A program made the position numbers and the translations under genes. DNA of 64,000 nucleotides from Myxococcota bacterium (GTDB lineage: Bacteria; Myxococcota_A; SURF-8): NCBI GenBank assembly GCA_965140415.1, contig OZ223209.1:3296001-3360000 (forward strand), given 5' to 3'. Shown here piece by piece: positions 1 to 64,000 of this stretch (positions are counted from its first letter, which is position 1; each line of letters begins with the position of its first letter). Under the pieces are notes generated by a model that worked only from the letters and a program-made list of their open reading frames with translations, was not told where the DNA came from and made no database searches.

Positions 1-173
1 GAGGAAGGTCGTTGCCCGCTGGCAGTCAACGCATTCGCCTGCCCGACCGATTCTCCGGACACATCCTGAACCATCAGAAAACCGGCCCAGGCCGGAGAAG
101 ATAGCAGGCAAAGCAAAATCGCGAGCAAGTATGGAGAAATCACTTTCGGCATGTCGATACGTACTGATTTCAT
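1..173 (-). CDS. OmpP1/FadL-family outer-membrane transporter, N-terminal part (runs off window)
   Basis: Not in ORF track. Hand translation from ATG 173 (GGAGG RBS upstream): MKSVRIDMPKVISPYLLAILLCLLSSPAWA-GFLMVQDVSGESVGQANALTASGQRPS. Signal peptide followed by a FadL-like GF..Q.S...G.A.A start. Confidence 0.6.
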   Translation of the reverse strand, partial: MKSVRIDMPKVISPYLLAILLCLLSSPAWAGFLMVQDVSGESVGQANALTASGQRPS

Positions 174-186
174 GATTTTTCCTCCT

Positions 187-2313
187 TTACCAGCCACGAC
201 GACGGCCATAGAAAACGCCGCTCATGGGCATGTTCTCCACCACGCCGACGCCTTCTATGTTCGCCCCCTTTACGTTTGCATCCGCGCTTCCAGCAATGCC
301 ATCGGAGTTGTATATCGTTCCATGAAGCACCACATCCGCCACGGTATCGTCCAATAGCAGCGTTGAAATCGTAGATGGAATGGGGAAATCATTGAGGGTA
401 ATGGTGAACGTTCCATCGGTCGCAATCGCTCCCGGTTCCACCGGGCTAACACCGGAGTGCGAACTATCACCGTTTAAAAAGAGTTCGCCATCTATAAATG
501 CGTTGCCGTCCAGTATCACCCCCTGCTGCTCCAGAATGCCGACCAGACTCAATTCCATCGGCGTGTCGGGATTGAGTGGATCGTTAAAGCTGGCCGCCAT
601 ATCCCAGTTTCCGGTGATATCCGCCTCGACCAGATTCTTTTCTCCCAAGTCGTTTTCACCCAACTGGCATTCTTCATCGGAAACCGGTTCACATTCCGAA
701 GTCGTAAAGGTGTACATCACCGCAAGTTCAATGCGACTTTCTATAAATCCGGTTTGAATCAGCGCGTCGATGGGAGCCTGATAATAGACGCGCAGCCGTT
801 CAAGCATGGAGAGAATGCTGATGAGCATGTCCGTGGCTTCACTAAGGTTCTTCTCATTTAGCTTTTCCGCACGCCCCGCACCGATCAGGGTATCGACACG
901 GCTGTCGATGAAAGGAGAAAGCCACTGATCGCCTGCGATCAGCGCCTGATCCGAGCGCACCATACCGAAGTAAACATCCGCATTGGCACAACGCCCATTC
1001 GTGCCTTGCAGCTTCGTATTGGCGGCGACGAGGTAGGTGGCGTTTTCTTTCAAGCCAGCGCTCGGAGTCAGTGTGACGGTAGCGGTATCCTCCAGATTAT
1101 CAACCGATGCGGTAACGGACTCTACACGAGTCAAGGAGCCATCCTCTTCGAAGAGGAACAGCCCTAACGATTCTTCCGTCGCACTGGCTTCATCTAAAGG
1201 CTGATTGGTTTCGAAACTGGGTTTGAAGTCCGTTTCCGCCTGCTGACAAACCGGTAGAACCTCTCCCTTGCAATTGTAGCGATATCCCAGTGAATAAGGA
1301 GGCAGCATCGGATTCTTCGAAAAAACGATGCGCTCCGGGTTGACGGTTTGAGCGAGGGGATTGGTTGCAATGCTGAAGTGAAATGCGCTGATCACTTCGT
1401 TGCGGCTGCGTCCCATCTCCGAAAACAAGCCCTCCCAGATCTTCAAGCCGTAATTGGTCGTCTGGCGAGCGTTTTCAAGTTCCTGGATATACTCGACATC
1501 GGTAAACAGGTTGTTGCGAGGGGAACCATCTGCCGCGATATAGGCTTGCTCATCCTCGGCAGCAAAGAGCAGGAATGGTGCATCTGGCAAAAACGCCTGA
1601 CCATCGACATCTTTAATTCCTTTTTCGTTCAGACCGGTCATTACCACAAGATAGCTATGACCGGAATCGAACAACTCCGGCATCAAACTATCCACCGGTT
1701 TGAAGCGAATGGTCATGTTATAGGGGTAACTTTCCCGCAAGTCGATATTGAACAGTAGATAGTAACTATCTGGATCGATGGCAACCGGCTGCTCCGGGTC
1801 GGTGATATCCAACAAAAAGAAATTGGCTTCTTCCGGATTGCTTTGCTCGCTTTTTTCGGAATAACGAACGATGCTATCCATATCCACAAGCTTTGAAAAC
1901 GGGATTTCAGGAACGAAGTTAGGAACATAGCCATCCAACTCGTTCATACTGGTTTTCAAATCGACGGTCAGATCCGAATCCATATCCAACTCGTAGCCCA
2001 GATCCTGGGATCGATTCGCCTCAACCGCGTCGATAATCGGAACTTGCAAGGTGTCGGTTTCAGCATCCAAGGGAGTATCACCAACCACCATGACTCCGAT
2101 CCGTGCCTGAGCGGCAGGATTCATCAGGTTATTTGGCAAAGGGAGAATCGTCCAATCCGGGTTGGTAATCGCCACCGGTTGAGTGTCGTAATTGGTAACG
2201 ATTGTATCTGGATCGGGTGAATCGGCGCTTGGACCAGGGCATCCAGCCAAGACAAACATGAAGCAGCTAAGAACAATGATTGATCCGATTCGCCAGCATA
2301 GACGATGCAGCAT
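187..2313 (-). CDS. Lipoprotein with lipase-N-terminal-like/Ig-like (SbsA/Big_5-type) domains, no obvious catalytic domain
   Basis: Lipobox LAGC; LPLPNNL...MNELDGY..P.IPFS resembles Lipase_bact_N; second Ig-like unit (VTLTPSAGLKENATYLVA); no GxSxG seen. Confidence 0.55.
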   Translation of the reverse strand: MLHRLCWRIGSIIVLSCFMFVLAGCPGPSADSPDPDTIVTNYDTQPVAITNPDWTILPLPNNLMNPAAQARIGVMVVGDTPLDAETDTLQVPIIDAVEANRSQDLGYELDMDSDLTVDLKTSMNELDGYVPNFVPEIPFSKLVDMDSIVRYSEKSEQSNPEEANFFLLDITDPEQPVAIDPDSYYLLFNIDLRESYPYNMTIRFKPVDSLMPELFDSGHSYLVVMTGLNEKGIKDVDGQAFLPDAPFLLFAAEDEQAYIAADGSPRNNLFTDVEYIQELENARQTTNYGLKIWEGLFSEMGRSRNEVISAFHFSIATNPLAQTVNPERIVFSKNPMLPPYSLGYRYNCKGEVLPVCQQAETDFKPSFETNQPLDEASATEESLGLFLFEEDGSLTRVESVTASVDNLEDTATVTLTPSAGLKENATYLVAANTKLQGTNGRCANADVYFGMVRSDQALIAGDQWLSPFIDSRVDTLIGAGRAEKLNEKNLSEATDMLISILSMLERLRVYYQAPIDALIQTGFIESRIELAVMYTFTTSECEPVSDEECQLGENDLGEKNLVEADITGNWDMAASFNDPLNPDTPMELSLVGILEQQGVILDGNAFIDGELFLNGDSSHSGVSPVEPGAIATDGTFTITLNDFPIPSTISTLLLDDTVADVVLHGTIYNSDGIAGSADANVKGANIEGVGVVENMPMSGVFYGRRRGW

Positions 2314-2583
2314 GGCTCCCTCCTAAACGTCGGATGGCCTATTGACAAGGTCTCACAAAGCAAAAGTCGAAATACAATGACTTTGCCGAAGAGACACATG
2401 GCGAGAATATTCAACAGGTTGTATCATGGAATTGCATTCTCGACAATCTTTTCCTGTTCATATGAAGTTGAATAGGGTATCACTACATGAAACAGTACGA
2501 AGTTACATAAAGTTTTCTTGACATAGATCTATACCAAGACTTAAATTGACATGATTCCAATTTGGAGCCGGAAAGGTAAAATA

Positions 2584-3921
2584 ATGGATCCCGTTCTTCT
2601 TGCACGCATTCAATTCGCTTTCACCGCTGGATTCCACTTCCTGTTTCCTCCTATTACCATCGGCATGGCCTGGATTATCGTCTGGATGTTGGGAAAATAC
2701 CGATCCACAGGTGAAGAATTCTGGAAACAGACCAGCCGCTTCTGGATCCGCATGTTTACACTCACTTTCGGTGTGGGCGTTGCAACTGGTATCACGATGG
2801 AATTCGAATTCGGCACCAACTGGGCCGAGTATTCTCGCTTTGTCGGAGACATCTTCGGTGCGCCGCTGGCTGCCGAAGCGATTTTCTCTTTCTTTTTGGA
2901 ATCCACGTTTTTAGCCGTACTCATTTTCGGCTGGAACAAGGTCAGCAAAAATACTTTATGGTTTGCGGCATTGATGGTTGCCATCGGTTCAACGCTGTCC
3001 GCATTCTGGATTATCGTAGCCAACTCCTGGATGCAAACACCTGCTGGCTTTGAGATTCTTGAAGGTCGCGCGGTGCTGACGGACTTCTGGGCGGCATTAT
3101 TCAACCCCTCTACCCTGCCCCGTTACTTCCATACAGTCTGCGCATCAATTACGACCGGCGCTTTCCTGGTGATGGGCGTCAGTGCCTGGTATCTACTCAA
3201 ACACAGGCACTTTGAATTCGCTGACAAGTCGATCCGCATCGCGCTGCTGGTTGCGTTGGCGACATCCTTGATCCAATTAGGACTGGGTCACTGGCACGGT
3301 GTGCAAATCACGAAACTGCAACCGGAAAAACTGGCAGCGATGGAAGGTCACTTCGAAACGACGACCCATGCTCCTTTGAAATTGTTCGGAATTCCAGATG
3401 TTGAAAACGAGCGTTTTTATTTTGCAATCGAAATGCCGCCACTGCTTTCAGTTCTGGCCCATGGCAAGATCGACAGCGAAGTCAAAGGCTTGAAAGCCTT
3501 CCCCAAGGACGAACGTCCTCCCGTAATTCTGCCTTTTTATTCGTTCCACTTCATGGTGATGATCGGCATGGGATTTATCTTGTTCACCTTATGGGGAGGC
3601 TATCTGCACATCAGAAACATCCTGCCCAACGCAAAAACTTATTTGAAACTTTCGATGTTGATGTTTCCCTTGGCGACATTGACAAACCAACTCGGCTGGA
3701 TTACCGCCGAAGTGGGTCGGCAACCCTGGGCAGTGTATAAAGTGATTCGCACCGCCGATGCAATCAGCCCCAAGGTGTCATCCGGAGAAATCCTCTTCTC
3801 GCTCTTCATGTTCGGCACGATTTACGCGCTGCTGCTGTTTGTATGGCTCTATGCCCTGAAAAAACTGATTGTTACCGGTCCGCCACTTCCTACCGATGAC
3901 GGAAAGGAGGTGACAGCCTGA
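2584..3921 (+). CDS. cydA: Cytochrome bd ubiquinol oxidase subunit I
   Basis: LARIQFAFTAGFHFLF, EFEFGTNW, ANSWMQTP, QPEKLAAMEG, EVGRQPW; start taken at MDPVLL. Confidence 0.97.
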   Translation: MDPVLLARIQFAFTAGFHFLFPPITIGMAWIIVWMLGKYRSTGEEFWKQTSRFWIRMFTLTFGVGVATGITMEFEFGTNWAEYSRFVGDIFGAPLAAEAIFSFFLESTFLAVLIFGWNKVSKNTLWFAALMVAIGSTLSAFWIIVANSWMQTPAGFEILEGRAVLTDFWAALFNPSTLPRYFHTVCASITTGAFLVMGVSAWYLLKHRHFEFADKSIRIALLVALATSLIQLGLGHWHGVQITKLQPEKLAAMEGHFETTTHAPLKLFGIPDVENERFYFAIEMPPLLSVLAHGKIDSEVKGLKAFPKDERPPVILPFYSFHFMVMIGMGFILFTLWGGYLHIRNILPNAKTYLKLSMLMFPLATLTNQLGWITAEVGRQPWAVYKVIRTADAISPKVSSGEILFSLFMFGTIYALLLFVWLYALKKLIVTGPPLPTDDGKEVTA

Positions 3922-4943
3922 TGGAAACCTTACAAATCATCTGGTACGTGCTGGTATTGGTTCTTTTAATCGGATACGCCATTCTAGACGGTTTCGATCT
4001 GGGAGTGGGCTTCTGGCATCTCTTTGTAAAGAAGGATGAAGAACGACGCCTGCTGCTGCGCTCCATCGGTCCTTTCTGGGACGGCAACGAAGTTTGGCTG
4101 ATCACCGGTGGAGGCGCTCTATTCGCCGCGTTCCCGGCGGTCTATGCTTCGGTTTTCAGCGGTTTTTATTTGGCATTGATGCTGGTGCTGTTAGCGCTGA
4201 TCTTCCGCGCCGTTGCAATGGAATTCCGCTCGCTCGAAGAAGGCTCTCGCTGGCGTAAAGGATGGGATTTCGCATTTTCAGTGGGTAGTTCTCTTGCTGC
4301 ACTGTTATTCGGAGTTGCATTGGGCAACCTGCTTAACGGCATGGAACTGGACGCCGACGGCAATTACGTTGCCGGATTCCTGGCGCTATTGAACCCCTTC
4401 AGCCTGCTGATCGGTCTGACCGGACTGGCGATGCTCGCAACACAGGGCGCGTTATACCTGGGCTTTAAAACAAGGGGAGACGTGCAGGCACGCGCGCAGA
4501 ACTGGGCGAAAATCTCCTGGCCGGTCTTCCTGGTCCTGTTCATTCTGTCAAGCGTGCTTTCATTTGTCTGGCATCCGGGTCACCTTAGCAATTACAACGC
4601 AGCCCCGGCACTTTGGCTGATACCGGTATTGGCTCTGACCGCGATCGTATTGACAGGATGGTTCACCATGAGACGCAACTCATTCCCGGCGTTTCTTACG
4701 AACAGTCTGACCATCGCGGCATCATTTATGCTCGTTGCGGCGGCGACATTCCCCAGTTTCGTTCCGGCAACGAATCCCGATTTAAGCCTGACGCTGTTCA
4801 ATTCCTCCTCTTCCAAGTTGACTCTGAGCTGGATGCTTGGAATCACGCTGCTCGGTTTCCCCTTTGTATTGGGCTATACGTTCTGGATTTACCGCACCTT
4901 CCGAGGACCAGTGACTCTGGATGACGACGACTACGGCCACTGA
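3921..4943 (+). CDS. cydB: Cytochrome bd ubiquinol oxidase subunit II
   Basis: LDGFDLGVG, GPFWDGNEVWL; overlaps the cydA stop. Confidence 0.97.
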   Translation: METLQIIWYVLVLVLLIGYAILDGFDLGVGFWHLFVKKDEERRLLLRSIGPFWDGNEVWLITGGGALFAAFPAVYASVFSGFYLALMLVLLALIFRAVAMEFRSLEEGSRWRKGWDFAFSVGSSLAALLFGVALGNLLNGMELDADGNYVAGFLALLNPFSLLIGLTGLAMLATQGALYLGFKTRGDVQARAQNWAKISWPVFLVLFILSSVLSFVWHPGHLSNYNAAPALWLIPVLALTAIVLTGWFTMRRNSFPAFLTNSLTIAASFMLVAAATFPSFVPATNPDLSLTLFNSSSSKLTLSWMLGITLLGFPFVLGYTFWIYRTFRGPVTLDDDDYGH

Positions 4944-4981
4944 ACATCCTGCGGCTTTCAGTCGTCTCGATAAAATCGCTT

Positions 4982-5007
4982 ACCCGCCGAATCCGGCGGG
5001 TTTTTTA
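4982..5007 (+). terminator. Rho-independent terminator after cydB
   Basis: cccgccg-aatc-cggcggg followed by a T run. Confidence 0.8.
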
Positions 5008-5121
5008 TTGCAAATTTGAAAAAGACAAAGCCAGGCTAACGACTAACGAAGAGAATCATGAGAAATGTCGTTCCAAAACGACAAAATCCCCGCCAACTAG
5101 CGAGGACAATGCCATCAAACG

Positions 5122-5150
5122 AACGACCGCCCCAAAACAGGGGCGGTCGT
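5122..5150 (-). terminator. Hairpin downstream of the EF-G paralog
   Basis: acgaccgcccc...ggggcggtcgt inverted repeat. Confidence 0.6.
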
Positions 5151-5173
5151 GTAATATCGAAAACTGGAAGAAT

Positions 5174-7261
5174 TTATTCTTCTTCTTTGGATTTGCGGTA
5201 TTCCGCAGCGATTTTCTCGGCGATTGCTGCGGGGACTTCCTCGTAATGATCGAAGTTCGCAGTAAAGAACGCCTTATCCTGCGTCATGGCACGCAGATCG
5301 GGAGACAACGTATGCATCTCGGACTGAGGAATCTCGGCGTGGATAACGGTTAACTTAGCTTCATCTTCACTACCCTGCACCTTACCGCGTCGGGAGGAGA
5401 TATTGCCGTACACATCACCCATGTACTCAGACGGCACCGTAATGGCTACCTTCATGATCGGTTCCAAAATAACAGGCTTGGCTTCGAGCATACATTTTTT
5501 CCACGCCATCGAACCGGCAACCTTGAATGCCATTTCAGAGGAATCGACGTTGTGGTAGGAACCGAAGAAGAGTTCGACTTTCACGTCCTGCACCGGGTTA
5601 CCGGTGAGTTCGCCCTTCACCATGGCTTCTACGATACCTTTTTCAACGGCAGGAATGAACTGTCTTGGAATGACACCACCCACAATGGCATCGACGAATT
5701 CGAAACCGCCACCGGGGAACGGCTCCACGCGGATGTGACAGTCACCATATTGTCCACGACCACCGGTCTGTTTCTTGTATTTTCCTTGCGCTTCCGCTTT
5801 ACCGCGAATTGTTTCGCGATAAGGAATCTTGGGCTCGCTCAATTCGACTTCGACGCTGAACTTGCGATTCATGCGTTCCATGGCAACGTCGATCTGCGAC
5901 TGACCCATACCCGAAAGGATGAAGTCCTTGGTTTGTTCTTCTCGCCAGAAAGACAGGTTCGGGTCTTCTTCGAGGATGCGAGTGAGAGCTGCCGCCATCT
6001 TTTCTTCTTCGCCCTGAGTCTTGGGGCGAATGGCCAGATTGACCATGGGAGCGACCTTGGGTAATTCCGGGAACTTGACACCATTGGCTTCCTTGATGCA
6101 AAGCGAATCGCCGGTCGCGATGTCTTTGACTTTAAGAACGGCACAGATTTCACCGGTGGAAGCGCCTTCGATTCCTTCCTGTTTTTTGCCACGCACGTAG
6201 AACAGTTTACCCGGCTTATCTTTGCTGCTTTGATTCAGATTGTAGAATTGCTCATCGGGAGCCAAAGAACCGCGGTAGACACGGAAAATGGAAACTTTTC
6301 CCGCAAACGGATCGGATAAGGTTTTGATGACCTGAGCCGCGAATTCACCGTCTTCGGAAATGGTCAGCGATTCTTCTTCACCGCTGCTCAGATTCACCAC
6401 GGTGCGCGGGCGCTCTTCCGTCGGGTTCGGGAAGGTTTGGCAGATCAAGTCCAGCAGCAAGTCAACACCGATATTTTTAAGCGCCGAAGCACACAAGACC
6501 GGGCAGAATTGCAGGTTCAACAGGCCGTTTTTCAGGCACTGCTGAAGTTCTTCATCGGTAACTTCCTCGCCCTCCAGGTATTTCATCATGATCTCATCAT
6601 CGCCTTCGACTAGACGTTCGATCATGGTGCTGCGCATCTCTTCCACCTGATCTGCCATATCGGCTGGAATATCGATGGCTTTACCGATACCACCGTTGCC
6701 ATCGTAAGTGTACGCCTTGTTCGCCAGCAGATCGACCACTCCGGAGAAGCCATCTTCTTTTCCGATCGGCAGGTGAATCAGCACCGGCTCGACAGGCAAC
6801 GATTCTTTAATGCTTTGCACGGCTTTATCGAAATCACTGTGCTCTTTATCCAGGCGATTGATGACTGCCACGAACGGAAGCTTTTCCGCCTGGGCACGTT
6901 GTGCCATGATTTCACTTTGGAACTTCACGCCTTCCAGCGCGTCGACCGGCAAAACGGCAGCGCCCATAACCGGCAACATGGCGTATCCTTCGGGAATGAA
7001 GTTCGAGTTTCCGGGAGTGTCGAGCATGAAGATCTGATGATCTTTGCGCATCACATCGAAGAAAGCCGTGGAAACGGAATATTGCCGTTTCTGCTCTTCC
7101 GGTTCGAAATCCATAACGGACTGACCGGCATCGACGGCTCCCAGACGCTCGTTCGCTTTGCAAAGGTAGAGAATCGCTTCACAAATCGATGTCTTACCCG
7201 CACCAGCGTGACCGATGAAGCCAACCACGCGCTTGTGGTTTGTGTCAACTTTCTTCGCCAT
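5174..7261 (-). CDS. fusA: Elongation factor G paralog (EF-G2/FusA2-type)
   Basis: GHAGAGKTS, DTPG, NRLD, KKQTGGRGQYG, SYHNVDSSEMAFK; G2 motif RQYSV instead of RGITI; not in an rpsL-rpsG-fusA-tuf operon. Confidence 0.9.
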   Translation of the reverse strand: MAKKVDTNHKRVVGFIGHAGAGKTSICEAILYLCKANERLGAVDAGQSVMDFEPEEQKRQYSVSTAFFDVMRKDHQIFMLDTPGNSNFIPEGYAMLPVMGAAVLPVDALEGVKFQSEIMAQRAQAEKLPFVAVINRLDKEHSDFDKAVQSIKESLPVEPVLIHLPIGKEDGFSGVVDLLANKAYTYDGNGGIGKAIDIPADMADQVEEMRSTMIERLVEGDDEIMMKYLEGEEVTDEELQQCLKNGLLNLQFCPVLCASALKNIGVDLLLDLICQTFPNPTEERPRTVVNLSSGEEESLTISEDGEFAAQVIKTLSDPFAGKVSIFRVYRGSLAPDEQFYNLNQSSKDKPGKLFYVRGKKQEGIEGASTGEICAVLKVKDIATGDSLCIKEANGVKFPELPKVAPMVNLAIRPKTQGEEEKMAAALTRILEEDPNLSFWREEQTKDFILSGMGQSQIDVAMERMNRKFSVEVELSEPKIPYRETIRGKAEAQGKYKKQTGGRGQYGDCHIRVEPFPGGGFEFVDAIVGGVIPRQFIPAVEKGIVEAMVKGELTGNPVQDVKVELFFGSYHNVDSSEMAFKVAGSMAWKKCMLEAKPVILEPIMKVAITVPSEYMGDVYGNISSRRGKVQGSEDEAKLTVIHAEIPQSEMHTLSPDLRAMTQDKAFFTANFDHYEEVPAAIAEKIAAEYRKSKEEE

Positions 7262-7372
7262 GAAACTCTCCCTTCTTCAGAAAAATAACCGTAAACACCG
7301 TCATTTATATTGCGCGTCTAAATGTCGCGTACATGTGAATGATAGGGATATTCCCAGATCATAAGGGTCCGG

Positions 7373-7400
7373 AATATAGCACACCATATATGGTTGTCAA
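7373..7400 (-). promoter_or_regulatory. Sigma70-like promoter of the EF-G paralog
   Basis: TTGACA-N16-TATATT with extended -10 TG on the minus strand. Confidence 0.55.
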
Positions 7401-7700
7401 ACAAAAAAGCAGTGACAAACCAAGCCTTATTTATGCCCGTTTGTGTTTATCAAGACCGAACGATGCTTCTTACCGACAGCAGCTATCCATCTGCGATTGT
7501 GCGTTCATCTCTTTAACTGGACATCGCGTTTGAGGTGATGACCTTCATAGTGATCACCCAAGCGAATCGATTAGGAACTAGAGATTTTTAAATCTTGAAA
7601 ATATTCAATAATTGAATTGCATATTTTGCTTTATTATGACATAATGATAGCATAATTAAGTGACACTTAAACCACTTAGACTCACAAACAACAAAGGCGA

Positions 7701-7919
7701 ATGAACGAAATGTCTCGTATGCATACCAGCGAAGTATTGGATTATCACAATCAAGCAACAGCCGCTACTAATGTGGTGATTCCCGTTCAGTACAAGGAAA
7801 TGCTGCGCTTCTTGAGCAACAAGACTCGAATTCGTCAAAGCGAATACATTCGCGAAGCGCTTCGCGATGTTTTGATCAAGTATCGAAAGGAGTTTGTGGG
7901 CTCCTCGTTTGAATTTTAA
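7701..7919 (+). CDS. Ribbon-helix-helix domain protein
   Basis: TNVVIP strand followed by two helices (EMLRFLSNKTRIRQSEYIREALRDVLIKY). Confidence 0.7.
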   Translation: MNEMSRMHTSEVLDYHNQATAATNVVIPVQYKEMLRFLSNKTRIRQSEYIREALRDVLIKYRKEFVGSSFEF

Positions 7920-7973
7920 CCACAAGCTATCGATCTGTTATTCGTTCCCTCATTTTCTATTTCCCATTCCCAG

Positions 7974-8008
7974 GCCCGGAGGTCTCCCACCTCCGGGCGC
8001 GTTTCTTT
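7974..8008 (+). terminator. Terminator after the RHH gene
   Basis: gcccggaggt...acctccgggc followed by a T-rich tract. Confidence 0.6.
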
Positions 8009-8280
8009 TATGGACCTGAGTTTTTAAAATAGGGCGCTAGAGCAGGTATTACTCATTTCTGTCCATCGAGTAATCGGGATGTGCCATGGTCTCACGGAAT
8101 GGAAAATTCCGGGAGGCCGTGTGTAACTTATTGAAGACACACAGCCTTCCACGATCTTCGATCGCGTAAGACTATGCCACGAACTTACAGAATCTGTAGC
8201 TGAAAATGATTAAGAACCGGTCTAATCCCAAAACAGAAAAACAAAACAGACAGAAAGAAATCCACAAGGCCCACCATCAA

Positions 8281-8458
8281 GGAAGGGGTTCCCTTCCGCC
8301 TTCCGTCACCTGCCACGCATCATCAGTGGCTTGTACCGGGGCGCGAACCGCCGTCAAGGCTATATGAACGTCGCTGTCGCTCCGGCCTTGACTGCCGCCC
8401 GCTAATACCCCGGTTCTTCAAGCCTCATGATGCGAGGCGGCTCCGTCGGGGAAGGGAA
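8281..8458. repeat. ~170-nt nested imperfect inverted repeat (structured RNA, MITE or REP-like element)
   Basis: Nested arms ttcccttcc/ggaagggaa, cgcatcat/atgatgcg, ggcttg/caagcc, accgggg/ccccggt, gtcaaggc/gccttgac. Confidence 0.6.
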
Positions 8459-8526
8459 AAGAAAGCCAGCCGCACCGTTCGTTCGAATCGGCAAGGCTGC
8501 CAGGAATCGGAATTGGAAGTTGAAAC

Positions 8527-8566
8527 AAAAAAAACGCCCTACAGCCAATACCGTAGAGCGTTTTTA
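8527..8566 (-). terminator. Terminator of dnaK (possibly bidirectional)
   Basis: A-run-cgccctac...gtagagcg-T-run hairpin. Confidence 0.65.
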
Positions 8567-8599
8567 TGATGAGTTTTTAGATTACTTCACGATTCGGTA

Positions 8600-10522
8600 C
8601 TAATCCACTTTGGTGAAGTCAGCATCGATGACATCGTCATCAGAACCTTTGTCTTGTGAAGCACCCTCCTCAGGAGCGCCATTACCGCCAGGAGCCGCAC
8701 CCTCTTGTTGTTGTTGCTGAGCAGCCTGTTGATAAGCCACCTGCGAGATACGCTGCAACACCTGCTCCAACTCGCCTTTCAACCTGTCGATTTCAGGCTT
8801 ATCGGCGTTTTCCTTGACGGCGGTACGAATCGCCTCGATCTTTTCCGTAGCTTCCTTACGATCGGCTTCCGGAACAGCTTCGCCCAACTCATTCAACTGG
8901 CGCTCAACCGAGTATGCCAGGTGATCCGCCTGGTTACGGGCATCGATCGCTTCGCGATTTTTCTTGTCCTCTTCCGCATGCGCTTCGGCATCCTGAACCA
9001 TTTTATCAATTTCGGCATCGTTCAGGTTTGAAGAAGCCGTAATGGTGATCTTCTGTTCTTTCTGCGTCTCAAGATCCTTGGCCGAAACATTCAAAATTCC
9101 GTTTGCGTCGATGTCGAATGCAACTTCGATTTGCGGCACGCCGCGCGGCGCCAAACGAATGCCTTCCAGGTTGAACTGACCCAGCAAACGATTGCTGGAG
9201 GCCATTTCGCGCTCACCCTGAAGTACGCGAACGGTTACGGCGGTTTGATTGTCATCCGCGGTCGAGAAAACTTCCTGCTTGCGAACGGGAATCGTGGTGT
9301 TGCGTTCGATGAGCTTGGTCATTACGCCACCCAGCGTTTCGATTCCCAAAGACAACGGAGTAACATCAAGCAGCACGACGTCTTTCACATCACCCTGCAA
9401 CACACCGGCCTGCACGGCAGCGCCCATCGCCACGACTTCATCTGGGTTCACGGACTGGTTCGGTTCCTTGTTGATGATACTCTTGACGAGTGCCTTGACA
9501 GCCGGAATACGAGTGGAACCACCGACCAGAATGACCTCATTGATTTCACCGGGCTGCAAACCGGCATCGGACAACGCCTGATTTACCGGTCCTCGCGTAC
9601 GCTCGACCAGATCATGGGTCAACTCATCGAATTTGGCCCGATTGATGCGCATTTCCAAATGCTTGGGACCGCTGGCATCCGCTGTAATGAACGGCAGGGA
9701 AACTGTGGCTTCACTCATTGTGGACAGCTCGCATTTGGCTTTTTCCGCACCCTCGGTCAAGCGCTGCAACGCCTGCTTATCGGAGCGCAGGTCAATGCCC
9801 TGCTCTTTTTTGAATTCATCGGCGATATAATCGACCAGTTTTCTGTCGAAATCGTCTCCACCCAGATGGGTGTCGCCGTTGGTGGCCATAACTTCCACCA
9901 CATTGTCGCCGATATCCAGAATCGACACATCGAATGTTCCACCACCCAAATCGAAAACCAGGATTTTTTCGTCTTTGCGTCGATTCAGACCGTAGGCCAA
10001 AGCTGCCGCCGTCGGCTCGTTGACAATACGCTGCACGTTCAAGCCCGCGATCTTACCGGCATCTTTTGTTGCCTGGCGCTGGGAATCGTTGAAGTATGCG
10101 GGGACGGTCACGACGACGTCCGTGACCTTTTCACCCAGATACGCTTCGGCATCATTTACCAGTTTGCGCAAAACCTGAGCGGAAATCTCTTCCGGTGCAA
10201 CCTGCTTGCCACCCACATTGAAACGAATCGTATCGTTATCGGAGCGAACGACTTCATAAGGCACCTGGCGAGATTCTTCATCGACCTCACCCCATTTGCG
10301 CCCTACAAAACGCTTGGCGGAAAAGACGGTATCCTGCGGATTCATGACCGCTTGTCGTTTTCCCAATGCGCCTACAAGTCGTTCTCCTTCTTTCGTATAC
10401 CCCACCACAGAGGGAGTGGTGCGGGCACCTTCTGCATTCGCGATTACCGTCGCATTATCGCCTTCCATAACCGCGATGACAGAGTTCGTCGTTCCTAAGT
10501 CAATTCCTACTGTTTTTGCCAT
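8600..10522 (-). CDS. dnaK: Molecular chaperone DnaK (Hsp70)
   Basis: [28 protein letters not shown]-terminal DVIDADF. Confidence 0.98.
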
Positions 10523-10637
10523 CGTTTTCTCCTTCTCTATATTGGAGTCTCATGTAATTGTTTAACGCTTCGCTTTCACTAAGCTTTCTAATTTTCCAAA
10601 CGACCGTTCGATCGGCGTTTATCGTTTCATCTAAGCT

Positions 10638-10668
10638 AAACTAAGATTGATCTGGCACTTGTCAAGTG
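10638..10668 (-). promoter_or_regulatory. Putative dnaK promoter with an overlapping palindrome
   Basis: TTGACA-N16-TAGTTT on the minus strand; CACTTG-T-CAAGTG covers the -35. Confidence 0.5.
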
Positions 10669-10767
10669 ACGAAAAACTTTTTCCGACATTAAGTCGTGAA
10701 GATTCCTATGTTCTTCCCCTTTCATCACGAACAAGCGCCATTCCAATAAATATACCCGGCTGAAAAC

Positions 10768-10795
10768 TTGACATTATGGCAAGCGCTCTTATTTT
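10768..10795 (+). promoter_or_regulatory. Putative grpE-cbpA promoter
   Basis: TTGACA-N16-TATTTT. Confidence 0.5.
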
Positions 10796-10851
10796 ACTAC
10801 CGACACGAGTTAGCAATTTGAACTGAACACTAGGGCAGGTGAGACGTTACG

Positions 10852-11475
10852 ATGATCAAGAACATTCCAATTGAAACAGACGATCCGAAAACTCCGGCAG
10901 AAGAAGAGGAGTTGGATTCTCAAAGTTCCGTGGCGGCAGAAAAAGCAGCGAGCGAAGCAGAGCCGAACTCAACGGATCAGCCTATCGAAGAGGAATCTGC
11001 AAACGCGCAGGATCCCTCCTTTGAGGACAATGAAAAAGCCGAGAAAACAAAGGAAGAAAATATCGATTGGAAAGACCGCTGCCTGCGCAGCATGGCGGAA
11101 CTGGACAACGCCACAAGAACGATCCCCAAGCGGATACAGGAAGGGATTTCCCGTTTCAAACGAGCTCATTTCGTTGAATTGCTGGAACTTTCCGATGCAT
11201 TGGATCGCGCCCTCTCCCAACTTCCTGGTCAGGATGACAGTTGGCGACAGGGATTAGAAACGATGCAACGCATGATGACCGATATCTTGGCAAAACAAGG
11301 GGTTACAAGAATCGAAACCGCGGGTAAAGTATTCGATCCCGCGCTGCACGAAGTCGTTAGCACGCAAAACAATCCCGAGTTCGAAGAGGGAATGATCATT
11401 GCGGAATTGCGCTCCGGCTGGATGATGGATGGCAACCTGCTAAGAGCTTCGATGGTCGTTGTGGCAAGCAGCTGA
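10852..11475 (+). CDS. grpE: Nucleotide exchange factor GrpE
   Basis: LRSMAELDN, FDPALHEVV, LRSGW...LLRASMVVV. Confidence 0.93.
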   Translation: MIKNIPIETDDPKTPAEEEELDSQSSVAAEKAASEAEPNSTDQPIEEESANAQDPSFEDNEKAEKTKEENIDWKDRCLRSMAELDNATRTIPKRIQEGISRFKRAHFVELLELSDALDRALSQLPGQDDSWRQGLETMQRMMTDILAKQGVTRIETAGKVFDPALHEVVSTQNNPEFEEGMIIAELRSGWMMDGNLLRASMVVVASS

Positions 11476-11506
11476 AAGCATTCTCCACTGAAAGAGATGA
11501 TTGTTA

Positions 11507-12484
11507 ATGGAATACATCGACTATTACAACGTACTGGGCATTGACCGTAAGGCGTCAAAAGAACAAATCACGAAAGCCTTTCGCGCATTGGCGAAGAAAT
11601 ATCACCCGGATATCAACAAAGCCCCGGAAGCGGAAACCAAATTCAAACAGGTGAATGAAGCTTACGAGGTTTTAAAAGATCCGGAAAAGCGGAAGAAATA
11701 CGACACATTAGGCGCGAACTGGAAAAATGGCGAACGCTTCCGACCACCTCCCGGCTGGGGCAACGTGCATATGGATTTCGAACAGGGAGGCGGCGCTGGC
11801 GGCTTTTCCGACTTCTTTAATTCGATTTTCGGAAATTTCGGAGGTGGAGGCGCGGGTCGTTCGGCAGGCGGCTTCGGTGGCTTTGAAGATCTGTTCTCGA
11901 ATTTTGGCGGAGCGAGCCACTCCCATCCCGGCGCCAGGCAACGCCCGATGCGAGGATCGGATCTGGAAGCGGACATCGAAATCAGCCTGGAAGACGCCTA
12001 TCGCGGAACGAGCAAGACGATTCAGCTTCAAACCGCATCCGGCGAGGTCATGACCTACCAGATCAGCATTCCGGCTGGTATCCGCAACGGTCAAAAGATC
12101 CGCCTTGCCGGTCAAGGAGCCAATGGCACTGCCGGGCCGCGTGGCGATCTGCTGATCACCGTTCGAATCACACCACATCCCCGTTTCAATGTCAAAGGGG
12201 ACGATCTTGTGCTTGAGCTTCCGATCACCCCTTGGGAAGCGGCTTTGGGAACGGTATTGCGCATTGAAACGCTGGCTGGTGAAATTGAAACCAAAATTCC
12301 GGCAGGGATGCAGTCTGGAAAACAACTGCGCCTGAAAGAGCGCGGCATGCCGATCAAAGGTGGAAAGAAAGGTGACTTATACATCAAGGTAAAAATCGTC
12401 ATTCCAACGTCATTGACGGAAGACGAGCGCAAGCTCTTTGAAGAATTGAGCGAGGTTTCCTCTTTTTCTCCGAGAAAGGCATAG
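11507..12484 (+). CDS. cbpA: DnaJ-class chaperone, CbpA-like (J domain, G/F region, CTD, no Zn finger)
   Basis: [26 protein letters not shown]; no CxxCxGxG. Confidence 0.88.
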
Positions 12485-12487
12485 AAA

Positions 12488-13621
12488 TCAGGAAACAATT
12501 ACACGGGCTCCATGAGGCTCGATTCGTGTAACGACTTCATAATTGATCGTGCCCAGCCACGAGGCCATCATTTCGGCGGAAATGCGGTCATCTCCCTGGT
12601 TACCAAGCAGGATGACTTCATCTCCGACTTGAGCGCGGGGAATATCGGTTACATCCGCCATGCACATGTTCATCGAAACACGCCCCAGAATCCTGGCTCT
12701 TCCACCGTGAATCAGCACGAACGCATCGTTGGACAACCCCCGATCGTAGCCATTGGCATAACCGACCGGCAATACGGCCATGCGAGTTTCCCGCGTGGTT
12801 CTGAACGTGCGCCCGTACCCGATGTATTCTCCGATACGCAGTCGCTTGACCTGGGCGATGCGTGTTTTCCACGTCATCACCGGCTTTAACTCAAGCGTTT
12901 CTCTACCCAAGTGTTGCGCAGACACAAAGGTTTCTTTGCTTGGCCAAAGCCCATACGTTCCAATTCCCACTCTTACCAGATCGAAATAGGTTTGCGGGAA
13001 CAATAATGTCGCCGCCGTACAGGCGGTATGTCGCAACTGAGGCCGCAACTGGAGTTCCTCCAGTTTGTGCAACACTTCCTTAAAGCGCTCAAGCTGCTGT
13101 TCTGCAAAACGATGATCCGTGGTGTCTTCGATATCGGCGAAATGAGTATAAATACCGGCAATATCGACACCAGGCTTTCGCCCAAGCTTTGCCGCCAGAG
13201 CCAACTCATCAGCGCATAATCCCTGTCGATTCGTACCGGTTTCAATTTTAAGGTGAACGTGTAGCGAGGAGCACTCGGCTTTCAATACCTCTTGCACAGC
13301 CTCTGTAGAAGCGATGGTAAGATGAATTCCCAGGCGGTCAGCATCCTCCAAGCATTCCGCCGGAGTGGGTCCATACACCAGGATGGGGACAGTAATGCCG
13401 CAACGACGTAACTGCAAGGCTTCCCAGATATTGAAAACTCCCAGCCATTGCGCGCCATGATTCAACACGATACGGGCAACAAGCTCCAGTCCATGACCGT
13501 AGGCGCCACTCTTAACGACCGAAAGCAGTTGCCGCTCTTCACCAATCAACCGTTTGAATTGACGTACATTGTGCGCCAGAGCGGATTCACTGACTTCAAC
13601 CCATGACAGAGCATCCAACAA
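12488..13621 (-). CDS. alr: Alanine racemase
   Basis: VVKSGAYGHG PLP-lysine motif, HLKIETG, GYANG, GRVSMN, GTINYEV. Confidence 0.95.
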   Translation of the reverse strand: MLDALSWVEVSESALAHNVRQFKRLIGEERQLLSVVKSGAYGHGLELVARIVLNHGAQWLGVFNIWEALQLRRCGITVPILVYGPTPAECLEDADRLGIHLTIASTEAVQEVLKAECSSLHVHLKIETGTNRQGLCADELALAAKLGRKPGVDIAGIYTHFADIEDTTDHRFAEQQLERFKEVLHKLEELQLRPQLRHTACTAATLLFPQTYFDLVRVGIGTYGLWPSKETFVSAQHLGRETLELKPVMTWKTRIAQVKRLRIGEYIGYGRTFRTTRETRMAVLPVGYANGYDRGLSNDAFVLIHGGRARILGRVSMNMCMADVTDIPRAQVGDEVILLGNQGDDRISAEMMASWLGTINYEVVTRIEPHGARVIVS

Positions 13622-13763
13622 ACCACTTCTCCCTATTGTGTATCAAGCTTACCGAGGACAAAAAGACAGGACATACTTTACCAGGAAATTGAAATTCCAC
13701 AAGACTCACGATTCGATAAAAAGGTGAGTGTCGTTCAGGTTTCAAAACACAGAAAGACAGGGA

Positions 13764-16541
13764 TCAAGGATGGCGTACGCTGATTTCGTCCAGAGCTTCT
13801 TTTGCCCGTTGAGACAAGATCGGATCTTTTTCTTTTTGTGCACGATTCAAGACGCCTTTCACCCGGCGACCCGATCCGATTTTGCCTAGCGTGGTACAAA
13901 CCGCCAGTTTCACACCGTCCGAAACGGAAATCGCACCTGTCGATTTCTTGAACAGGGTTTTCCAACCTCCGCCATATACGGTTTCCAGCAATTCCACCAA
14001 CAGGTTTTCAATCGCTTTCCTGCGCGGCTCGTCGAGATCATCCAGATTGCCTACAGCCCGAATGACCTGGACTCGCATGGAATCGTCATTGTTTTCACCC
14101 CGCCCTTCCAGAACATCCATATAGAAGCGCATCACGCGGTCATTGTGGCTTTTCAGATTGCCCAATCCAAAGATCGCTTTTTCCCGGACTTTGGCTTCTT
14201 GATCGTCCAACGCCTTGATCAAGTGGGTTTCCGCCACATCCGGCGCAAGCTTGACCAATGCATTGATGGTTTCCTCGCGAACGGATGAATTCTCATGGTA
14301 CAACAGCAGTGTCAGTTTCCCGACAACCTTCTTGTCCCCAACAACACTTAGGATATTAATGACGTTACGCAGGAAATACCAGGGATTGCCCTCTCGGTAC
14401 AATTCAGTAATGAGGTAAGGCACACCATTGGGACCGATATCGGTAATGGCTCTGATCAGTTGCTTGCGCACCCATTTGTCATCGTGATCTTTCAACAAGG
14501 TCAACAACATGGGAACGGATTTGGAACCGAAAGTCACAAACACTCCGGTAGCCAACGCGCGCAGATCTTTGTCGTCCGACTCGAATGCTTCGCGCAATTG
14601 GTCCAGGACATTGGTACTTGCTATATAATCAAACAATCTGCGTGTTTTGCTTTTTCGGCGTACGTCGCGATCATCCAAGTGCTTGCGAGCCGCATCGATG
14701 ATACGACCGACAAGTAGAAATTCTTTTTTCTCCGACAGTAACGGAACAACTCGCTGGAACCGATTCAAGAATTCAGAGAAATCACGATCTCCCAGGTGGG
14801 AATCGAAACGCTCCAGAATTTCATCGGCGTGTTCCAAGAAGGCTTCCATCAATTTCTTATTGGTGATTCGCTCCTGAATACGCACAGGCAAGGTCTGGAA
14901 GGCAATCATTTTGTGTCCGAAAAACACTTCCAATGCTTCATCTGCATTCGGATCTTTTTCTTCAAGGAAACGATCGGCGATATGCTTGAAAATACGAACT
15001 AAAACTTTTTCCTGTTCGCTGGCCTTCTGTCGCTGTACTTCCAAAGGTGCCTTGCGCTGCAGTTCGCGAACGCCATCCAGTTCCTTAAGCAGCACATAAG
15101 ACGTTTCTGCCAGGAATTTCATGTCCGCACCACGGATCATGAACTGCTCGACATCGATGTCTTTTGTAACGGTACTACCTTCAATGGCATCCATAATCAA
15201 ATCGGCATTGAGCAACACCGCAATCATAAAGGATGGGTTGCGCAGCGGCTTGATTGTATCCGAGAAGATGCGAATCTTGATTTTGGCAAGCTCGTCTTCG
15301 GTCGCATTTTTCAACAGAGGAACCGTTTTCAAATCTTTTTTCAGGCGGGAGAGCGTCAACTCCGCCTGCCAAGGGAGCTTTCGCCCACTGGAAATGATAT
15401 CTTCATCGAAAATGGCGCTGATCTCGAAAATACCGCTTTCAACCAATGTCTTTGTAAAGCGCTCACCCTCTTTTCGACTATCCTCGCGGAATTCCGGAGA
15501 ATACATACTAAGCAAATCGATAAAGCGGTTGAACTTGTCTTCGTTGATTCCGCGCTTGATCGACAATGAAATCAAGCAACGCCTTTCCAGGTATTCTAAA
15601 AAGCGTGGGATGTACAATTCCGCCATACCGTGAGGCATGATCTCACGCAATCCCAGCATTTCATCTAGCACGCCGTCGACCAGAACGTCTTTTTCATCAC
15701 CGATGGCCTTGCGGATAAAGTTGACTTCGCGCCGTTTTCCAATGATCTTTCGCAGCAGAGCGTACAATCCCTTCTTGGCCTTAACGGCTTCGGGATGGTT
15801 CGAGTCCGCATAGTATCCGGAACGCTGCACGGATTTTGTAAAGGCTAGAATATAGGCAACGACATATTTCTTTTGTTCAAGGTAGGGATCGTCCTCGGCG
15901 CTCATCCCCTCCTTTTTAGGCATGATCAGATCACCGGAAACACCCTTCAGTTCTTCAGGTAATTCAGCCTCAATAAGATCTTCATCGTCGGGAGAATCTT
16001 CCGCTAACATCGCAGCAACGGCAGCGCGATCCTCCTCACTGCGCTCAGCAGGAGCAGCAGGTTTTGGTTTCTTTTCCGCTTTGGCTTTACTGGGCGTTGA
16101 CGTTGAGGGAGAAGGCTTGGCTTCAGGAGTTGGCAGAGAAGTTGGGAGATCATCTTCCAACCCACCTAAATCGATCGTAAGATCGGAATCTGAAATGTCG
16201 ATGTCCGCTTTATCTTCCGAAAGCGCATCCATCACCAGTTGCTTGTGTTCCGCAGAAAAATCAACCAGTTTAAACAAAGATATCGAGTAGGGTTTTTCCC
16301 CCTGCTCCTTAACTTTTTCCACATCAGCCTGAATCTCGAACGATTGGCCATTTGGGAGGACAAACACAAGTTGCTTGCTATCCCCCGGTCGTGCCTCGGA
16401 AGAAGTACGCACAACTGCGCGACTGGACTTAAGATATTTGTCGAAGTTCTTTTCCAGTTCGTCCTTGGAATCGAACGTGATTTCAATCTTGGATTCCCCA
16501 GCCCAGTCCGTCCCATCCTTTGTGGGTCCCGTGAATATCAT
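13764..16541 (-). CDS. HEAT-repeat protein with an N-terminal degenerate PilZ-like domain
   Basis: C-terminal HEAT repeats (KWVRKQLIRAI, WYFLRNVINIL, VREETINAL, VREKAIFGL); N-terminal beta domain; acidic/Pro-rich linker. Confidence 0.65.
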   Translation of the reverse strand: MIFTGPTKDGTDWAGESKIEITFDSKDELEKNFDKYLKSSRAVVRTSSEARPGDSKQLVFVLPNGQSFEIQADVEKVKEQGEKPYSISLFKLVDFSAEHKQLVMDALSEDKADIDISDSDLTIDLGGLEDDLPTSLPTPEAKPSPSTSTPSKAKAEKKPKPAAPAERSEEDRAAVAAMLAEDSPDDEDLIEAELPEELKGVSGDLIMPKKEGMSAEDDPYLEQKKYVVAYILAFTKSVQRSGYYADSNHPEAVKAKKGLYALLRKIIGKRREVNFIRKAIGDEKDVLVDGVLDEMLGLREIMPHGMAELYIPRFLEYLERRCLISLSIKRGINEDKFNRFIDLLSMYSPEFREDSRKEGERFTKTLVESGIFEISAIFDEDIISSGRKLPWQAELTLSRLKKDLKTVPLLKNATEDELAKIKIRIFSDTIKPLRNPSFMIAVLLNADLIMDAIEGSTVTKDIDVEQFMIRGADMKFLAETSYVLLKELDGVRELQRKAPLEVQRQKASEQEKVLVRIFKHIADRFLEEKDPNADEALEVFFGHKMIAFQTLPVRIQERITNKKLMEAFLEHADEILERFDSHLGDRDFSEFLNRFQRVVPLLSEKKEFLLVGRIIDAARKHLDDRDVRRKSKTRRLFDYIASTNVLDQLREAFESDDKDLRALATGVFVTFGSKSVPMLLTLLKDHDDKWVRKQLIRAITDIGPNGVPYLITELYREGNPWYFLRNVINILSVVGDKKVVGKLTLLLYHENSSVREETINALVKLAPDVAETHLIKALDDQEAKVREKAIFGLGNLKSHNDRVMRFYMDVLEGRGENNDDSMRVQVIRAVGNLDDLDEPRRKAIENLLVELLETVYGGGWKTLFKKSTGAISVSDGVKLAVCTTLGKIGSGRRVKGVLNRAQKEKDPILSQRAKEALDEISVRHP

Positions 16542-16740
16542 CAGAGATCGTCTCCACGTGATAGGTTCCGCTTCATGTATTGATCACTTGCCCCAACATT
16601 AAAATTAACATAAAAAGCTAAAATTAGCAAACAATTACTAATCTTGAAGAAGAACGCAAGATTAAAATCCCACCATATCATTCTTCCTAGGCCCCACCCA
16701 ATCCGAATGAAAATAAATTCTATCGAAAACCAAGTGCCAT

Positions 16741-16814
16741 TGACAATAATGTCAGGAATTCAACCCAGCCACACCCACTATGACATATTCATCAATGACA
16801 TGACATTGATGTCA
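16741..16814. promoter_or_regulatory. Tandem TGACA-N4-TGTCA palindromes, putative enhancer-binding-protein sites
   Basis: tgacaataatgtca 16741-54; tgacattgatgtca 16801-14; imperfect copy 16780-93. Confidence 0.6.
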
Positions 16815-16891
16815 CACAGAAAACCACTGAAAGGAAAGAACAGTAACCCTGATTTTTCCTATAACACTGTTTTCTCAGGCTATTTTATTAT

Positions 16892-16907
16892 TGGCACAGA
16901 GGGTGCA
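16892..16907 (+). promoter_or_regulatory. Sigma54 (-24/-12) promoter
   Basis: TGGCACAGAGGGTGCA has GG-N10-GC spacing; ~50 nt upstream of ATG 16960. Confidence 0.65.
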
Positions 16908-16959
16908 TACAATACTTAACGTTAATGAAGTCACATCACATCTCGAACAGGAGGGTGTC

Positions 16960-18867
16960 ATGCCGAAATATTTGTCAGTATGGTTTCTTATGATCTTGAT
17001 GTCACTAACGCTATCCGCCTGCGATTTCGGCGATGATGATCCCATCGATTCCGGCAACGATGACACCACAGACGGCGATAGCACAGATGGAGACAGTTCT
17101 GGAAATTCCAATTCCGGCAACACTTGGACCACCGATGGCGATGCCACCGACGGCGATGCTTCAATCGATGGAGATGGCTACAAACAGCAATGTCAAAGCA
17201 ATGCGGACTGTGGCAGTGACGCCTATTGCCACAATGGACAATGCTACGCCAACAACACGGTAGATGGCGACTCTGTGGCGGATGGCGACTGGAACGGGCC
17301 GCTAACCGATGGTGATGCCTCAGAAAGCGAAGGCACCCATCTTCCAGATGGTGATTACCCTGTTGACGGTGATTACCCTGTTGATGGAGATGAGTTGATT
17401 GACGGCGACTCGTCCCCCGATGGAGATGCCTTGATCGACGGTGATGCGGAAATGGCAGCCGATCAGGACTTTGGAATCGATGGCGATGAAGATGGCACAG
17501 AAGGAGTAGAAGAAGAAATTCAGGAACTGGTCTGCCCGGATAATCAAGATCCGATGGTTCTTTACCTCTCTTCCGATGACTCCAACTCGCAGGCTTCACC
17601 TATTTTTGCTCGTGCGGCAATCCACGCGAATTCAATTGTGTATCCAGCAAACGTGCGCATCTACGAATTTCTGAACTACTATGACTTGTCTTATGATGGC
17701 CCCAGTGACCGCCCTGCCAGCGTGGGAATGCAGATGCGCTGGAAAGACCAGGAAATCGGGGAATATTCGTTACTGGCATACGCCCAAGGCCGTAAAGTAC
17801 AAGCTGAAAATCGACGCCCGTTAAACATCGTCTTTTCTCTGGACACATCCGGCTCCATGAGTGGACATCCCATTACCATGATGAAGTATATCCTGCGAGC
17901 CATGGCAAGTGTGCTTGACGAAGGCGATGTCATCTCCCTGGTGAAATGGAGTAGCAGTCAAACCGTGCTTCTGGATGGATACAACGTCCAACAGAAAAAC
18001 GACCCTACCCTGCTTCAAATTGCAAACAGCTTGTCCGCTGGCGGTTCAACCGATTTGAACTCGGGTTTGGCCACCGCCTATCGCCTCGCTCGTGAAAACT
18101 TCTCTGCGTCACGTATTAATCGAGTGGTGATGATCTCCGATGGCGGCGCGAATGTCGGAGTTACAAGCGCGGACCTGATTGCCAATTCGGCTCAAGATCA
18201 GGATGGCGAAGGCATTTACCTGGTCGGCGTTGGTGTCAGCGAATATGGCGGTTATCGCGAGGATCTGATGAATACCGTCACCGACAAAGGCAAAGGCGCC
18301 TACTTGTTTATCGATTCGCAAGCGGAAGCCGAAAAGATGTTCGGCAACCCGACCCGCTTCCTGGCCAATATGGAAGTGGCCGCAAGAAACGTGAGAATGG
18401 AATTGACCATGCCCTGGTATTTCCGTATGGCGGAATTCCATGGCGAAGAATATTCCGAAAACCCGGAAGAAGTGGAACCGCAACATCTTGCGCCTAACGA
18501 TGCCATGAGCTTCCACCAGATCATTCAAGCATGCGATCCGGAACTACCCGCCACCACGGACATCTTTAAAGCACGCGTGGATTACGAAGATCCGATTACC
18601 CGTCAGCCGATGTACGAAGAGATCGAAATGTCGATCAGCGAACTGTTCAGTTCGAGCGCCTCTCAATTGAAAAAAGCCGACATCATTGTCATGTACGCTC
18701 AAGGTCTGATCGATATCGGAAACCTGTGGTATCGCGGACATTGGAATGAGGCCAGAGACCTCGCCGACGAGTTGGCAGAAGACCTGCTTCAAGCTGCCGG
18801 ACAACTGAATGATCCGGAGATTCTGGAGATCGTGGAGTTGATGGAAACCTACGCAGACCATTTATAG
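16960..18867 (+). CDS. Lipoprotein with DGD-repeat linker and vWA domain (YfbK-like)
   Basis: Lipobox LSAC; many DGD repeats; MIDAS DTSGSM, GGSTDL, ISDGGANVG. Confidence 0.85.
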   Translation: MPKYLSVWFLMILMSLTLSACDFGDDDPIDSGNDDTTDGDSTDGDSSGNSNSGNTWTTDGDATDGDASIDGDGYKQQCQSNADCGSDAYCHNGQCYANNTVDGDSVADGDWNGPLTDGDASESEGTHLPDGDYPVDGDYPVDGDELIDGDSSPDGDALIDGDAEMAADQDFGIDGDEDGTEGVEEEIQELVCPDNQDPMVLYLSSDDSNSQASPIFARAAIHANSIVYPANVRIYEFLNYYDLSYDGPSDRPASVGMQMRWKDQEIGEYSLLAYAQGRKVQAENRRPLNIVFSLDTSGSMSGHPITMMKYILRAMASVLDEGDVISLVKWSSSQTVLLDGYNVQQKNDPTLLQIANSLSAGGSTDLNSGLATAYRLARENFSASRINRVVMISDGGANVGVTSADLIANSAQDQDGEGIYLVGVGVSEYGGYREDLMNTVTDKGKGAYLFIDSQAEAEKMFGNPTRFLANMEVAARNVRMELTMPWYFRMAEFHGEEYSENPEEVEPQHLAPNDAMSFHQIIQACDPELPATTDIFKARVDYEDPITRQPMYEEIEMSISELFSSSASQLKKADIIVMYAQGLIDIGNLWYRGHWNEARDLADELAEDLLQAAGQLNDPEILEIVELMETYADHL

Positions 18868-18893
18868 GGGTTGGGTTGTCGCCACCCACCCCG

Positions 18894-18969
18894 ACCGTCG
18901 CTTGCATGGTATATGTCCAACCCTCTCCTCCCAAGCCCTACTAGGATGGTCAGACATGCAAGCGATGGT
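18894..18969. repeat. Intergenic inverted repeat
   Basis: accgtcgcttgcatg ... catgcaagcgatggt. Confidence 0.5.
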
Positions 18970-19155
18970 GTTTTAATATGAATTCAATTGACGAAGTGAA
19001 AAGGAACAAGTATTATGCTGAACCGTCACGTAACCAACAACATGCAGGGACATCTCAGCACAGGAAATCCGAATGTTTTCATTGGAGAGGCGCCGGAGTC
19101 TTGTTGTGTAACAACGGCACCTCAGAACCTTTGTTGTCTTGAAAAAGGAGGTATC

Positions 19156-20445
19156 ATGAAACCGCTAAGAAAACTACTCATTTTACTAACCCTGGTGTTA
19201 TTCACCTTTCCTGCCTGGGCAGACTCGGTCGACGGCGACATCATTGCAGATGGAGACGTGACATTGGACGGTGACATCGCGTCCGTCACCTGTCAAGGCG
19301 AGCGTGGCAATTGTGAAGTAATGCCGACCCTGGTAAACTGCGAATGCGCAGACGGATCTGGTTCCGGACTCGGCGGGCCTGGATTTGAGATGACCGAAGC
19401 TGCCTGTCTGGAAATCCTCGAATCCTCTTGCGCGCTTCCGCCCGAAATCTGTGGAACGGAAAAAGGCATCTGTGAAGTCCATGAAGACGGTCGCTTTTCC
19501 TGCATTTGTGCAGACGGCAGCACGGTCCCCGATCTGGATGGTGACATCGACAGCGACTGGATTGTTCCCGATGGGGACGCTCCGGTCGACGGCGATGATG
19601 GCCCAATACCTGTCGATGGCGATGCAATCCCTCAAAGTCTCGCCCCTGTCGTTGATGGCGATGTCGCAATTGACGGTGATGAGGAACAAACCACCTTGGC
19701 GTGCACAGCCGTTCTTACGGACAACTGCCCGAACGACCCACCCAATCCCGCCGATTCTTGTAGCACGGAAGCATTGACCTTATGCAACAGCATTGTCGAT
19801 TTCGTTGGAGATTGCACTTCGGAACCCTCCTTGGCCTTCCGCGTCATTCTCTGTTGCGGCATGCATGCTGAAGATGCACAAGCCTTAGAGGACATGTGGA
19901 CCTGCATACAACAAGAAGGTTGCGATAACTTCCAGACCTGTTTTGGTGGCGGAGAAGATGGCGATGCGATTGCAGACGGCGATGTAGTGAGCGTGGATGG
20001 AGACAGCGGTCAAACCACGGACGGCGATGCGATCATGGATGGAGACATCACCGACGGCGATATTCTTGTCGATGGCGATGCAATTGCCGATGGCGACACA
20101 GCCTCCCCCGATGGCGACGATGTCACAACTGATGGCGACACAGTTTCTCCCGACGGCGATGATGCCACCACCGATGGCGACACAGCTTCTCCCGATGGCG
20201 ACACAGCCTCCCCCGATGGCGACGATGTTACACCCGATGGAGACACAGCCTCCCCTGATGGTGACGATGCCACCGTCGATGGCGATGATGCCACTACCGA
20301 CGGCGATGATTCCACAACCGACGGCGACACCAATGAAGACGACGATGACGATGGTTGCCAGCACAGTGGCAATCCCGCAGGTTTGATGCTGCTGTTCAGC
20401 TTCGGTCTGCTCGCGCTGCAACGCCGCCGCCGCTTCACTCTCTAA
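19156..20445 (+). CDS. Secreted Cys-rich DGD-repeat protein with a MYXO-CTERM-like sorting tail
   Basis: AGGAGG RBS; signal peptide ...FPAWA; C-terminal GCQHSGNPAGLMLLFSFGLLALQRRRR. Confidence 0.8.
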   Translation: MKPLRKLLILLTLVLFTFPAWADSVDGDIIADGDVTLDGDIASVTCQGERGNCEVMPTLVNCECADGSGSGLGGPGFEMTEAACLEILESSCALPPEICGTEKGICEVHEDGRFSCICADGSTVPDLDGDIDSDWIVPDGDAPVDGDDGPIPVDGDAIPQSLAPVVDGDVAIDGDEEQTTLACTAVLTDNCPNDPPNPADSCSTEALTLCNSIVDFVGDCTSEPSLAFRVILCCGMHAEDAQALEDMWTCIQQEGCDNFQTCFGGGEDGDAIADGDVVSVDGDSGQTTDGDAIMDGDITDGDILVDGDAIADGDTASPDGDDVTTDGDTVSPDGDDATTDGDTASPDGDTASPDGDDVTPDGDTASPDGDDATVDGDDATTDGDDSTTDGDTNEDDDDDGCQHSGNPAGLMLLFSFGLLALQRRRRFTL

Positions 20446-20470
20446 TCTGAATCAACCATTCAGTTCTCTT

Positions 20471-20496
20471 CGGCCCGGAGCAATCCGGGCCGTTTT
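20471..20496 (+). terminator. Rho-independent terminator
   Basis: cggcccgga-gcaa-tccgggccg-tttt. Confidence 0.75.
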
Positions 20497-20516
20497 CGTT
20501 ACACCATGAAAAGCGC

Positions 20517-20545
20517 TTGACCCTGCACCACTTCACCCCTAGGAT
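20517..20545 (+). promoter_or_regulatory. Sigma70-like polA promoter
   Basis: TTGACC-N17-TAGGAT. Confidence 0.55.
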
Positions 20546-20581
20546 GAATTCCGTTGTGATTATGTAGAAAACGGGGAACTG

Positions 20582-23266
20582 ATGAACGAATCTAAAATCG
20601 TATATCTTGTCGATGTCAGCGGCTACATCTTCCGCGCCTATCACGCCATTCGTGGTGGACTGACAACCGCAAGCGGTCTGCCAACCAACGCCGTCTACGG
20701 CTTCACGCAGATGTTGATCAAACTGATCAAGGACGAGCAGCCGAGCCACTTGGTGCCGGTCTTCGATGTATCCCGTATTTCTTTCCGACAGGATCTTTAT
20801 CCTGCTTACAAGGCGAATCGCCCCGATCCGCCAGAGGATCTGGCTCCGCAATTTCCCTTGGTGCGAGAAGTCGTTCGAGCATTCCGCCTGCCCCCAGTGG
20901 AAAAAGAAGGATTTGAAGCGGATGACGTCATCGGCACATTGTGTAAGCTCCTTACCAAGGAAGGCCATCAGGTCAAAGTCGTCACCAGCGATAAAGACAT
21001 GATGCAATTGGTAAATGATTCCGTAAGTTTATTGGACACATGGAAAAACAAGCGAATTTCGTTTGCAGAAGTGGAAAAACGTTTCGGAGTTAGCCCGGAC
21101 AAAGTAATCGATGTACTGGGGCTTGCAGGCGACACCAGCGACAACGTCCCTGGCGTTCCGGGAGTCGGAGAAAAGACAGCCAGTAGCTTGATTCAGCAAT
21201 TCGGTTCAGTAGAGGCCGTTTTGGAAAACATAGATGCCATTTCCGGCAAGAAACGCAAGGAGAACCTGACCGAGTTTGCCGATCAAGCTCGCTTAAGCAA
21301 ACAACTGGTGACGATCCGCACCGATGTACCGCTCGATTTCAATCTGGACAATTACCTTGTACAGGCTCCGGATCCGGAACTGGCGACCGAATTGTTCGAG
21401 AGGCTGGAATTCAGCTCGCTATTACAAGCCTTCGAGCTGGCCACACCTAAGAAAACGTTAGAAACGGACAACTACATCCTCGTCGATGACGAAACGAAGC
21501 TTCATAAGATGGTACAATACTTCGAAAAGCAATCGTTGATCGCTTTCGACACCGAAACCAACACCACAGACACCCTCGCCGACTCTCCACTGGTCGGATT
21601 ATCCTTTTCCGTTGAAAAAGGGAATACCTATTACGTGCCGGTAGCTCACAGTCTTCCCAACGTGAAGCAAGTAAACAAAAACCAGGCATTGCAATCGCTA
21701 ACCAATCTTTTCGCAGATCCTGACAAAACCTGGATCATGCAGAACGCCAAATTCGATATTGAAATCATGCGAACGGAGGGAGTTGAATTCGCCGGGACGG
21801 TAGAGGACACCATGCTGTTGTCCTACGTGCTAAACCCTGCGAGACGCGGACATGGCCTGGATGCACTTGCACAGGAATGGCTGAACCACCAGATGATCAG
21901 CTATCAACAAGTCGCGGGCAAAGGAAAAGACCAGGTCACATTCGACCAGGTGGACACCAAGACCGCCTGTCGTTACTCCGGCGAAGACGCCGATGCCACC
22001 GCTCGCCTATTCGGTCTTCTCAGCAAACAGGTAAAAGAGGCCAAACTCTGGTCGTTATATGAAGACATCGAGCGACCTCTTGTAACGGTGCTGGCAAAAA
22101 TGGAGCGAACCGGAGTTCTTGTAGACAAGCAGGCACTTGAAAAGCTTACGAATGAGTTCGATCATTTGATTGCCGGTATGGAAACGGAAATTTACGATCT
22201 GGCGGGAGAAACATTCAACATCAACAGTACACAGCAATTGGGTGTTATTTTATTTGAGCGGCTCGGTCTACCCAAAGGCCGAAAAACCAAAACGGGTTAC
22301 TCTACGGATTCAACGGTTTTGGAAAAGCTTGCAGGCAAGCATCCCCTACCCCGCCTGATTCTCGATTATCGCCAGGCCGCCAAACTGCGTAGTACCTACA
22401 CAGACGCGCTGGTAAAATTGATCAACCCCAAAACCGGACGCATTCACAGCTCTTTCAACCAGACGGTAGCCATGACAGGCAGACTCAGTTCTTCCGATCC
22501 CAATCTCCAGAACATCCCCGTACGCACGGAGAGCGGACGTATGATCCGCCGGGCCTTCATCCCCCAGCCAGGCTTTACCATGCTCAGTGCCGATTACTCA
22601 CAAATTGAACTGCGCATCCTTGCACACCTGAGTAAAGATGAAATCCTGCTGCGCTCTTTCAATCACGACGAAGACGTGCATACCCGTACCGCCGCAGAAG
22701 TTTTCGACACCATGGCTCCCATGGTAGATCGCGAAATGCGTCGTCGAGCCAAAGCGGTCAATTTCGGCATCGTGTACGGTCAGAGTCCGTATGGCTTAAG
22801 CGAATCACTGGGAATTCCACTGCGCGAAGCCAAGACGATCATTGATAACTACTTTGAACGCTATAGTGGGGTGAAGGACTACATCGAGGAACATCAACAA
22901 CAAGCACGCAAAGAAAAAGTGGTTCAGACGCTTTTCGGTCGCCGAATTCCTCTGCTCGACATCGACTCGTCCAACGCCTCCCAACGCGCCTATGCGGAAC
23001 GAGTCGCCATCAACGCTCCCATTCAGGGCAGCGCAGCCGATATCATCAAAATCGCGATGTTGCGTATCGACAGCGAATTATCCAGGCAAAAACTGCAAAG
23101 CAGGATGTTGATGCAAGTTCATGATGAACTGATCTTCGAAATACTGGAAAACGAACTGGAGAGCATGAAGGAACTGGTGGTTCGGGAAATGATGCAAGCC
23201 GCCCAGTTGGATGTCCCACTTAAAGTGGATGTCGGCCTGGGAAACAACTGGGACGAAGCCCATTGA
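20582..23266 (+). CDS. polA: DNA polymerase I
   Basis: 5'-3' exonuclease (YKANR, EADDVIG), 3'-5' exonuclease (FDTET), polymerase motifs DYSQIELR, AKAVNFGIVYG, QVHDEL. Confidence 0.98.
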   Translation: MNESKIVYLVDVSGYIFRAYHAIRGGLTTASGLPTNAVYGFTQMLIKLIKDEQPSHLVPVFDVSRISFRQDLYPAYKANRPDPPEDLAPQFPLVREVVRAFRLPPVEKEGFEADDVIGTLCKLLTKEGHQVKVVTSDKDMMQLVNDSVSLLDTWKNKRISFAEVEKRFGVSPDKVIDVLGLAGDTSDNVPGVPGVGEKTASSLIQQFGSVEAVLENIDAISGKKRKENLTEFADQARLSKQLVTIRTDVPLDFNLDNYLVQAPDPELATELFERLEFSSLLQAFELATPKKTLETDNYILVDDETKLHKMVQYFEKQSLIAFDTETNTTDTLADSPLVGLSFSVEKGNTYYVPVAHSLPNVKQVNKNQALQSLTNLFADPDKTWIMQNAKFDIEIMRTEGVEFAGTVEDTMLLSYVLNPARRGHGLDALAQEWLNHQMISYQQVAGKGKDQVTFDQVDTKTACRYSGEDADATARLFGLLSKQVKEAKLWSLYEDIERPLVTVLAKMERTGVLVDKQALEKLTNEFDHLIAGMETEIYDLAGETFNINSTQQLGVILFERLGLPKGRKTKTGYSTDSTVLEKLAGKHPLPRLILDYRQAAKLRSTYTDALVKLINPKTGRIHSSFNQTVAMTGRLSSSDPNLQNIPVRTESGRMIRRAFIPQPGFTMLSADYSQIELRILAHLSKDEILLRSFNHDEDVHTRTAAEVFDTMAPMVDREMRRRAKAVNFGIVYGQSPYGLSESLGIPLREAKTIIDNYFERYSGVKDYIEEHQQQARKEKVVQTLFGRRIPLLDIDSSNASQRAYAERVAINAPIQGSAADIIKIAMLRIDSELSRQKLQSRMLMQVHDELIFEILENELESMKELVVREMMQAAQLDVPLKVDVGLGNNWDEAH

Positions 23267-23414
23267 TTGCTTGATGGTTACACCAGCCCCACGTGGTAAA
23301 TCCTCTTGCCAGAAGTTTATGTAGCGATTACCTTCAGAACCAACTTTGCCCTGCCCCCCGAAAACTGGACAACTGATGTGTTAGAATCCCTGTACGATTC
23401 AAGGAGGGATTCTG

Positions 23415-23684
23415 ATGAAGGGAAAGCGATTTTCGGACGAGCAGATAGTAACGATCTTGAAGGAAGCGGAGTGTAAGACCTCGACGGTGCAGGAGATCTG
23501 CCGCAAGCATGGAGTGTCGGAGCAATCGTTCTATCGTTGGCACAAGAAATTCGGCGGCCTGTCGGTTTCGGAGACGAAGCGGCTCAAGGATCTTGAAAAG
23601 GAAAATGCCCGCTTGAAACGGCTTCTGGCCGAGCGGGATCTGGAACTCGACGTGGCTAAGGAACTCTTGGAAAAAAACTGGTGA
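23415..23684 (+). CDS. IS3 transposase OrfA
   Basis: RFSDEQIVTIL, CRKHGVSEQSFYRW, LEKENARLKRL; A7 slippery run at 23671-77 for a -1 frameshift. Confidence 0.92.
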   Translation: MKGKRFSDEQIVTILKEAECKTSTVQEICRKHGVSEQSFYRWHKKFGGLSVSETKRLKDLEKENARLKRLLAERDLELDVAKELLEKNW

Positions 23685-24535
23685 AGGCGGCGCATCGCCG
23701 GTGCGCGGTGGATCACGCGGTCTCACGTGGTCTGTCCGTACGGCGGGGGGCTGCCTTGGTTCATTTGCAACGATCCACGTACTATTACAAGGCCCATCCG
23801 CGTGACGATTCGGCCCTGGCGGCCCGACTGAAAGCGATTTCAGAAGACGAGCCGCGCTTCGGTTATCGCCGGGCCTGGGGCGTGATGTATCGAAGGGAAA
23901 TCGTCAATCTGAAACGGGTCTATCGGGTGTGGCGGGATCTGGAGCTTTGCCTGCCGAGGCACAAGCCGCGCAAGAAAAAGAAAACGAAGTCGGCGGGCCT
24001 GCCGGTCAAGGCAGAGTGTCCGAACCACGTATGGACCTACGATTTCATGTTCGATTCGCTTAGCAACGGCAGGCGGATCAAGCTGTTGACGGTGGAGGAC
24101 GAGTACACGCGGGAAGGCTTGGCGATCCATGTGGATCGTGGCATCAAGTCGGACGATCTGATCTGCATTCTGGATGACCTGTTCAATCAATACGGGAATC
24201 CCGCCTTTATCCGTAGCGACAATGGTCCTGAATTCATTGCCGAGAAGTTGAAGACGTGGCTTACCAAACGCGGGACGGACATGCTGCACATCGACGCGGG
24301 CAGTCCCTGGCAAAACGGTTTCATCGAAAGTTTCAAATCGAAGGTGCGCGACGAACATTTGAACATGGAGATTTTCCTGACCTTACGCGAGGCGCAGGTG
24401 AAAACGGAAATGTGGCGCAGAAAATACAACACGTACCGCCCGCACAGCAGTATGGCGTATCGAACGCCGCAGGAGGAACGGCAGCGTTTCTTCTCGGGGG
24501 CTCTGCCCCCTAACCCCCGGAGTTTAGCGCTTTAA
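23681..24535 (+). CDS. IS3 transposase OrfB (DDE catalytic domain)
   Basis: WTYDF, IRSDNGPEF, PWQNGFIESF, YNTYRPHSS. Confidence 0.93.
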   Translation: MKAAHRRCAVDHAVSRGLSVRRGAALVHLQRSTYYYKAHPRDDSALAARLKAISEDEPRFGYRRAWGVMYRREIVNLKRVYRVWRDLELCLPRHKPRKKKKTKSAGLPVKAECPNHVWTYDFMFDSLSNGRRIKLLTVEDEYTREGLAIHVDRGIKSDDLICILDDLFNQYGNPAFIRSDNGPEFIAEKLKTWLTKRGTDMLHIDAGSPWQNGFIESFKSKVRDEHLNMEIFLTLREAQVKTEMWRRKYNTYRPHSSMAYRTPQEERQRFFSGALPPNPRSLAL

Positions 24536-25065
24536 CGGACTCCGAAGGAACAGAAAAAAGAAAGGACAGACCTCAATCGTCTGTCCCTCCGTCGTCCACC
24601 CGTCCGGCGCTCGGGTCGCTCTCCAGCGGAGCCCTATCCTCCGGGCGGGGATGGCCAGTGTACCACGAAAAAGATGATTGGAAAGGCAACTTGTGCTACG
24701 ATTCAAACAGTCGAGCCGCATGGCTCATTCTCAACCCGGATTCTAACTCGTCAAGTGGTCCATACAACGGGGAGCAAAGCAGATCGGGAGGCACCCTCTT
24801 ACATTTTTCATATCACCAAAATCTATACCCGCATGGGAAGGGGTTCCGGCTTTCTGGGAGACGGGAAACAGAAAAGCTTTGGTAGGAGAAGGTTCATCCA
24901 TGACTCGATACGGGCCACTGAGGGGCAGGTCCAGCGATAAGGGAGAGGATGCACAGAATACTGACTCTTCCTAATTATATTTCTTGTTAATTCCCTCCCC
25001 TGTGCTAATCTACTTTCACCTTCACATGTATTTGTCTAAATCATTTCGCGCCAAGGAAGTGAACG

Positions 25066-25599
25066 ATGATGCGTACAAGTCGTATTTTGATGTTGTGTGC
25101 CCTGCTTTCAGTATTAGTGTTGACCGGTTGTAGCTCAGAAGGCAGTTCTGTTTCCGATGCGGATGGAGATCAGGAGTCCATGGACGCTGATACTGTTGGT
25201 GGCGACGCGCCCGATGGTGATGAGATTGACGGAGATACGACCGACAGTGATCTACCCGAAGCAGACATTACCGATGGTGATGATATCGACGGAGATATGG
25301 CCGATGGCGACATTACCGATGGTGATCTTACCGATGGCGATGCGCTTGACGGTGACGAACCCACCGACGGGGACATGAGCGACGGGGATGTGGAAATGGA
25401 TGGAGACGGAGCCGAATGCGATATAGAAACGACTTCTGCGCAAGCCGCCCCGTCCTTCAGCGGTTTTGCGGCGTCCGGCGGTTCCGCTGCGAATGCCGAT
25501 TACCACCTGACCTTCCGGCTGGCTCCGGCTGCCTTGACGATAAAAGCCGCAAACAGCGACTTCCGTTTGGATGCCACGATTACACCGAAATCGAATTGA
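25066..25599 (+). CDS. Small lipoprotein composed mostly of DGD repeats
   Basis: Lipobox LTGC; about 13 DGD-like units; short C-terminal beta region. Confidence 0.75.
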   Translation: MMRTSRILMLCALLSVLVLTGCSSEGSSVSDADGDQESMDADTVGGDAPDGDEIDGDTTDSDLPEADITDGDDIDGDMADGDITDGDLTDGDALDGDEPTDGDMSDGDVEMDGDGAECDIETTSAQAAPSFSGFAASGGSAANADYHLTFRLAPAALTIKAANSDFRLDATITPKSN

Positions 25600-25619
25600 T
25601 CGAGAAGGGATAGAACGCC

Positions 25620-27437
25620 ATGAATAAGGCTCTTGTTTTTGTGCTAAGTGCATTCATTCTGTTTTCGTCCGTTCCGGCATTGGCCGACGTGCCCACGTCG
25701 ATGCAGTTTCAGGGTTTCCTGACGGACGCCGAAGGCGATCCACTGAATGGGATGTTCCCCATCACCATCACCTTGTACGGCTCGACCGATGGCGATGATG
25801 CGGTCTGGACGGACACGCAGAATGTGGCGCTCGAACAAGGAGCATTTACCGCGACCCTGGGCGGTATACAAAACCCGCTGGACTCCAACATCTTCGGTGA
25901 CGCTCCGCTGTGGCTAGGTGTAACCGTGGGTGATGGTGAAGAACTCTCCCCCCGCTCACCGATATCAAGCATGCCGTATGCCACGAAAGCGGCGGTGGCG
26001 GACAATGCCACGGGCGACATCACCCCCAATTCGGTAACAGTAGGCGATTCGACCATCATCGATGAAAGCGGTGCCTGGGTTGGCGAAATTGCAGGCTTGC
26101 AGGGAGTTCAGGGTGAACAAGGAGTTCAAGGCGAACAGGGCGAGCAGGGGCCTCAAGGGGATGCAGGTCAAAGCGTTACCGGCATGTCACTTGGATTAGA
26201 CGATCCGAACTGCCCATACGGCGGAGTCGCCTACGCATCTGCTTCGGGCACCGATCATGTCTGCAATGGTGAACCGGGTGCTGAAGGCCCCACCGGTTCA
26301 AAAGGTGATAAAGGCGATCAAGGCGATACCGGGCCTCGTGGGTTTCCGGCCATGCCGTCTACACAGATACCGCGGAATAATATTGTTACTATTCTGTACA
26401 ATGCAAATATAGAGGCAACATCAATTACCATCGGCTCTGATGGGTTGCCGGTCATTTCATTCGTGAATGACGATAGACAGCTTTTCGTCACCCATTGCGA
26501 CGATATCGACTGCACGACAAGTACAACAAGCACACTGGATGACCGTAGTGTAAGTGGGTATTATACGTCCATCGCCATCGGTACGAACGGATATCCTGTG
26601 GTTGCCCAGTATATCAAAGAATATGGCAATGTTGCTGTCCGTCTATGTCATGATGTGGCCTGTGAAACATCTACAAATAAGAATTTGAACACTGGTGGCG
26701 ATGATGTCGGAGCATATCTATCTCTGGCCATTGGTGTGGATGGCAAGCCTATTGCTTCTTATTACAATGCAACCGACGGAAGCCTTCAGGTTTCCCATTG
26801 CGATGACTCAAACTGCGAAAGTTTCACCAGCACCGTCATCGACAATACGGCAGCGGAAGTCGGGAAGGGGACATCAATCACTATCGGAATCGATGGATTG
26901 CCCATTATTGCGTATCTTGACAAAACAAATGGGTACCTAAAAACAGTCCATTGCTCGAATGTCGAATGCAATAGCAGCCTGTTCATTCGTACGTTGTCCA
27001 CCAGTGCAATCAGTGACCCCGCTATTACGATCGCTGCGGATGGTCTACCCATAGTCACAATGGTCAGCAGTCATACTGGATATGATAGAAGTTTGGGGCT
27101 TATTAAATGTAATTACATTTCCTGCAATGAAAGCGATGAAACAACTTGGACTAGCGGAACAGCTTCGGGACATGCCATCACAATCGGTGCGGATGGTTTG
27201 CCTATTGTTTCACTTTATCGCGCTTCTACAAACACATTGTCGGTCGCACATTTTGGTAATTCCGATACAATCAGCTACAGTTTCCCAACCGGTTCGGAAA
27301 ACGACGGCTATCACAGTTCTATAACAATCGGCGTGGATGGCTTGCCGGTTATATCGTATTTCAGTGCGTTGGCTCATAGGCTATGTGTCGTCAAGTGCGC
27401 CAATGCGTTTTGCGTGCCAAACTGGACTAGGCGGTAG
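25620..27437 (+). CDS. Secreted protein: N-terminal beta domain, collagen-like G-X-Y repeats, C-terminal repeat propeller
   Basis: Signal peptide; GVQGEQGVQGEQGEQGPQG; ~7 repeats of SI(T/A)IGxDGLPxIxY with Cys pairs. Confidence 0.75.
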   Translation: MNKALVFVLSAFILFSSVPALADVPTSMQFQGFLTDAEGDPLNGMFPITITLYGSTDGDDAVWTDTQNVALEQGAFTATLGGIQNPLDSNIFGDAPLWLGVTVGDGEELSPRSPISSMPYATKAAVADNATGDITPNSVTVGDSTIIDESGAWVGEIAGLQGVQGEQGVQGEQGEQGPQGDAGQSVTGMSLGLDDPNCPYGGVAYASASGTDHVCNGEPGAEGPTGSKGDKGDQGDTGPRGFPAMPSTQIPRNNIVTILYNANIEATSITIGSDGLPVISFVNDDRQLFVTHCDDIDCTTSTTSTLDDRSVSGYYTSIAIGTNGYPVVAQYIKEYGNVAVRLCHDVACETSTNKNLNTGGDDVGAYLSLAIGVDGKPIASYYNATDGSLQVSHCDDSNCESFTSTVIDNTAAEVGKGTSITIGIDGLPIIAYLDKTNGYLKTVHCSNVECNSSLFIRTLSTSAISDPAITIAADGLPIVTMVSSHTGYDRSLGLIKCNYISCNESDETTWTSGTASGHAITIGADGLPIVSLYRASTNTLSVAHFGNSDTISYSFPTGSENDGYHSSITIGVDGLPVISYFSALAHRLCVVKCANAFCVPNWTRR

Positions 27438-28047
27438 AAAATAAAATGCATAATGGCTCCTGCGCCGGGCTGGCATCGGCTTGGTCAACCTCACCTTCGA
27501 GATGCCCTATATGTGCCTGGGCAAGATCGAAAGAGAAGTTCTTGAGCGGAAATGAGAAATCGGTATCGCGATTTTGTAGTTTCTCAAGGCGCATCAAGGT
27601 GACTTCCGCCTGTGCGCTGAAATCGCCGAGTAGGTTGTTGATGGCTTTGCGTTCGATAAGCCCAACTATCTCACTTGCGTCATTCTCCAACTCATCTTCA
27701 GCATCGGTATCGGCATCACCATCCTCCGCCTCATCCCCACCAAGCAATCCTAGCAGGGAATTGATCGTACCGAGCCAGTCCTGGAACTGGATCAATACGA
27801 GACCCATCAAGGCTTGTGGGTGTTCAGAGTCACGAGACAGAAGGGTCAAAAAGGTATTCTGGGCCTCTCCGTAACTGGCGGAATCCATTTCTTCCAGCGC
27901 TTGTCTGGCCAGTTCCTCTATTGTCGGCTCGTTTGTATCCATATCTCCGTCGAGAGTTTCATTTTTGTCACTGGAACAGGAAGCAACAAGACTGATAAGA
28001 CAGGAAAGAAATAGAAAACGAATCAGGACGGTCAGTTTCGACGGCAT
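27427..28047 (-). CDS. Lipoprotein with TPR-like helices, possibly C-terminally truncated
   Basis: Lipobox VASC; DGD motifs; 3' end overlaps the convergent gene. Confidence 0.55.
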   Translation of the reverse strand: MPSKLTVLIRFLFLSCLISLVASCSSDKNETLDGDMDTNEPTIEELARQALEEMDSASYGEAQNTFLTLLSRDSEHPQALMGLVLIQFQDWLGTINSLLGLLGGDEAEDGDADTDAEDELENDASEIVGLIERKAINNLLGDFSAQAEVTLMRLEKLQNRDTDFSFPLKNFSFDLAQAHIGHLEGEVDQADASPAQEPLCILFSTA

Positions 28048-28259
28048 TTTGCATCCTTTAAGGAGGTGATTGCTGGAAGTTCAAATTACAATATTTGAAT
28101 ATCATGAACTCGCCGGAGGTTCAAGTTCGTATTAGATTATGCCTGATCTTGCAGCTCTCACATTCGTATTATGCGTAGATTATTCAGACTAAGGTATTGG
28201 GTAGAATGGTGAGCAAACAGGGAAAAATTCACGTGACCGATACGTGACCGCAACAAGAA

Positions 28260-28291
28260 ACAGCCACTCACGAAAAATCGTAAGTGGCTGT
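28260..28291 (-). terminator. Hairpin immediately 3' of the tRNA fragment
   Basis: acagccactcacga-aaaa-tcgtaagtggctgt. Confidence 0.55.
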
Positions 28292-28297
28292 AATTAC

Positions 28298-28345
28298 TGG
28301 TCGGGGCGACTGGATTTGAACCAGCGACCACCTGAACCCCATTCA
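28298..28345 (-). tRNA. 3' 48-nt fragment of tRNA-Pro(GGG); att site, not a complete tRNA
   Basis: TGAATGGGGTTCAGGTGGTCGCTGGTTCAAATCCAGTCGCCCCGACCA has anticodon loop, T-arm and CCA; D-arm and 5' acceptor strand absent. Confidence 0.9.
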
Positions 28346-28523
28346 TGAAAACAACCTGTCACCAAGTGCTATGTAGTTGTATATACAGCTAATATCACTT
28401 GACTTCTGAAAAGTCAAATGATACCTATTGCTATGGAATTCGATGAAACGACTTGACTTATACTTGACTCAGATTGCCCGGACACCCCAAAATCGCCGAT
28501 TTGAGTCAAGTGGAGGTTGGCAG

Positions 28524-29753
28524 ATGAAGAAAGAAGCGAAAAGGGTAAAGTTAACAGAGGGTTTGATCCGCAACTGCACCTATGAAGGTGAAGGCGGGGA
28601 GAAGAATCGTAAGGTCATCCTCTGGGATACCGAACTCAACGGGCTGGGACTTCGACTGTACCCGTCTGGCCGAAAAAGCTTCATCCTGCGTTATCCGAAG
28701 CCGGGGAAGGCCACTCAGAGCTCCCTGATGACCCTGGGCGAATGGACGCAGGGGCACAAGTCCCTATCGCTATATCAGGCAAGGGAGATCGCCGGTCGGA
28801 TTCGGACGCAGGTATTCGCCGGTGAGGACCCTAAAAAGAAGGTTGAGCAAGGAAAACCTTTCAAGGAATTGTCGGCAAAGTTCATTGAGGATTATGCTAA
28901 GGAGCGAAAGAGATCCTGGAAGGACGATCAGTATCGTCTCGATAAGTACATCCTGCCAGCCCTAGGAGAGAAGCCGATTGCCGAGATCACTGATGACGAC
29001 GTGGACAAGTTAATCACGGACGTCGGAAAGCAGCATAAGACCGTCGCCAATCGGATCCTGGCGCTTCTCTCGGTAATGTTCAACAAGGCTCGCCTCTGGA
29101 AGATGGTGGATTCCACCCACCGAAACCCTTGTGAATTCATTGAACCTTTCACCGAGAAGGTGCGCGAACGGGTGCTTACCGAGGATGAACTGCTGCGTCT
29201 CTTCGAGGCGGCGGACAAGCACTTCGACCCGTACATTGGTCCTTTTCTGCGCCTCGTCTTTCTTACGGGAGCCCGGAAGAACGAAATCCTGCGGATGAAG
29301 TGGGAGCAGGTGGACTTCAAGGCCAACCGGATCCGGTTTGTCAATACCAAGAACAACCGGGACCACGTGATGCGGCCCGCTCCATTGGCCATGGCGATCC
29401 TGGAGCGCCTCGCGACGTTCCGTACGTCCGATCACCCATACATCTTTCCCGGCAAACTGCCAAACAAGCCGAGAACCAGCATCCAGAAGGCATGGCGAAC
29501 GATCTTGAAGGACGCCAAACTTGTAGATGTACGCACGCACGATCTTCGCCGAACCATGGCGACCTGGCTTTCCGAGCATGGCGCGACACCTTTCGATATC
29601 CAAGCCGTGTTGAATCAGAAGGATCCTTCCGTGATGCGGCACTACGTCCATCTTTCAGGTAACTCCACCGCGGCGCCGTTGTCCAAGATTGCTGAACGGT
29701 TGATGCAGATTGAGGGAAACGATGAGAACGGTGAAAATGGTAATGGGAGCTAA
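28524..29753 (+). CDS. P4-like tyrosine integrase with arm-binding domain
   Basis: GGAGG RBS; WDTELNGLGLRL..SGRKSF, TGARKNE, HDLRRT, catalytic Tyr in RHYVH. Confidence 0.93.
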   Translation: MKKEAKRVKLTEGLIRNCTYEGEGGEKNRKVILWDTELNGLGLRLYPSGRKSFILRYPKPGKATQSSLMTLGEWTQGHKSLSLYQAREIAGRIRTQVFAGEDPKKKVEQGKPFKELSAKFIEDYAKERKRSWKDDQYRLDKYILPALGEKPIAEITDDDVDKLITDVGKQHKTVANRILALLSVMFNKARLWKMVDSTHRNPCEFIEPFTEKVRERVLTEDELLRLFEAADKHFDPYIGPFLRLVFLTGARKNEILRMKWEQVDFKANRIRFVNTKNNRDHVMRPAPLAMAILERLATFRTSDHPYIFPGKLPNKPRTSIQKAWRTILKDAKLVDVRTHDLRRTMATWLSEHGATPFDIQAVLNQKDPSVMRHYVHLSGNSTAAPLSKIAERLMQIEGNDENGENGNGS

Positions 29754-29909
29754 GTTCCCGTATTGATAAGCAAATGCCACTGAATAAATTTATTCAATGG
29801 CCAATGAATAAACTAAGATTACGGCCAATTCCAGTGTCAGTGTTTATTATAAAAACATGCAATTATGCATTTGAAATGCATGATTGCAAGGCGAGCATCC
29901 GGGTTACAA

Positions 29910-30788
29910 TCAGTCAACCGTGTCCAATTTTTCAACGTATCCCCTGAGAATCTTAATAGCAGTGCCAATATCGATGGCCAAGCTACATTCGTTGGCAAGT
30001 CGCTCGTAGACGGGCCGCCATTGCTCCGGCGGAGACAATAGCGGAGCGGGAAGCTCATGCGTATTACGCCTTCCGAACGTAGCTGTGATCGATTCCTTGA
30101 CACGAGCAATATCCATATCGCCGCGCTCGATCAGAATAAGCATGTCGACAAGATCTTTGACTCTCGAATTGGGAGCCTGTCGATTCGGGAGTGTGTACGC
30201 GTGAAGCTTCTCGGAAAACTGCTGTTCCTTGGAGAGCATGGCGATTACCGGTGGTTTGATCTCCGCGTAGGCCAACCAGTCTTGCGCTTCAATCGTTTCT
30301 ACTGGCGACAGTACGAAATCGCCGACACCAACATCGAGATGGAATTTGACAAAGCTGCGTCCGTCCATCCGGGCATCCACCGGGTATCGGGCTCCGCCAT
30401 ACGGCGCGGCGTCGATATCCATCATTGGCTCCCCAATCAGGAATTCGAAATAGTCCCCGGGATCAGCGGCGGTCTGCTCCTGGAGTTCTTCTCTCAGACG
30501 CTTGTTGATGGGGCCATCTCCCGCGACAAGGTTCTTCGGGTTTTCAAGCGTCAGATCGATGTCCTTGGTAGTCCGCGCCTGATTCATTCGCAGTTCAAGA
30601 GCATATCCGCCTTTCAGCACCCATGGTGTTTCCCGGTGCTGAAACAGTCGAGCCAGCAGGCGATCGAAAGCAACCTGGCGGCGCAGACGCTGCAGATCCG
30701 TCCCCTTCTCTTTGGCGATGGCTTTCAGGCGTGTTTCAAGGGCGATCCGAAAAGCACTCGCTGTTGCGTAGGTGCGTGGTCCGGTCAT
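29910..30788 (-). CDS. abiEii: AbiEii nucleotidyltransferase toxin (type IV TA / abortive infection)
   Basis: VAFDRLLARL, LKGGYALE, RTTKDID, EKLHA, NSRVKDLVD. Confidence 0.9.
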   Translation of the reverse strand: MTGPRTYATASAFRIALETRLKAIAKEKGTDLQRLRRQVAFDRLLARLFQHRETPWVLKGGYALELRMNQARTTKDIDLTLENPKNLVAGDGPINKRLREELQEQTAADPGDYFEFLIGEPMMDIDAAPYGGARYPVDARMDGRSFVKFHLDVGVGDFVLSPVETIEAQDWLAYAEIKPPVIAMLSKEQQFSEKLHAYTLPNRQAPNSRVKDLVDMLILIERGDMDIARVKESITATFGRRNTHELPAPLLSPPEQWRPVYERLANECSLAIDIGTAIKILRGYVEKLDTVD

Positions 30789-31387
30789 ATCGAAAGTCCT
30801 TTTACCGCATCCGCAAACGCGATGTGGTTGGTGTCGACCTCCCGGATCTGACGACGGGTTATCAGACCTCGTGTAAGTGCTTCGGAAATAGCCTGTTTAA
30901 GAAGATCCCTGGGAAATGCCTCATCACTGGTGATATCCAGGATCGTCCGCATGGGGCGGGTGACGGCGACTCCGTGAATCTGCTGGGCGTCGGATGGTGA
31001 AAGATCGGCCACATGGAGATGGAGGATATCCGGGATCTCGCTGTTGCGTCGAAATCCCTTCGGTACGGTCATGTGGAGCCGGTCGGGATTGATATCACTG
31101 AGATCGTGCAGCGCGAGGGCTGTGTCATGCGAGTAAACCCCCTGGGGTTCCTCGTTCCGGTTGCGGGACCAGAGATACCAGAGCATCAGGTCAGGGCGCT
31201 CAGTCTGCGGGTAGTTTGCCAGTCGGTAAATCCCTCGGTGCTCCCGGATCCAGTTACCCATTTCGACATGGTAGCCGATGGATTGCTCAAAGTATCCCAC
31301 GTCTTTGGCCTGTTTGGCCGTAAAGAATCCCTGCTGGGCGTCGGCGAGGTCGAACAGGCGTTTTGCTGTTTCAGTACTATCTCTCAT
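30785..31387 (-). CDS. abiEi: AbiEi antitoxin / transcriptional autorepressor
   Basis: AQQGFFTAKQA, RGIYRL, SHDTALALH, VTRPMRTILD; overlaps the toxin start. Confidence 0.88.
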   Translation of the reverse strand: MRDSTETAKRLFDLADAQQGFFTAKQAKDVGYFEQSIGYHVEMGNWIREHRGIYRLANYPQTERPDLMLWYLWSRNRNEEPQGVYSHDTALALHDLSDINPDRLHMTVPKGFRRNSEIPDILHLHVADLSPSDAQQIHGVAVTRPMRTILDITSDEAFPRDLLKQAISEALTRGLITRRQIREVDTNHIAFADAVKGLSI

Positions 31388-31393
31388 TGCATG

Positions 31394-31471
31394 ATCCTCA
31401 AACTATCTTTGAGTATTGTGCAGACTCGGCGGGGGAAAGTCAAGCATAATTCTCAAACTATCTTTGAGGAT
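31394..31471 (-). promoter_or_regulatory. abiE promoter with two 23-bp inverted-repeat operators
   Basis: atcctcaaa-ctatc-tttgagtat (31394-416) and attctcaaa-ctatc-tttgaggat (31449-471) flank TTGACT-N17-CACAAT. Confidence 0.8.
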
Positions 31472-32199
31472 TATACCCGAACAATCAACCGATCTTTGAA
31501 ATGCGGGTTCTCCTGATGGTCAGGATAGCCCAGAGGATTACAGATAATCCTCGTTTCACCATATGTGTAATCGAAGGAATCGTGGGTGTGGCCGTGAATC
31601 CAGAGTTTCGGTCTGCGCTCCTCTATCAGGTCATCCAGCGGCGCGTAGAAAAATGCGTTGGTCGGGTCGTTCTCCCACTGTTTGGATGTGCTGAGTTTGC
31701 AGGGATAATGATGCGTTACAACGATATCGCCCGGTTGCATTTCATCGGAGAAGAAGCGAGCTGTCGTCCCGTTCTCCTCATACACAGCCGGATCGAAATT
31801 CCTGATGTAGGTGAAATCGGAGAGCCGGTAGCGATGGGGATGGCTTTCGGCATTATACGGAAACCAAAGTGTCGCTCCAACGAATCGATGCCCGGCAATT
31901 TCAATCGAGTCGTTATCGAGCACATGTAGATTATCGGGTAGGGTAGAAGAAGCCAAAGGCTTATCATGAAAGTCAGCGCCGTAGAATTCGTGATTGCCAT
32001 AGCAAAAAACGATGTCGGCTTGAGTGTACCTCTTACAGAAGTGGTTTAGAACGATTGGGAGCCGGGAATGATCGGCAATATCTCCTGCAAGAACGAGTAC
32101 ATCCACCTCGCCGGGATCGAGTTGATTGATCCAGATCATCATCCGGTTTACGGTTTCCAGAAACTCGAGATGAAGGTCGGAAAGGATTTGTATTCGCAT
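31471..32199 (-). CDS. Calcineurin-like metallophosphoesterase
   Basis: SDLH, AGDI, GNHE, VTHH, HGHTH, NPLGY. Confidence 0.9.
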   Translation of the reverse strand: MRIQILSDLHLEFLETVNRMMIWINQLDPGEVDVLVLAGDIADHSRLPIVLNHFCKRYTQADIVFCYGNHEFYGADFHDKPLASSTLPDNLHVLDNDSIEIAGHRFVGATLWFPYNAESHPHRYRLSDFTYIRNFDPAVYEENGTTARFFSDEMQPGDIVVTHHYPCKLSTSKQWENDPTNAFFYAPLDDLIEERRPKLWIHGHTHDSFDYTYGETRIICNPLGYPDHQENPHFKDRLIVRV

Positions 32200-32224
32200 T
32201 AAATAGACCTGCTAAAAAGAGAAA

Positions 32225-32998
32225 TCACATCACTCCCAGCACCCAGCCTTCAATTGTTTCCGCGATACGGCGCTCATCGTCCGTCAATTGTGGATGAAAG
32301 TACGCCTCTAGGCGACCGGTACGGTCCATTTCGGATAGCCAGCGCGACACGGCATAGGCGTCGTGTTCGTGGGAATTGCGATCCTCTCGCGGATAGCGGC
32401 GGCTGAACATAGATGGATAGATTTCCGCTATGACCGATTTGTTCTCCGGCGGCGTCCAACCATCAAAGGGCCAGAAATGGACCCGGTCGCCGATTTCCTT
32501 TCGGATGTGTGCCAACCAGGGAATGCCCGCCCAACTCGATTTCCCCACCGCGCCGGGACCGTCAAAGCGGAAAACGCTCTTGGCGCTCGGTGTCCAGGTT
32601 TCCGTGATGCGCAGTTCATCTTTTATGCCGCCTGGTGGTGGAGCACCATCAATCTCCCAAAGGAAATCAACGTAGGTATTGTGATGCGTCGGCCACAGCC
32701 GCGGGAAAACATTCAGCATTTGTTTCCAGTCGCGGATGCCCTGACGCTCGTACCACGCATCTGGCAATGAGAAGCAATGGTCGATACCGACGATGATCCT
32801 CTTTGAGTACAGTTGTTCCACCAGCCATTCGGCAATGACACGACGCGACCACTTCTGGGGACCGTGCGGACGGGCGTCTGGAGTTGAGACGCGCCGGGGT
32901 TCATCGCCGTTGTTAGATTGGTAGACTGCCAGTCCTTTCAGGCGGCTTTCAGCCGTTTCTGCCCCGGAGTAGTCGATGCCGATGTATGAGTCGTACAT
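32225..32998 (-). CDS. DUF429-like predicted nuclease (RNase H-like fold)
   Basis: GIDYSGA, VGIDHCFSLP, VHFWPFDGW, AEIYP, HEHDA, EGWVLG; start set at MYDSY, 4 nt after the mcrC stop. Confidence 0.6.
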   Translation of the reverse strand: MYDSYIGIDYSGAETAESRLKGLAVYQSNNGDEPRRVSTPDARPHGPQKWSRRVIAEWLVEQLYSKRIIVGIDHCFSLPDAWYERQGIRDWKQMLNVFPRLWPTHHNTYVDFLWEIDGAPPPGGIKDELRITETWTPSAKSVFRFDGPGAVGKSSWAGIPWLAHIRKEIGDRVHFWPFDGWTPPENKSVIAEIYPSMFSRRYPREDRNSHEHDAYAVSRWLSEMDRTGRLEAYFHPQLTDDERRIAETIEGWVLGVM

Positions 32999-33002
32999 GG
33001 TG

Positions 33003-35051
33003 TCACCCAAATTCGAGGCGTCCGTTTGACCGGTTTCGAGCAAAAAGCGTCTTCGCAAATGCGGCAATCGAACCACCAGACAATGTGGTTTTATCCATCA
33101 ACTGATAGGTCGTTCCTTCCTGCAGCCAAATCATACCTGTTGCCGTCTCCAGGCACATGCTTGGCGTGCGTTCACCAGATAGAAACCAGAAGCGATAAGC
33201 CGGGATGCCGAGCAGGTCGTCTGGCAGATGATGTTCCAAGCGGCGTTCTGCGTCCGGGAAGGATTGGAAATCTCGCCGTACCCCGCAGCCCTCATCGCCG
33301 GAGCTGTCGAAATAGCCGTTGTGGCAATCAACTCGGGAGGCAGTGGTAAGCGCCTGTATGAGGTAGGCGGCAATGAATTCGTAGACGTAAACAGCCAGTG
33401 TTGGCATTGGCGTCGGTCCATCCGGCTTGTGGCCGATCCAGCGCAAACATGCCTCCGGTAGATTCTCCCTGTTTGCGACAAGCTCCATCCAGTCCCGACG
33501 TCGGTTTAGCGTCCGGTTACCGTTCAGTGCGGAAAAGACATGGAAGCCGCCCTTGAGATTGAGATCGGCAATGTGTTGGTTGTTCCGATCATGAAGGGAT
33601 AGGCAATGATACTGCCCGCCACCGGGATAGGTTTCGATCAGCTTTAGATCAGGCCGCATTCGGAGAATCACCGCCATGGCCGAAAAGGCATGGGCCATTA
33701 GAAAGGTTGGATTACTGAAGTTGCGCCGCTGTTGCTCTTGACTCATGGCCAGAAGGTTGCGCAATGACGCACGAAGCGCTTCTCGCGCTTCTATATCTCC
33801 CAGAGGATGGCTGATGTTGACTTCTCGCACCAGGATACGGCGCGCCGAATCTTCCTCTTCACGTCTCTGATGGCGGTAGGTGGTCGCATGTGTTGTGTTG
33901 TCAGACAGCTTCGGACTTAGCGGATAAAGCAGTGTGACGCGTCCGACATCGTACTCCCGTCCATAGGCGTACATCTGGTAGATGTCGCTCTGGGATACGC
34001 CCCCATGTGGCTGACTGGAATCGAGTTCCTTCCACTTCGTGTCGATCAGTTCCGAGATCGTTCTTTCGCGGAAAACACCGATGTCGGGACACAAGCGGAA
34101 TTCACCTCTGCCGTTCCGGCGAAGTAGATGCTTCGACGCCAGCTGCGGTTCGATGGTGATGTTCGGATCATCGACGGCTGCCTTCAATTCCTCGGCAATG
34201 AAGCGTTCGAAGACGACATTCATGTCGAACATAAGCGAATAGACTTCGCGCCCGCCGGTGTCCCGCTCGCCGGACGTTGCGCCGATGATCAGCGTCGCCA
34301 GATTGAGCAGCGGCTCGAAGCGCTTCAGGTTTCGGTCGAGGGGAAGATGCTCCCCGTTCATCAATTCAACAGGCTCGTCCGCCACATCGTCGAAAAGTGC
34401 GACTAATTGAGTTGCACGGCGCGAGACGTCGTTGCTGAAGACCTGCCGCTCACAGATGCGTAAGGCTGATTTAAGGCGTCGCGAGAAACGATTGTCGGAC
34501 TCAAATTCGTCTGCCGCCGTGAAGAAACGTTCCTTGTGAACCAGGTTGTGGCGGATTTGCTCCTGGAAAAGCAGCTTGCCGCGCAGGTACGGGCGATTCT
34601 CTTCCTCCCTTACATATCGTCGAATCGGTCCTCGCGTCCATTCGCGGAACAGTTCCCGCACGTAAAGATCCATGAAGGCCGCGATCAGCGGTTTGTCCGA
34701 GCGCGCCAGAGCTGCGATGTGAGCAGGATGGACCGGCACCAGCCCGGCTGTGGCGATCATGTGCAGCAGGTTTTCCATTGCACCGCAAATGCCGTCCGGA
34801 TCATTGGGCCGGTCGATTTTCGGGACCACGTCGATGCAGGTATCGCCGACGCCGAGCGAGCCGACCCATTGTGTGGCTTTGATGCTGTCCAGTCCCAGCT
34901 TGAAGTACTCGATACCGATTCGTTTCTGATAGCGATCGATGGCGTAGGCTTCTCGGCGGCTCAGTGCGCTTGCGTCCGCACGGAAGCTGTCCGAGACGTC
35001 AATCGTCTCGTGCTCGCGGATCAGGATGCGTCGGCCTCGTCCCATCGGCAT
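33003..35051 (-). CDS. mcrC: McrC-family PD-(D/E)xK nuclease with a ~240-aa C-terminal extra domain
   Basis: WVG..VVPKI, LRGKL, FDMNVVFERF, PDI..IDTKWK, SQSDIYQMYAY. Confidence 0.88.
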   Translation of the reverse strand: MPMGRGRRILIREHETIDVSDSFRADASALSRREAYAIDRYQKRIGIEYFKLGLDSIKATQWVGSLGVGDTCIDVVPKIDRPNDPDGICGAMENLLHMIATAGLVPVHPAHIAALARSDKPLIAAFMDLYVRELFREWTRGPIRRYVREEENRPYLRGKLLFQEQIRHNLVHKERFFTAADEFESDNRFSRRLKSALRICERQVFSNDVSRRATQLVALFDDVADEPVELMNGEHLPLDRNLKRFEPLLNLATLIIGATSGERDTGGREVYSLMFDMNVVFERFIAEELKAAVDDPNITIEPQLASKHLLRRNGRGEFRLCPDIGVFRERTISELIDTKWKELDSSQPHGGVSQSDIYQMYAYGREYDVGRVTLLYPLSPKLSDNTTHATTYRHQRREEEDSARRILVREVNISHPLGDIEAREALRASLRNLLAMSQEQQRRNFSNPTFLMAHAFSAMAVILRMRPDLKLIETYPGGGQYHCLSLHDRNNQHIADLNLKGGFHVFSALNGNRTLNRRRDWMELVANRENLPEACLRWIGHKPDGPTPMPTLAVYVYEFIAAYLIQALTTASRVDCHNGYFDSSGDEGCGVRRDFQSFPDAERRLEHHLPDDLLGIPAYRFWFLSGERTPSMCLETATGMIWLQEGTTYQLMDKTTLSGGSIAAFAKTLFARNRSNGRLEFG

Positions 35052-35057
35052 AACGGA

Positions 35058-37733
35058 CTACTCGTAGATCTTGCGCAGGCTCTCGGCCGTCAGGTTGGGA
35101 TTGACGGTGTAGATCCGCTTTGGAGCCACGTGGTTATTGGGGAAGCCGAGTTCATTGGAATCCGGAAGCGAATGCTGGATAATCGCGTTTTCGGGGTCGT
35201 TCAGAGCGGGGAGATGATCACGGTCTTTCCGATCGCTGAGGTCGTTGAAGACGAGCTGTAGCTTCTCCCAGTCCTCGTAGAAATACTCCTGCAAGAGCGG
35301 GATGATTTTATCCCGAAAGACCTTTTCCAGTTTCTCGAAAGTGTCGATGCCGATGAAGTAGGAATGCCCAATCTGGTGATCGCGGTCCAGAAGCACCGTG
35401 ATACGCCGGTTCATGGCATCCAGCAGCTTTTTGAGATCGATGGGATCGCCCTCATCCGGGGCTTCTAGGCTTCGTGTGCCGGGAACATCGTCATCTCCAA
35501 ACAGATCCGAATCCGGCATCAGTTCGACGAAGGTGAAGCGCCTTCTTAGTGCCGTGTCCATCAGGGCGATGGATCTGTCAGCTGTGTTCATGGTGCCGAT
35601 GACGTATAGGTTGTCGGGAACGCCGAACAGCGGCGCGCCGGGATTCTGACTGTGGGAATACGGCAGCTTCACACGCAGGCCACCGGTCCACTCGCCCTTA
35701 TCTGCATTCCAGGTCATGCGCTTGTTCGGCTCCAGAAGCGTAATCAGCTCGCCGAGCACCTTGGAGATGTTGGCGCGGTTGATCTCGTCAATAAAAAGCG
35801 CGTACTCATTTTCCGGGTCACGAATGGCGTCGTCCACGATCTGCTTGAAGATGCCGTCGGTCACGCGGTAGCCGATACCATTACCAGGTTCGTCTTCTTC
35901 ATCAACCACCGGTTTGATGCCCTCCACGAAGTCTTCGTAGCTGTAGGACTGGTGGAACGTAACAAGCTGATAGCGGTTTTCTGCTTTGGTAATGGGGGTA
36001 TAGCTGTCGATTTTGTGTTTGACGTCCAACAGATCCGGGGCGTCCTGCTCGATCTGTTTCTCCAAAACTGACCACTTGCCGTCTTCGCTTTTCGTGAATA
36101 TCTGAGGAAGGTTGCGTTTGGCGATCTTTACGTGAGGGCAATCCAGCTCCGTGTGCAGTTGAAGAAGACCGCGAATCGTGTGCTGAACGTTCTTCGGATC
36201 CGAGCGCAAGGAAAACGGCTGGTCCGTTCCGGACATGGAAGCATCGGCAATCGCTTCCTGGGCTTTGTTCCTTATGGCACGATCAGCGCGTGCTTTGACG
36301 TAAGGATGCTGATAAATCTGCTGAAGCGAACAATCCCCCATATCCATGATGGCCAAGGCAAGCACCTGCCACCAGGTAAGCTCCATCACCTGCTGCTCGA
36401 TGAACTTTTCCTTCGTGATCGTCTTCGTCGACGTGCGGAACTTCGGCATGTACACGTGCTGTAGCCGATAGGTCTTCCCGGTTCCCGGCGGTCCGTAGAG
36501 GATGAGGTTCAGGGGAAGATCCATTTTCTCTCCTTCGGTGGCATCGGTATTATTGGCCACGGAATCCTCCTTTGACTCCGGTAGTTCCTTCAGCAAGACT
36601 TTCAATTTCCGGCTGATCGGCTTGTTGCGATCCTCATGTTGGGCAAGGGCGTCTTGCAGAATCGCACGCGCCTGTTGATGAGTCAGCCGTCGGAAATTGA
36701 TGGGGGTCTTTGGCATTTTGAAGTCCACCGACGCGGACTCGTCGAACAAGATGGCATCATCGGCCTGGCAGGAAATCGGAGACAAGCGCGCGTTCTTCTC
36801 CGATTCTTCACCGTAGGGCTTTCCGATTGTGGCATGCGCATACAGGCCCACCACTTTCTGCTGCTTCGTGTGATAATCCGTCGAGACAAAGAACGCGATT
36901 CCGCGCCCGTGCTCGAAACTTCGCAGGCTTTGATTCTTGTTGTCCTCGCGCCAGAGGATGAAGATATCACCTTGGGCTTTCTCTCCCTTCGTCTGGAATA
37001 GCCCCGCTTCCGGCATTTCGTTGTCGGGACGAATCTGCTGACCCGAGATGCGTTGGATATCTTCCGGTGCCGGGTCGCCTTGCCAGTGATTCGAGTGCCA
37101 GGGAATCCAGATGGCCGCATGAGGATAAGGGCGAGCGGTGGGATGCCATTCGTCGATGTACCGATCTAGTGCCGGCGTCAACGTCTCGATGATCGCCTGA
37201 AGCTGACCGGTTACAGTATCCCCCCATGATTCCGCCTCTGCTTCTGTATTGGGGAACGGCGGTTGTTCGACGAAATACGGATTGTAGCGAAACCAGCGAT
37301 TCCATTTATCCTTGGTCGGTTTATCAAAAGCTACGCTTTCAGAAAGTGCGCCGAGTCCATCGGAGAGAAATTCATGGAGGTCATCGGCCAGCTCTTTCTG
37401 CTTCCGCTTGTCATCCGTAGCCTGGTGAGAAAAAAGGTCTTGGTTGCGGATGGATACACTGACGAGAAATGTTTTTGTCGGCGAAGGCATATCCAACTTG
37501 GCCGAGTTGACCAGGCAGAATCCGAGGAGGTGCGAATCAACCTCCCACCGATCTTCCTTGGTCACAAGAAACGATACGGGCTCGCTACTGTTTTTATAAT
37601 GGCCAAATGGCTTGATCGTCAGATCGAGCTTTTCACAAAGCGGTCGTATCGTATCTTTGATCCTCTTTATCTGCGGAATCAGCAGTGTTTCGATTTCATC
37701 TTTATGTATCGTTCTCATTCCATTCACCTTCAT
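35058..37733 (-). CDS. mcrB: McrB-family AAA+ GTPase with a long N-terminal region
   Basis: [38 protein letters not shown] signature, [21 protein letters not shown]. Confidence 0.92.
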
Positions 37734-37802
37734 CAGCGGAATTTTAACGAGGATCGTATTCCAAAGCCGCGACAGATTCCGATATTACCCGCTTTGCTAT
37801 TG

Positions 37803-40800
37803 TCAATCCCTCCTATCGGCATCCCCATCGGCGGGCGGTGTTTCCGGATGCAGGGTTCGGACCAGGCGGAAACCAACGTTGTAGTAGCGGTCGCCGGGCG
37901 AGGCGGCGTTACGGCCCGCGGACCGGCATTCCCGTGCGCCGCCGCTTAAGAAGCCGCCACGAATAACGTGGGTGGAGCCTGATGCTGGTCCCACGGGATC
38001 AGTCGCCACATCATTCTCGTAAGACTCCTGATACCAGTCCCAGGTCCATTCATGCACGTTCCCACTCATGTCGTATAAACCCCAGCGATTCGTCTCTTTC
38101 TCGCCTACTGGGTGTGCAGTTTCGTTTGAATTTCCACAATACCATCCGATCTGATCCAAATTATCGTCCAGCATGCAACCCACGTTTGTAATTGTCCCGT
38201 CGTTCCCATTACTTTGATAAATCGCCGTGTACTCACTCCCCGAACGGATTGAATACTCCCATTCCGCTTCGGTGGGCAAGCGATACCCTGCGCAGTCTTG
38301 CGGTTTGGGTACATCATTCAAAGACACCGTGCAGCTATAGGCCCCTGATAAGCACCACTCCTCCGCTCCAGAACAACCGCCACCCAATGTGCCTGAACAA
38401 TTCGTAAGTGTGAAACAGGGCGTCAAACCATTCTCCATCGATATCCAGTTCGCATAGGCCAAAGCTTCATGCCAGTTCACCCTTTCCACCGGACAGTTGT
38501 CTCCGCAATTTTCACCATCGCCATTCGGACCGAAATAGCTCGGTTTTTTCCCAAAGGCGGTGAACCACTCCCCTTGCGTCACCTCATGCGCCTGCATCTC
38601 AAAATCATAGGTCAGGGTTACTTCATGCAAGGTCTCGTCTTCGTAACGCCCCAACTCCTCCACACACGTTCCCGGATAGCCCTCCGGACAATCCACCTCA
38701 TCCGGTGAGCCCATCCAGAAGGTCCCGGCGCGGATGGAAACGAAGTCGTCGCAGGCGTCTCCGAGGCCATCGTTGTCGAAGTCTTCCTGTACCGGGTTAT
38801 AGTCGTCGGGGCAGTTATCGCAGGCCGTGCCCACACCGTCGGCATCCGGGTCGGCCTGGTCGGCGTTTTGGGTAGCCGGGCAGTTGTCGTCGCAGCTTGC
38901 CGTCTCGCCGCCGGTGCAGGGATTGTCATAGGCGGCCAGCGACCCATCCCCGTCGTCGGGGATGCCGTCGGCGTCGTAATCGAAGGGAGTCGTTCCGTCC
39001 TGGGCTGTTAAAGCGCTAAGTTCCCACGAGGCCAACGGGTAGTGTAGGAATTCATCCGGCTCTAGCGCTCGGTTCATGATGCGGACGGAGTCGATGAGGC
39101 CGTGGAACCAAGCATTCCAAATGGGACGACTTGTTCCGATGAAAATGTTGTAAGGTTCATGGCCCTCGATTGTGAAATCACAAACATTCTCTTGATCCAA
39201 GCTCTGATCGTACCAGACCGAGATGCTTCCATCGTCGTGATGCCCAACTACACTGTGCCACACTTCCGGTTCTGGGATTGATCCTATATTGTTGCCACTT
39301 GAACATCGGCCTTCATCACCCAGTGCTGTAAAAGATAAATTTCCTTCCCCACCGCCAAGATAATCAAGAAACAAATCGTAACCGAGCAGATCACGCACGC
39401 GATAATACAAAACATGCGGCTCTTCGTTCGTATTTGTGTCTGCCATTATTACAGAATCGACCGCAACCTGATTTACGGGCATCAGTGTAGAATGTTCTGG
39501 GATTTCAACATGATCGTCCACCCCATCAAATGAAAGCGCTGTTCCTTCGCGCCCGGCGACCCATTGTGGTGGTCCGTCATCGCCTAACAACGTCCCATTA
39601 TTCTTATTCGCACTTGAATCAACGGCCACCGTTCCCGCTCCCTCGTTGAAGCGCCACCAGCCCGCGTAGCCGGTGCATTCGGAAAGCAGACCGTAACAAT
39701 GCGGGTAATTACCGAGGGTGTTGTCATACAGGCCGCTCACGATGGGCAGGTGCTGGTTGGCGTCCGGGTTGGACCAGTTGAGCCAGTAGCGCATCCAGGC
39801 GAAGGGGCCGTCCGCGCCGCCGCTGACGTCTTCCGGTTCCGTATTTACCAGGAACCTCACCGTGGGCAGGCCCGGGTTGGCGCGCCGGTAGATGTATTCA
39901 GGCGACTTGGCGACGGAGTGGATGAGGACGTCGTCGATCTTGCCACTAAAACAATGACCTCCATAAGAGTTGCATCCAAACCTCAATGGAATGCCTACAG
40001 CAGAAACCTCGGTCTCATCGTTAGTAGAATTATTTGCCAGACCATCGACATATAGCTTTGCTATTGATCCATTCCACGTAACCGCAATGTGCATCCATTT
40101 TCTTAATTCAATAGACTGCTGTGATTTAAGCCTCCGTACTATTTCGGTACTCATTAACCTATGAGAAAATTCAAGTTTGCAAGAAGTATCAATTTGAATA
40201 ATAGCTCCATTGCCATAGGTGTCGTCTGGGTATGTCTTAGACATAATTCTTTGTGTTTCTGTTGTTGGACAATGTTCGGCAAACACCCAAGTCTCCCATG
40301 TTCCCTCAACAAGCAGAAAATCAGGCTCATCCGATACTTCAATATATTTGTCATCGTCTGAACGAATCGCCCCATCGTAATCTCCAAATCTTCCGATGGA
40401 CGTAATCGCACCATTGTTCGTCCCATCATGCCCGTTTCCGCTAGCATCCTCAGCATTGCCATCCAGTTTCCAATACCCCACCACGCCGCACAGATCCTCC
40501 CGGTCGGCGATGTGGGGGATGTCGGCTACGGGGGTTGCGTCGTATTCGGCCGGGCAGGGCGTGTCCGAGTGCGGGCGCGGACCGAGAATTTCGTGGGGAA
40601 TGAGGTGCTCGGTGGTCGCGCCGTCCACCTGAGCGCTGGTTTGTGTGACGCGGATGTCGTCAAAGTCGTCCTGCGCACCGGGGGTCATCTTCGTGCTGTA
40701 GGGCGCGCGGGAGTCGTAGTATGCCCTGATTTCGTCTGGGGACAGGGCACGGTTGAAGAGGAGGACTTCATCTATATGGCCGTGAAAATAAGTGGTAGCT

Positions 40801-42608
40801 TCTGGAATTGGGCCGCCATTGGGATTGCCGCCTATAAGCAATGGCATTTGATTGTAGGTAATTGTTCCCTGGCATGAAACAGAACTCCTGAGGTTACCGT
40901 TGATATAGATTTTCAGAAATGCATTATCAAAGGTTATTGATACATTGAACCATTGGTCTAAAGAAATCATTTCAGAGGAGGTGGCACCAATGTTGTTCTC
41001 GCCAATGCGAAGAATTGCCAGGAGTTTGTTTTCGGAATCAACAGACAAGCCAAAGCCGGAACCTTGTTGACAACTCAGTATCGTATCACTGTTGTTGGTT
41101 CCTGAAACCGGGTAGACCCAGACTGTTGCAGTGAACTCTTGAGGTTCCAATGCAGGATTTGTATCTATTGTAATGAATGTGCTATTCCCATCAAATTCGA
41201 TGGAACCATTTGAATCACCAAATGCCCCATCTACATTGTTTAAAGTCCCATTGCATATCCCATCATTCCCATTCCCCGAATAATCAAGCGCCTGCCCGTT
41301 GTCCAGCTTCCAGTAACCCACCACCGAATCGTCCAGTATCCCGTTGACCAGCGGAATTTCGATGGGCTCATGGGTTCGTTGCCAGGTCGACAAACCACTT
41401 GTACTTTCCGTGTCTTCAGTTCCCACATCGGCATCGCCATCGGCGGCTTGCTCATCTTCCGGCTGATAAAGGGCAATCTCCCGCTTTCCGCCATATACTG
41501 TGCTGTGGTCCGCCCAGATTTCGCAGGCACTCGGGGCGTTGTCGGGGTTCCATACCGTCGGGCAGGTGTCGTGTTCGATTAGAACGCAATCAGGCGCGAA
41601 GCAAACGCCGTCGTGGTCGTCGTCCGGCTCGATGGGCGCACACCAGAAATCCCCATGCCCGGCCTCGAACCAGCCTTCGGCGCACTGCCCGCATTGATTG
41701 CCAGCGTACCCATCGTCGCAGTCGCAGGAACCATCGGCCGGATCGCAATCGCCGTAGCCGGAGCAAATTTCAAGGGTGGTGTACAGGCATTCGCCCATCG
41801 CACAGAAATCGAGTAAGGTGCAGGCATTATCGTCTGTACAGGACTGTTCATCATCGTTCTGGTCCGTACAGACGTTTTGTTCACAAGCCAGAACGGTGCA
41901 GGGCTTGTCGTCTTCGGCATAATCGCCGCAGCCCGCCACGTCGAAGCAGTCCTGGCAAATACCGGAGGCGCACTGGTCGGCATTGTTCTCGCCGCAGACG
42001 GTTCCATTGACTACCGGATTGGAATTCGCGCACTGGCCACCATTGCATTGGCCTATAGTCAAACAGGGTTCGAGTTCGTTGCAATCCGTGCCGTTATCCA
42101 CGTTGCGCCAGGCTTCGGGCTTGTTGAGCGGATCACAGTAGTGGCAGCTATTTCCACGCTGCGTTTCGTTTTCGTCGTAGCAGACGCCGCCGATCAGGCA
42201 ATGCCAGCGGTCGCGCTCGTGCTCGCAGCGGCCCGAGCGGCAACGGTCGTCCGTACAGGAGAGTCCATCTTCTGGGCAGGCCTCGCCCTCATTGATGGGC
42301 TGGCCGTCCGGATTGCAACAAACCGACTCCGCCGGGTTGCAGAGGATGGTTTCGGAGTCGCCGTCGGTTGTGATGTCGTAGTCGGCTTCTTCGTCGCCGT
42401 CAATGGGTGTATCGCCGTCGCTTCCGTCGCCATCAGCGATGGCCTCTTCGTCTCCGTCTGGATGGGTGTCCATGTCGGCATCGCCGTCCGTGACGGGTGT
42501 GTCGCTATCGCCATCGGTTTGACCGGCAGGCTCTTCCCACTCGAACCAGTTGCAGGCGGAGAGGAAGATGGCACAGATAGAAATAATGATCGCTACTCGA
42601 ATGCTCAT
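37803..42608 (-). CDS. Giant lipoprotein: DGD linker, Cys-rich/EGF-like repeats, 3 LamG domains, TSP3-like repeats, C-terminal FGE-sulfatase (CLec-fold) domain
   Basis: Lipobox LSAC; GYWKLD/GWWRF...GxID(E/D/S)V x3; DNCP..NADQAD.DADG.G.ACDNC; RLPTEAEWEY, GLYDMSGNVHEW, GFRLV. Confidence 0.87.
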   Translation of the reverse strand: MSIRVAIIISICAIFLSACNWFEWEEPAGQTDGDSDTPVTDGDADMDTHPDGDEEAIADGDGSDGDTPIDGDEEADYDITTDGDSETILCNPAESVCCNPDGQPINEGEACPEDGLSCTDDRCRSGRCEHERDRWHCLIGGVCYDENETQRGNSCHYCDPLNKPEAWRNVDNGTDCNELEPCLTIGQCNGGQCANSNPVVNGTVCGENNADQCASGICQDCFDVAGCGDYAEDDKPCTVLACEQNVCTDQNDDEQSCTDDNACTLLDFCAMGECLYTTLEICSGYGDCDPADGSCDCDDGYAGNQCGQCAEGWFEAGHGDFWCAPIEPDDDHDGVCFAPDCVLIEHDTCPTVWNPDNAPSACEIWADHSTVYGGKREIALYQPEDEQAADGDADVGTEDTESTSGLSTWQRTHEPIEIPLVNGILDDSVVGYWKLDNGQALDYSGNGNDGICNGTLNNVDGAFGDSNGSIEFDGNSTFITIDTNPALEPQEFTATVWVYPVSGTNNSDTILSCQQGSGFGLSVDSENKLLAILRIGENNIGATSSEMISLDQWFNVSITFDNAFLKIYINGNLRSSVSCQGTITYNQMPLLIGGNPNGGPIPEATTYFHGHIDEVLLFNRALSPDEIRAYYDSRAPYSTKMTPGAQDDFDDIRVTQTSAQVDGATTEHLIPHEILGPRPHSDTPCPAEYDATPVADIPHIADREDLCGVVGYWKLDGNAEDASGNGHDGTNNGAITSIGRFGDYDGAIRSDDDKYIEVSDEPDFLLVEGTWETWVFAEHCPTTETQRIMSKTYPDDTYGNGAIIQIDTSCKLEFSHRLMSTEIVRRLKSQQSIELRKWMHIAVTWNGSIAKLYVDGLANNSTNDETEVSAVGIPLRFGCNSYGGHCFSGKIDDVLIHSVAKSPEYIYRRANPGLPTVRFLVNTEPEDVSGGADGPFAWMRYWLNWSNPDANQHLPIVSGLYDNTLGNYPHCYGLLSECTGYAGWWRFNEGAGTVAVDSSANKNNGTLLGDDGPPQWVAGREGTALSFDGVDDHVEIPEHSTLMPVNQVAVDSVIMADTNTNEEPHVLYYRVRDLLGYDLFLDYLGGGEGNLSFTALGDEGRCSSGNNIGSIPEPEVWHSVVGHHDDGSISVWYDQSLDQENVCDFTIEGHEPYNIFIGTSRPIWNAWFHGLIDSVRIMNRALEPDEFLHYPLASWELSALTAQDGTTPFDYDADGIPDDGDGSLAAYDNPCTGGETASCDDNCPATQNADQADPDADGVGTACDNCPDDYNPVQEDFDNDGLGDACDDFVSIRAGTFWMGSPDEVDCPEGYPGTCVEELGRYEDETLHEVTLTYDFEMQAHEVTQGEWFTAFGKKPSYFGPNGDGENCGDNCPVERVNWHEALAYANWISMENGLTPCFTLTNCSGTLGGGCSGAEEWCLSGAYSCTVSLNDVPKPQDCAGYRLPTEAEWEYSIRSGSEYTAIYQSNGNDGTITNVGCMLDDNLDQIGWYCGNSNETAHPVGEKETNRWGLYDMSGNVHEWTWDWYQESYENDVATDPVGPASGSTHVIRGGFLSGGARECRSAGRNAASPGDRYYNVGFRLVRTLHPETPPADGDADRRD

Positions 42609-42610
42609 CG

Positions 42611-45600
42611 TTATTTACTTTCCGGATGCAGGCTACGGACCAGGCGGAAGCCGATATTAAAATTCCTAAAGCCGGGAAGAAAACTAGCGCGGTTAGAGGA
42701 TCGGCATACTCTGGCATCGCTACGCATTGCTCCGCCACGAAGTACGCGGTACGTTGCATCACAAATTCCACCTTCTGGATCAATACCCAAGCCTGTGTTA
42801 TCGGAACAATATTTATCCCACGTCCATTCACTTACATTACCACTCATATCAAATAAACCAAGATCATTGCCTGCTTTGAGCCCTCTTGGCTGAGTCCAAG
42901 TTGAGTTTCCGCAGTACCAGGCTATCTGATTCAAATTGACATCCTGCTCACATTGAGTCATTGTCAGTGTGCCATCGTTGCCATTGCTCCTATAAAGAGC
43001 GGAATATTGGTTGCCACTTCGAATAGCATATTCCCACTCAGCGTCTGTCGGCAACCGGTAGCCTGAGCATTGTTGCGGCTTTGTTAACCCATTAATAATA
43101 CTCACGCTAGCCGACTCAATCCCACCCTGATTTTCGTTCATGCACGCCAAGAAATCAGTGTCCTGTGCAGAGCCATCCTCACATACTACATCGGAAAATT
43201 CATAGCATTGTATGAATCCGGAGAGCTCTGATCGAATATTGGCATAGGCCAGAGCGTCATACCAGGAGACCATTTCTAGCGGACAGTTAACCAATGTGCC
43301 ATTAGGGCAATTACCGGTGGTGCTCGGATTCCATGTCGTCATGGAAATCCACTCATTTTGAGACACTTCATATTTCATGATTTCGAAATCATAGGTCAAA
43401 GTCACTTCATGTAAAGTCTCGTCCCCACCCCGCCCCGGCTCATTGATGCACTCCCCCGGATATCCTTCCGGGCAATCCACACCATCCGGTGAACCCATCC
43501 AGAAGGTACCAGCCTGGATAGGGATAAAAGAGCTATGCCCGCTTGCGCACTCGGCATGATAGGCGGCAGTCTCCACGCAGGTGTCACCGGGCGGACAGTT
43601 TTCGGTGATGGACCACTCGCCCGTCTGGCCGCAGGAGAGGATCGTTCCTGCTTCTACGCCGCATTTGCTCCATCCGGTGACGCATTCGATCCAATCGCGT
43701 TCAACGCCTTCGCCGTCGCCGGTTCGGGAGGCCGTACCTTCCAGCGACCCCGGCGGCAGTTGCCCGTGCGCGGCAAATACGGCATCGTCGCGCCCCACGT
43801 CGAAATGCCACAGGCCGATGGTGTGCTCGTCCGGTTCAAAGCGGAAAGCGGGGGTGAAGTCCTCGGTGTAGCGGACGGTGTCGGAGATGCGGACTTCGTC
43901 GATGTGGCCTTTGAAATATCCTTGAGCATCGTCATTTGGATTCCAACCGAGATGCGTGATAGGCGAATTGACTGGTGTAAATGTTTCAGGAGTGAACGAA
44001 ACCTGCCCCACATTCCGACCATCTAGATATAGTGTTGCACTTCCCGTTTGTTTAACGACGGCAATGTGATGCCATCGACCAGGAACGACCGATCCGGAAG
44101 GCGAAGACACATTCCAAGATGGCCCTTGTTCTCGATAATCCAGGACTCCATTATCATAAACTTTCAAAGCAACGGTTTGCGGGTCACTTTCACCGTACAA
44201 GACTTCCCATAAATAAGCGGCCTCACTTGGCCCATCCCAACGGAACCATAACTCCAAAGTACCTATATCGTGCGGTCGAAAGAGATAATCATCAGCTAAA
44301 GTTACGTGCGAGGAGATGCCGTCGAATCCGATGGTCTTGTCTTCCATGCAGGGGTCACCTTCCCGGCAAGGGCCTAGGGCGTAGAGGTATTGATCATCTG
44401 ATCCAAAAAAGAGCGTTTCGTCTGATCCGATACTTGGCGAAGAAAGAATCATGTCGCCGGTTGTGTATTGCCAGTTCAATTGTCCATTTGAATTCAAGGC
44501 ATTCATGCGGTTGCCAGTTGATCCAATGAATATTCGTCCTGCTGAATCAATCGTGGCTGAACCGTAAATCATATTTGCTTCATTGTAGGACCAACGAACT
44601 GAACCATCAGGGTTAAGTCCATGTACAGCGCCATTGTAAGTTCCGAAATACAGACTACCGTCATTGGCAATTGCTGGTGCCGACGTAACGTTACCCCCGG
44701 CACCAAACTCCCAAAGTATTTCTGCTTCGGGATCAATGGCACGAATGTATTGATCGAAGGTTCCCGCATAGATGGTTCCGTCTCGCCCAATGGAAGGATT
44801 TGAGTAGATGTAGTTGCCGGCTTCGGAAGCCCATACTTGTTCGCCATCTGGACTAAAAGCATATATCGCATCACTGCCAACATAGATTGTCCCGTTTTCT
44901 CCTATGACTGGACTTGAGCGTGTTCCTGCATTCAAGCTTTCTGACCACAATTCTTCCCCATTTGTTCCCACAGCATAAAGCTTTTCATCACAAGCGAAGT
45001 ATAGAACATTTTGATTGCCTATTACAGGAGACGAAATGACAGCCTTTGGCGTCTCAAATGTCCATTTCGGGCTGCCATCGGGATAAAAGGCATACAGGTT
45101 TTTCTCAAATCCACCGATATAAACATGGCCTTCGTGATCAATCAAAGCGGAAGAGATATAGACTCCCTTGCTGGAAATGGGAACGCGCCAATACTCTGTT
45201 CCATCCGGATGAATGGCATAGAAATAACCAAGCTTGGGCTCAGCGTTATTTCCGCAACCTACGTAAATGGTTCCATCTGAGGAAATAACCGGTGACGACC
45301 GTACCCAGTCCTCTGTCTTGAAAGCCCACCTCAGTGTCGGTTCTTCAGGGCCGTAGTATTGACTCTTACCCTGATGGGTTGGACATCCTCCGAACATCGG
45401 CCACGGACTCCCCGCCTGTAAGCCACTCATATCCCCGCAGGAGCCGCCTTGATCCGGCGCGCAGATTTTGGTATCAATATCCTCACCCGGCCAACAGGAC
45501 TGGGTAGTCGAATCGCATTCCCAGCAGATTTGGGTGTCGGCAATGCATTCGCCGCAGCTGTAGCAGCCATTGGGACTCTGACCGCATGCAATGTACTCAG

Positions 45601-46591
45601 TGCAATCGTTTTCCACGAAAGCCGTACCCGTGCAGACGCCGCCGACGCACTCGCTGGCGGTGGAGCAGTCGTCCTCATCGTCGCAGACGAAGCCGGTGTC
45701 GGGACGGGCCGTCCAGTCAGTTTGAGAGGTATCCGGCGCACAGACTTCGCAAACGTTGGCCGGATTGGCTTCCTCGGCTTCGGGGCAGGTTTCGCCGATC
45801 AGGCAGTGGCCGGTTTGAACGGGATAGTTGCAACTTCCGTCACCCAAACACGTCGCGCCGTCGATTTGTTCGCAGAAACCTGGCGTTTCGCAAGTGTAAG
45901 CAGTGCCTTCGCAGGATTTGTCCGGTTGACATTGATCCGTGTGCGTACAGGATTCTTCATCATCGCAGACCGCGCCTTCGTCGGCCGGATAGGAGCAACC
46001 GCCCGCACCGTCACAGATTGCACCCTCTGCTGTCTCACAGAAACCTGGACTTTCACAGGCATACCCCGTCCCGGCGCATGATTTGTCCCGCTGACAGAGG
46101 TCGGTGTGGGTGCAGGATTCCTGATCGTTGCAGGTGTCACCTTCAGCCGCCGGATAGGAGCAGGAGCCGTCGCCGTTGCAGGTCGCCCCCTGGGCTGTTT
46201 CGCAGAAGCCCGGCGTATCGCAGGTGTAGGGCGTGCCAACGCATTGGTGATTTCGCTCGCACTGGTCGTTGAAGGTGCACAGGTTGTTGTCATTGCAGGG
46301 GGTGCCGTGGGTGTCCCAATGGCAGCCGTCCGAGCAGCAGCGCGTCCCGCGAGCACACTGGCAGCCTTCGGGGATGTCCGCTTCGATGTCACCGTCTACA
46401 GGTGAATCGCTATCGCCATCCGTGATGGAGTCTTCGTCGCCATCCGTGCTGCCATCGATTTCATTATCGCCGTCCGTGACCGGCGTATCGGTATCGCCGT
46501 CCATCATATCGTTCGGCTCTTCCCACTCGAACCAGTCACAGGCAGGAAGCAAGCAGACGATCAGAAGAATTGACAGAGCGCGAAGCGGCAT
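42611..46591 (-). CDS. Giant lipoprotein: DGD linker, Cys-rich repeats, PQQ-like beta-propeller, LamG, C-terminal FGE-sulfatase (CLec-fold) domain
   Basis: Lipobox LPAC; SSPxIxxDGTIYVG repeats; FKGHIDEVRIS; RLPTDAEWEY, DMSGNVSEW, GFRLV. Confidence 0.87.
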   Translation of the reverse strand: MPLRALSILLIVCLLPACDWFEWEEPNDMMDGDTDTPVTDGDNEIDGSTDGDEDSITDGDSDSPVDGDIEADIPEGCQCARGTRCCSDGCHWDTHGTPCNDNNLCTFNDQCERNHQCVGTPYTCDTPGFCETAQGATCNGDGSCSYPAAEGDTCNDQESCTHTDLCQRDKSCAGTGYACESPGFCETAEGAICDGAGGCSYPADEGAVCDDEESCTHTDQCQPDKSCEGTAYTCETPGFCEQIDGATCLGDGSCNYPVQTGHCLIGETCPEAEEANPANVCEVCAPDTSQTDWTARPDTGFVCDDEDDCSTASECVGGVCTGTAFVENDCTEYIACGQSPNGCYSCGECIADTQICWECDSTTQSCWPGEDIDTKICAPDQGGSCGDMSGLQAGSPWPMFGGCPTHQGKSQYYGPEEPTLRWAFKTEDWVRSSPVISSDGTIYVGCGNNAEPKLGYFYAIHPDGTEYWRVPISSKGVYISSALIDHEGHVYIGGFEKNLYAFYPDGSPKWTFETPKAVISSPVIGNQNVLYFACDEKLYAVGTNGEELWSESLNAGTRSSPVIGENGTIYVGSDAIYAFSPDGEQVWASEAGNYIYSNPSIGRDGTIYAGTFDQYIRAIDPEAEILWEFGAGGNVTSAPAIANDGSLYFGTYNGAVHGLNPDGSVRWSYNEANMIYGSATIDSAGRIFIGSTGNRMNALNSNGQLNWQYTTGDMILSSPSIGSDETLFFGSDDQYLYALGPCREGDPCMEDKTIGFDGISSHVTLADDYLFRPHDIGTLELWFRWDGPSEAAYLWEVLYGESDPQTVALKVYDNGVLDYREQGPSWNVSSPSGSVVPGRWHHIAVVKQTGSATLYLDGRNVGQVSFTPETFTPVNSPITHLGWNPNDDAQGYFKGHIDEVRISDTVRYTEDFTPAFRFEPDEHTIGLWHFDVGRDDAVFAAHGQLPPGSLEGTASRTGDGEGVERDWIECVTGWSKCGVEAGTILSCGQTGEWSITENCPPGDTCVETAAYHAECASGHSSFIPIQAGTFWMGSPDGVDCPEGYPGECINEPGRGGDETLHEVTLTYDFEIMKYEVSQNEWISMTTWNPSTTGNCPNGTLVNCPLEMVSWYDALAYANIRSELSGFIQCYEFSDVVCEDGSAQDTDFLACMNENQGGIESASVSIINGLTKPQQCSGYRLPTDAEWEYAIRSGNQYSALYRSNGNDGTLTMTQCEQDVNLNQIAWYCGNSTWTQPRGLKAGNDLGLFDMSGNVSEWTWDKYCSDNTGLGIDPEGGICDATYRVLRGGAMRSDARVCRSSNRASFLPGFRNFNIGFRLVRSLHPESK
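45820..46305 (-). repeat. Three tandem ~52-aa Cys-rich repeats
   Basis: C.D...CT..D.C......C.GT.Y.C..PGFCE...GA.C.G.G.C.YP x3. Confidence 0.8.
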
Positions 46592-46592
46592 C

Positions 46593-47417
46593 CTACCACC
46601 TCACCAGCAAGGAGGCAGCCACACCGTCCTTCTGGGGAGCGATGCCAAAGGAAACCGGCTCAGGTTCATTCGGCTCGCCGTTCTTCTTTTTCACGGCATC
46701 CACGATCCACAAGGCCGCACCCGTCACCATCGCCGCGCCGCCGATGGTCCAGCATGCGATTGTCGCTCCTTTCCAGCCATTAAAAGAGCTTTTGTCACCA
46801 TCGTCTTTGGCGGCTTTCATCTGGCTCATGCCGACAAAACCGATGACGGTCACCCCCAGACCCGAGAAAAAAGTTCCGTAAGCGGCTTTCTCGTAGACGC
46901 TCATCTCCCCTTGGCTGACGCCGGAATCCGTTTTATTGCCAAAGAGATCCGCCGCTGCCTGGGGCACGATTTTAACGAGATCCGTCAACGAGCCTTCCAC
47001 CTGACGACTGATACGCTTGATGACCTCCGCCGTCCGCACGTTGATGCGGCGAAGATTCAGAACGTAAATACCACCCACGCGCCCCAGGTCGCCCGCCACG
47101 ACCTCCGGAACACCTAAGGCCGCCCCGATCTCGGCGATGCAGTTGTCGCTCTCCGCGCCGCAGTTCTGCTTGGTTTCTTCGCCACGTAAAATGGTCTGGA
47201 TATCAGTTTCGCTGATCACTTTTTTACCGGACTGCTTCTCCACCTCGGCGCTGATGATGCCGGTCAGGGAATCGATGTCATTTTCGGAAACGCCGGTCTT
47301 CGCCTCCAGCCGCCAAACCACCAGACCGTCACGCTCTTCGGCGTATACCCAAGTCGACGACAGGACACAGATAACCAGCAACAATAAACCAAGAGATGTC
47401 GAAAGGTTTCGATGCAT
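46593..47417 (-). CDS. Secreted/outer-membrane protein with a TolB-N/CsgG-like domain and a hydrophobic C-terminal region
   Basis: Signal peptide; CIAEIGAALGV..VVAGDLGRVGGIYVLNL; ends ASLLVRW; first gene of a three-gene operon. Confidence 0.6.
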   Translation of the reverse strand: MHRNLSTSLGLLLLVICVLSSTWVYAEERDGLVVWRLEAKTGVSENDIDSLTGIISAEVEKQSGKKVISETDIQTILRGEETKQNCGAESDNCIAEIGAALGVPEVVAGDLGRVGGIYVLNLRRINVRTAEVIKRISRQVEGSLTDLVKIVPQAAADLFGNKTDSGVSQGEMSVYEKAAYGTFFSGLGVTVIGFVGMSQMKAAKDDGDKSSFNGWKGATIACWTIGGAAMVTGAALWIVDAVKKKNGEPNEPEPVSFGIAPQKDGVAASLLVRW

Positions 47418-47663
47418 ATGCAGACTCCGCTGACGCTAAGTATTGCGTGACGTTGGAAAAGGGCTCTACCTATCCGTTATCGAGGGCTTACTGTACTAAA
47501 AACACTCGCCAATATCAAGAATTAACAGGCGATTACAGAAGGTTACTTCAGTGTCAAAATGATCGGTCTGGCAGACGCGACGCTTTATCCGGGAACTCCC
47601 GATGTCGATTCACCGTCAACCTGACCTGTTTGAGAGACGGCTCTGTCTCCCGATTTGGGACCC

Positions 47664-47900
47664 CTAGAGGTGCAGGTCCGCACCGTCCGTCACGTTCCGC
47701 CATGGCTGCTTTTTCGAGGCGGATGGGCCGATGCGCACCATCTCCAGCACCTCGGCGTACTCTCTGGCTTCCTCACGGCTCAGCGGCTGCGGGGTCATAG
47801 GAACGCTAGCAGACACTGGGTAAATGAAGATATCTGTTCCGGTGAGCAGATCTGCGAAACGCTCAGCCCCGCTGAAGCGGTTTGCCATTAGCCCGAAAAT
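47664..47900 (-). pseudogene. Nitroreductase-family gene fragment
   Basis: PLSREEAREYAEVLEMVRIGPSASKKQPWR resembles R.APSA.N.QPW; no full ORF. Confidence 0.55.
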
Positions 47901-48109
47901 CACCCAAAAAAATCTGAGACGGCCGGTCACGGGAGCATTTTCAATCTCGTCCGGCCGTTTCTTTTACCTGCCGACCGACAAGTTGACTGTCGGATTTTCG
48001 CAATTTCCCGGAAATCGACCTGATTGGTAGTAGAGGGAGGGGCCGTTTCCTGGCCGAAATCGAATTTTCCATAGGCCTAAGCGTATACGACGGCCGTCGC
48101 GCGTCGTCT

Positions 48110-48895
48110 CTAGCGAATGCCTCCCACAATAGTTTGCTCTGGCGCAGGACGGCTTTGCCAGCTGGTGTCGGCTAGTGTCACCCGCCAGACGTCTGGATCA
48201 AAACCCATCTTGACAAGCGGTCCGGTGAAGTCTTCTGGCAACGGCGTCGACAACTCAAGCGTTTCGCTCGTACGGGGGTGCGTCAGCACCAGCGAAAGCG
48301 CGTGCAGCCCCAGACGTGCAAATCCATAGTTTTCCTGTATTTGACGGTTCAGGCGGCTTTCACCGTGGTTGGCGTCGCCGATCAACGGATGACTGATTCC
48401 GTTTAAGTGACGGCGCACCTGATGCAAGTGGCCTTGGTGAGGAATGACCTCTACCAGCGACAGCGCACGTGGCTGAGCATCTACGAAAGCCAGGCGGCGG
48501 ATCTCCGTGGAGGCGGGCATGCGCTCGCCCCCTGAATGGGTCGGCAGTGGCCGCTGAACAAGCGCCGCTTCAGGAGCAATTCCCCGCACCAGCGCTAGGT
48601 AGCGCTTGCGCGTGCGACCCTCCGCGTAGGCTTGGCCCAGTTGGGCGGCCGTTTCCGGATCGAGCGCAAACAACGAAACGCCGCTGGCGCCTCGGTCGAG
48701 TCGCTGTACAAGATGCACCTTGCAGCCGACCAGCTTGCGGGCGACGTCCACCAAGGTCACGGGGTCACGAGCCCACCCCCGATGCGCCGCCACCCCCGAT
48801 GGCTTGGCCAACGCCAACAGCCATTCGTCGCGGCTCAGTTCGATGACCTGCTCAGCCAGGGCCTGCAACTGGTCCAATGGTTTGTGTTCGGCCAT
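48110..48895 (-). CDS. RluA/TruC-family pseudouridine synthase
   Basis: KPSG..H, QRLDRGASG with the catalytic Asp, KRYLALVRG, HQVRRHL...HPLIGD, LHA; start set at MAEHK. Confidence 0.85.
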   Translation of the reverse strand: MAEHKPLDQLQALAEQVIELSRDEWLLALAKPSGVAAHRGWARDPVTLVDVARKLVGCKVHLVQRLDRGASGVSLFALDPETAAQLGQAYAEGRTRKRYLALVRGIAPEAALVQRPLPTHSGGERMPASTEIRRLAFVDAQPRALSLVEVIPHQGHLHQVRRHLNGISHPLIGDANHGESRLNRQIQENYGFARLGLHALSLVLTHPRTSETLELSTPLPEDFTGPLVKMGFDPDVWRVTLADTSWQSRPAPEQTIVGGIR

Positions 48896-49164
48896 GGTCG
48901 CTCCCGATTTGAATTGACTGATCTTCGTCACGTTTAGCACGGCTTGTGGGTAATCCTCCCTTGGAATCGTGCCCACCCTGATCATGTCTCCGCTTGAAAT
49001 AAGCATGATGGATGACGATAGCATACTCCCGAAAAAGTTGAAATCAGCAAGCGCTCGCCGATTTGCTGTTGCGCAGTCCACGTAAAGAAGAAGGCTGGAA
49101 CCTTCTTCCGCCGCAAGGGGGCGGCTGGTGTAGGAATGATGGTGGGATTGTTGGTGGGCAATAC

Positions 49165-49275
49165 TCACTTCACTTTCTTCTTCAATCGTTTCGCCGCCTT
49201 GTCGAACAGCTTGCCGGTCAGTATGGCCATTGCCTGCACGACGGCGGCCTTCAGGATGCGCGTGGTCTCCTTCAT
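49165..49275 (-). CDS. 36-aa cationic amphipathic peptide (not in ORF track)
   Basis: MKETTRILKAAVVQAMAILTGKLFDKAAKRLKKKVK; ATGA overlap with the upstream stop. Confidence 0.55.
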   Translation of the reverse strand: MKETTRILKAAVVQAMAILTGKLFDKAAKRLKKKVK

Positions 49276-49562
49276 GCGTCGCGCTCGCTGTCCGGATCCC
49301 CGTCCGCGGAATCGTCGGTATCAATGAATTCATCATCAAGGCTTTCGAGGCCGTCATTGTCCATGATCAGGCGATCGAACGCATAGCCGACCAGGCCGCC
49401 GATGGCTCCGCCGGCAGCCGATCCTGCCGGTCCAACCACGGTAGCGCCGATCGAGGCCAGGACCCCTGCACCGATGGCGGCATGCCGATTCTCGCGGATG
49501 ATGGCGAAGAGCCCTTTCCGCGTTTCGTCCAGGTCCGTGTTCAGATTGTCCAAGTCGTTCAT
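49272..49562 (-). CDS. Small glycine-zipper protein with an acidic tail
   Basis: GAGVLASIGATVVGPAGSAAGGAIGGLVG; AAGGA RBS. Confidence 0.7.
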   Translation of the reverse strand: MNDLDNLNTDLDETRKGLFAIIRENRHAAIGAGVLASIGATVVGPAGSAAGGAIGGLVGYAFDRLIMDNDGLESLDDEFIDTDDSADGDPDSERDA

Positions 49563-49582
49563 TCGGGTTCCTTTCCTTCAGG

Positions 49583-50290
49583 TTATTCGACTGCCAGCCC
49601 GAAGGCCGAGCAGTCCACGACGATCTTTCGCGGGAGTGGCTGCCCCAGCGCGTGCTTCTTCACCAGGATGGCCACCAACGCGCCGGTGAGCATGGAGTTG
49701 TAAATCACCGCCCGCGCCGTGCAGGGCAGCTGCATCGATTCTTCCGCCGGGTGCAGGGTTTCCTCATAGGCTTGCGCGCCCATCAGGTCGCCGTGGGACT
49801 TGGCGGTGTAGATCACGATGTACTCGCCGCCCTGGCGCGGATCGATGACGGTGACGGGACGTGATCGGCTGCCCTGGGCCTTGGCCTGCTCCCAGATCGT
49901 CCGGCGCGCCTCCATGTTGTCCACGCAGGAGATGATCAGGCGCTTGGGTTCGTCGCGACCGAGGGGCTGATCCGTGTACCGCTGGCGGAACTGGCCGGGT
50001 AGCAGGCCGGTGACACGGTAGACTTCAACACCCAGCGCCACGGCTTTGGGTTGGCCAATGTATTCCGCGCCATAGAGTTGATTGGGCTGGTTGTGCGGCT
50101 CGACCGTGTCGTCGTCGTAGATGTTGAGGTCCGTGCAGCCCATCTTGGCCAGGGCCAGCGCGGTGTAACTGCCGGAAGCCCCTGCGCCGATGATGGTGAT
50201 GGGGAAGTTCAGTTTGTCGGGATGGATAAGGTCGAGCTGGCGGTGAAACTGATTGTCTAAGGTCGTGCGGTCCATGTTGTTTCGGTCCAT
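49583..50290 (-). CDS. ThiF/E1-like adenylyltransferase
   Basis: RQLD, IIGAGASGS, DDDTVEPHN..NQ, KA, CVDNMEAR, LPCTAR. Confidence 0.85.
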   Translation of the reverse strand: MDRNNMDRTTLDNQFHRQLDLIHPDKLNFPITIIGAGASGSYTALALAKMGCTDLNIYDDDTVEPHNQPNQLYGAEYIGQPKAVALGVEVYRVTGLLPGQFRQRYTDQPLGRDEPKRLIISCVDNMEARRTIWEQAKAQGSRSRPVTVIDPRQGGEYIVIYTAKSHGDLMGAQAYEETLHPAEESMQLPCTARAVIYNSMLTGALVAILVKKHALGQPLPRKIVVDCSAFGLAVE

Positions 50291-50301
50291 GGTAAATCCT
50301 T

Positions 50302-50649
50302 TCAGTGGTTGCGCGTGATCTCCTGAATCTGGGAGAGCGGTTTGGGAGTGAAATGAATGTCGCGCTCGATGGCCTGCAGGCCGGGGATGCGCTGACCGTT
50401 GATGCGGGCTTCTAAAGATTCGAGTTCCTTCAGGCTGAAGTAACCGAGTTCACCGCAACCAGGAAGCACTTCAACCCAGCCAAAGCACGTATCACCGCCG
50501 TCGTGGTCGAACTCGGTCAGATACCAGACACCCTGACCATACGGATGGAAAAACTTGATGTGCGCGATGGCCTCCATGCCTTTGCCGTCCTGGGCGTACA
50601 AAGGCGGGATCGTCTTGCGAACGGACTGGGGAAGTAGCTTCTGTTTCAT
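50302..50649 (-). CDS. DUF2958-family protein
   Basis: PPLYAQD, KFFHP...WYLTE, FG....ELGYFSLKELE, IERD.HF; AGGAGG RBS. Confidence 0.85.
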   Translation of the reverse strand: MKQKLLPQSVRKTIPPLYAQDGKGMEAIAHIKFFHPYGQGVWYLTEFDHDGGDTCFGWVEVLPGCGELGYFSLKELESLEARINGQRIPGLQAIERDIHFTPKPLSQIQEITRNH

Positions 50650-50973
50650 GGGTTTACCTCCTTGTTTTTGGGAAAATGGGCGCACTTGCGCGGGACATCC
50701 GGGGGATGATTGGACAGGTGGCTGAAATGGTTGGGAAATTCAGGTTAGAATGGGTTGTCTGTCACTTCTCTTATGTCATTTTCCAGGTAAGATTTGCCAA
50801 ACAATCAATTTCCGATTTTCATTGTAAAGTCAGTCAGATAGAGTATGCTAAGAGTAGGATGCAATCGATAGTTTCGCTGTAGCTTGAGCTTTTGTTTACG
50901 GGTCGTAAATAATAGCAGTCGGCTACGTTGGCCAGGAGCGTTTAGCACCGCTCCGCAAAGGACAGGTGCGCAA

Positions 50974-53748
50974 ATGGCCAGGACAAAGAGGACGGACAGG
51001 AAAAGTGTAAAGACGAAAAAGCCGAAAGATGCTTCCACAGCCAATACGAAGATAGAACGATCTTCTAAAACAGTCTCCGTTGACATCCCCAAGGCTAAAC
51101 CTGAAAGCTCGGGTAAGAAAGCCCCCAAAACGACCAATCCAAAAGCGTCCGCCCTTCGCACTAAAGAAAGCAATAGCATCCACAACGATTCCCGCTCCTT
51201 CCCCATCGTCGGCATTGGCGCATCTGCCGGAGGATTGGAGGCTCTGGAGCAGTTTTTAGGCGGCGTGCCGAAGGATTGCTGGATGGCCTTCGTCATCGTG
51301 CAGCATCTGGATCCCGACCACAAGGGCATCATGCCCGAACTCCTGCAGCGCATCACGAAAATGAAGGTGCGCCAGGTCAAGGACCGCATGCCCGTCGAGC
51401 CGGATTGCGTGTACGTCATCCCTCCCAACCGGAACATGTCGATCCTGCACGGCGTACTGTACTTGCTTGAGCCCACCGCCCGGCGTGGACTGCGCCTGCC
51501 GATCGATTTCTTTCTGCGCTCGCTGGCCGACGACCAGCAGGACAACAGCATCGGGGTGATCCTTTCCGGCATGGGCTCGGACGGCACACTTGGCTTGCGG
51601 GCCATCAAGGAAAAGGCCGGGCTGGCGCTTGCGCAGGAGCCGGGATCGGCTAAGTTCGACGGCATGCCGCACAGCGCGATAGAAGCCGGACTGGCCGATA
51701 TTGTCGCGCCAGCCAACGAACTACCAGAAAAGATCATCGCCTATCTGAAACACGCACCATTGGTGAAAACCGGAGCGGCGACGGTCGTGGACGACAAGAC
51801 CCAGAGCTCGCTGGACAAGGTCGTGATCCTGCTGCGGTCGCGGACAGGCAACGATTTCTCGCATTACAAAAAAAGCACGCTGTACCGGCGCATCGAGCGG
51901 CGCATGGGTATTCACCAGATAATCAAAATCAACATGTATGTCCGCTATCTTCAAGAAAACCCGAATGAACTGGATCTGCTGTTCAAGGAACTGCTGATCG
52001 GCGTGACGAACTTCTTCCGCGATGCGGATGTCTGGGAGAAGCTGAAAACGGAGATCATCCCAGCGCTGTTGAAGAACCGGCGTACCGGACAGGCGCTCCG
52101 GGCCTGGGCGCCCGGCTGCTCGACGGGCGAGGAAGCCTACTCGCTGGCCATCGTGTTCAAGGAGGCGCTGGAAACGCTCAAGGTTAAAAACGGCTTTTCC
52201 TTGCAGGTTTTCGCCACCGACCTGGACCCGGACGCCATCGACAAGGCCCGGGCGGGCGCTTTTCCAGTTAACATCACTGCCGACGTCTCGCCGGAGCGGC
52301 TGGACCGCTTTTTCACGAAAGAAGAAGGTCGGTATCGGGTAAGCAAAGAGATACGCGAAATGGTGATCTTCGCCCCGCAGAACGTGATCATGGATCCTCC
52401 ATTTACCAAACTTGATATCCTCACCTGCCGCAACCTGCTGATTTATCTGAGCGCCGAGCTACAGAAAAAGCTGTTGCCACTGTTTCATTACAGCCTGAAT
52501 CCCGGCGGCGTACTGCTGCTTGGGAGTGCGGAGACCATCGGAAACTTCACGGATCGGTTTGCGCCGCTGGATAGCAGGCTGAAGTTGTATCAACGTCGGG
52601 AAAGCGCGCTGTCCGTCACGCCCGTTGAATTCCCATCCGCCTTTGTCGCTATGCCGAAAACTGCAACGGAGAAAGTCACTATGGGAACCCCCCCTGCCAA
52701 TCTAGAGTCCCTGGCCGAACAACTCATCCTGCAACGCTATTCCCCGGCGGCCGTGTTGGTGAACGCGCAGGGCGACATTCTGTACATCAGCACCCGGACG
52801 GGAAAATACCTGGAACCGCCGGTGGGCAAGGCCAATCTGAACATCTTCGCCATGGCGCGTGAAGGATTGCGCCACGAATTGTCCGGCGCTTTCAGCAAAG
52901 CACTCCGGCAAAAAGCCGACGTCATGATCCGAAACCTGAAAGTGGGAACCAACGGCGGAACGCAGGTCGTAGATCTGACCATTCAGCCGCTTTCGTCGCC
53001 GGAGGCGTTGAACGGGATGGCGTTGATTGTGTTCTCCGATGTCGCATCGCTTCCGCAGCAGAAAAGGTCAGGGCGCGCCAAATCCAAGCCGGTCGATGCC
53101 TCGCGGGTTGCGGAACTGGAGGAAGAGGCGCAACGGCTGCGCGAGGAGTTGCACAGCACGCGCGAGGAGATGCAGAGCTCGCACGAAGAATTGAAATCGG
53201 CCAACGAGGAGTTGCAATCGACGAATGAGGAATTGCAGTCCACCAACGAAGAATTGACCACCTCCAAAGAAGAGATGCAGTCGCTCAATGAAGAGTTGCA
53301 GACGGTCAACGCCGAATTGCAATCGAAGCTGGACGACCTTTCGCGGGCCAACAACGACATGACCAACCTGCTCAACAGCACGGAAATCGCCACAGTATTT
53401 TTGGACGGCAAACTGAATGTACGGCGCTTCACCGAACCGGCGACCAAAATCATCAAGCTGATTCCGGGCGATGTGGGGCGTCCGTTGAGTGATCTTGTCA
53501 CCGACCTGAACTACACGGATTTGTCGGACGATGCTCACGATGTGTTACGGACCCTGGTGTTTTCGGAAAAACAGGTCGCCACCAGCGATGGGCGCTGGTT
53601 TACGGTGCGCATCATGCCGTACCGCACGACGGATAACGTCATCGACGGGCTGGTCATCACTTTCCTTGATATCAGCGCGGCAAAAGAACTTGAGACCAGA
53701 CTGCGGGAGAATTCCTCAGCAGGAGCGGCGAAGGGGTCCAAACCATGA
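50974..53748 (+). CDS. CheB/CheR fusion protein with coiled coil and PAS
   Basis: GASAGG, VQHL, GMGSDG; GCSTGEE, CRNLLIY; NEELQSTNEEL repeats; C-terminal PAS. Confidence 0.93.
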   Translation: MARTKRTDRKSVKTKKPKDASTANTKIERSSKTVSVDIPKAKPESSGKKAPKTTNPKASALRTKESNSIHNDSRSFPIVGIGASAGGLEALEQFLGGVPKDCWMAFVIVQHLDPDHKGIMPELLQRITKMKVRQVKDRMPVEPDCVYVIPPNRNMSILHGVLYLLEPTARRGLRLPIDFFLRSLADDQQDNSIGVILSGMGSDGTLGLRAIKEKAGLALAQEPGSAKFDGMPHSAIEAGLADIVAPANELPEKIIAYLKHAPLVKTGAATVVDDKTQSSLDKVVILLRSRTGNDFSHYKKSTLYRRIERRMGIHQIIKINMYVRYLQENPNELDLLFKELLIGVTNFFRDADVWEKLKTEIIPALLKNRRTGQALRAWAPGCSTGEEAYSLAIVFKEALETLKVKNGFSLQVFATDLDPDAIDKARAGAFPVNITADVSPERLDRFFTKEEGRYRVSKEIREMVIFAPQNVIMDPPFTKLDILTCRNLLIYLSAELQKKLLPLFHYSLNPGGVLLLGSAETIGNFTDRFAPLDSRLKLYQRRESALSVTPVEFPSAFVAMPKTATEKVTMGTPPANLESLAEQLILQRYSPAAVLVNAQGDILYISTRTGKYLEPPVGKANLNIFAMAREGLRHELSGAFSKALRQKADVMIRNLKVGTNGGTQVVDLTIQPLSSPEALNGMALIVFSDVASLPQQKRSGRAKSKPVDASRVAELEEEAQRLREELHSTREEMQSSHEELKSANEELQSTNEELQSTNEELTTSKEEMQSLNEELQTVNAELQSKLDDLSRANNDMTNLLNSTEIATVFLDGKLNVRRFTEPATKIIKLIPGDVGRPLSDLVTDLNYTDLSDDAHDVLRTLVFSEKQVATSDGRWFTVRIMPYRTTDNVIDGLVITFLDISAAKELETRLRENSSAGAAKGSKP

Positions 53749-55478
53749 CCAATAAGAAAAAAACAATATTGGACCCAGTCGAGCTTCGCCGCCGGGCAGA
53801 AGACAAACTAAAAGAAAAGACAAGCGCCTCGACCCCATCGGAGGAAGCGGATGTCCGCAAGCTCCTCCATGAAATGCAAGTCCATCAGATTGAACTGGAG
53901 TTGCAGAACGAGGAGCTTCGGGCGGCGCAACAGGAACTGGAAGCAACCCGCGACCGATATGCCGATCTCTACGATTTTGCGCCGGTGGGTTATTGCACCC
54001 TCGATGAAAAGGGCATCATCCTGGAAGCCAACCTGACCGCCGCCACCTTGCTCGGCGTGGAGCGAGGCAAGCTGATCAAGCAACCGATCACGCGTTTCAT
54101 CCTCAAAGCCGACCAGAATATGTATTATCATCACAGGCAGCAGCTATTCGATACCGGCGAACCACAGTCCTGCGAACTCCGGATGTTGAAACAGGATGGG
54201 ACGGAGTTCTGGGGAAATCTGTCGGGAAGCATCAGCCTCGACGCAGATGAGTCTCCCGTATATCGCATATCGATAAACGACATCACCGAACGTAAACGGA
54301 TTGACCAGCAGATCCACTATCTCAAGAAAGCCGAAAGTCTGAAACGCATGGCGGGCGCCATCGCCCACCGTTACAATAATTTGATGACCGCAGTGATGGG
54401 GAATCTTGAGCTGACTCTGGATAATTTATCGAAGGATTCCAACCTTCGTGAACAACTGACGGAAGCCATGGGTGCGGCCCGAAGTGCATCCGATCTGGGC
54501 GGTACGATGTTGGCGTACCTGGGCCAGACGGTGGCTCTGCGTCTACCGCTGGACCTTTGCGACATCTGCCATCAGGAGCTTCCCTCGGTTAAGACCGCTT
54601 TGCCGGAAAACGTGGCATTGAAGACCGATCTACCCACCATTGGGCCGTCGATTATGGCAAACTCATCCCAGATTCGACAAATCCTTCACAACCTGATCGT
54701 CAATGCATGGGAATCGCTGGAAGGTCAGCCGGGCGAGATATTCCTCGTCGTCAAAACCGTTCGCCCGACTGACATACCTGTTATCAACCGACTGCCGATC
54801 GATTTCCTGATTGAAGACGCTGATTACGCCTGCCTGGAGATTGCGGACACCGGATGCGGGATACCGGAAAAGGTATACGAAAACATCTTTGATCCTTTCT
54901 TTACGACCAAATTTGCCGGTCGTGGACTGGGTCTGGCCGTTGCACTCAGCGCCATCAGGGTTCATGGCGGCTGCATCACTTCGACAAGCACAGAAAAGCG
55001 CGGGAGCGTTTTCCGTGTGTTTCTGCCGATGACGATCGAGCCGGTCCTTCGCCCCGAGGAGGACTCCTTGCGGAAAGCGACGGCCTTGAGCGATGGAGGA
55101 ACCGTGTTGTTCATTGACGACCAGCCAGCGGCTCGACGTATCGGTTCCATCATGCTCAAGCGTCTCGGCTTCAAGGCTATTGAAGCTGAAGACGGCATCC
55201 AGGCCATTGAACTCTTCAGGGAGTGTCAGGACGAAATCCGTTGTGTATTGTCCGATCTGACCATGCCCCGGATGAACGGTTGGGAGACATTGGAGGCGTT
55301 ACGCCGAATAGCACCCAACATCCCGGTCATTCTGACCAGTGGGTATGACCAAACCCATGTGCTGAAAGGAATGCATCCCGAAATGCCGCAAGCATTCCTG
55401 CATAAGCCGTATCTAGCGGCTGATCTGAAAATCGCGCTGGTCAAAGCGTTGTCTTTGAATAACCTGCCTGAGAAATAG
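53745..55478 (+). CDS. Hybrid PAS sensor histidine kinase / receiver
   Basis: [48 protein letters not shown]. Confidence 0.9.
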
Positions 55479-55578
55479 CCATGACAAGAAGGAGCCGAAA
55501 GGCAACACTGCCGAACTCTATTGCCAAGCAAAATGTGGTTGGAAAGTAGGTCGAACGGAGATCAATCTTTTTTCCGGG

Positions 55579-56229
55579 TCATTTCTTTCGTTTCTTCAAA
55601 GCTTCTTTGAGTTTCACAACTTGCCGTTCAAGATCATCATGAGAGCGTTGAAGGTTCTCCTCGGCCTGTCGTCGAAGAGTGATGTCCCTGATAATCATTC
55701 GGTATTGACTGATTGTGTCAGTTTCGGTGACGGGAGCACACAGCAATTCAGCGACAAACGAAGTCCCATCTTTTCTCTGGATTCGGACATCGCAGGACTG
55801 GGACGCACCCGTTGAGAATACGATTCTATGACATTGAAGAAACGCGGCCTGATCGTCTTTCAAAATGAAACGATGGAATGGCTTCCCGAGGAAAGCGAGC
55901 CGCCCGACACCCAGCATACCCGCGCTCTTCAGGTTGGCTTCATCGACGATCCCGTCCCGGTTGATCGTTAAATACCCGACCGGAGAGAAGTGATACAATT
56001 CCTCGAATTTGTTGCGGGCGGTTTCAAGTTCTGCCTGGGTATTCAAAAGCTCCTGATTCTGCATCTCCAACTCGATCTGGTGAACTTTCAGTTCGTGCAG
56101 CAGGCGCTGCATTTCCTCGAAGGACACGAGAGCATCCGGCTTTTCCGAGGACTTCCGGCGCGCTAGCTTCTTCTCCGCCTTTTGCCGTAATTCGGCAGTT
56201 GTCTTCACATCGGAATTATTTCTTTTCAT
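55579..56229 (-). CDS. Coiled-coil + PAS protein without kinase (paralog of the kinase N-terminus)
   Basis: LLHELKVHQIELEMQNQEL...FSPVGYLT; stops after the PAS domain. Confidence 0.75.
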   Translation of the reverse strand: MKRNNSDVKTTAELRQKAEKKLARRKSSEKPDALVSFEEMQRLLHELKVHQIELEMQNQELLNTQAELETARNKFEELYHFSPVGYLTINRDGIVDEANLKSAGMLGVGRLAFLGKPFHRFILKDDQAAFLQCHRIVFSTGASQSCDVRIQRKDGTSFVAELLCAPVTETDTISQYRMIIRDITLRRQAEENLQRSHDDLERQVVKLKEALKKRKK

Positions 56230-56380
56230 GAATCTACCTTCATCCAATATTCCTTATTTCTATTCCTGTCAGCCAACGAAATGACAAGTAAACCCATTAT
56301 ATACAAAATAATAGTGCATACATAATCATCATGATTCAAATAACAAATGCCCGAGCAGCCATGAAAGCAGTTTTCAGCAT

Positions 56381-57364
56381 TCAGCGACTAACGCTTTTAA
56401 TAATTGCCTGAAACGAGTTGATCTTTGCACGGAAATATTCAGTTGATCTTGGTTCTTCAGAAATAGTTCTCTCCAATGGCTCTATTCTGCGATTCCTTTT
56501 CGATTTCGGTTTCTGAAAGCGGGCTGGCGGACGCTCCGGATCGTCAAAATAGGCGATCAAGTCGTTTGCGAACAGATTGGGAACATCGAGTTGTGCATAA
56601 TGGCCGCATCCTGGATAGGTCGTGAGAGTAATGCCCTCCGACCGCGCTACGGTCTCCTCGCCATGCCGGACCGGGATAAAGGGGTCTTTCGCTCCCCAGA
56701 ATAACGCGACAGGAGGCATCTCTGCGATCTCATGAGCCCGTTGAATCGTCTGCATATACTGACCGAATATATTGATGACACCTTCAAGGGTACGCTGAAA
56801 GGCGCGATCCGTACCGGGAATGCGGATCATTCGCAAGAAGAGTTCCTGTTCTTCCCGCTCCATATGTCCGTACAATTGAGGGGCGTATCGCAGAGCAAGC
56901 GGAACGGCGATGTGTAGCAGTCTGGGGGCTAATACTTTGCCAAGTACGGGAAAGAATGCCAGACGCATGCCCGGCGCCACGGCGCGGCCAAGCCCGCCTG
57001 ACGAAACGAGGGCCAAACGATCTACCTTTGGTCGGTGATCGAGGAGTAACCATTGCGCGACCCCGCCTCCATAGGAATGGCCACACACATGGGCGGTTTG
57101 GACTCCTATGGCTTCCATCCACGCAGCCACCATTCCGGCATGCCATTCCAGCGTGTAAGGAGCATCCGGTCGTCCCGATAACCCATGACCGGGAAGATCC
57201 GGCATCAATACGCGGAAATTCATGGCAAGCAACGGAGCAACGCGACGCCAGGTGCGGTGAGAATCGTAAAGTCCATGAAGGAGAACCAGGGGATAACCGG
57301 AACCCATTTCACCCCATGCAATGGATACACCATCAACATCTGTATTATGCAGTATCTGTTTCAT
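56381..57364 (-). CDS. Alpha/beta hydrolase
   Basis: LLHG, DLPGHG, GHSYGG, WGAKD, CGH. Confidence 0.9.
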   Translation of the reverse strand: MKQILHNTDVDGVSIAWGEMGSGYPLVLLHGLYDSHRTWRRVAPLLAMNFRVLMPDLPGHGLSGRPDAPYTLEWHAGMVAAWMEAIGVQTAHVCGHSYGGGVAQWLLLDHRPKVDRLALVSSGGLGRAVAPGMRLAFFPVLGKVLAPRLLHIAVPLALRYAPQLYGHMEREEQELFLRMIRIPGTDRAFQRTLEGVINIFGQYMQTIQRAHEIAEMPPVALFWGAKDPFIPVRHGEETVARSEGITLTTYPGCGHYAQLDVPNLFANDLIAYFDDPERPPARFQKPKSKRNRRIEPLERTISEEPRSTEYFRAKINSFQAIIKSVSR

Positions 57365-57523
57365 GGGCCATTCCTATCATCGTCATGATTGTTTTCTTTA
57401 ACAGGATTCTCCAGAACACAAAGCTTAACTTGCCATCAAGTGTCATCATAAACTATTACATATCATTTGACTATTAGGAAGATTCGGCTTGTATCTTTGA
57501 GATTATGAAAGTATTATCGACTC

Positions 57524-58441
57524 ATGGAATGGATCAACTACCATCATCTCCTTTACTTCTGGACTGTTGCGAAGGAAGGAAGCATTGTCAAGGCAAGCGA
57601 GGTGCTTCGCCTGGCGCAGCCGACGATCAGCGGCCAGATCAAGCGTTTCGAAGAGGTTCTTGGGGAAAAGCTATTTGAAAAAAAAGGCCGCAATCTGGTT
57701 CTGACCGAGATTGGCCGTCTGGTATTCCGCTATGCCGATGAGATTTTCACCCTCGGGAGAGAGATGCAGGATGTGTTACAGGGCCGTCCTACCAATCGAC
57801 CGCCTAAAATGGTTATTGGGATTTCAAGCTCCTTTCCTCGGCTGATTGCTCACATGCTGCTGGCTCCGACGATCGAACAGCTAGGTCCGATCAATCTCGT
57901 TTGCAGAGAAGACAAGCCGAAACTATTATTGGCCGAACTGGCTATTCACAATCTCGATCTTGTTTTATCAGATGCTCCGATGGATCCGTCCATCAGAGTC
58001 AAAGCTTATAATCACTTGTTGGGAAAATGCGGACTTACCATTTTTGGAACCGGCGAAATGGTCAAGCGGTACAAGCGAAGTTTTCCGCAGTCCCTTGACG
58101 GCGCTCCGTTTCTTTTACCAACGGAGAATACCGTAATCAGGCAATCCATGGACCAGTGGTTTCTTTCTCGGGAAATCCACCCGCAAATCGTCGGTGAATT
58201 TGAAGACAGCATCCTTTTGAAAGTATTCGCAGAATCAGGCATGGGGCTTTTCGCTGCACCAAGCGTCATAACAAATGAATTGCAGAAACGATATAAAGTC
58301 CGCCCAGTCGGAACGCTGGATGAAGTGCGTGTGCAGTTTTATGCGGTTTCGGTGGAAAAGAAACTAAAGCATCCCGTCCTTGTCGCGATCAACGAAGAAG
58401 CCCGAAAAAAGATATTCGGGAACGGAAACTCGGACCTTTAA
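57524..58441 (+). CDS. nhaR: LysR-family regulator, NhaR-like
   Basis: MEWINYHHLLYFWTVAKEGSI, QPTISGQI, GEFEDS.LLK. Confidence 0.88.
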   Translation: MEWINYHHLLYFWTVAKEGSIVKASEVLRLAQPTISGQIKRFEEVLGEKLFEKKGRNLVLTEIGRLVFRYADEIFTLGREMQDVLQGRPTNRPPKMVIGISSSFPRLIAHMLLAPTIEQLGPINLVCREDKPKLLLAELAIHNLDLVLSDAPMDPSIRVKAYNHLLGKCGLTIFGTGEMVKRYKRSFPQSLDGAPFLLPTENTVIRQSMDQWFLSREIHPQIVGEFEDSILLKVFAESGMGLFAAPSVITNELQKRYKVRPVGTLDEVRVQFYAVSVEKKLKHPVLVAINEEARKKIFGNGNSDL

Positions 58442-58459
58442 AAAACATAGGCATTGAGA

Positions 58460-59431
58460 ATGAAAAAGATTGCAGTACTGACGAGCGGGGGCGATGCACC
58501 GGGCATGAATGCGGCGATCAGGGCGGTAGTTCGGGCTAGTGATGACAGGAAGTATGAGGTTTTCGGGATCAAGAGCGGTTTCGCCGGTCTCATCGAAAAT
58601 GATTTCGTAAAGCTTGGACCTCGTGATGTAGGCGGCGTTGTCCAATTGGGTGGCACGCTGTTGGGGAGTGCACGCTGCCCGGAATTCAAGACTGATGCAG
58701 GCCAGCTCAAAGCTCTTGAAAACCTGCATCGACGCGGCATAGACGGGCTTGTAGTCATCGGAGGAAACGGTTCCCAAACCGGTTCTTACGCGCTGGTTCA
58801 GCGAAGCTTTCCCGTAGTGGGAATCGCGTCCACCATAGACAACGATCTGGCGGGCAGTGATATCACCATCGGGGTGGATACCGCGCTGGCCGTCGCCTTG
58901 GAGGCCATCGATCGTCTGAAAGTAACAGCCTCTTCTCATCGCCGGGCTTTTTTGGTCGAGGTCATGGGACGCAATTGCGGCTATTTGGCCTTGGCGGCGG
59001 CAATAGCTGGAGGAGCGGAATCGGTAGTAATTCCCGAAGCAGAGGTTACGCCGGAAGCTGTTGCCAAAGAGCTTTCGGATGCGTACAAGCGCGGCAAGCC
59101 CCATGCATTGGTTGTAATATCAGAGGGTGCACGTCACCGGGCATCGGACATCGCTAGGTATGTAGAGGCTAATCGACACGAACTCGGGTTCGGGGTCAGA
59201 ACAACCACGCTGGGGCACGTTCAGAGAGGCGGCGCGCCCGGTCCCTTTGACCGCCTTCTCGGCAGTCGTTTCGGTCTGGCCGCCGTGGATATGCTGGCAG
59301 AAAACAATCCCGGCGTTCTGGTGGGTTTGTTAGGAGGCGTTGTCACAGCTACGCCTCTGGCTGAGGTGGCGGGACAATCCAAACCACTGGACCAGGAATT
59401 GCTGCGCATGGCTCCGATATTGGCGAGGTGA
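58460..59431 (+). CDS. pfkA: 6-phosphofructokinase
   Basis: VLTSGGDAPGMNA, GGNGS, TIDND, EVMGR, LGHVQRGG. Confidence 0.92.
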   Translation: MKKIAVLTSGGDAPGMNAAIRAVVRASDDRKYEVFGIKSGFAGLIENDFVKLGPRDVGGVVQLGGTLLGSARCPEFKTDAGQLKALENLHRRGIDGLVVIGGNGSQTGSYALVQRSFPVVGIASTIDNDLAGSDITIGVDTALAVALEAIDRLKVTASSHRRAFLVEVMGRNCGYLALAAAIAGGAESVVIPEAEVTPEAVAKELSDAYKRGKPHALVVISEGARHRASDIARYVEANRHELGFGVRTTTLGHVQRGGAPGPFDRLLGSRFGLAAVDMLAENNPGVLVGLLGGVVTATPLAEVAGQSKPLDQELLRMAPILAR

Positions 59432-59456
59432 GTTTCGCCGTTCGCTCCGATCTTCG

Positions 59457-59582
59457 TTACTCCGTAAAAATGGAGACGTTCTTCGTTTTCTCTTTTTCCT
59501 TCTTTTTGTTTTTCTTCTCTTTCTGTGTGAGTTTGGGTTTATTAATCTTATCTTGTCTTTTCTTTTGATCTTTATTTGACAT
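59457..59582 (-). CDS. 41-aa lysine-rich small protein (not in ORF track)
   Basis: MSNKDQKKRQDKINKPKLTQKEKKTKKKEKEKTKNVSIFTE; AAGGA RBS. Confidence 0.55.
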   Translation of the reverse strand: MSNKDQKKRQDKINKPKLTQKEKKNKKKEKEKTKNVSIFTE

Positions 59583-59653
59583 CTGTTTGTATCCTTTCGC
59601 AGTGTTTCAGATTGTTACAACCTCAAGCTTTCACGATTCTCATTCGCCTGTAA

Positions 59654-59764
59654 TTACCTAGTAATGGAAATGATCAGCCAGACTGCCATAACAAGAAAAG
59701 GTGCTATTACTATCGTAGATACGGCAACAATCGCTTTTTTCGTTATAGCGGACTTGATTTTCAT
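59654..59764 (-). CDS. 36-aa single-TM small protein (not in ORF track)
   Basis: MKIKSAITKKAIVAVSTIVIAPFLVMAVWLIISITR; GGAG RBS. Confidence 0.4.
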   Translation of the reverse strand: MKIKSAITKKAIVAVSTIVIAPFLVMAVWLIISITR

Positions 59765-60016
59765 GATTCATCTCCATTTTTATTGTAAGTACAACACATC
59801 TGCTATACTAAACTATAGGTTATGGAATTATTCCAAGTATCCAAAACAGGATGGAAAACGTTACTATCATTAAAATCGATGACATGTTTTTATCCTTTCG
59901 CGGTTCAGTTCACGTCAGTCATGGAACGAGGCCGCAATCTTCTCCTTGCATTGATCTTCCCCTGCAAAGCTTTTATCCTTTTCCGGGGAAGATCATACCG
60001 TTTCGTCCGTTCAGGA

Positions 60017-60211
60017 TCATTTCAGATGAAGCTTATCAAGTTTCTCGATGATCGCCTCTTTGGTGTCTCCAAACTTCTCCTGGATGATGCCGTAGAGCTT
60101 GTCTGCGGAGCCTTCCGCCTTCTTGAAGTCATCGTCCGTGAGTTCGCCCCAGGCTTTCTTCGCTCTTCCCCTGATCTGATCCCACTTGCCTTTCACTTGG
60201 TCCTGGTTCAT
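60017..60211 (-). CDS. CsbD-family stress protein
   Basis: MNQDQVKGKWDQIRGRAKKAWGELTDDD. Confidence 0.9.
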   Translation of the reverse strand: MNQDQVKGKWDQIRGRAKKAWGELTDDDFKKAEGSADKLYGIIQEKFGDTKEAIIEKLDKLHLK

Positions 60212-60230
60212 TTGATTCTCCTTTTCTAAT

Positions 60231-61142
60231 CTACTCGCTGGACGCGTGCGATTCGCGCTCAATGATGATTTCAACGCGGCGGTTGTTGGCTCGCCCCTCG
60301 GCGGATGCGTTATTCCCTATTGGGTTTTTCTCTCCCATCCCGCTGGCCCGAATGCGGTCAGGCGGGTAACCACCGTCAATGAGGTAATTTCGCACGGTAT
60401 CGGCGCGTTGCTGTGAGAGGCTCTGGTTGTAGGATGCCTTGCCCATCGAATCGGTATGGCCTTCGATGATAAGATTGCGCTCGCTTACCGTCCTCAGCGC
60501 TTTTCCAACTTCATCCAGTTTTTTCCTGGCGGCAGGCAGCAGGTAGGATTCATTTGATCCGAATAGAACGCTTCCGGATAGGGTCACAACCAGTCCGCGT
60601 TCATCCTCCTTTACTGCGGCGAGCTTGGCCAGCGCGGCCAGCGCGGCGGTCGTGCGTTTTTCGGAGGCCGCCAATTCCCGTTTAGCCTTAGCCTCTGCCG
60701 CCAGCCTGTCGGCTTCGACTTTATCTTCCCGCGCCCTGTCGGCCGCCTCTCCAAGAGCCTGCTCTCCGCGCGCTTTGGCATCGATCAGGTCTTGTTTTCC
60801 CTGTTCGAGCAATTCGGCTTGTTTCTTCTGATAGGCCGCTTCCGAATTCTCTCTATTGGCCTTATCAGCAGCTCGCTCTCCAAGGGTTGCCGCCAGTTCG
60901 GATTTACGCTGAGCAACATAGGATAAATCCAGCGTTTTGAATGAGTCCGAGTCTTTTTTAAACGACTGCTCAGCTTTAGCAAGCGCCACATTTGCCTTGT
61001 GCAATTCCGCCGGTGCCAGTTTGGCCGCCGGGCCTTCGCTTGCATGCTGGTAGGCCTCACGAGCGCTAATGAGCTCTTCTGGTGTTGCAGTGGCACAGCC
61101 GCTGACTAATAAAACAAGTATCAACAGTTGAAAGAATTTCAT
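60231..61142 (-). CDS. Lipoprotein with DUF4398-like region and OmpA peptidoglycan-binding domain
   Basis: Lipobox VSGC; IEGHTDS, LSQQRA, GRANNRRVEI. Confidence 0.88.
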   Translation of the reverse strand: MKFFQLLILVLLVSGCATATPEELISAREAYQHASEGPAAKLAPAELHKANVALAKAEQSFKKDSDSFKTLDLSYVAQRKSELAATLGERAADKANRENSEAAYQKKQAELLEQGKQDLIDAKARGEQALGEAADRAREDKVEADRLAAEAKAKRELAASEKRTTAALAALAKLAAVKEDERGLVVTLSGSVLFGSNESYLLPAARKKLDEVGKALRTVSERNLIIEGHTDSMGKASYNQSLSQQRADTVRNYLIDGGYPPDRIRASGMGEKNPIGNNASAEGRANNRRVEIIIERESHASSE

Positions 61143-61162
61143 TGAATTTCCCTTTCTTTAGG

Positions 61163-61522
61163 TTATTGATTATCCTGTTGAAGTTGGCGCACCCGCTCCA
61201 TTGCATTGTTGGCTTCCACTCTCTCGATGTTACTGCGGGATAATGCCACGGCTAATTCGGCATCAGCCTCAGCTCGCATCAGCATCGATACAGCCTGCTC
61301 TTCTTCGCCGTTTTTGTTCAATACCTGGGCGCGTTCCAACTCCTCTTTGGCAAGCTGTAAATGGAGCGAGGCTTGGGGCACTTCGGCTGCTCCAATTTCT
61401 TCGGCGGCGCGAATCCCCGACGTAGATGCCTCTGTACGTAGTGGGGTACTTGCGCATCCGATTACGATTAAGGCACCAAAGGTGACCGCTGCAAATAACA
61501 AAACTCCGATCCTATTTCTCAT
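61163..61522 (-). CDS. DUF4398-like lipoprotein
   Basis: IGC lipobox; IRAAEEIGA..P.A.LHLQLA, RAEADAELA. Confidence 0.75.
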   Translation of the reverse strand: MRNRIGVLLFAAVTFGALIVIGCASTPLRTEASTSGIRAAEEIGAAEVPQASLHLQLAKEELERAQVLNKNGEEEQAVSMLMRAEADAELAVALSRSNIERVEANNAMERVRQLQQDNQ

Positions 61523-61595
61523 TAGATTCTCCTTTTATGAGTTGTCTTGCGATTCCCGATCGAAATACTCGCTTGAGATACCGCCTCTTCATTTC

Positions 61596-61778
61596 TTAGA
61601 GCTCACTTTCCTTGTTTTCATTACCTCGTCGGTTACCTTGAAAAACGAGCACTAACGCCATTGTCACCGCAGTTATGATCAATAAATGAGCGTATCCGTT
61701 TAATGTAGTGTTCGTTGCCAAACTCAACATCCATAGCAGAACCAACAAAACAACGATGGACCAATATTTTTGTTTCAT
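61596..61778 (-). CDS. Small membrane protein, lmo0937-like
   Basis: WSIVVLLVLLWML....TLNGYAHLLII...QGNR. Confidence 0.6.
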   Translation of the reverse strand: MKQKYWSIVVLLVLLWMLSLATNTTLNGYAHLLIITAVTMALVLVFQGNRRGNENKESEL

Positions 61779-63454
61779 CCGTGCTCCTTCTGAGAATACG
61801 AGTCATTTTGGTTTTCAGAATCATGGTGAAGAGCTTCTCGGGCCTGGTTCAGTTGACTCATGAAATCGCTTTGCCGGAAATACGACTTCCACTTTCTGAC
61901 CAGAAAACTACCCCCGAACCGAATTGCATTATTACGGAAATGTTTGTGGTACCAGAATCGGAAACCCTGAACAATGTATCGAACGCGAAACGTGAAAAGC
62001 GTTGCGACGCGTGGAAAGATAATCGTTGGGAAAAGGATGAGAACTGCGTTGATCAGCCGCAACAGGTATCCTGGCCTATAGAATCCACTCATTAGGGTAA
62101 TGACCGAATGCTGCAATTCCCCGGCATCGATCCCTTCGTCCGGTTCGAAAAGAAGGAATTGCCCATCATAATATTCATAGCCCAGATGGAAGAGTCGTCC
62201 TTCGTTCTTTAATCTATTGGTCAATTCCGTTCCAGGTAACGGAACCGGCAGCAGGATTTGAGCCGTATCCAAGTGTTTGATAAATACTTTAAAACTGTTC
62301 AATCGCTGCCTCAAGGAAATCTCGATCCGGTTTTCCGGTTTCGCGGGATAACCGAAAATCATCATGCCATGAACAAAAAATCCGAACTTGTGATAGGTAT
62401 CGAGCAATTCGATAATGTCTTTTTCGTGATAGCCCTTGCGCATCACCATCAGTTCTTCATCGATGCAGGATTCGATCCCGATCGCCAGATTGTAAATACC
62501 GGCATCTCGCATCGCTGATAACAACTCTTCATGGCGGGCATCGGTAAGTCGGATCTGGACCGTCATCTCGATACGAACATCGGTTTTTTTAAGATATTCA
62601 GCCAGCAATCGGCAAAACCGAATGGATTCTTCCACTCCGGAAGCACAGAAATGATCGCTAACGTCGAAGAATTCACGCGCCTTTCTGGTTTCAACCAGGT
62701 GGGCGATCTGAGCGACCATCCACTCGGGTGAGGCGCAACGCGATTTGTCCTTCACTGCGCAGAATTCACAGTTCATGTTGCAACCACGGGTTCGTCCAAC
62801 TGGATAAATATCGAGCCGGGCATATCGGACAAGGTTGAAATCGGGAAACGGCAAACTGTCCAGATCTTCAATTGGTGCCATATCCTGATTGCGAATATGG
62901 GTTCCATTCTGATTGAAATATATGCCTGGAATATTAAGCGGTTCTTCGTCACGCTCGAACGCCGACAAAATATCTCGTACGATCGTCTCGCTTTCTCCCA
63001 TTGCCACAACATCGAGGAAATTGTCCAGCGCCTCCTTCGGCAAGCTCCTTACGTGATAGCCGCCTACGATTGTCTTTACGCCCTGTTCGTGGTAGTGTTC
63101 GGCTAGCTGATACAGCCTTGGAATCGCCGACGTCATCGAACCGTAAAAACCGACCACATCTGCCGGACGGAGCTTTTGTAGCTCAACATGATCAGGCAAT
63201 CCGGCCTTATCCTTCGGACAAAACGGGCTGCGGCAGTTATTTTCATCAATAACTTCCACATCCCAATTCGGTAACTTGGCAGCGGCCGTTGCTACGCACA
63301 CCGGCCCCAGAGCTGTGGTTGTTTTCGCGATTCTGCTATATATATTGAAAGGCGGGAACGCAGGCAGGACCAAGCGGAACAGGTAACGGCGCTTATCGTT
63401 CTCCGCTGTTTCATTCACGGATGGGATGGAATGAGTTGAATCATGCATGGTCAC
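61775..63454 (-). CDS. B12-binding-domain radical SAM protein
   Basis: RGCNMNCEFC; N-terminal GGYH; GIES; PLPGT. Confidence 0.88.
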   Translation of the reverse strand: MTMHDSTHSIPSVNETAENDKRRYLFRLVLPAFPPFNIYSRIAKTTTALGPVCVATAAAKLPNWDVEVIDENNCRSPFCPKDKAGLPDHVELQKLRPADVVGFYGSMTSAIPRLYQLAEHYHEQGVKTIVGGYHVRSLPKEALDNFLDVVAMGESETIVRDILSAFERDEEPLNIPGIYFNQNGTHIRNQDMAPIEDLDSLPFPDFNLVRYARLDIYPVGRTRGCNMNCEFCAVKDKSRCASPEWMVAQIAHLVETRKAREFFDVSDHFCASGVEESIRFCRLLAEYLKKTDVRIEMTVQIRLTDARHEELLSAMRDAGIYNLAIGIESCIDEELMVMRKGYHEKDIIELLDTYHKFGFFVHGMMIFGYPAKPENRIEISLRQRLNSFKVFIKHLDTAQILLPVPLPGTELTNRLKNEGRLFHLGYEYYDGQFLLFEPDEGIDAGELQHSVITLMSGFYRPGYLLRLINAVLILFPTIIFPRVATLFTFRVRYIVQGFRFWYHKHFRNNAIRFGGSFLVRKWKSYFRQSDFMSQLNQAREALHHDSENQNDSYSQKEHG

Positions 63455-63472
63455 CGAAACCCTCCTTTTTGA

Positions 63473-64000
63473 TCAGCTTTCCAGTTTCTTTGGCGAAATT
63501 GCCGTTAACAGGTCAATGGGAAGTGGGAAGATAATCGTTGAGTTTTTTTCCGTGGCGATTTGACTTAGGGTTTGCAAATAGCGTAGTTGGAGAGCCGTCG
63601 AATTCCCCGACATGATATCGGCTGCTTCGCGAAGTCGGGTTGATGCCTGAAATTCACCTTCGGCAGCGATGATTTTCGCACGCCGTTCGCGCTCGGCTTC
63701 CGCTTGTCCCGCCATGGCACGCTGCATTGTTTGCGGTAGATCCAACTGTTTCACTTCCACCAACGTTACACGTACCCCCCACGGATCGGTATGCTTGTCG
63801 ATGATCTCCTGAAGTGTCTGGTTGACCTTCTCGCGTTCTGACAGAAGTTCGTCCAACTGACTCTGGCCGAGCACAGACCGGAGCGTCGTTTGGCTGATCT
63901 GGCTTGTAGCGTAGAGATAGTTCTCCACTTCAATCACCGCTTTGACTGGATCCAGCACCTTGAAGTACACGACGGCGTTCACTTTGATTGATACGTTGTC
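63473..64000 (-). CDS. SPFH/band-7 (slipin/stomatin-like) protein, 5' end outside window
   Basis: [37 protein letters not shown]. Confidence 0.9.

Follow-up and report, generated by a model that had tools for sequence, protein, structure and literature searches.

Two adjacent lipoprotein genes of an uncultured Myxococcota bacterium probably encode a conserved framework carrying replaceable binding-domain cores, which would be swapped by recombination in the flanking segments over evolutionary time without any dedicated enzyme. The genes, here called A and B, are compositional mosaics; among relatives, framework and cores differ strongly in conservation and are discordant at synonymous sites, single cores have been replaced, and cores keep their position. 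Both genes lie in a window of 64,000 nt, the whole stretch of DNA that was analysed and to which all positions refer (GTDB SURF-8; GCA_965140415.1, contig OZ223209.1, 3,296,001-3,360,000). Their features are collected in Table 1.

Table 1. Features of genes A and B; GC3 is the GC content at third codon positions, S denotes framework and C core
Feature	Position	Strand	Residues (aa)	GC3	Remarks
Gene A	37803..42608	-			intact ORF, 1601 aa
S0, framework preceding core 1	41301..41573	-	346-436	0.65	ends ...NGILDDSVVGYWKLD
C1, variable LamG core 1	40785..41300	-	437-608	0.41	
S1, framework	40461..40784	-	609-716	0.78	
C2, variable LamG core 2	39945..40460	-	717-888	0.34	
S2, framework	39609..39944	-	889-1000	0.82	KIDDVLIHSVAKSPEYIYRRA ... 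CYGLLSECTGYAGWWRFNEG
C3, variable LamG core 3	39114..39608	-	1001-1165	0.42	
S3, framework	39009..39113	-	1166-1200	0.71	GLIDSVRIMNRALEPDEFLHYPLAS
A FGE-sulfatase domain	37857..38753	-	1286-1584	0.47-0.75	intermediate
Gene B	42611..46591	-			intact ORF, 1326 aa
B beta-propeller core	44390..45391	-	401-734	0.40	
B LamG core	43910..44305	-	763-894	0.36	
B framework 3' of LamG	43418..43909	-	895-1058	0.72	begins GHIDEVRISDTVRYTEDF
B FGE-sulfatase domain	42614..43417	-	1059-1326	0.45	from TLHEVTLTYDFE on

Both ORFs are intact, as an earlier note on this DNA had described, and lie on the minus strand. The product of gene A starts with a lipoprotein signal (lipobox LSAC, Cys19), followed by an acidic DGD-rich spacer, a Cys-rich region and an array of three LamG domains (the tri-LamG array), after which come acidic repeats that by eye are thrombospondin-type-3-like and a C-terminal FGE-sulfatase domain. 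Pfam recognises Laminin_G_3 in three stretches (E 2e-57) and the FGE-sulfatase domain with an E of 4e-41; the latter is 55-68% identical to the FGE domains of relatives. Gene B encodes a lipoprotein signal (lipobox LPAC), a DGD spacer, Cys-rich repeats, a PQQ-like beta-propeller, one LamG and an FGE-sulfatase domain. Judging from these sequence signals, A and B would be secreted, lipid-anchored proteins of the cell surface, and they are probably adhesins or receptors. The genome has 37 FGE-sulfatase matches and a single tri-LamG array, that of gene A, whose nearest relative in the databases searched is 49-54% identical overall. The highly similar DNA that A and B were said to share exists, but is modest (34-171 nt, 72-91% identity), with blocks of 171 nt at 73%, 141 nt at 72% and 50 nt at 80%, and a 34-nt block at 91% at the 3' end.

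The array of gene A, ordered S0-C1-S1-C2-S2-C3-S3, is conserved across many Myxococcota MAGs. Each core comprises nearly the entire beta-sandwich of a LamG/concanavalin-A-like domain (about 165-175 aa), and an S segment runs from the last strand of one LamG through a Cys-containing connector into the strand that opens the following LamG. In S1 these are HIDEVLLFNRALSPDEIRAYY, a conserved connector of about 70 aa with two invariant Cys, for which the AlphaFold model gives a pLDDT below 50, and GVVGYWKLD. The conserved parts of S0, whose bounds were set by an HMM from 8 homologues, are 0.55-0.81 identical to 7 homologues, while C1 reaches 0.15-0.29 against the same 7 and C2 0.09-0.42 against homologues. 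No donor was found for the three cores of gene A among the cores of 83 arrays, the top full-length matches being 34-38% (34% for C1 and 38% for C3).

A two-state HMM run on GC3 alone returned LOW segments in gene A at aa 441-614 (0.39), 712-888 (0.34) and 996-1166 (0.41), and HIGH segments at aa 615-711 (0.82) and 889-995 (0.85); in gene B it called the propeller, the LamG core and the FGE-sulfatase domain LOW, with the bounds and values of Table 1. The switches occur at the motifs to which the earlier note had assigned them: LOW begins directly after GYWKLD or GWWRF and stops directly before GxID(E/D/S)V, and at the start of S2 the change is sharp to codon resolution. C2 is the segment richest in AT. 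The AT-rich FGE cores proposed for both genes are confirmed for B only, since the domain of A has 40-codon windows of 0.47-0.75 and aa 1167-1601 were called HIGH (0.65). Gene GC3 averages 0.60 ± 0.078 over a crude set of 3704 non-overlapping ORFs (150 aa or longer), the 1st percentile being 0.38 and the 99th 0.76. Ranked by the standard deviation of GC3 in 40-codon windows, A is 6th and B 11th among 1749 ORFs of at least 400 aa, and the five direct LOW/HIGH switches of A are the genome maximum. The counts of G+C per 60 nt previously quoted (17, 43, 23 and 38) are exact; genome-wide, 0.34% of 60-nt windows have 17 or fewer and 0.40% have 43 or more.

It is very improbable that this mosaic has no special history and simply follows from amino-acid composition, from codon optimisation or from fold-specific selection on translation speed, even though D, P, G, A and C abound in the framework and beta structure in the cores. 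With segments set independently by protein-conservation HMMs, the GC3 expected from amino-acid composition is flat at 0.59-0.64 in all segments, whereas the cores of A are observed at 0.34-0.42 (z from -4.7 to -7.1) and S1 and S2 at 0.78 and 0.82 (z of +4.1 and +4.7). The contrast thus persists after amino-acid correction, with a Mantel-Haenszel z across amino acids of 10.2; in the HMM-called segments, HIGH exceeds LOW for each amino acid, by small margins for E and K. EF-Tu and the other ORFs of the ribosomal-protein/RNA-polymerase region range from 0.48 to 0.71, which tops out below S1 and S2. The other domains of these folds in the genome are not systematically AT-rich (seven LamG_3 domains at 0.42-0.72; 25 FGE domains at 0.33-0.78, mean 0.60), conservation correlates with GC3 in gene A (rho +0.56) and not in rpoB (rho -0.10), and the cores of relatives span 0.30 to 0.69 within the same architecture. 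Together, the flat expectation, the EF-Tu region, the other LamG and FGE domains and rpoB mean that the mosaic is not accounted for by codon optimisation, fold-specific codon usage or amino-acid content. Intergenic G+C is 0.45, so the cores lie at or below unconstrained composition.

The constant/variable design suggested earlier is borne out by relatives, whose frameworks are far more conserved than their cores, synonymous sites included. Between bacterial families, framework segments are 70-90% identical and cores about 20-25%; when A is aligned with 7 homologues, drawn from 4 other genomes, framework windows show 0.52-0.89 identity and core windows 0.09-0.29. The 17 unique arrays obtained from genome contigs give 1275 core pairs, and all of these stay at or below 39% identity, including those whose frameworks match at 82-89%. 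The clearest case is a pair of paralogues of genome G009 (L006 and L018), with a framework dN of 0.062 and dS of 0.34 over 321 codons against a core dN of 0.91 and dS of about 1.9 (1.88) over 470 codons, the latter dS meaning only saturated or unalignable because cores that are about 23% identical cannot be aligned reliably. Their nucleotide identity falls from 0.93 to 0.36 directly past GYWK[FL]D and recovers to 0.93 at LFNRALSPDEI, so that the breakpoints are sharp, and the cores contain indels. At 4-fold sites the framework of this pair is 0.76 identical, above the 0.54 found for rpoB when G009 is compared with its congener G006 (RpoB 97% identical). Likewise A and L016, from different families, have a framework 4-fold identity of 0.59 over an rpoB baseline of 0.43, a similarity for which stronger codon bias, and not recent exchange, could be partly responsible.

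The same ancestral cores might have diverged in place, under strong diversifying selection or under relaxed constraint with AT-biased mutation, and without recombination. We regard this as quite unlikely. Some of the data lean that way: core identities are intermediate (0.4-0.6) in 16 of 237 comparisons, weak best core matches usually occupy the same position (mean identity 0.251 against 0.219 for different positions), and core GC3 is near or below intergenic G+C. But the core dN of the G009 paralogues is 2.7 times their framework dS and extends over whole 170-aa beta-sandwiches with indels, GC3 varies widely between the cores of one protein (0.66, 0.35 and 0.69 in L028), and core relationships conflict with framework relationships. 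Core identities are also bimodal: for frameworks at least 0.70 identical (n=237), 153 fall below 0.3, 7 at 0.4-0.5 and 32 at 0.6 or above.

Replacement of single cores is seen in a set of 83 arrays from 69 proteins, in line with the proposal that modules are replaced by recombination at conserved anchors: close orthologues among relatives differ in one core, and core histories conflict with those of the frameworks. The orthologues P0011 and P0014 have frameworks 0.81-0.91 identical, C1 at 0.89 and C3 at 0.90, and a C2 at only 0.38, with identity collapsing from after ...YWPLD to LD[ED]V[IL]LH. The C2 of the second array of P0011 resembles its counterpart in P0013 (0.72; framework 0.73-0.79) more than its counterpart in P0014 (0.53; framework 0.90-0.96). 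Overall, 17 of 440 array pairs are mosaic in that one core is at no less than 65% identity and another at no more than 35%; these pairs come from metagenome assemblies, in which an assembler joining paralogous arrays at conserved framework could create false mosaics, a caveat that leaves the evidence from paralogues, tandem arrays and single-contig genomes untouched. Core pairs with at least 60% identity are in the same array position in 46 of 46 cases, as predicted by recombination in position-specific flanks. The discordance in dS between paralogues, the single-core differences, the mosaics and the fidelity of position indicate replacement of cassettes by homologous recombination over evolutionary time. 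Such exchange was seen between species and between paralogues of relatives, and by extension it would also have occurred in the lineage of gene A, whose nearest relative is too distant for the exchange to be seen there directly.

Concerted evolution by itself would leave ancient cores in place while gene conversion among the paralogous arrays of one genome homogenised the framework, and GC-biased repair would make it GC-rich. It agrees with several within-genome comparisons: L024 and L026 of one genome have a framework at 0.89 and cores at 0.23-0.32, L041 and L034 (framework 0.83) and the two arrays of L030 (0.82) have unrelated cores, and in 8 tandem-array proteins frameworks are 0.50-0.91 identical with 23 of 24 cores at 0.45 or less. 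It would also account for a framework GC3 above both the genome mean and the EF-Tu/ribosomal-protein region. Yet it leaves unexplained why P0011 and P0014, about 85-90% identical, share C1 and C3 at about 0.9 and differ in C2 at 0.38, and why some cores are more similar than their frameworks (C3 0.94 against 0.70-0.87; C3 0.83 against 0.61-0.78); moreover, with one tri-LamG array in its genome, gene A has no conversion partner. As the sole explanation it is unlikely; it probably runs alongside core replacement and not instead of it.

Gene B and an in-genome paralogue (C1:5365923-5368544) repeat the pattern of conserved flanks and variable cores seen in gene A. The propeller is mostly 20-47% identical in 20-residue blocks, with three blocks at 0.61-0.63, and its flanks reach 70-90% in amino acids and 72-82% in nucleotides; the LamG core is at 17-47%, and aa 891-950 are at 75-90%. 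Cores and framework are unequally diverged, and neither this comparison nor the amino-acid correction refutes the earlier note, which had named both as tests.

Two reverse transcriptases are encoded in the genome, about 463 kb and 969 kb from A and B. One is group II intron RT/maturase-like (284 bits against an NCBIfam cut-off of 300) and the other scores above the cut-off of no NCBIfam model; PADLOC is not known to have a model for diversity-generating retroelements (DGRs). No DGR was found on the basis of RT location, NCBIfam scores and a search for template repeats. At the DNA level the genome holds no template-like near-identical copy of any part of A or B and no silent or donor cassettes, the best off-locus matches being FGE paralogues at about 70% and short blocks. 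Contigs of two samples from one study do not differ from the window in the matches listed, bearing in mind that contigs drop rare variants; run-by-run, the only differences listed within A and B are in contigs less than 90% alike, from paralogues or other organisms. DGR variable regions are about 100 nt long and length-preserving, whereas the variable tracts here are about 500 nt with indels. For these reasons, targeted hypermutation by an enzyme, be it a deaminase or a DGR with the FGE/C-type-lectin-fold domain or the LamG cores as its target, deserves next to no credence, although the genome has reverse transcriptases and many FGE-sulfatase matches and the C-terminal FGE-sulfatase domain has the C-type-lectin fold used by DGR variable proteins (PMC5006420, PMC6328139). 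Local hypermutation, one of the two routes envisaged in the earlier note, is also at odds with cores that differ by indels and resemble one another no more than unrelated proteins sharing a fold do, and an antibody-like somatic system is not supported; the timescale of A and B appears evolutionary and not within-clone.

In the replacement scheme that we prefer, individual cores would be exchanged as whole cassettes by ordinary homologous recombination, with crossovers in the position-specific conserved S segments and with strains, species and possibly paralogues as partners. Gene conversion homogenising the scaffold would contribute, and the outcome would be many core combinations on one framework, a dedicated enzyme being neither needed nor present. 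The compositional mosaic would then be the footprint of separate core and framework histories: the cores may be long-diverged, horizontally circulating allele classes at or below intergenic G+C, and the framework may be GC3-rich through GC-biased repair of heteroduplexes forming only there or, alternatively, through its descent from family members most of which are high in GC. In 43 of 51 cases and 16 of 17 arrays, which are phylogenetically non-independent, cores have lower GC3 than the framework that carries them; random foreign donors would produce a less consistent bias, and a directional process is needed too. Some high-GC relatives lack the contrast (L037 and both L038 arrays differ by 0.03 GC3 or less).

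Several known systems resemble A and B in part. The silent-cassette systems of antigenic variation (pilE/pilS, vlsE, tprK) have conserved anchors flanking variable segments altered by recombination, as would A and B, but they draw on silent donors. DGR variable proteins have in common with A and B the C-terminal FGE-sulfatase domain with its GFRLVR end, ligand binding and a constant/variable logic; A and B differ in having no nearby DGR-type RT or template repeat and in varying over whole LamG cores. In Rhs/polymorphic-toxin elements, too, a conserved GC-rich part meets a variable AT-rich part at a conserved motif within one ORF, the variable part is replaced by recombination, and composition departs from the host genome in both directions. 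Rhs variable parts are C-terminal toxins, whereas those of A are internal, three per array, and lectin-like beta-sandwich cores; A and B also lack YD repeats (Pfam), an immunity gene and downstream orphan cassettes. The body of TraA, which serves kin recognition in Myxococcus, includes Cys-rich repeats. Judged by eye, the C-termini of A and B do not resemble the MYXO-CTERM motif; the two proteins carry a lipoprotein signal, have no PA14-type domain (Pfam), and A combines three variable modules with an FGE domain. TraA is nevertheless a polymorphic surface receptor from the same phylum, one whose conserved body bears a variable recognition domain, as described in PMC3820747 and PMC6372800. Restriction-modification enzymes (type I S subunits, type IIG/MmeI family) likewise exchange specificity domains between conserved framework regions, according to PMC3077401, PMC3575425 and PMC3983042, and the first two of these describe target-recognition domains as mobile between genes. 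They are cytoplasmic enzymes with DNA-binding domains, and their domain movement can change the position of a domain, unlike the tri-LamG cores. As an internal control for the scheme, three type IIG/IIL enzymes of this genome show the same HIGH-LOW-HIGH course of GC3 over their target-recognition domains, with LOW at 0.39-0.41 and flanks at 0.78-0.85.

Genes A and B, which encode two giant lipoproteins, lie next to each other at C1:3333803-3342591 of a genome assembled as one 5.98-Mb contig (C1) with 52.4% G+C, of which the window covers C1:3296001-3360000, and the records of relatives put the lineage among uncultured Myxococcota. Bacterial lipoprotein signal peptides end in a lipobox, L-x-x-C, and direct reading of both N-termini shows a signal peptide with this box (A, ...AIFLSAC, with Cys19; B, ...CLLPAC, with Cys18), after which come an acidic, DGD-rich spacer and a region rich in Cys. 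In A, the Laminin_G_3 model (PF13385) matches three stretches (E 2.1e-57; 193.9 bits against a gathering cut-off of 27.6) and a predicted FGE-sulfatase domain (PF03781) occupies the C-terminal residues 1286-1584 (E 4.1e-41). In B, a PQQ-like beta-propeller is followed by one Laminin_G_3 stretch (E 2.3e-19) and a predicted FGE-sulfatase domain (residues 1021-1319, E 3.3e-38); the Laminin_G_3 and FGE-sulfatase matches are all above the gathering score. The proteins end in ...HPETPPADGDADRRD (A) and ...LVRSLHPESK (B). Their domain families and signal peptides suggest surface exposure and a binding function. A defence island, which also contains a metallophosphoesterase, lies immediately downstream of gene A (window 29910-37733, minus strand). 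The membrane-protein-like ORF upstream of B has a signal peptide and two C-terminal hydrophobic stretches, matches no Pfam family, and has a diverged copy of its 3' part on a contig from the same samples as the population data below, with 50 differences over 46553-46878.

Coordinates of the two lipoprotein genes, their neighbours and the restriction-modification (R-M) enzymes with a similar base composition; positions are those of the window unless preceded by C1
Feature	Position	Strand	Remarks
Gene A	37803..42608	-	Intact ORF, 1601 aa
Gene B	42611..46591	-	Intact ORF, 1326 aa
McrB-like AAA_5 protein	35058-37733	-	Defence island
McrC fused to TY-Chap2 domain	33003-35051	-	Defence island
AbiEii/AbiEi toxin-antitoxin pair	29910-31387	-	Defence island
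Membrane-protein-like ORF, 274 aa	46593-47417	-	Upstream of B, its end two bases before the B start
R-M enzymes (one MmeI-like, two Eco57I-methylase + TaqI_C)	C1:1990484-1994113, C1:4098829-4102239, C1:5331579-5334896		

The earlier note had described AT-rich cores set in a GC-rich scaffold from four 60-nt counts of G+C, which are exact, the extreme ones each falling in the outer 0.4% of genome windows. At third codon positions, the G+C content (GC3) of 40-codon windows spans 0.28-0.90 in A and 0.25-0.85 in B, and a two-state hidden Markov model (states LOW and HIGH) run on GC3 only recovers the proposed boundaries almost to the codon: the LOW segments begin after GYWKLD/GWWRF and stop before GxID(E/D/S)V, with switches that are abrupt at codon resolution. 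Genome-wide statistics relied on a crude ORF set of our own (3704 ORFs of 150 aa or longer, none overlapping another and together making up 87.5% of the genome), in which gene GC3 is 0.60 ± 0.078 and the median within-gene standard deviation of GC3, 0.077, equals the binomial expectation. Among the 1749 ORFs of at least 400 aa, A ranks sixth by this standard deviation (0.162) and B eleventh (0.151); LOW and HIGH segments are both present in 45 of the 3704 ORFs, with A showing the largest number of direct switches (five). Two further observations of the note stood in part: A and B do have DNA blocks in common, but of modest extent, and the FGE domain is AT-rich in B but not in A.

The contrast is not a product of amino-acid composition. 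When segments were defined by protein conservation, amino-acid content and genome codon usage predicted a GC3 of 0.59-0.64 everywhere, against observed values of 0.41, 0.34 and 0.42 in the three LamG cores of A, at or below the intergenic G+C (0.45), and of 0.78 and 0.82 in the framework segments S1 and S2; the contrast thus persists after correction (Mantel-Haenszel z = 10.2), and both the cores (low) and the framework (high) are outliers relative to the genome. We relied on this value instead of a z of 16.4, which is circular because its segments were set by GC3. Codon optimisation was rejected as well: the EF-Tu, RNA-polymerase and ribosomal-protein genes and the other ORFs of their region reach only 0.48-0.71, and therefore optimal-codon use cannot yield 0.82-0.85. 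Fold-specific codon usage was rejected on the grounds that the seven other LamG_3 domains of the genome (0.42-0.72) and its 25 full-length FGE domains (0.33-0.78, mean 0.60) are not bound to AT-rich codons. Along gene A, GC3 correlates with conservation (rho +0.56, 48 windows, p 3e-5), against a rho of -0.10 in rpoB (68 windows). The genome has two EF-Tu genes (C1:5481685-5482872 and C1:5498661-5499848, both 754 bits), which lie about 17 kb apart with rpoBC and rplKAJL between them.

Alignment of A to seven homologues, which come from four other genomes, separates framework from cores: the segments between the LamG cores keep 0.52-0.89 identity to A, the cores 0.09-0.29. Each inter-core segment runs from the last strand of one LamG through a Cys-containing connector of about 70 aa to the first strand of the LamG that follows. 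We defined a tri-LamG array by matches to the four framework HMMs in the right order, separated by three gaps of 100-260 aa. Gene A gives 124 bits for S0, 202 for S1, 191 for S2 and 78 for S3, scores that are not independent, A being one of the 8 sequences behind the HMMs. The order S0-core 1-S1-core 2-S2-core 3-S3 recurs in 19 genome-contig arrays, 17 of them unique once two loci fetched twice were dropped, and in 69 of 121 database proteins, which carry 83 arrays and of which 14 have a tandem pair. Between A and its nearest relative from another family the framework is 0.78 identical, against 0.75 for RpoB of the same two genomes. The connectors contain invariant Cys pairs and are part of framework segments as conserved as RpoB between families, and the Pfam search of A and B found no model covering them. 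AlphaFold2, run on a shallow 8-sequence alignment, gave a mean pLDDT of 57, with about 70-88 for the three LamG sandwiches and less than 50 for the connectors (A residues 638-705 and 912-980, window about 40494-40697 and 39669-39875); the low values may reflect too shallow an alignment, or the connectors may need a partner or disulfides to fold. No DNA repeats linking the three anchors were found within A.

Searches of the main texts of the literature found no published description of this arrangement, a protein architecture of uncultured Myxococcota that had not been described before. What is new are the three internal, position-faithful, whole-core cassettes per array, the connectors, whose conservation equals or exceeds that of RpoB although the model does not fold them confidently, and the two-sided GC3 footprint. 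The design inverts the usual rule of conserved domain cores and variable linkers.

Separate histories of cores and framework can be read from L006 and L018, two paralogues in G009, the genome of a relative. Their framework exhibits a dN of 0.062 and a dS of 0.34 over 321 codons and their cores a dN of 0.91 and a dS of 1.88 over 470 codons, so that core dN is 2.7 times framework dS and the segments diverge unequally, contrary to the equal divergence that the note had named as a refutation. Nucleotide identity falls from 0.93 to 0.36 in one 15-codon step past GYWK[FL]D and is back to 0.93 at LFNRALSPDEI, and all three cores contain indels. At four-fold sites the two frameworks are 0.76 identical, against 0.54 for rpoB of G009 and its congener G006 (RpoB 97% identical); point substitution in that interval cannot take a whole beta-sandwich from identity to about 23% with indels. 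Among the 17 genome-derived arrays, every core pair is at most 39% identical, including three within-genome pairs with 82-89% identical frameworks. Gene B and its in-genome paralogue at C1:5365923-5368544 are 70-90% identical in the flanks, mostly 20-47% in the propeller and 17-47% in the LamG core.

Database arrays add mosaics. Among 440 pairs of the 83 arrays (framework BLAST identity of at least 0.60), taken from metagenome assemblies in which paralogues could be falsely joined at conserved stretches, 17 combine one core at 0.65 or above with another at 0.35 or below (0.26, 0.27 and 0.94 for cores 1 to 3 in one example). The database proteins P0011 and P0014 show identities of 0.81-0.91 for the framework, 0.89 for core 1 and 0.90 for core 3 but only 0.38 for core 2, with the collapse exactly at the anchor motifs; core 2 in the second array of P0011 is nearer to that of P0013 than to that of P0014, and the frameworks show the reverse order. 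Core identities across these arrays are bimodal, and all core pairs at least 60% identical (46/46) occupy the same array position, which fits homologous recombination in position-specific flanks. The G009 paralogues, the genome-derived arrays, the gene B comparison and the tandem arrays are independent of the assembly caveat. Recombination at conserved anchors, one of the two routes proposed in the note, is thus supported by the mosaics of the relatives, the breakpoints at anchor motifs and the position fidelity, and the exchange appears, from the sequences compared, to be an evolutionary-scale process through ordinary recombination. For A itself, 30 related genomes and a 5.8-billion-protein collection held no closer allele than 49-54% identity, its 90% cluster has a single member, and no donor for its cores was identified in the data searched.

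The best N-terminal relative of A (L035/L007, on a 2623-nt contig of the related genome G003; 64% identity over residues 42-475) is cut by the contig end a few codons past GYWKLD, where core 1 begins; this break, a single anecdote, could stem from heterogeneity among strains in the core. Three arrays of relatives (L023, L027 and L036, from G006 and G009) have framework segments in different reading frames, the frame shifting in or near a core, and these could be assembly errors in AT-rich stretches, pseudogenes or remnants of exchange.

Local hypermutation, the other proposed route, was not supported. A C-type-lectin-fold family is present in A and B (the Pfam FGE-sulfatase match), and the genome contains two reverse-transcriptase matches (C1:3799712 and C1:4305603, roughly 0.46 and 0.97 Mb away). 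By score, one is group-II-intron-like (284 bits, the cut-off being 300) and the other unclassified, and no enzyme of the type that serves diversity-generating retroelements (DGRs) was found in the neighbourhood of A and B. A blastn search of the genome with both genes revealed no template repeat near-identical to a variable region with mismatches at adenines and, as regards silent cassettes, no DNA hit for the LamG cores or the propeller core other than the genes themselves. The 34-nt block common to A and B has three differing positions, of mixed type, and the seven other LamG_3 domains lie inside long open frames of 236-874 aa. Population data came from two runs of one study, as assembled contigs, which drop rare variants: one X1 contig spans 37000-46878, cores included, without differences, and the X2 contig pieces listed likewise show no differences to the window, the match being limited to these stretches. 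Other contigs aligned to the window show less than 90% similarity and derive from paralogues or from different organisms. Therefore, the data give no indication, at the resolution of contigs that miss rare variants, that a DGR, deaminase-type hypermutation or programmed switching within a clone is at work.

Three type IIG/IIL R-M enzymes are among the other strongest GC3 mosaics of the genome; each has a HIGH-LOW-HIGH pattern whose LOW segment (0.39-0.41) lies over the target-recognition domain (MmeI_TRD or TaqI_C), with HIGH flanks of 0.78-0.85. Movement of R-M target-recognition domains between genes is described in three papers (PMC3077401, PMC3575425, PMC3983042). Other giant proteins of the genome with FGE, Lcl_C and propeller domains also carry the signature. 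Here it is thus a marker of specificity cassettes embedded in conserved frameworks, the R-M enzymes constituting an internal control. The FGE-sulfatase model has 37 matches genome-wide, a large expansion of a binding-domain family; many lie in giant secreted proteins that are Cys-rich and also contain Lcl_C, RCC1 or propeller domains.

Core GC3 is below that of its own framework in 43 of 51 cores and 16 of 17 arrays, counts that are non-independent owing to shared history among related sequences. The contrast is most marked in genomes of 52-57% G+C and fades or disappears in some of high G+C, and the cores of one protein can vary widely (0.66, 0.35 and 0.69). The cassettes may have spread horizontally and be AT-richer than their hosts, by analogy with Rhs tips; a GC-rich core with an AT-rich core-extension is reported for Rhs in one paper (PMC7259588). 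Heteroduplex, and hence GC-biased repair, might also be confined to the conserved anchors, in which case the cassettes, being unpairable, would drift under AT-biased mutation; GC-biased conversion in bacteria is the subject of another paper (PMC4450053). The two readings are non-exclusive and both fit.

The overall logic resembles that of polymorphic toxins and Rhs proteins, of R-M recognition-domain exchange and of polymorphic surface receptors such as TraA, but A and B lack the defining features of all of them. Rhs and polymorphic toxins have YD/RHS repeats, a C-terminal toxin tip past a conserved motif and an adjacent immunity gene, whereas A and B have no Pfam matches to RHS/YD repeats and their downstream neighbours are McrB- and McrC-like genes. 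TraA-type receptors carry a PA14-like variable domain and a MYXO-CTERM sorting tag, a combination absent from A and B, in which Pfam gives no PA14 match at E <= 0.01. Two papers present TraA of Myxococcus as a polymorphic surface receptor (PMC3820747, PMC6372800). Silent-cassette gene-conversion systems hold promoterless donor cassettes elsewhere in the genome, and no such DNA match exists here.

A joint reading, which we put forward as speculative and on balance doubtful, is that the array is a natural modular display platform, with three independently exchangeable lectin-like cassettes on position-specific connectors. The connectors, at least as conserved as RpoB and predicted to be non-globular, would serve at once as structural spacers and as DNA-level recombination anchors, and the result would be a combinatorial repertoire of surface specificities in Myxococcota populations, for prey, kin or substrate. 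The two-sided GC3 mosaic would then record, below the level of the gene, GC-biased gene conversion at the anchors and AT-biased decay in the non-pairing cassettes. If this were true, GC3 segmentation would serve across bacteria to detect genes that exchange cassettes, and a debated bacterial process, GC-biased gene conversion, would become testable at sub-genic resolution.

The arrays form a candidate polymorphic surface receptor family in Myxococcota, a phylum noted for recognising prey and kin, and offer a natural case of beta-sandwich cores that may be swappable on a fixed scaffold; intragenic GC3 segmentation is a simple signature, which here also picks out the specificity domains of restriction enzymes. 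The ORFs with both a LOW and a HIGH segment also include one at C1:4108841-4111705, a paralogue of the 954-aa CheB-CheR-PAS fusion protein encoded at window 50884-53748 (plus strand), with equal length and near-identical Pfam coordinates.
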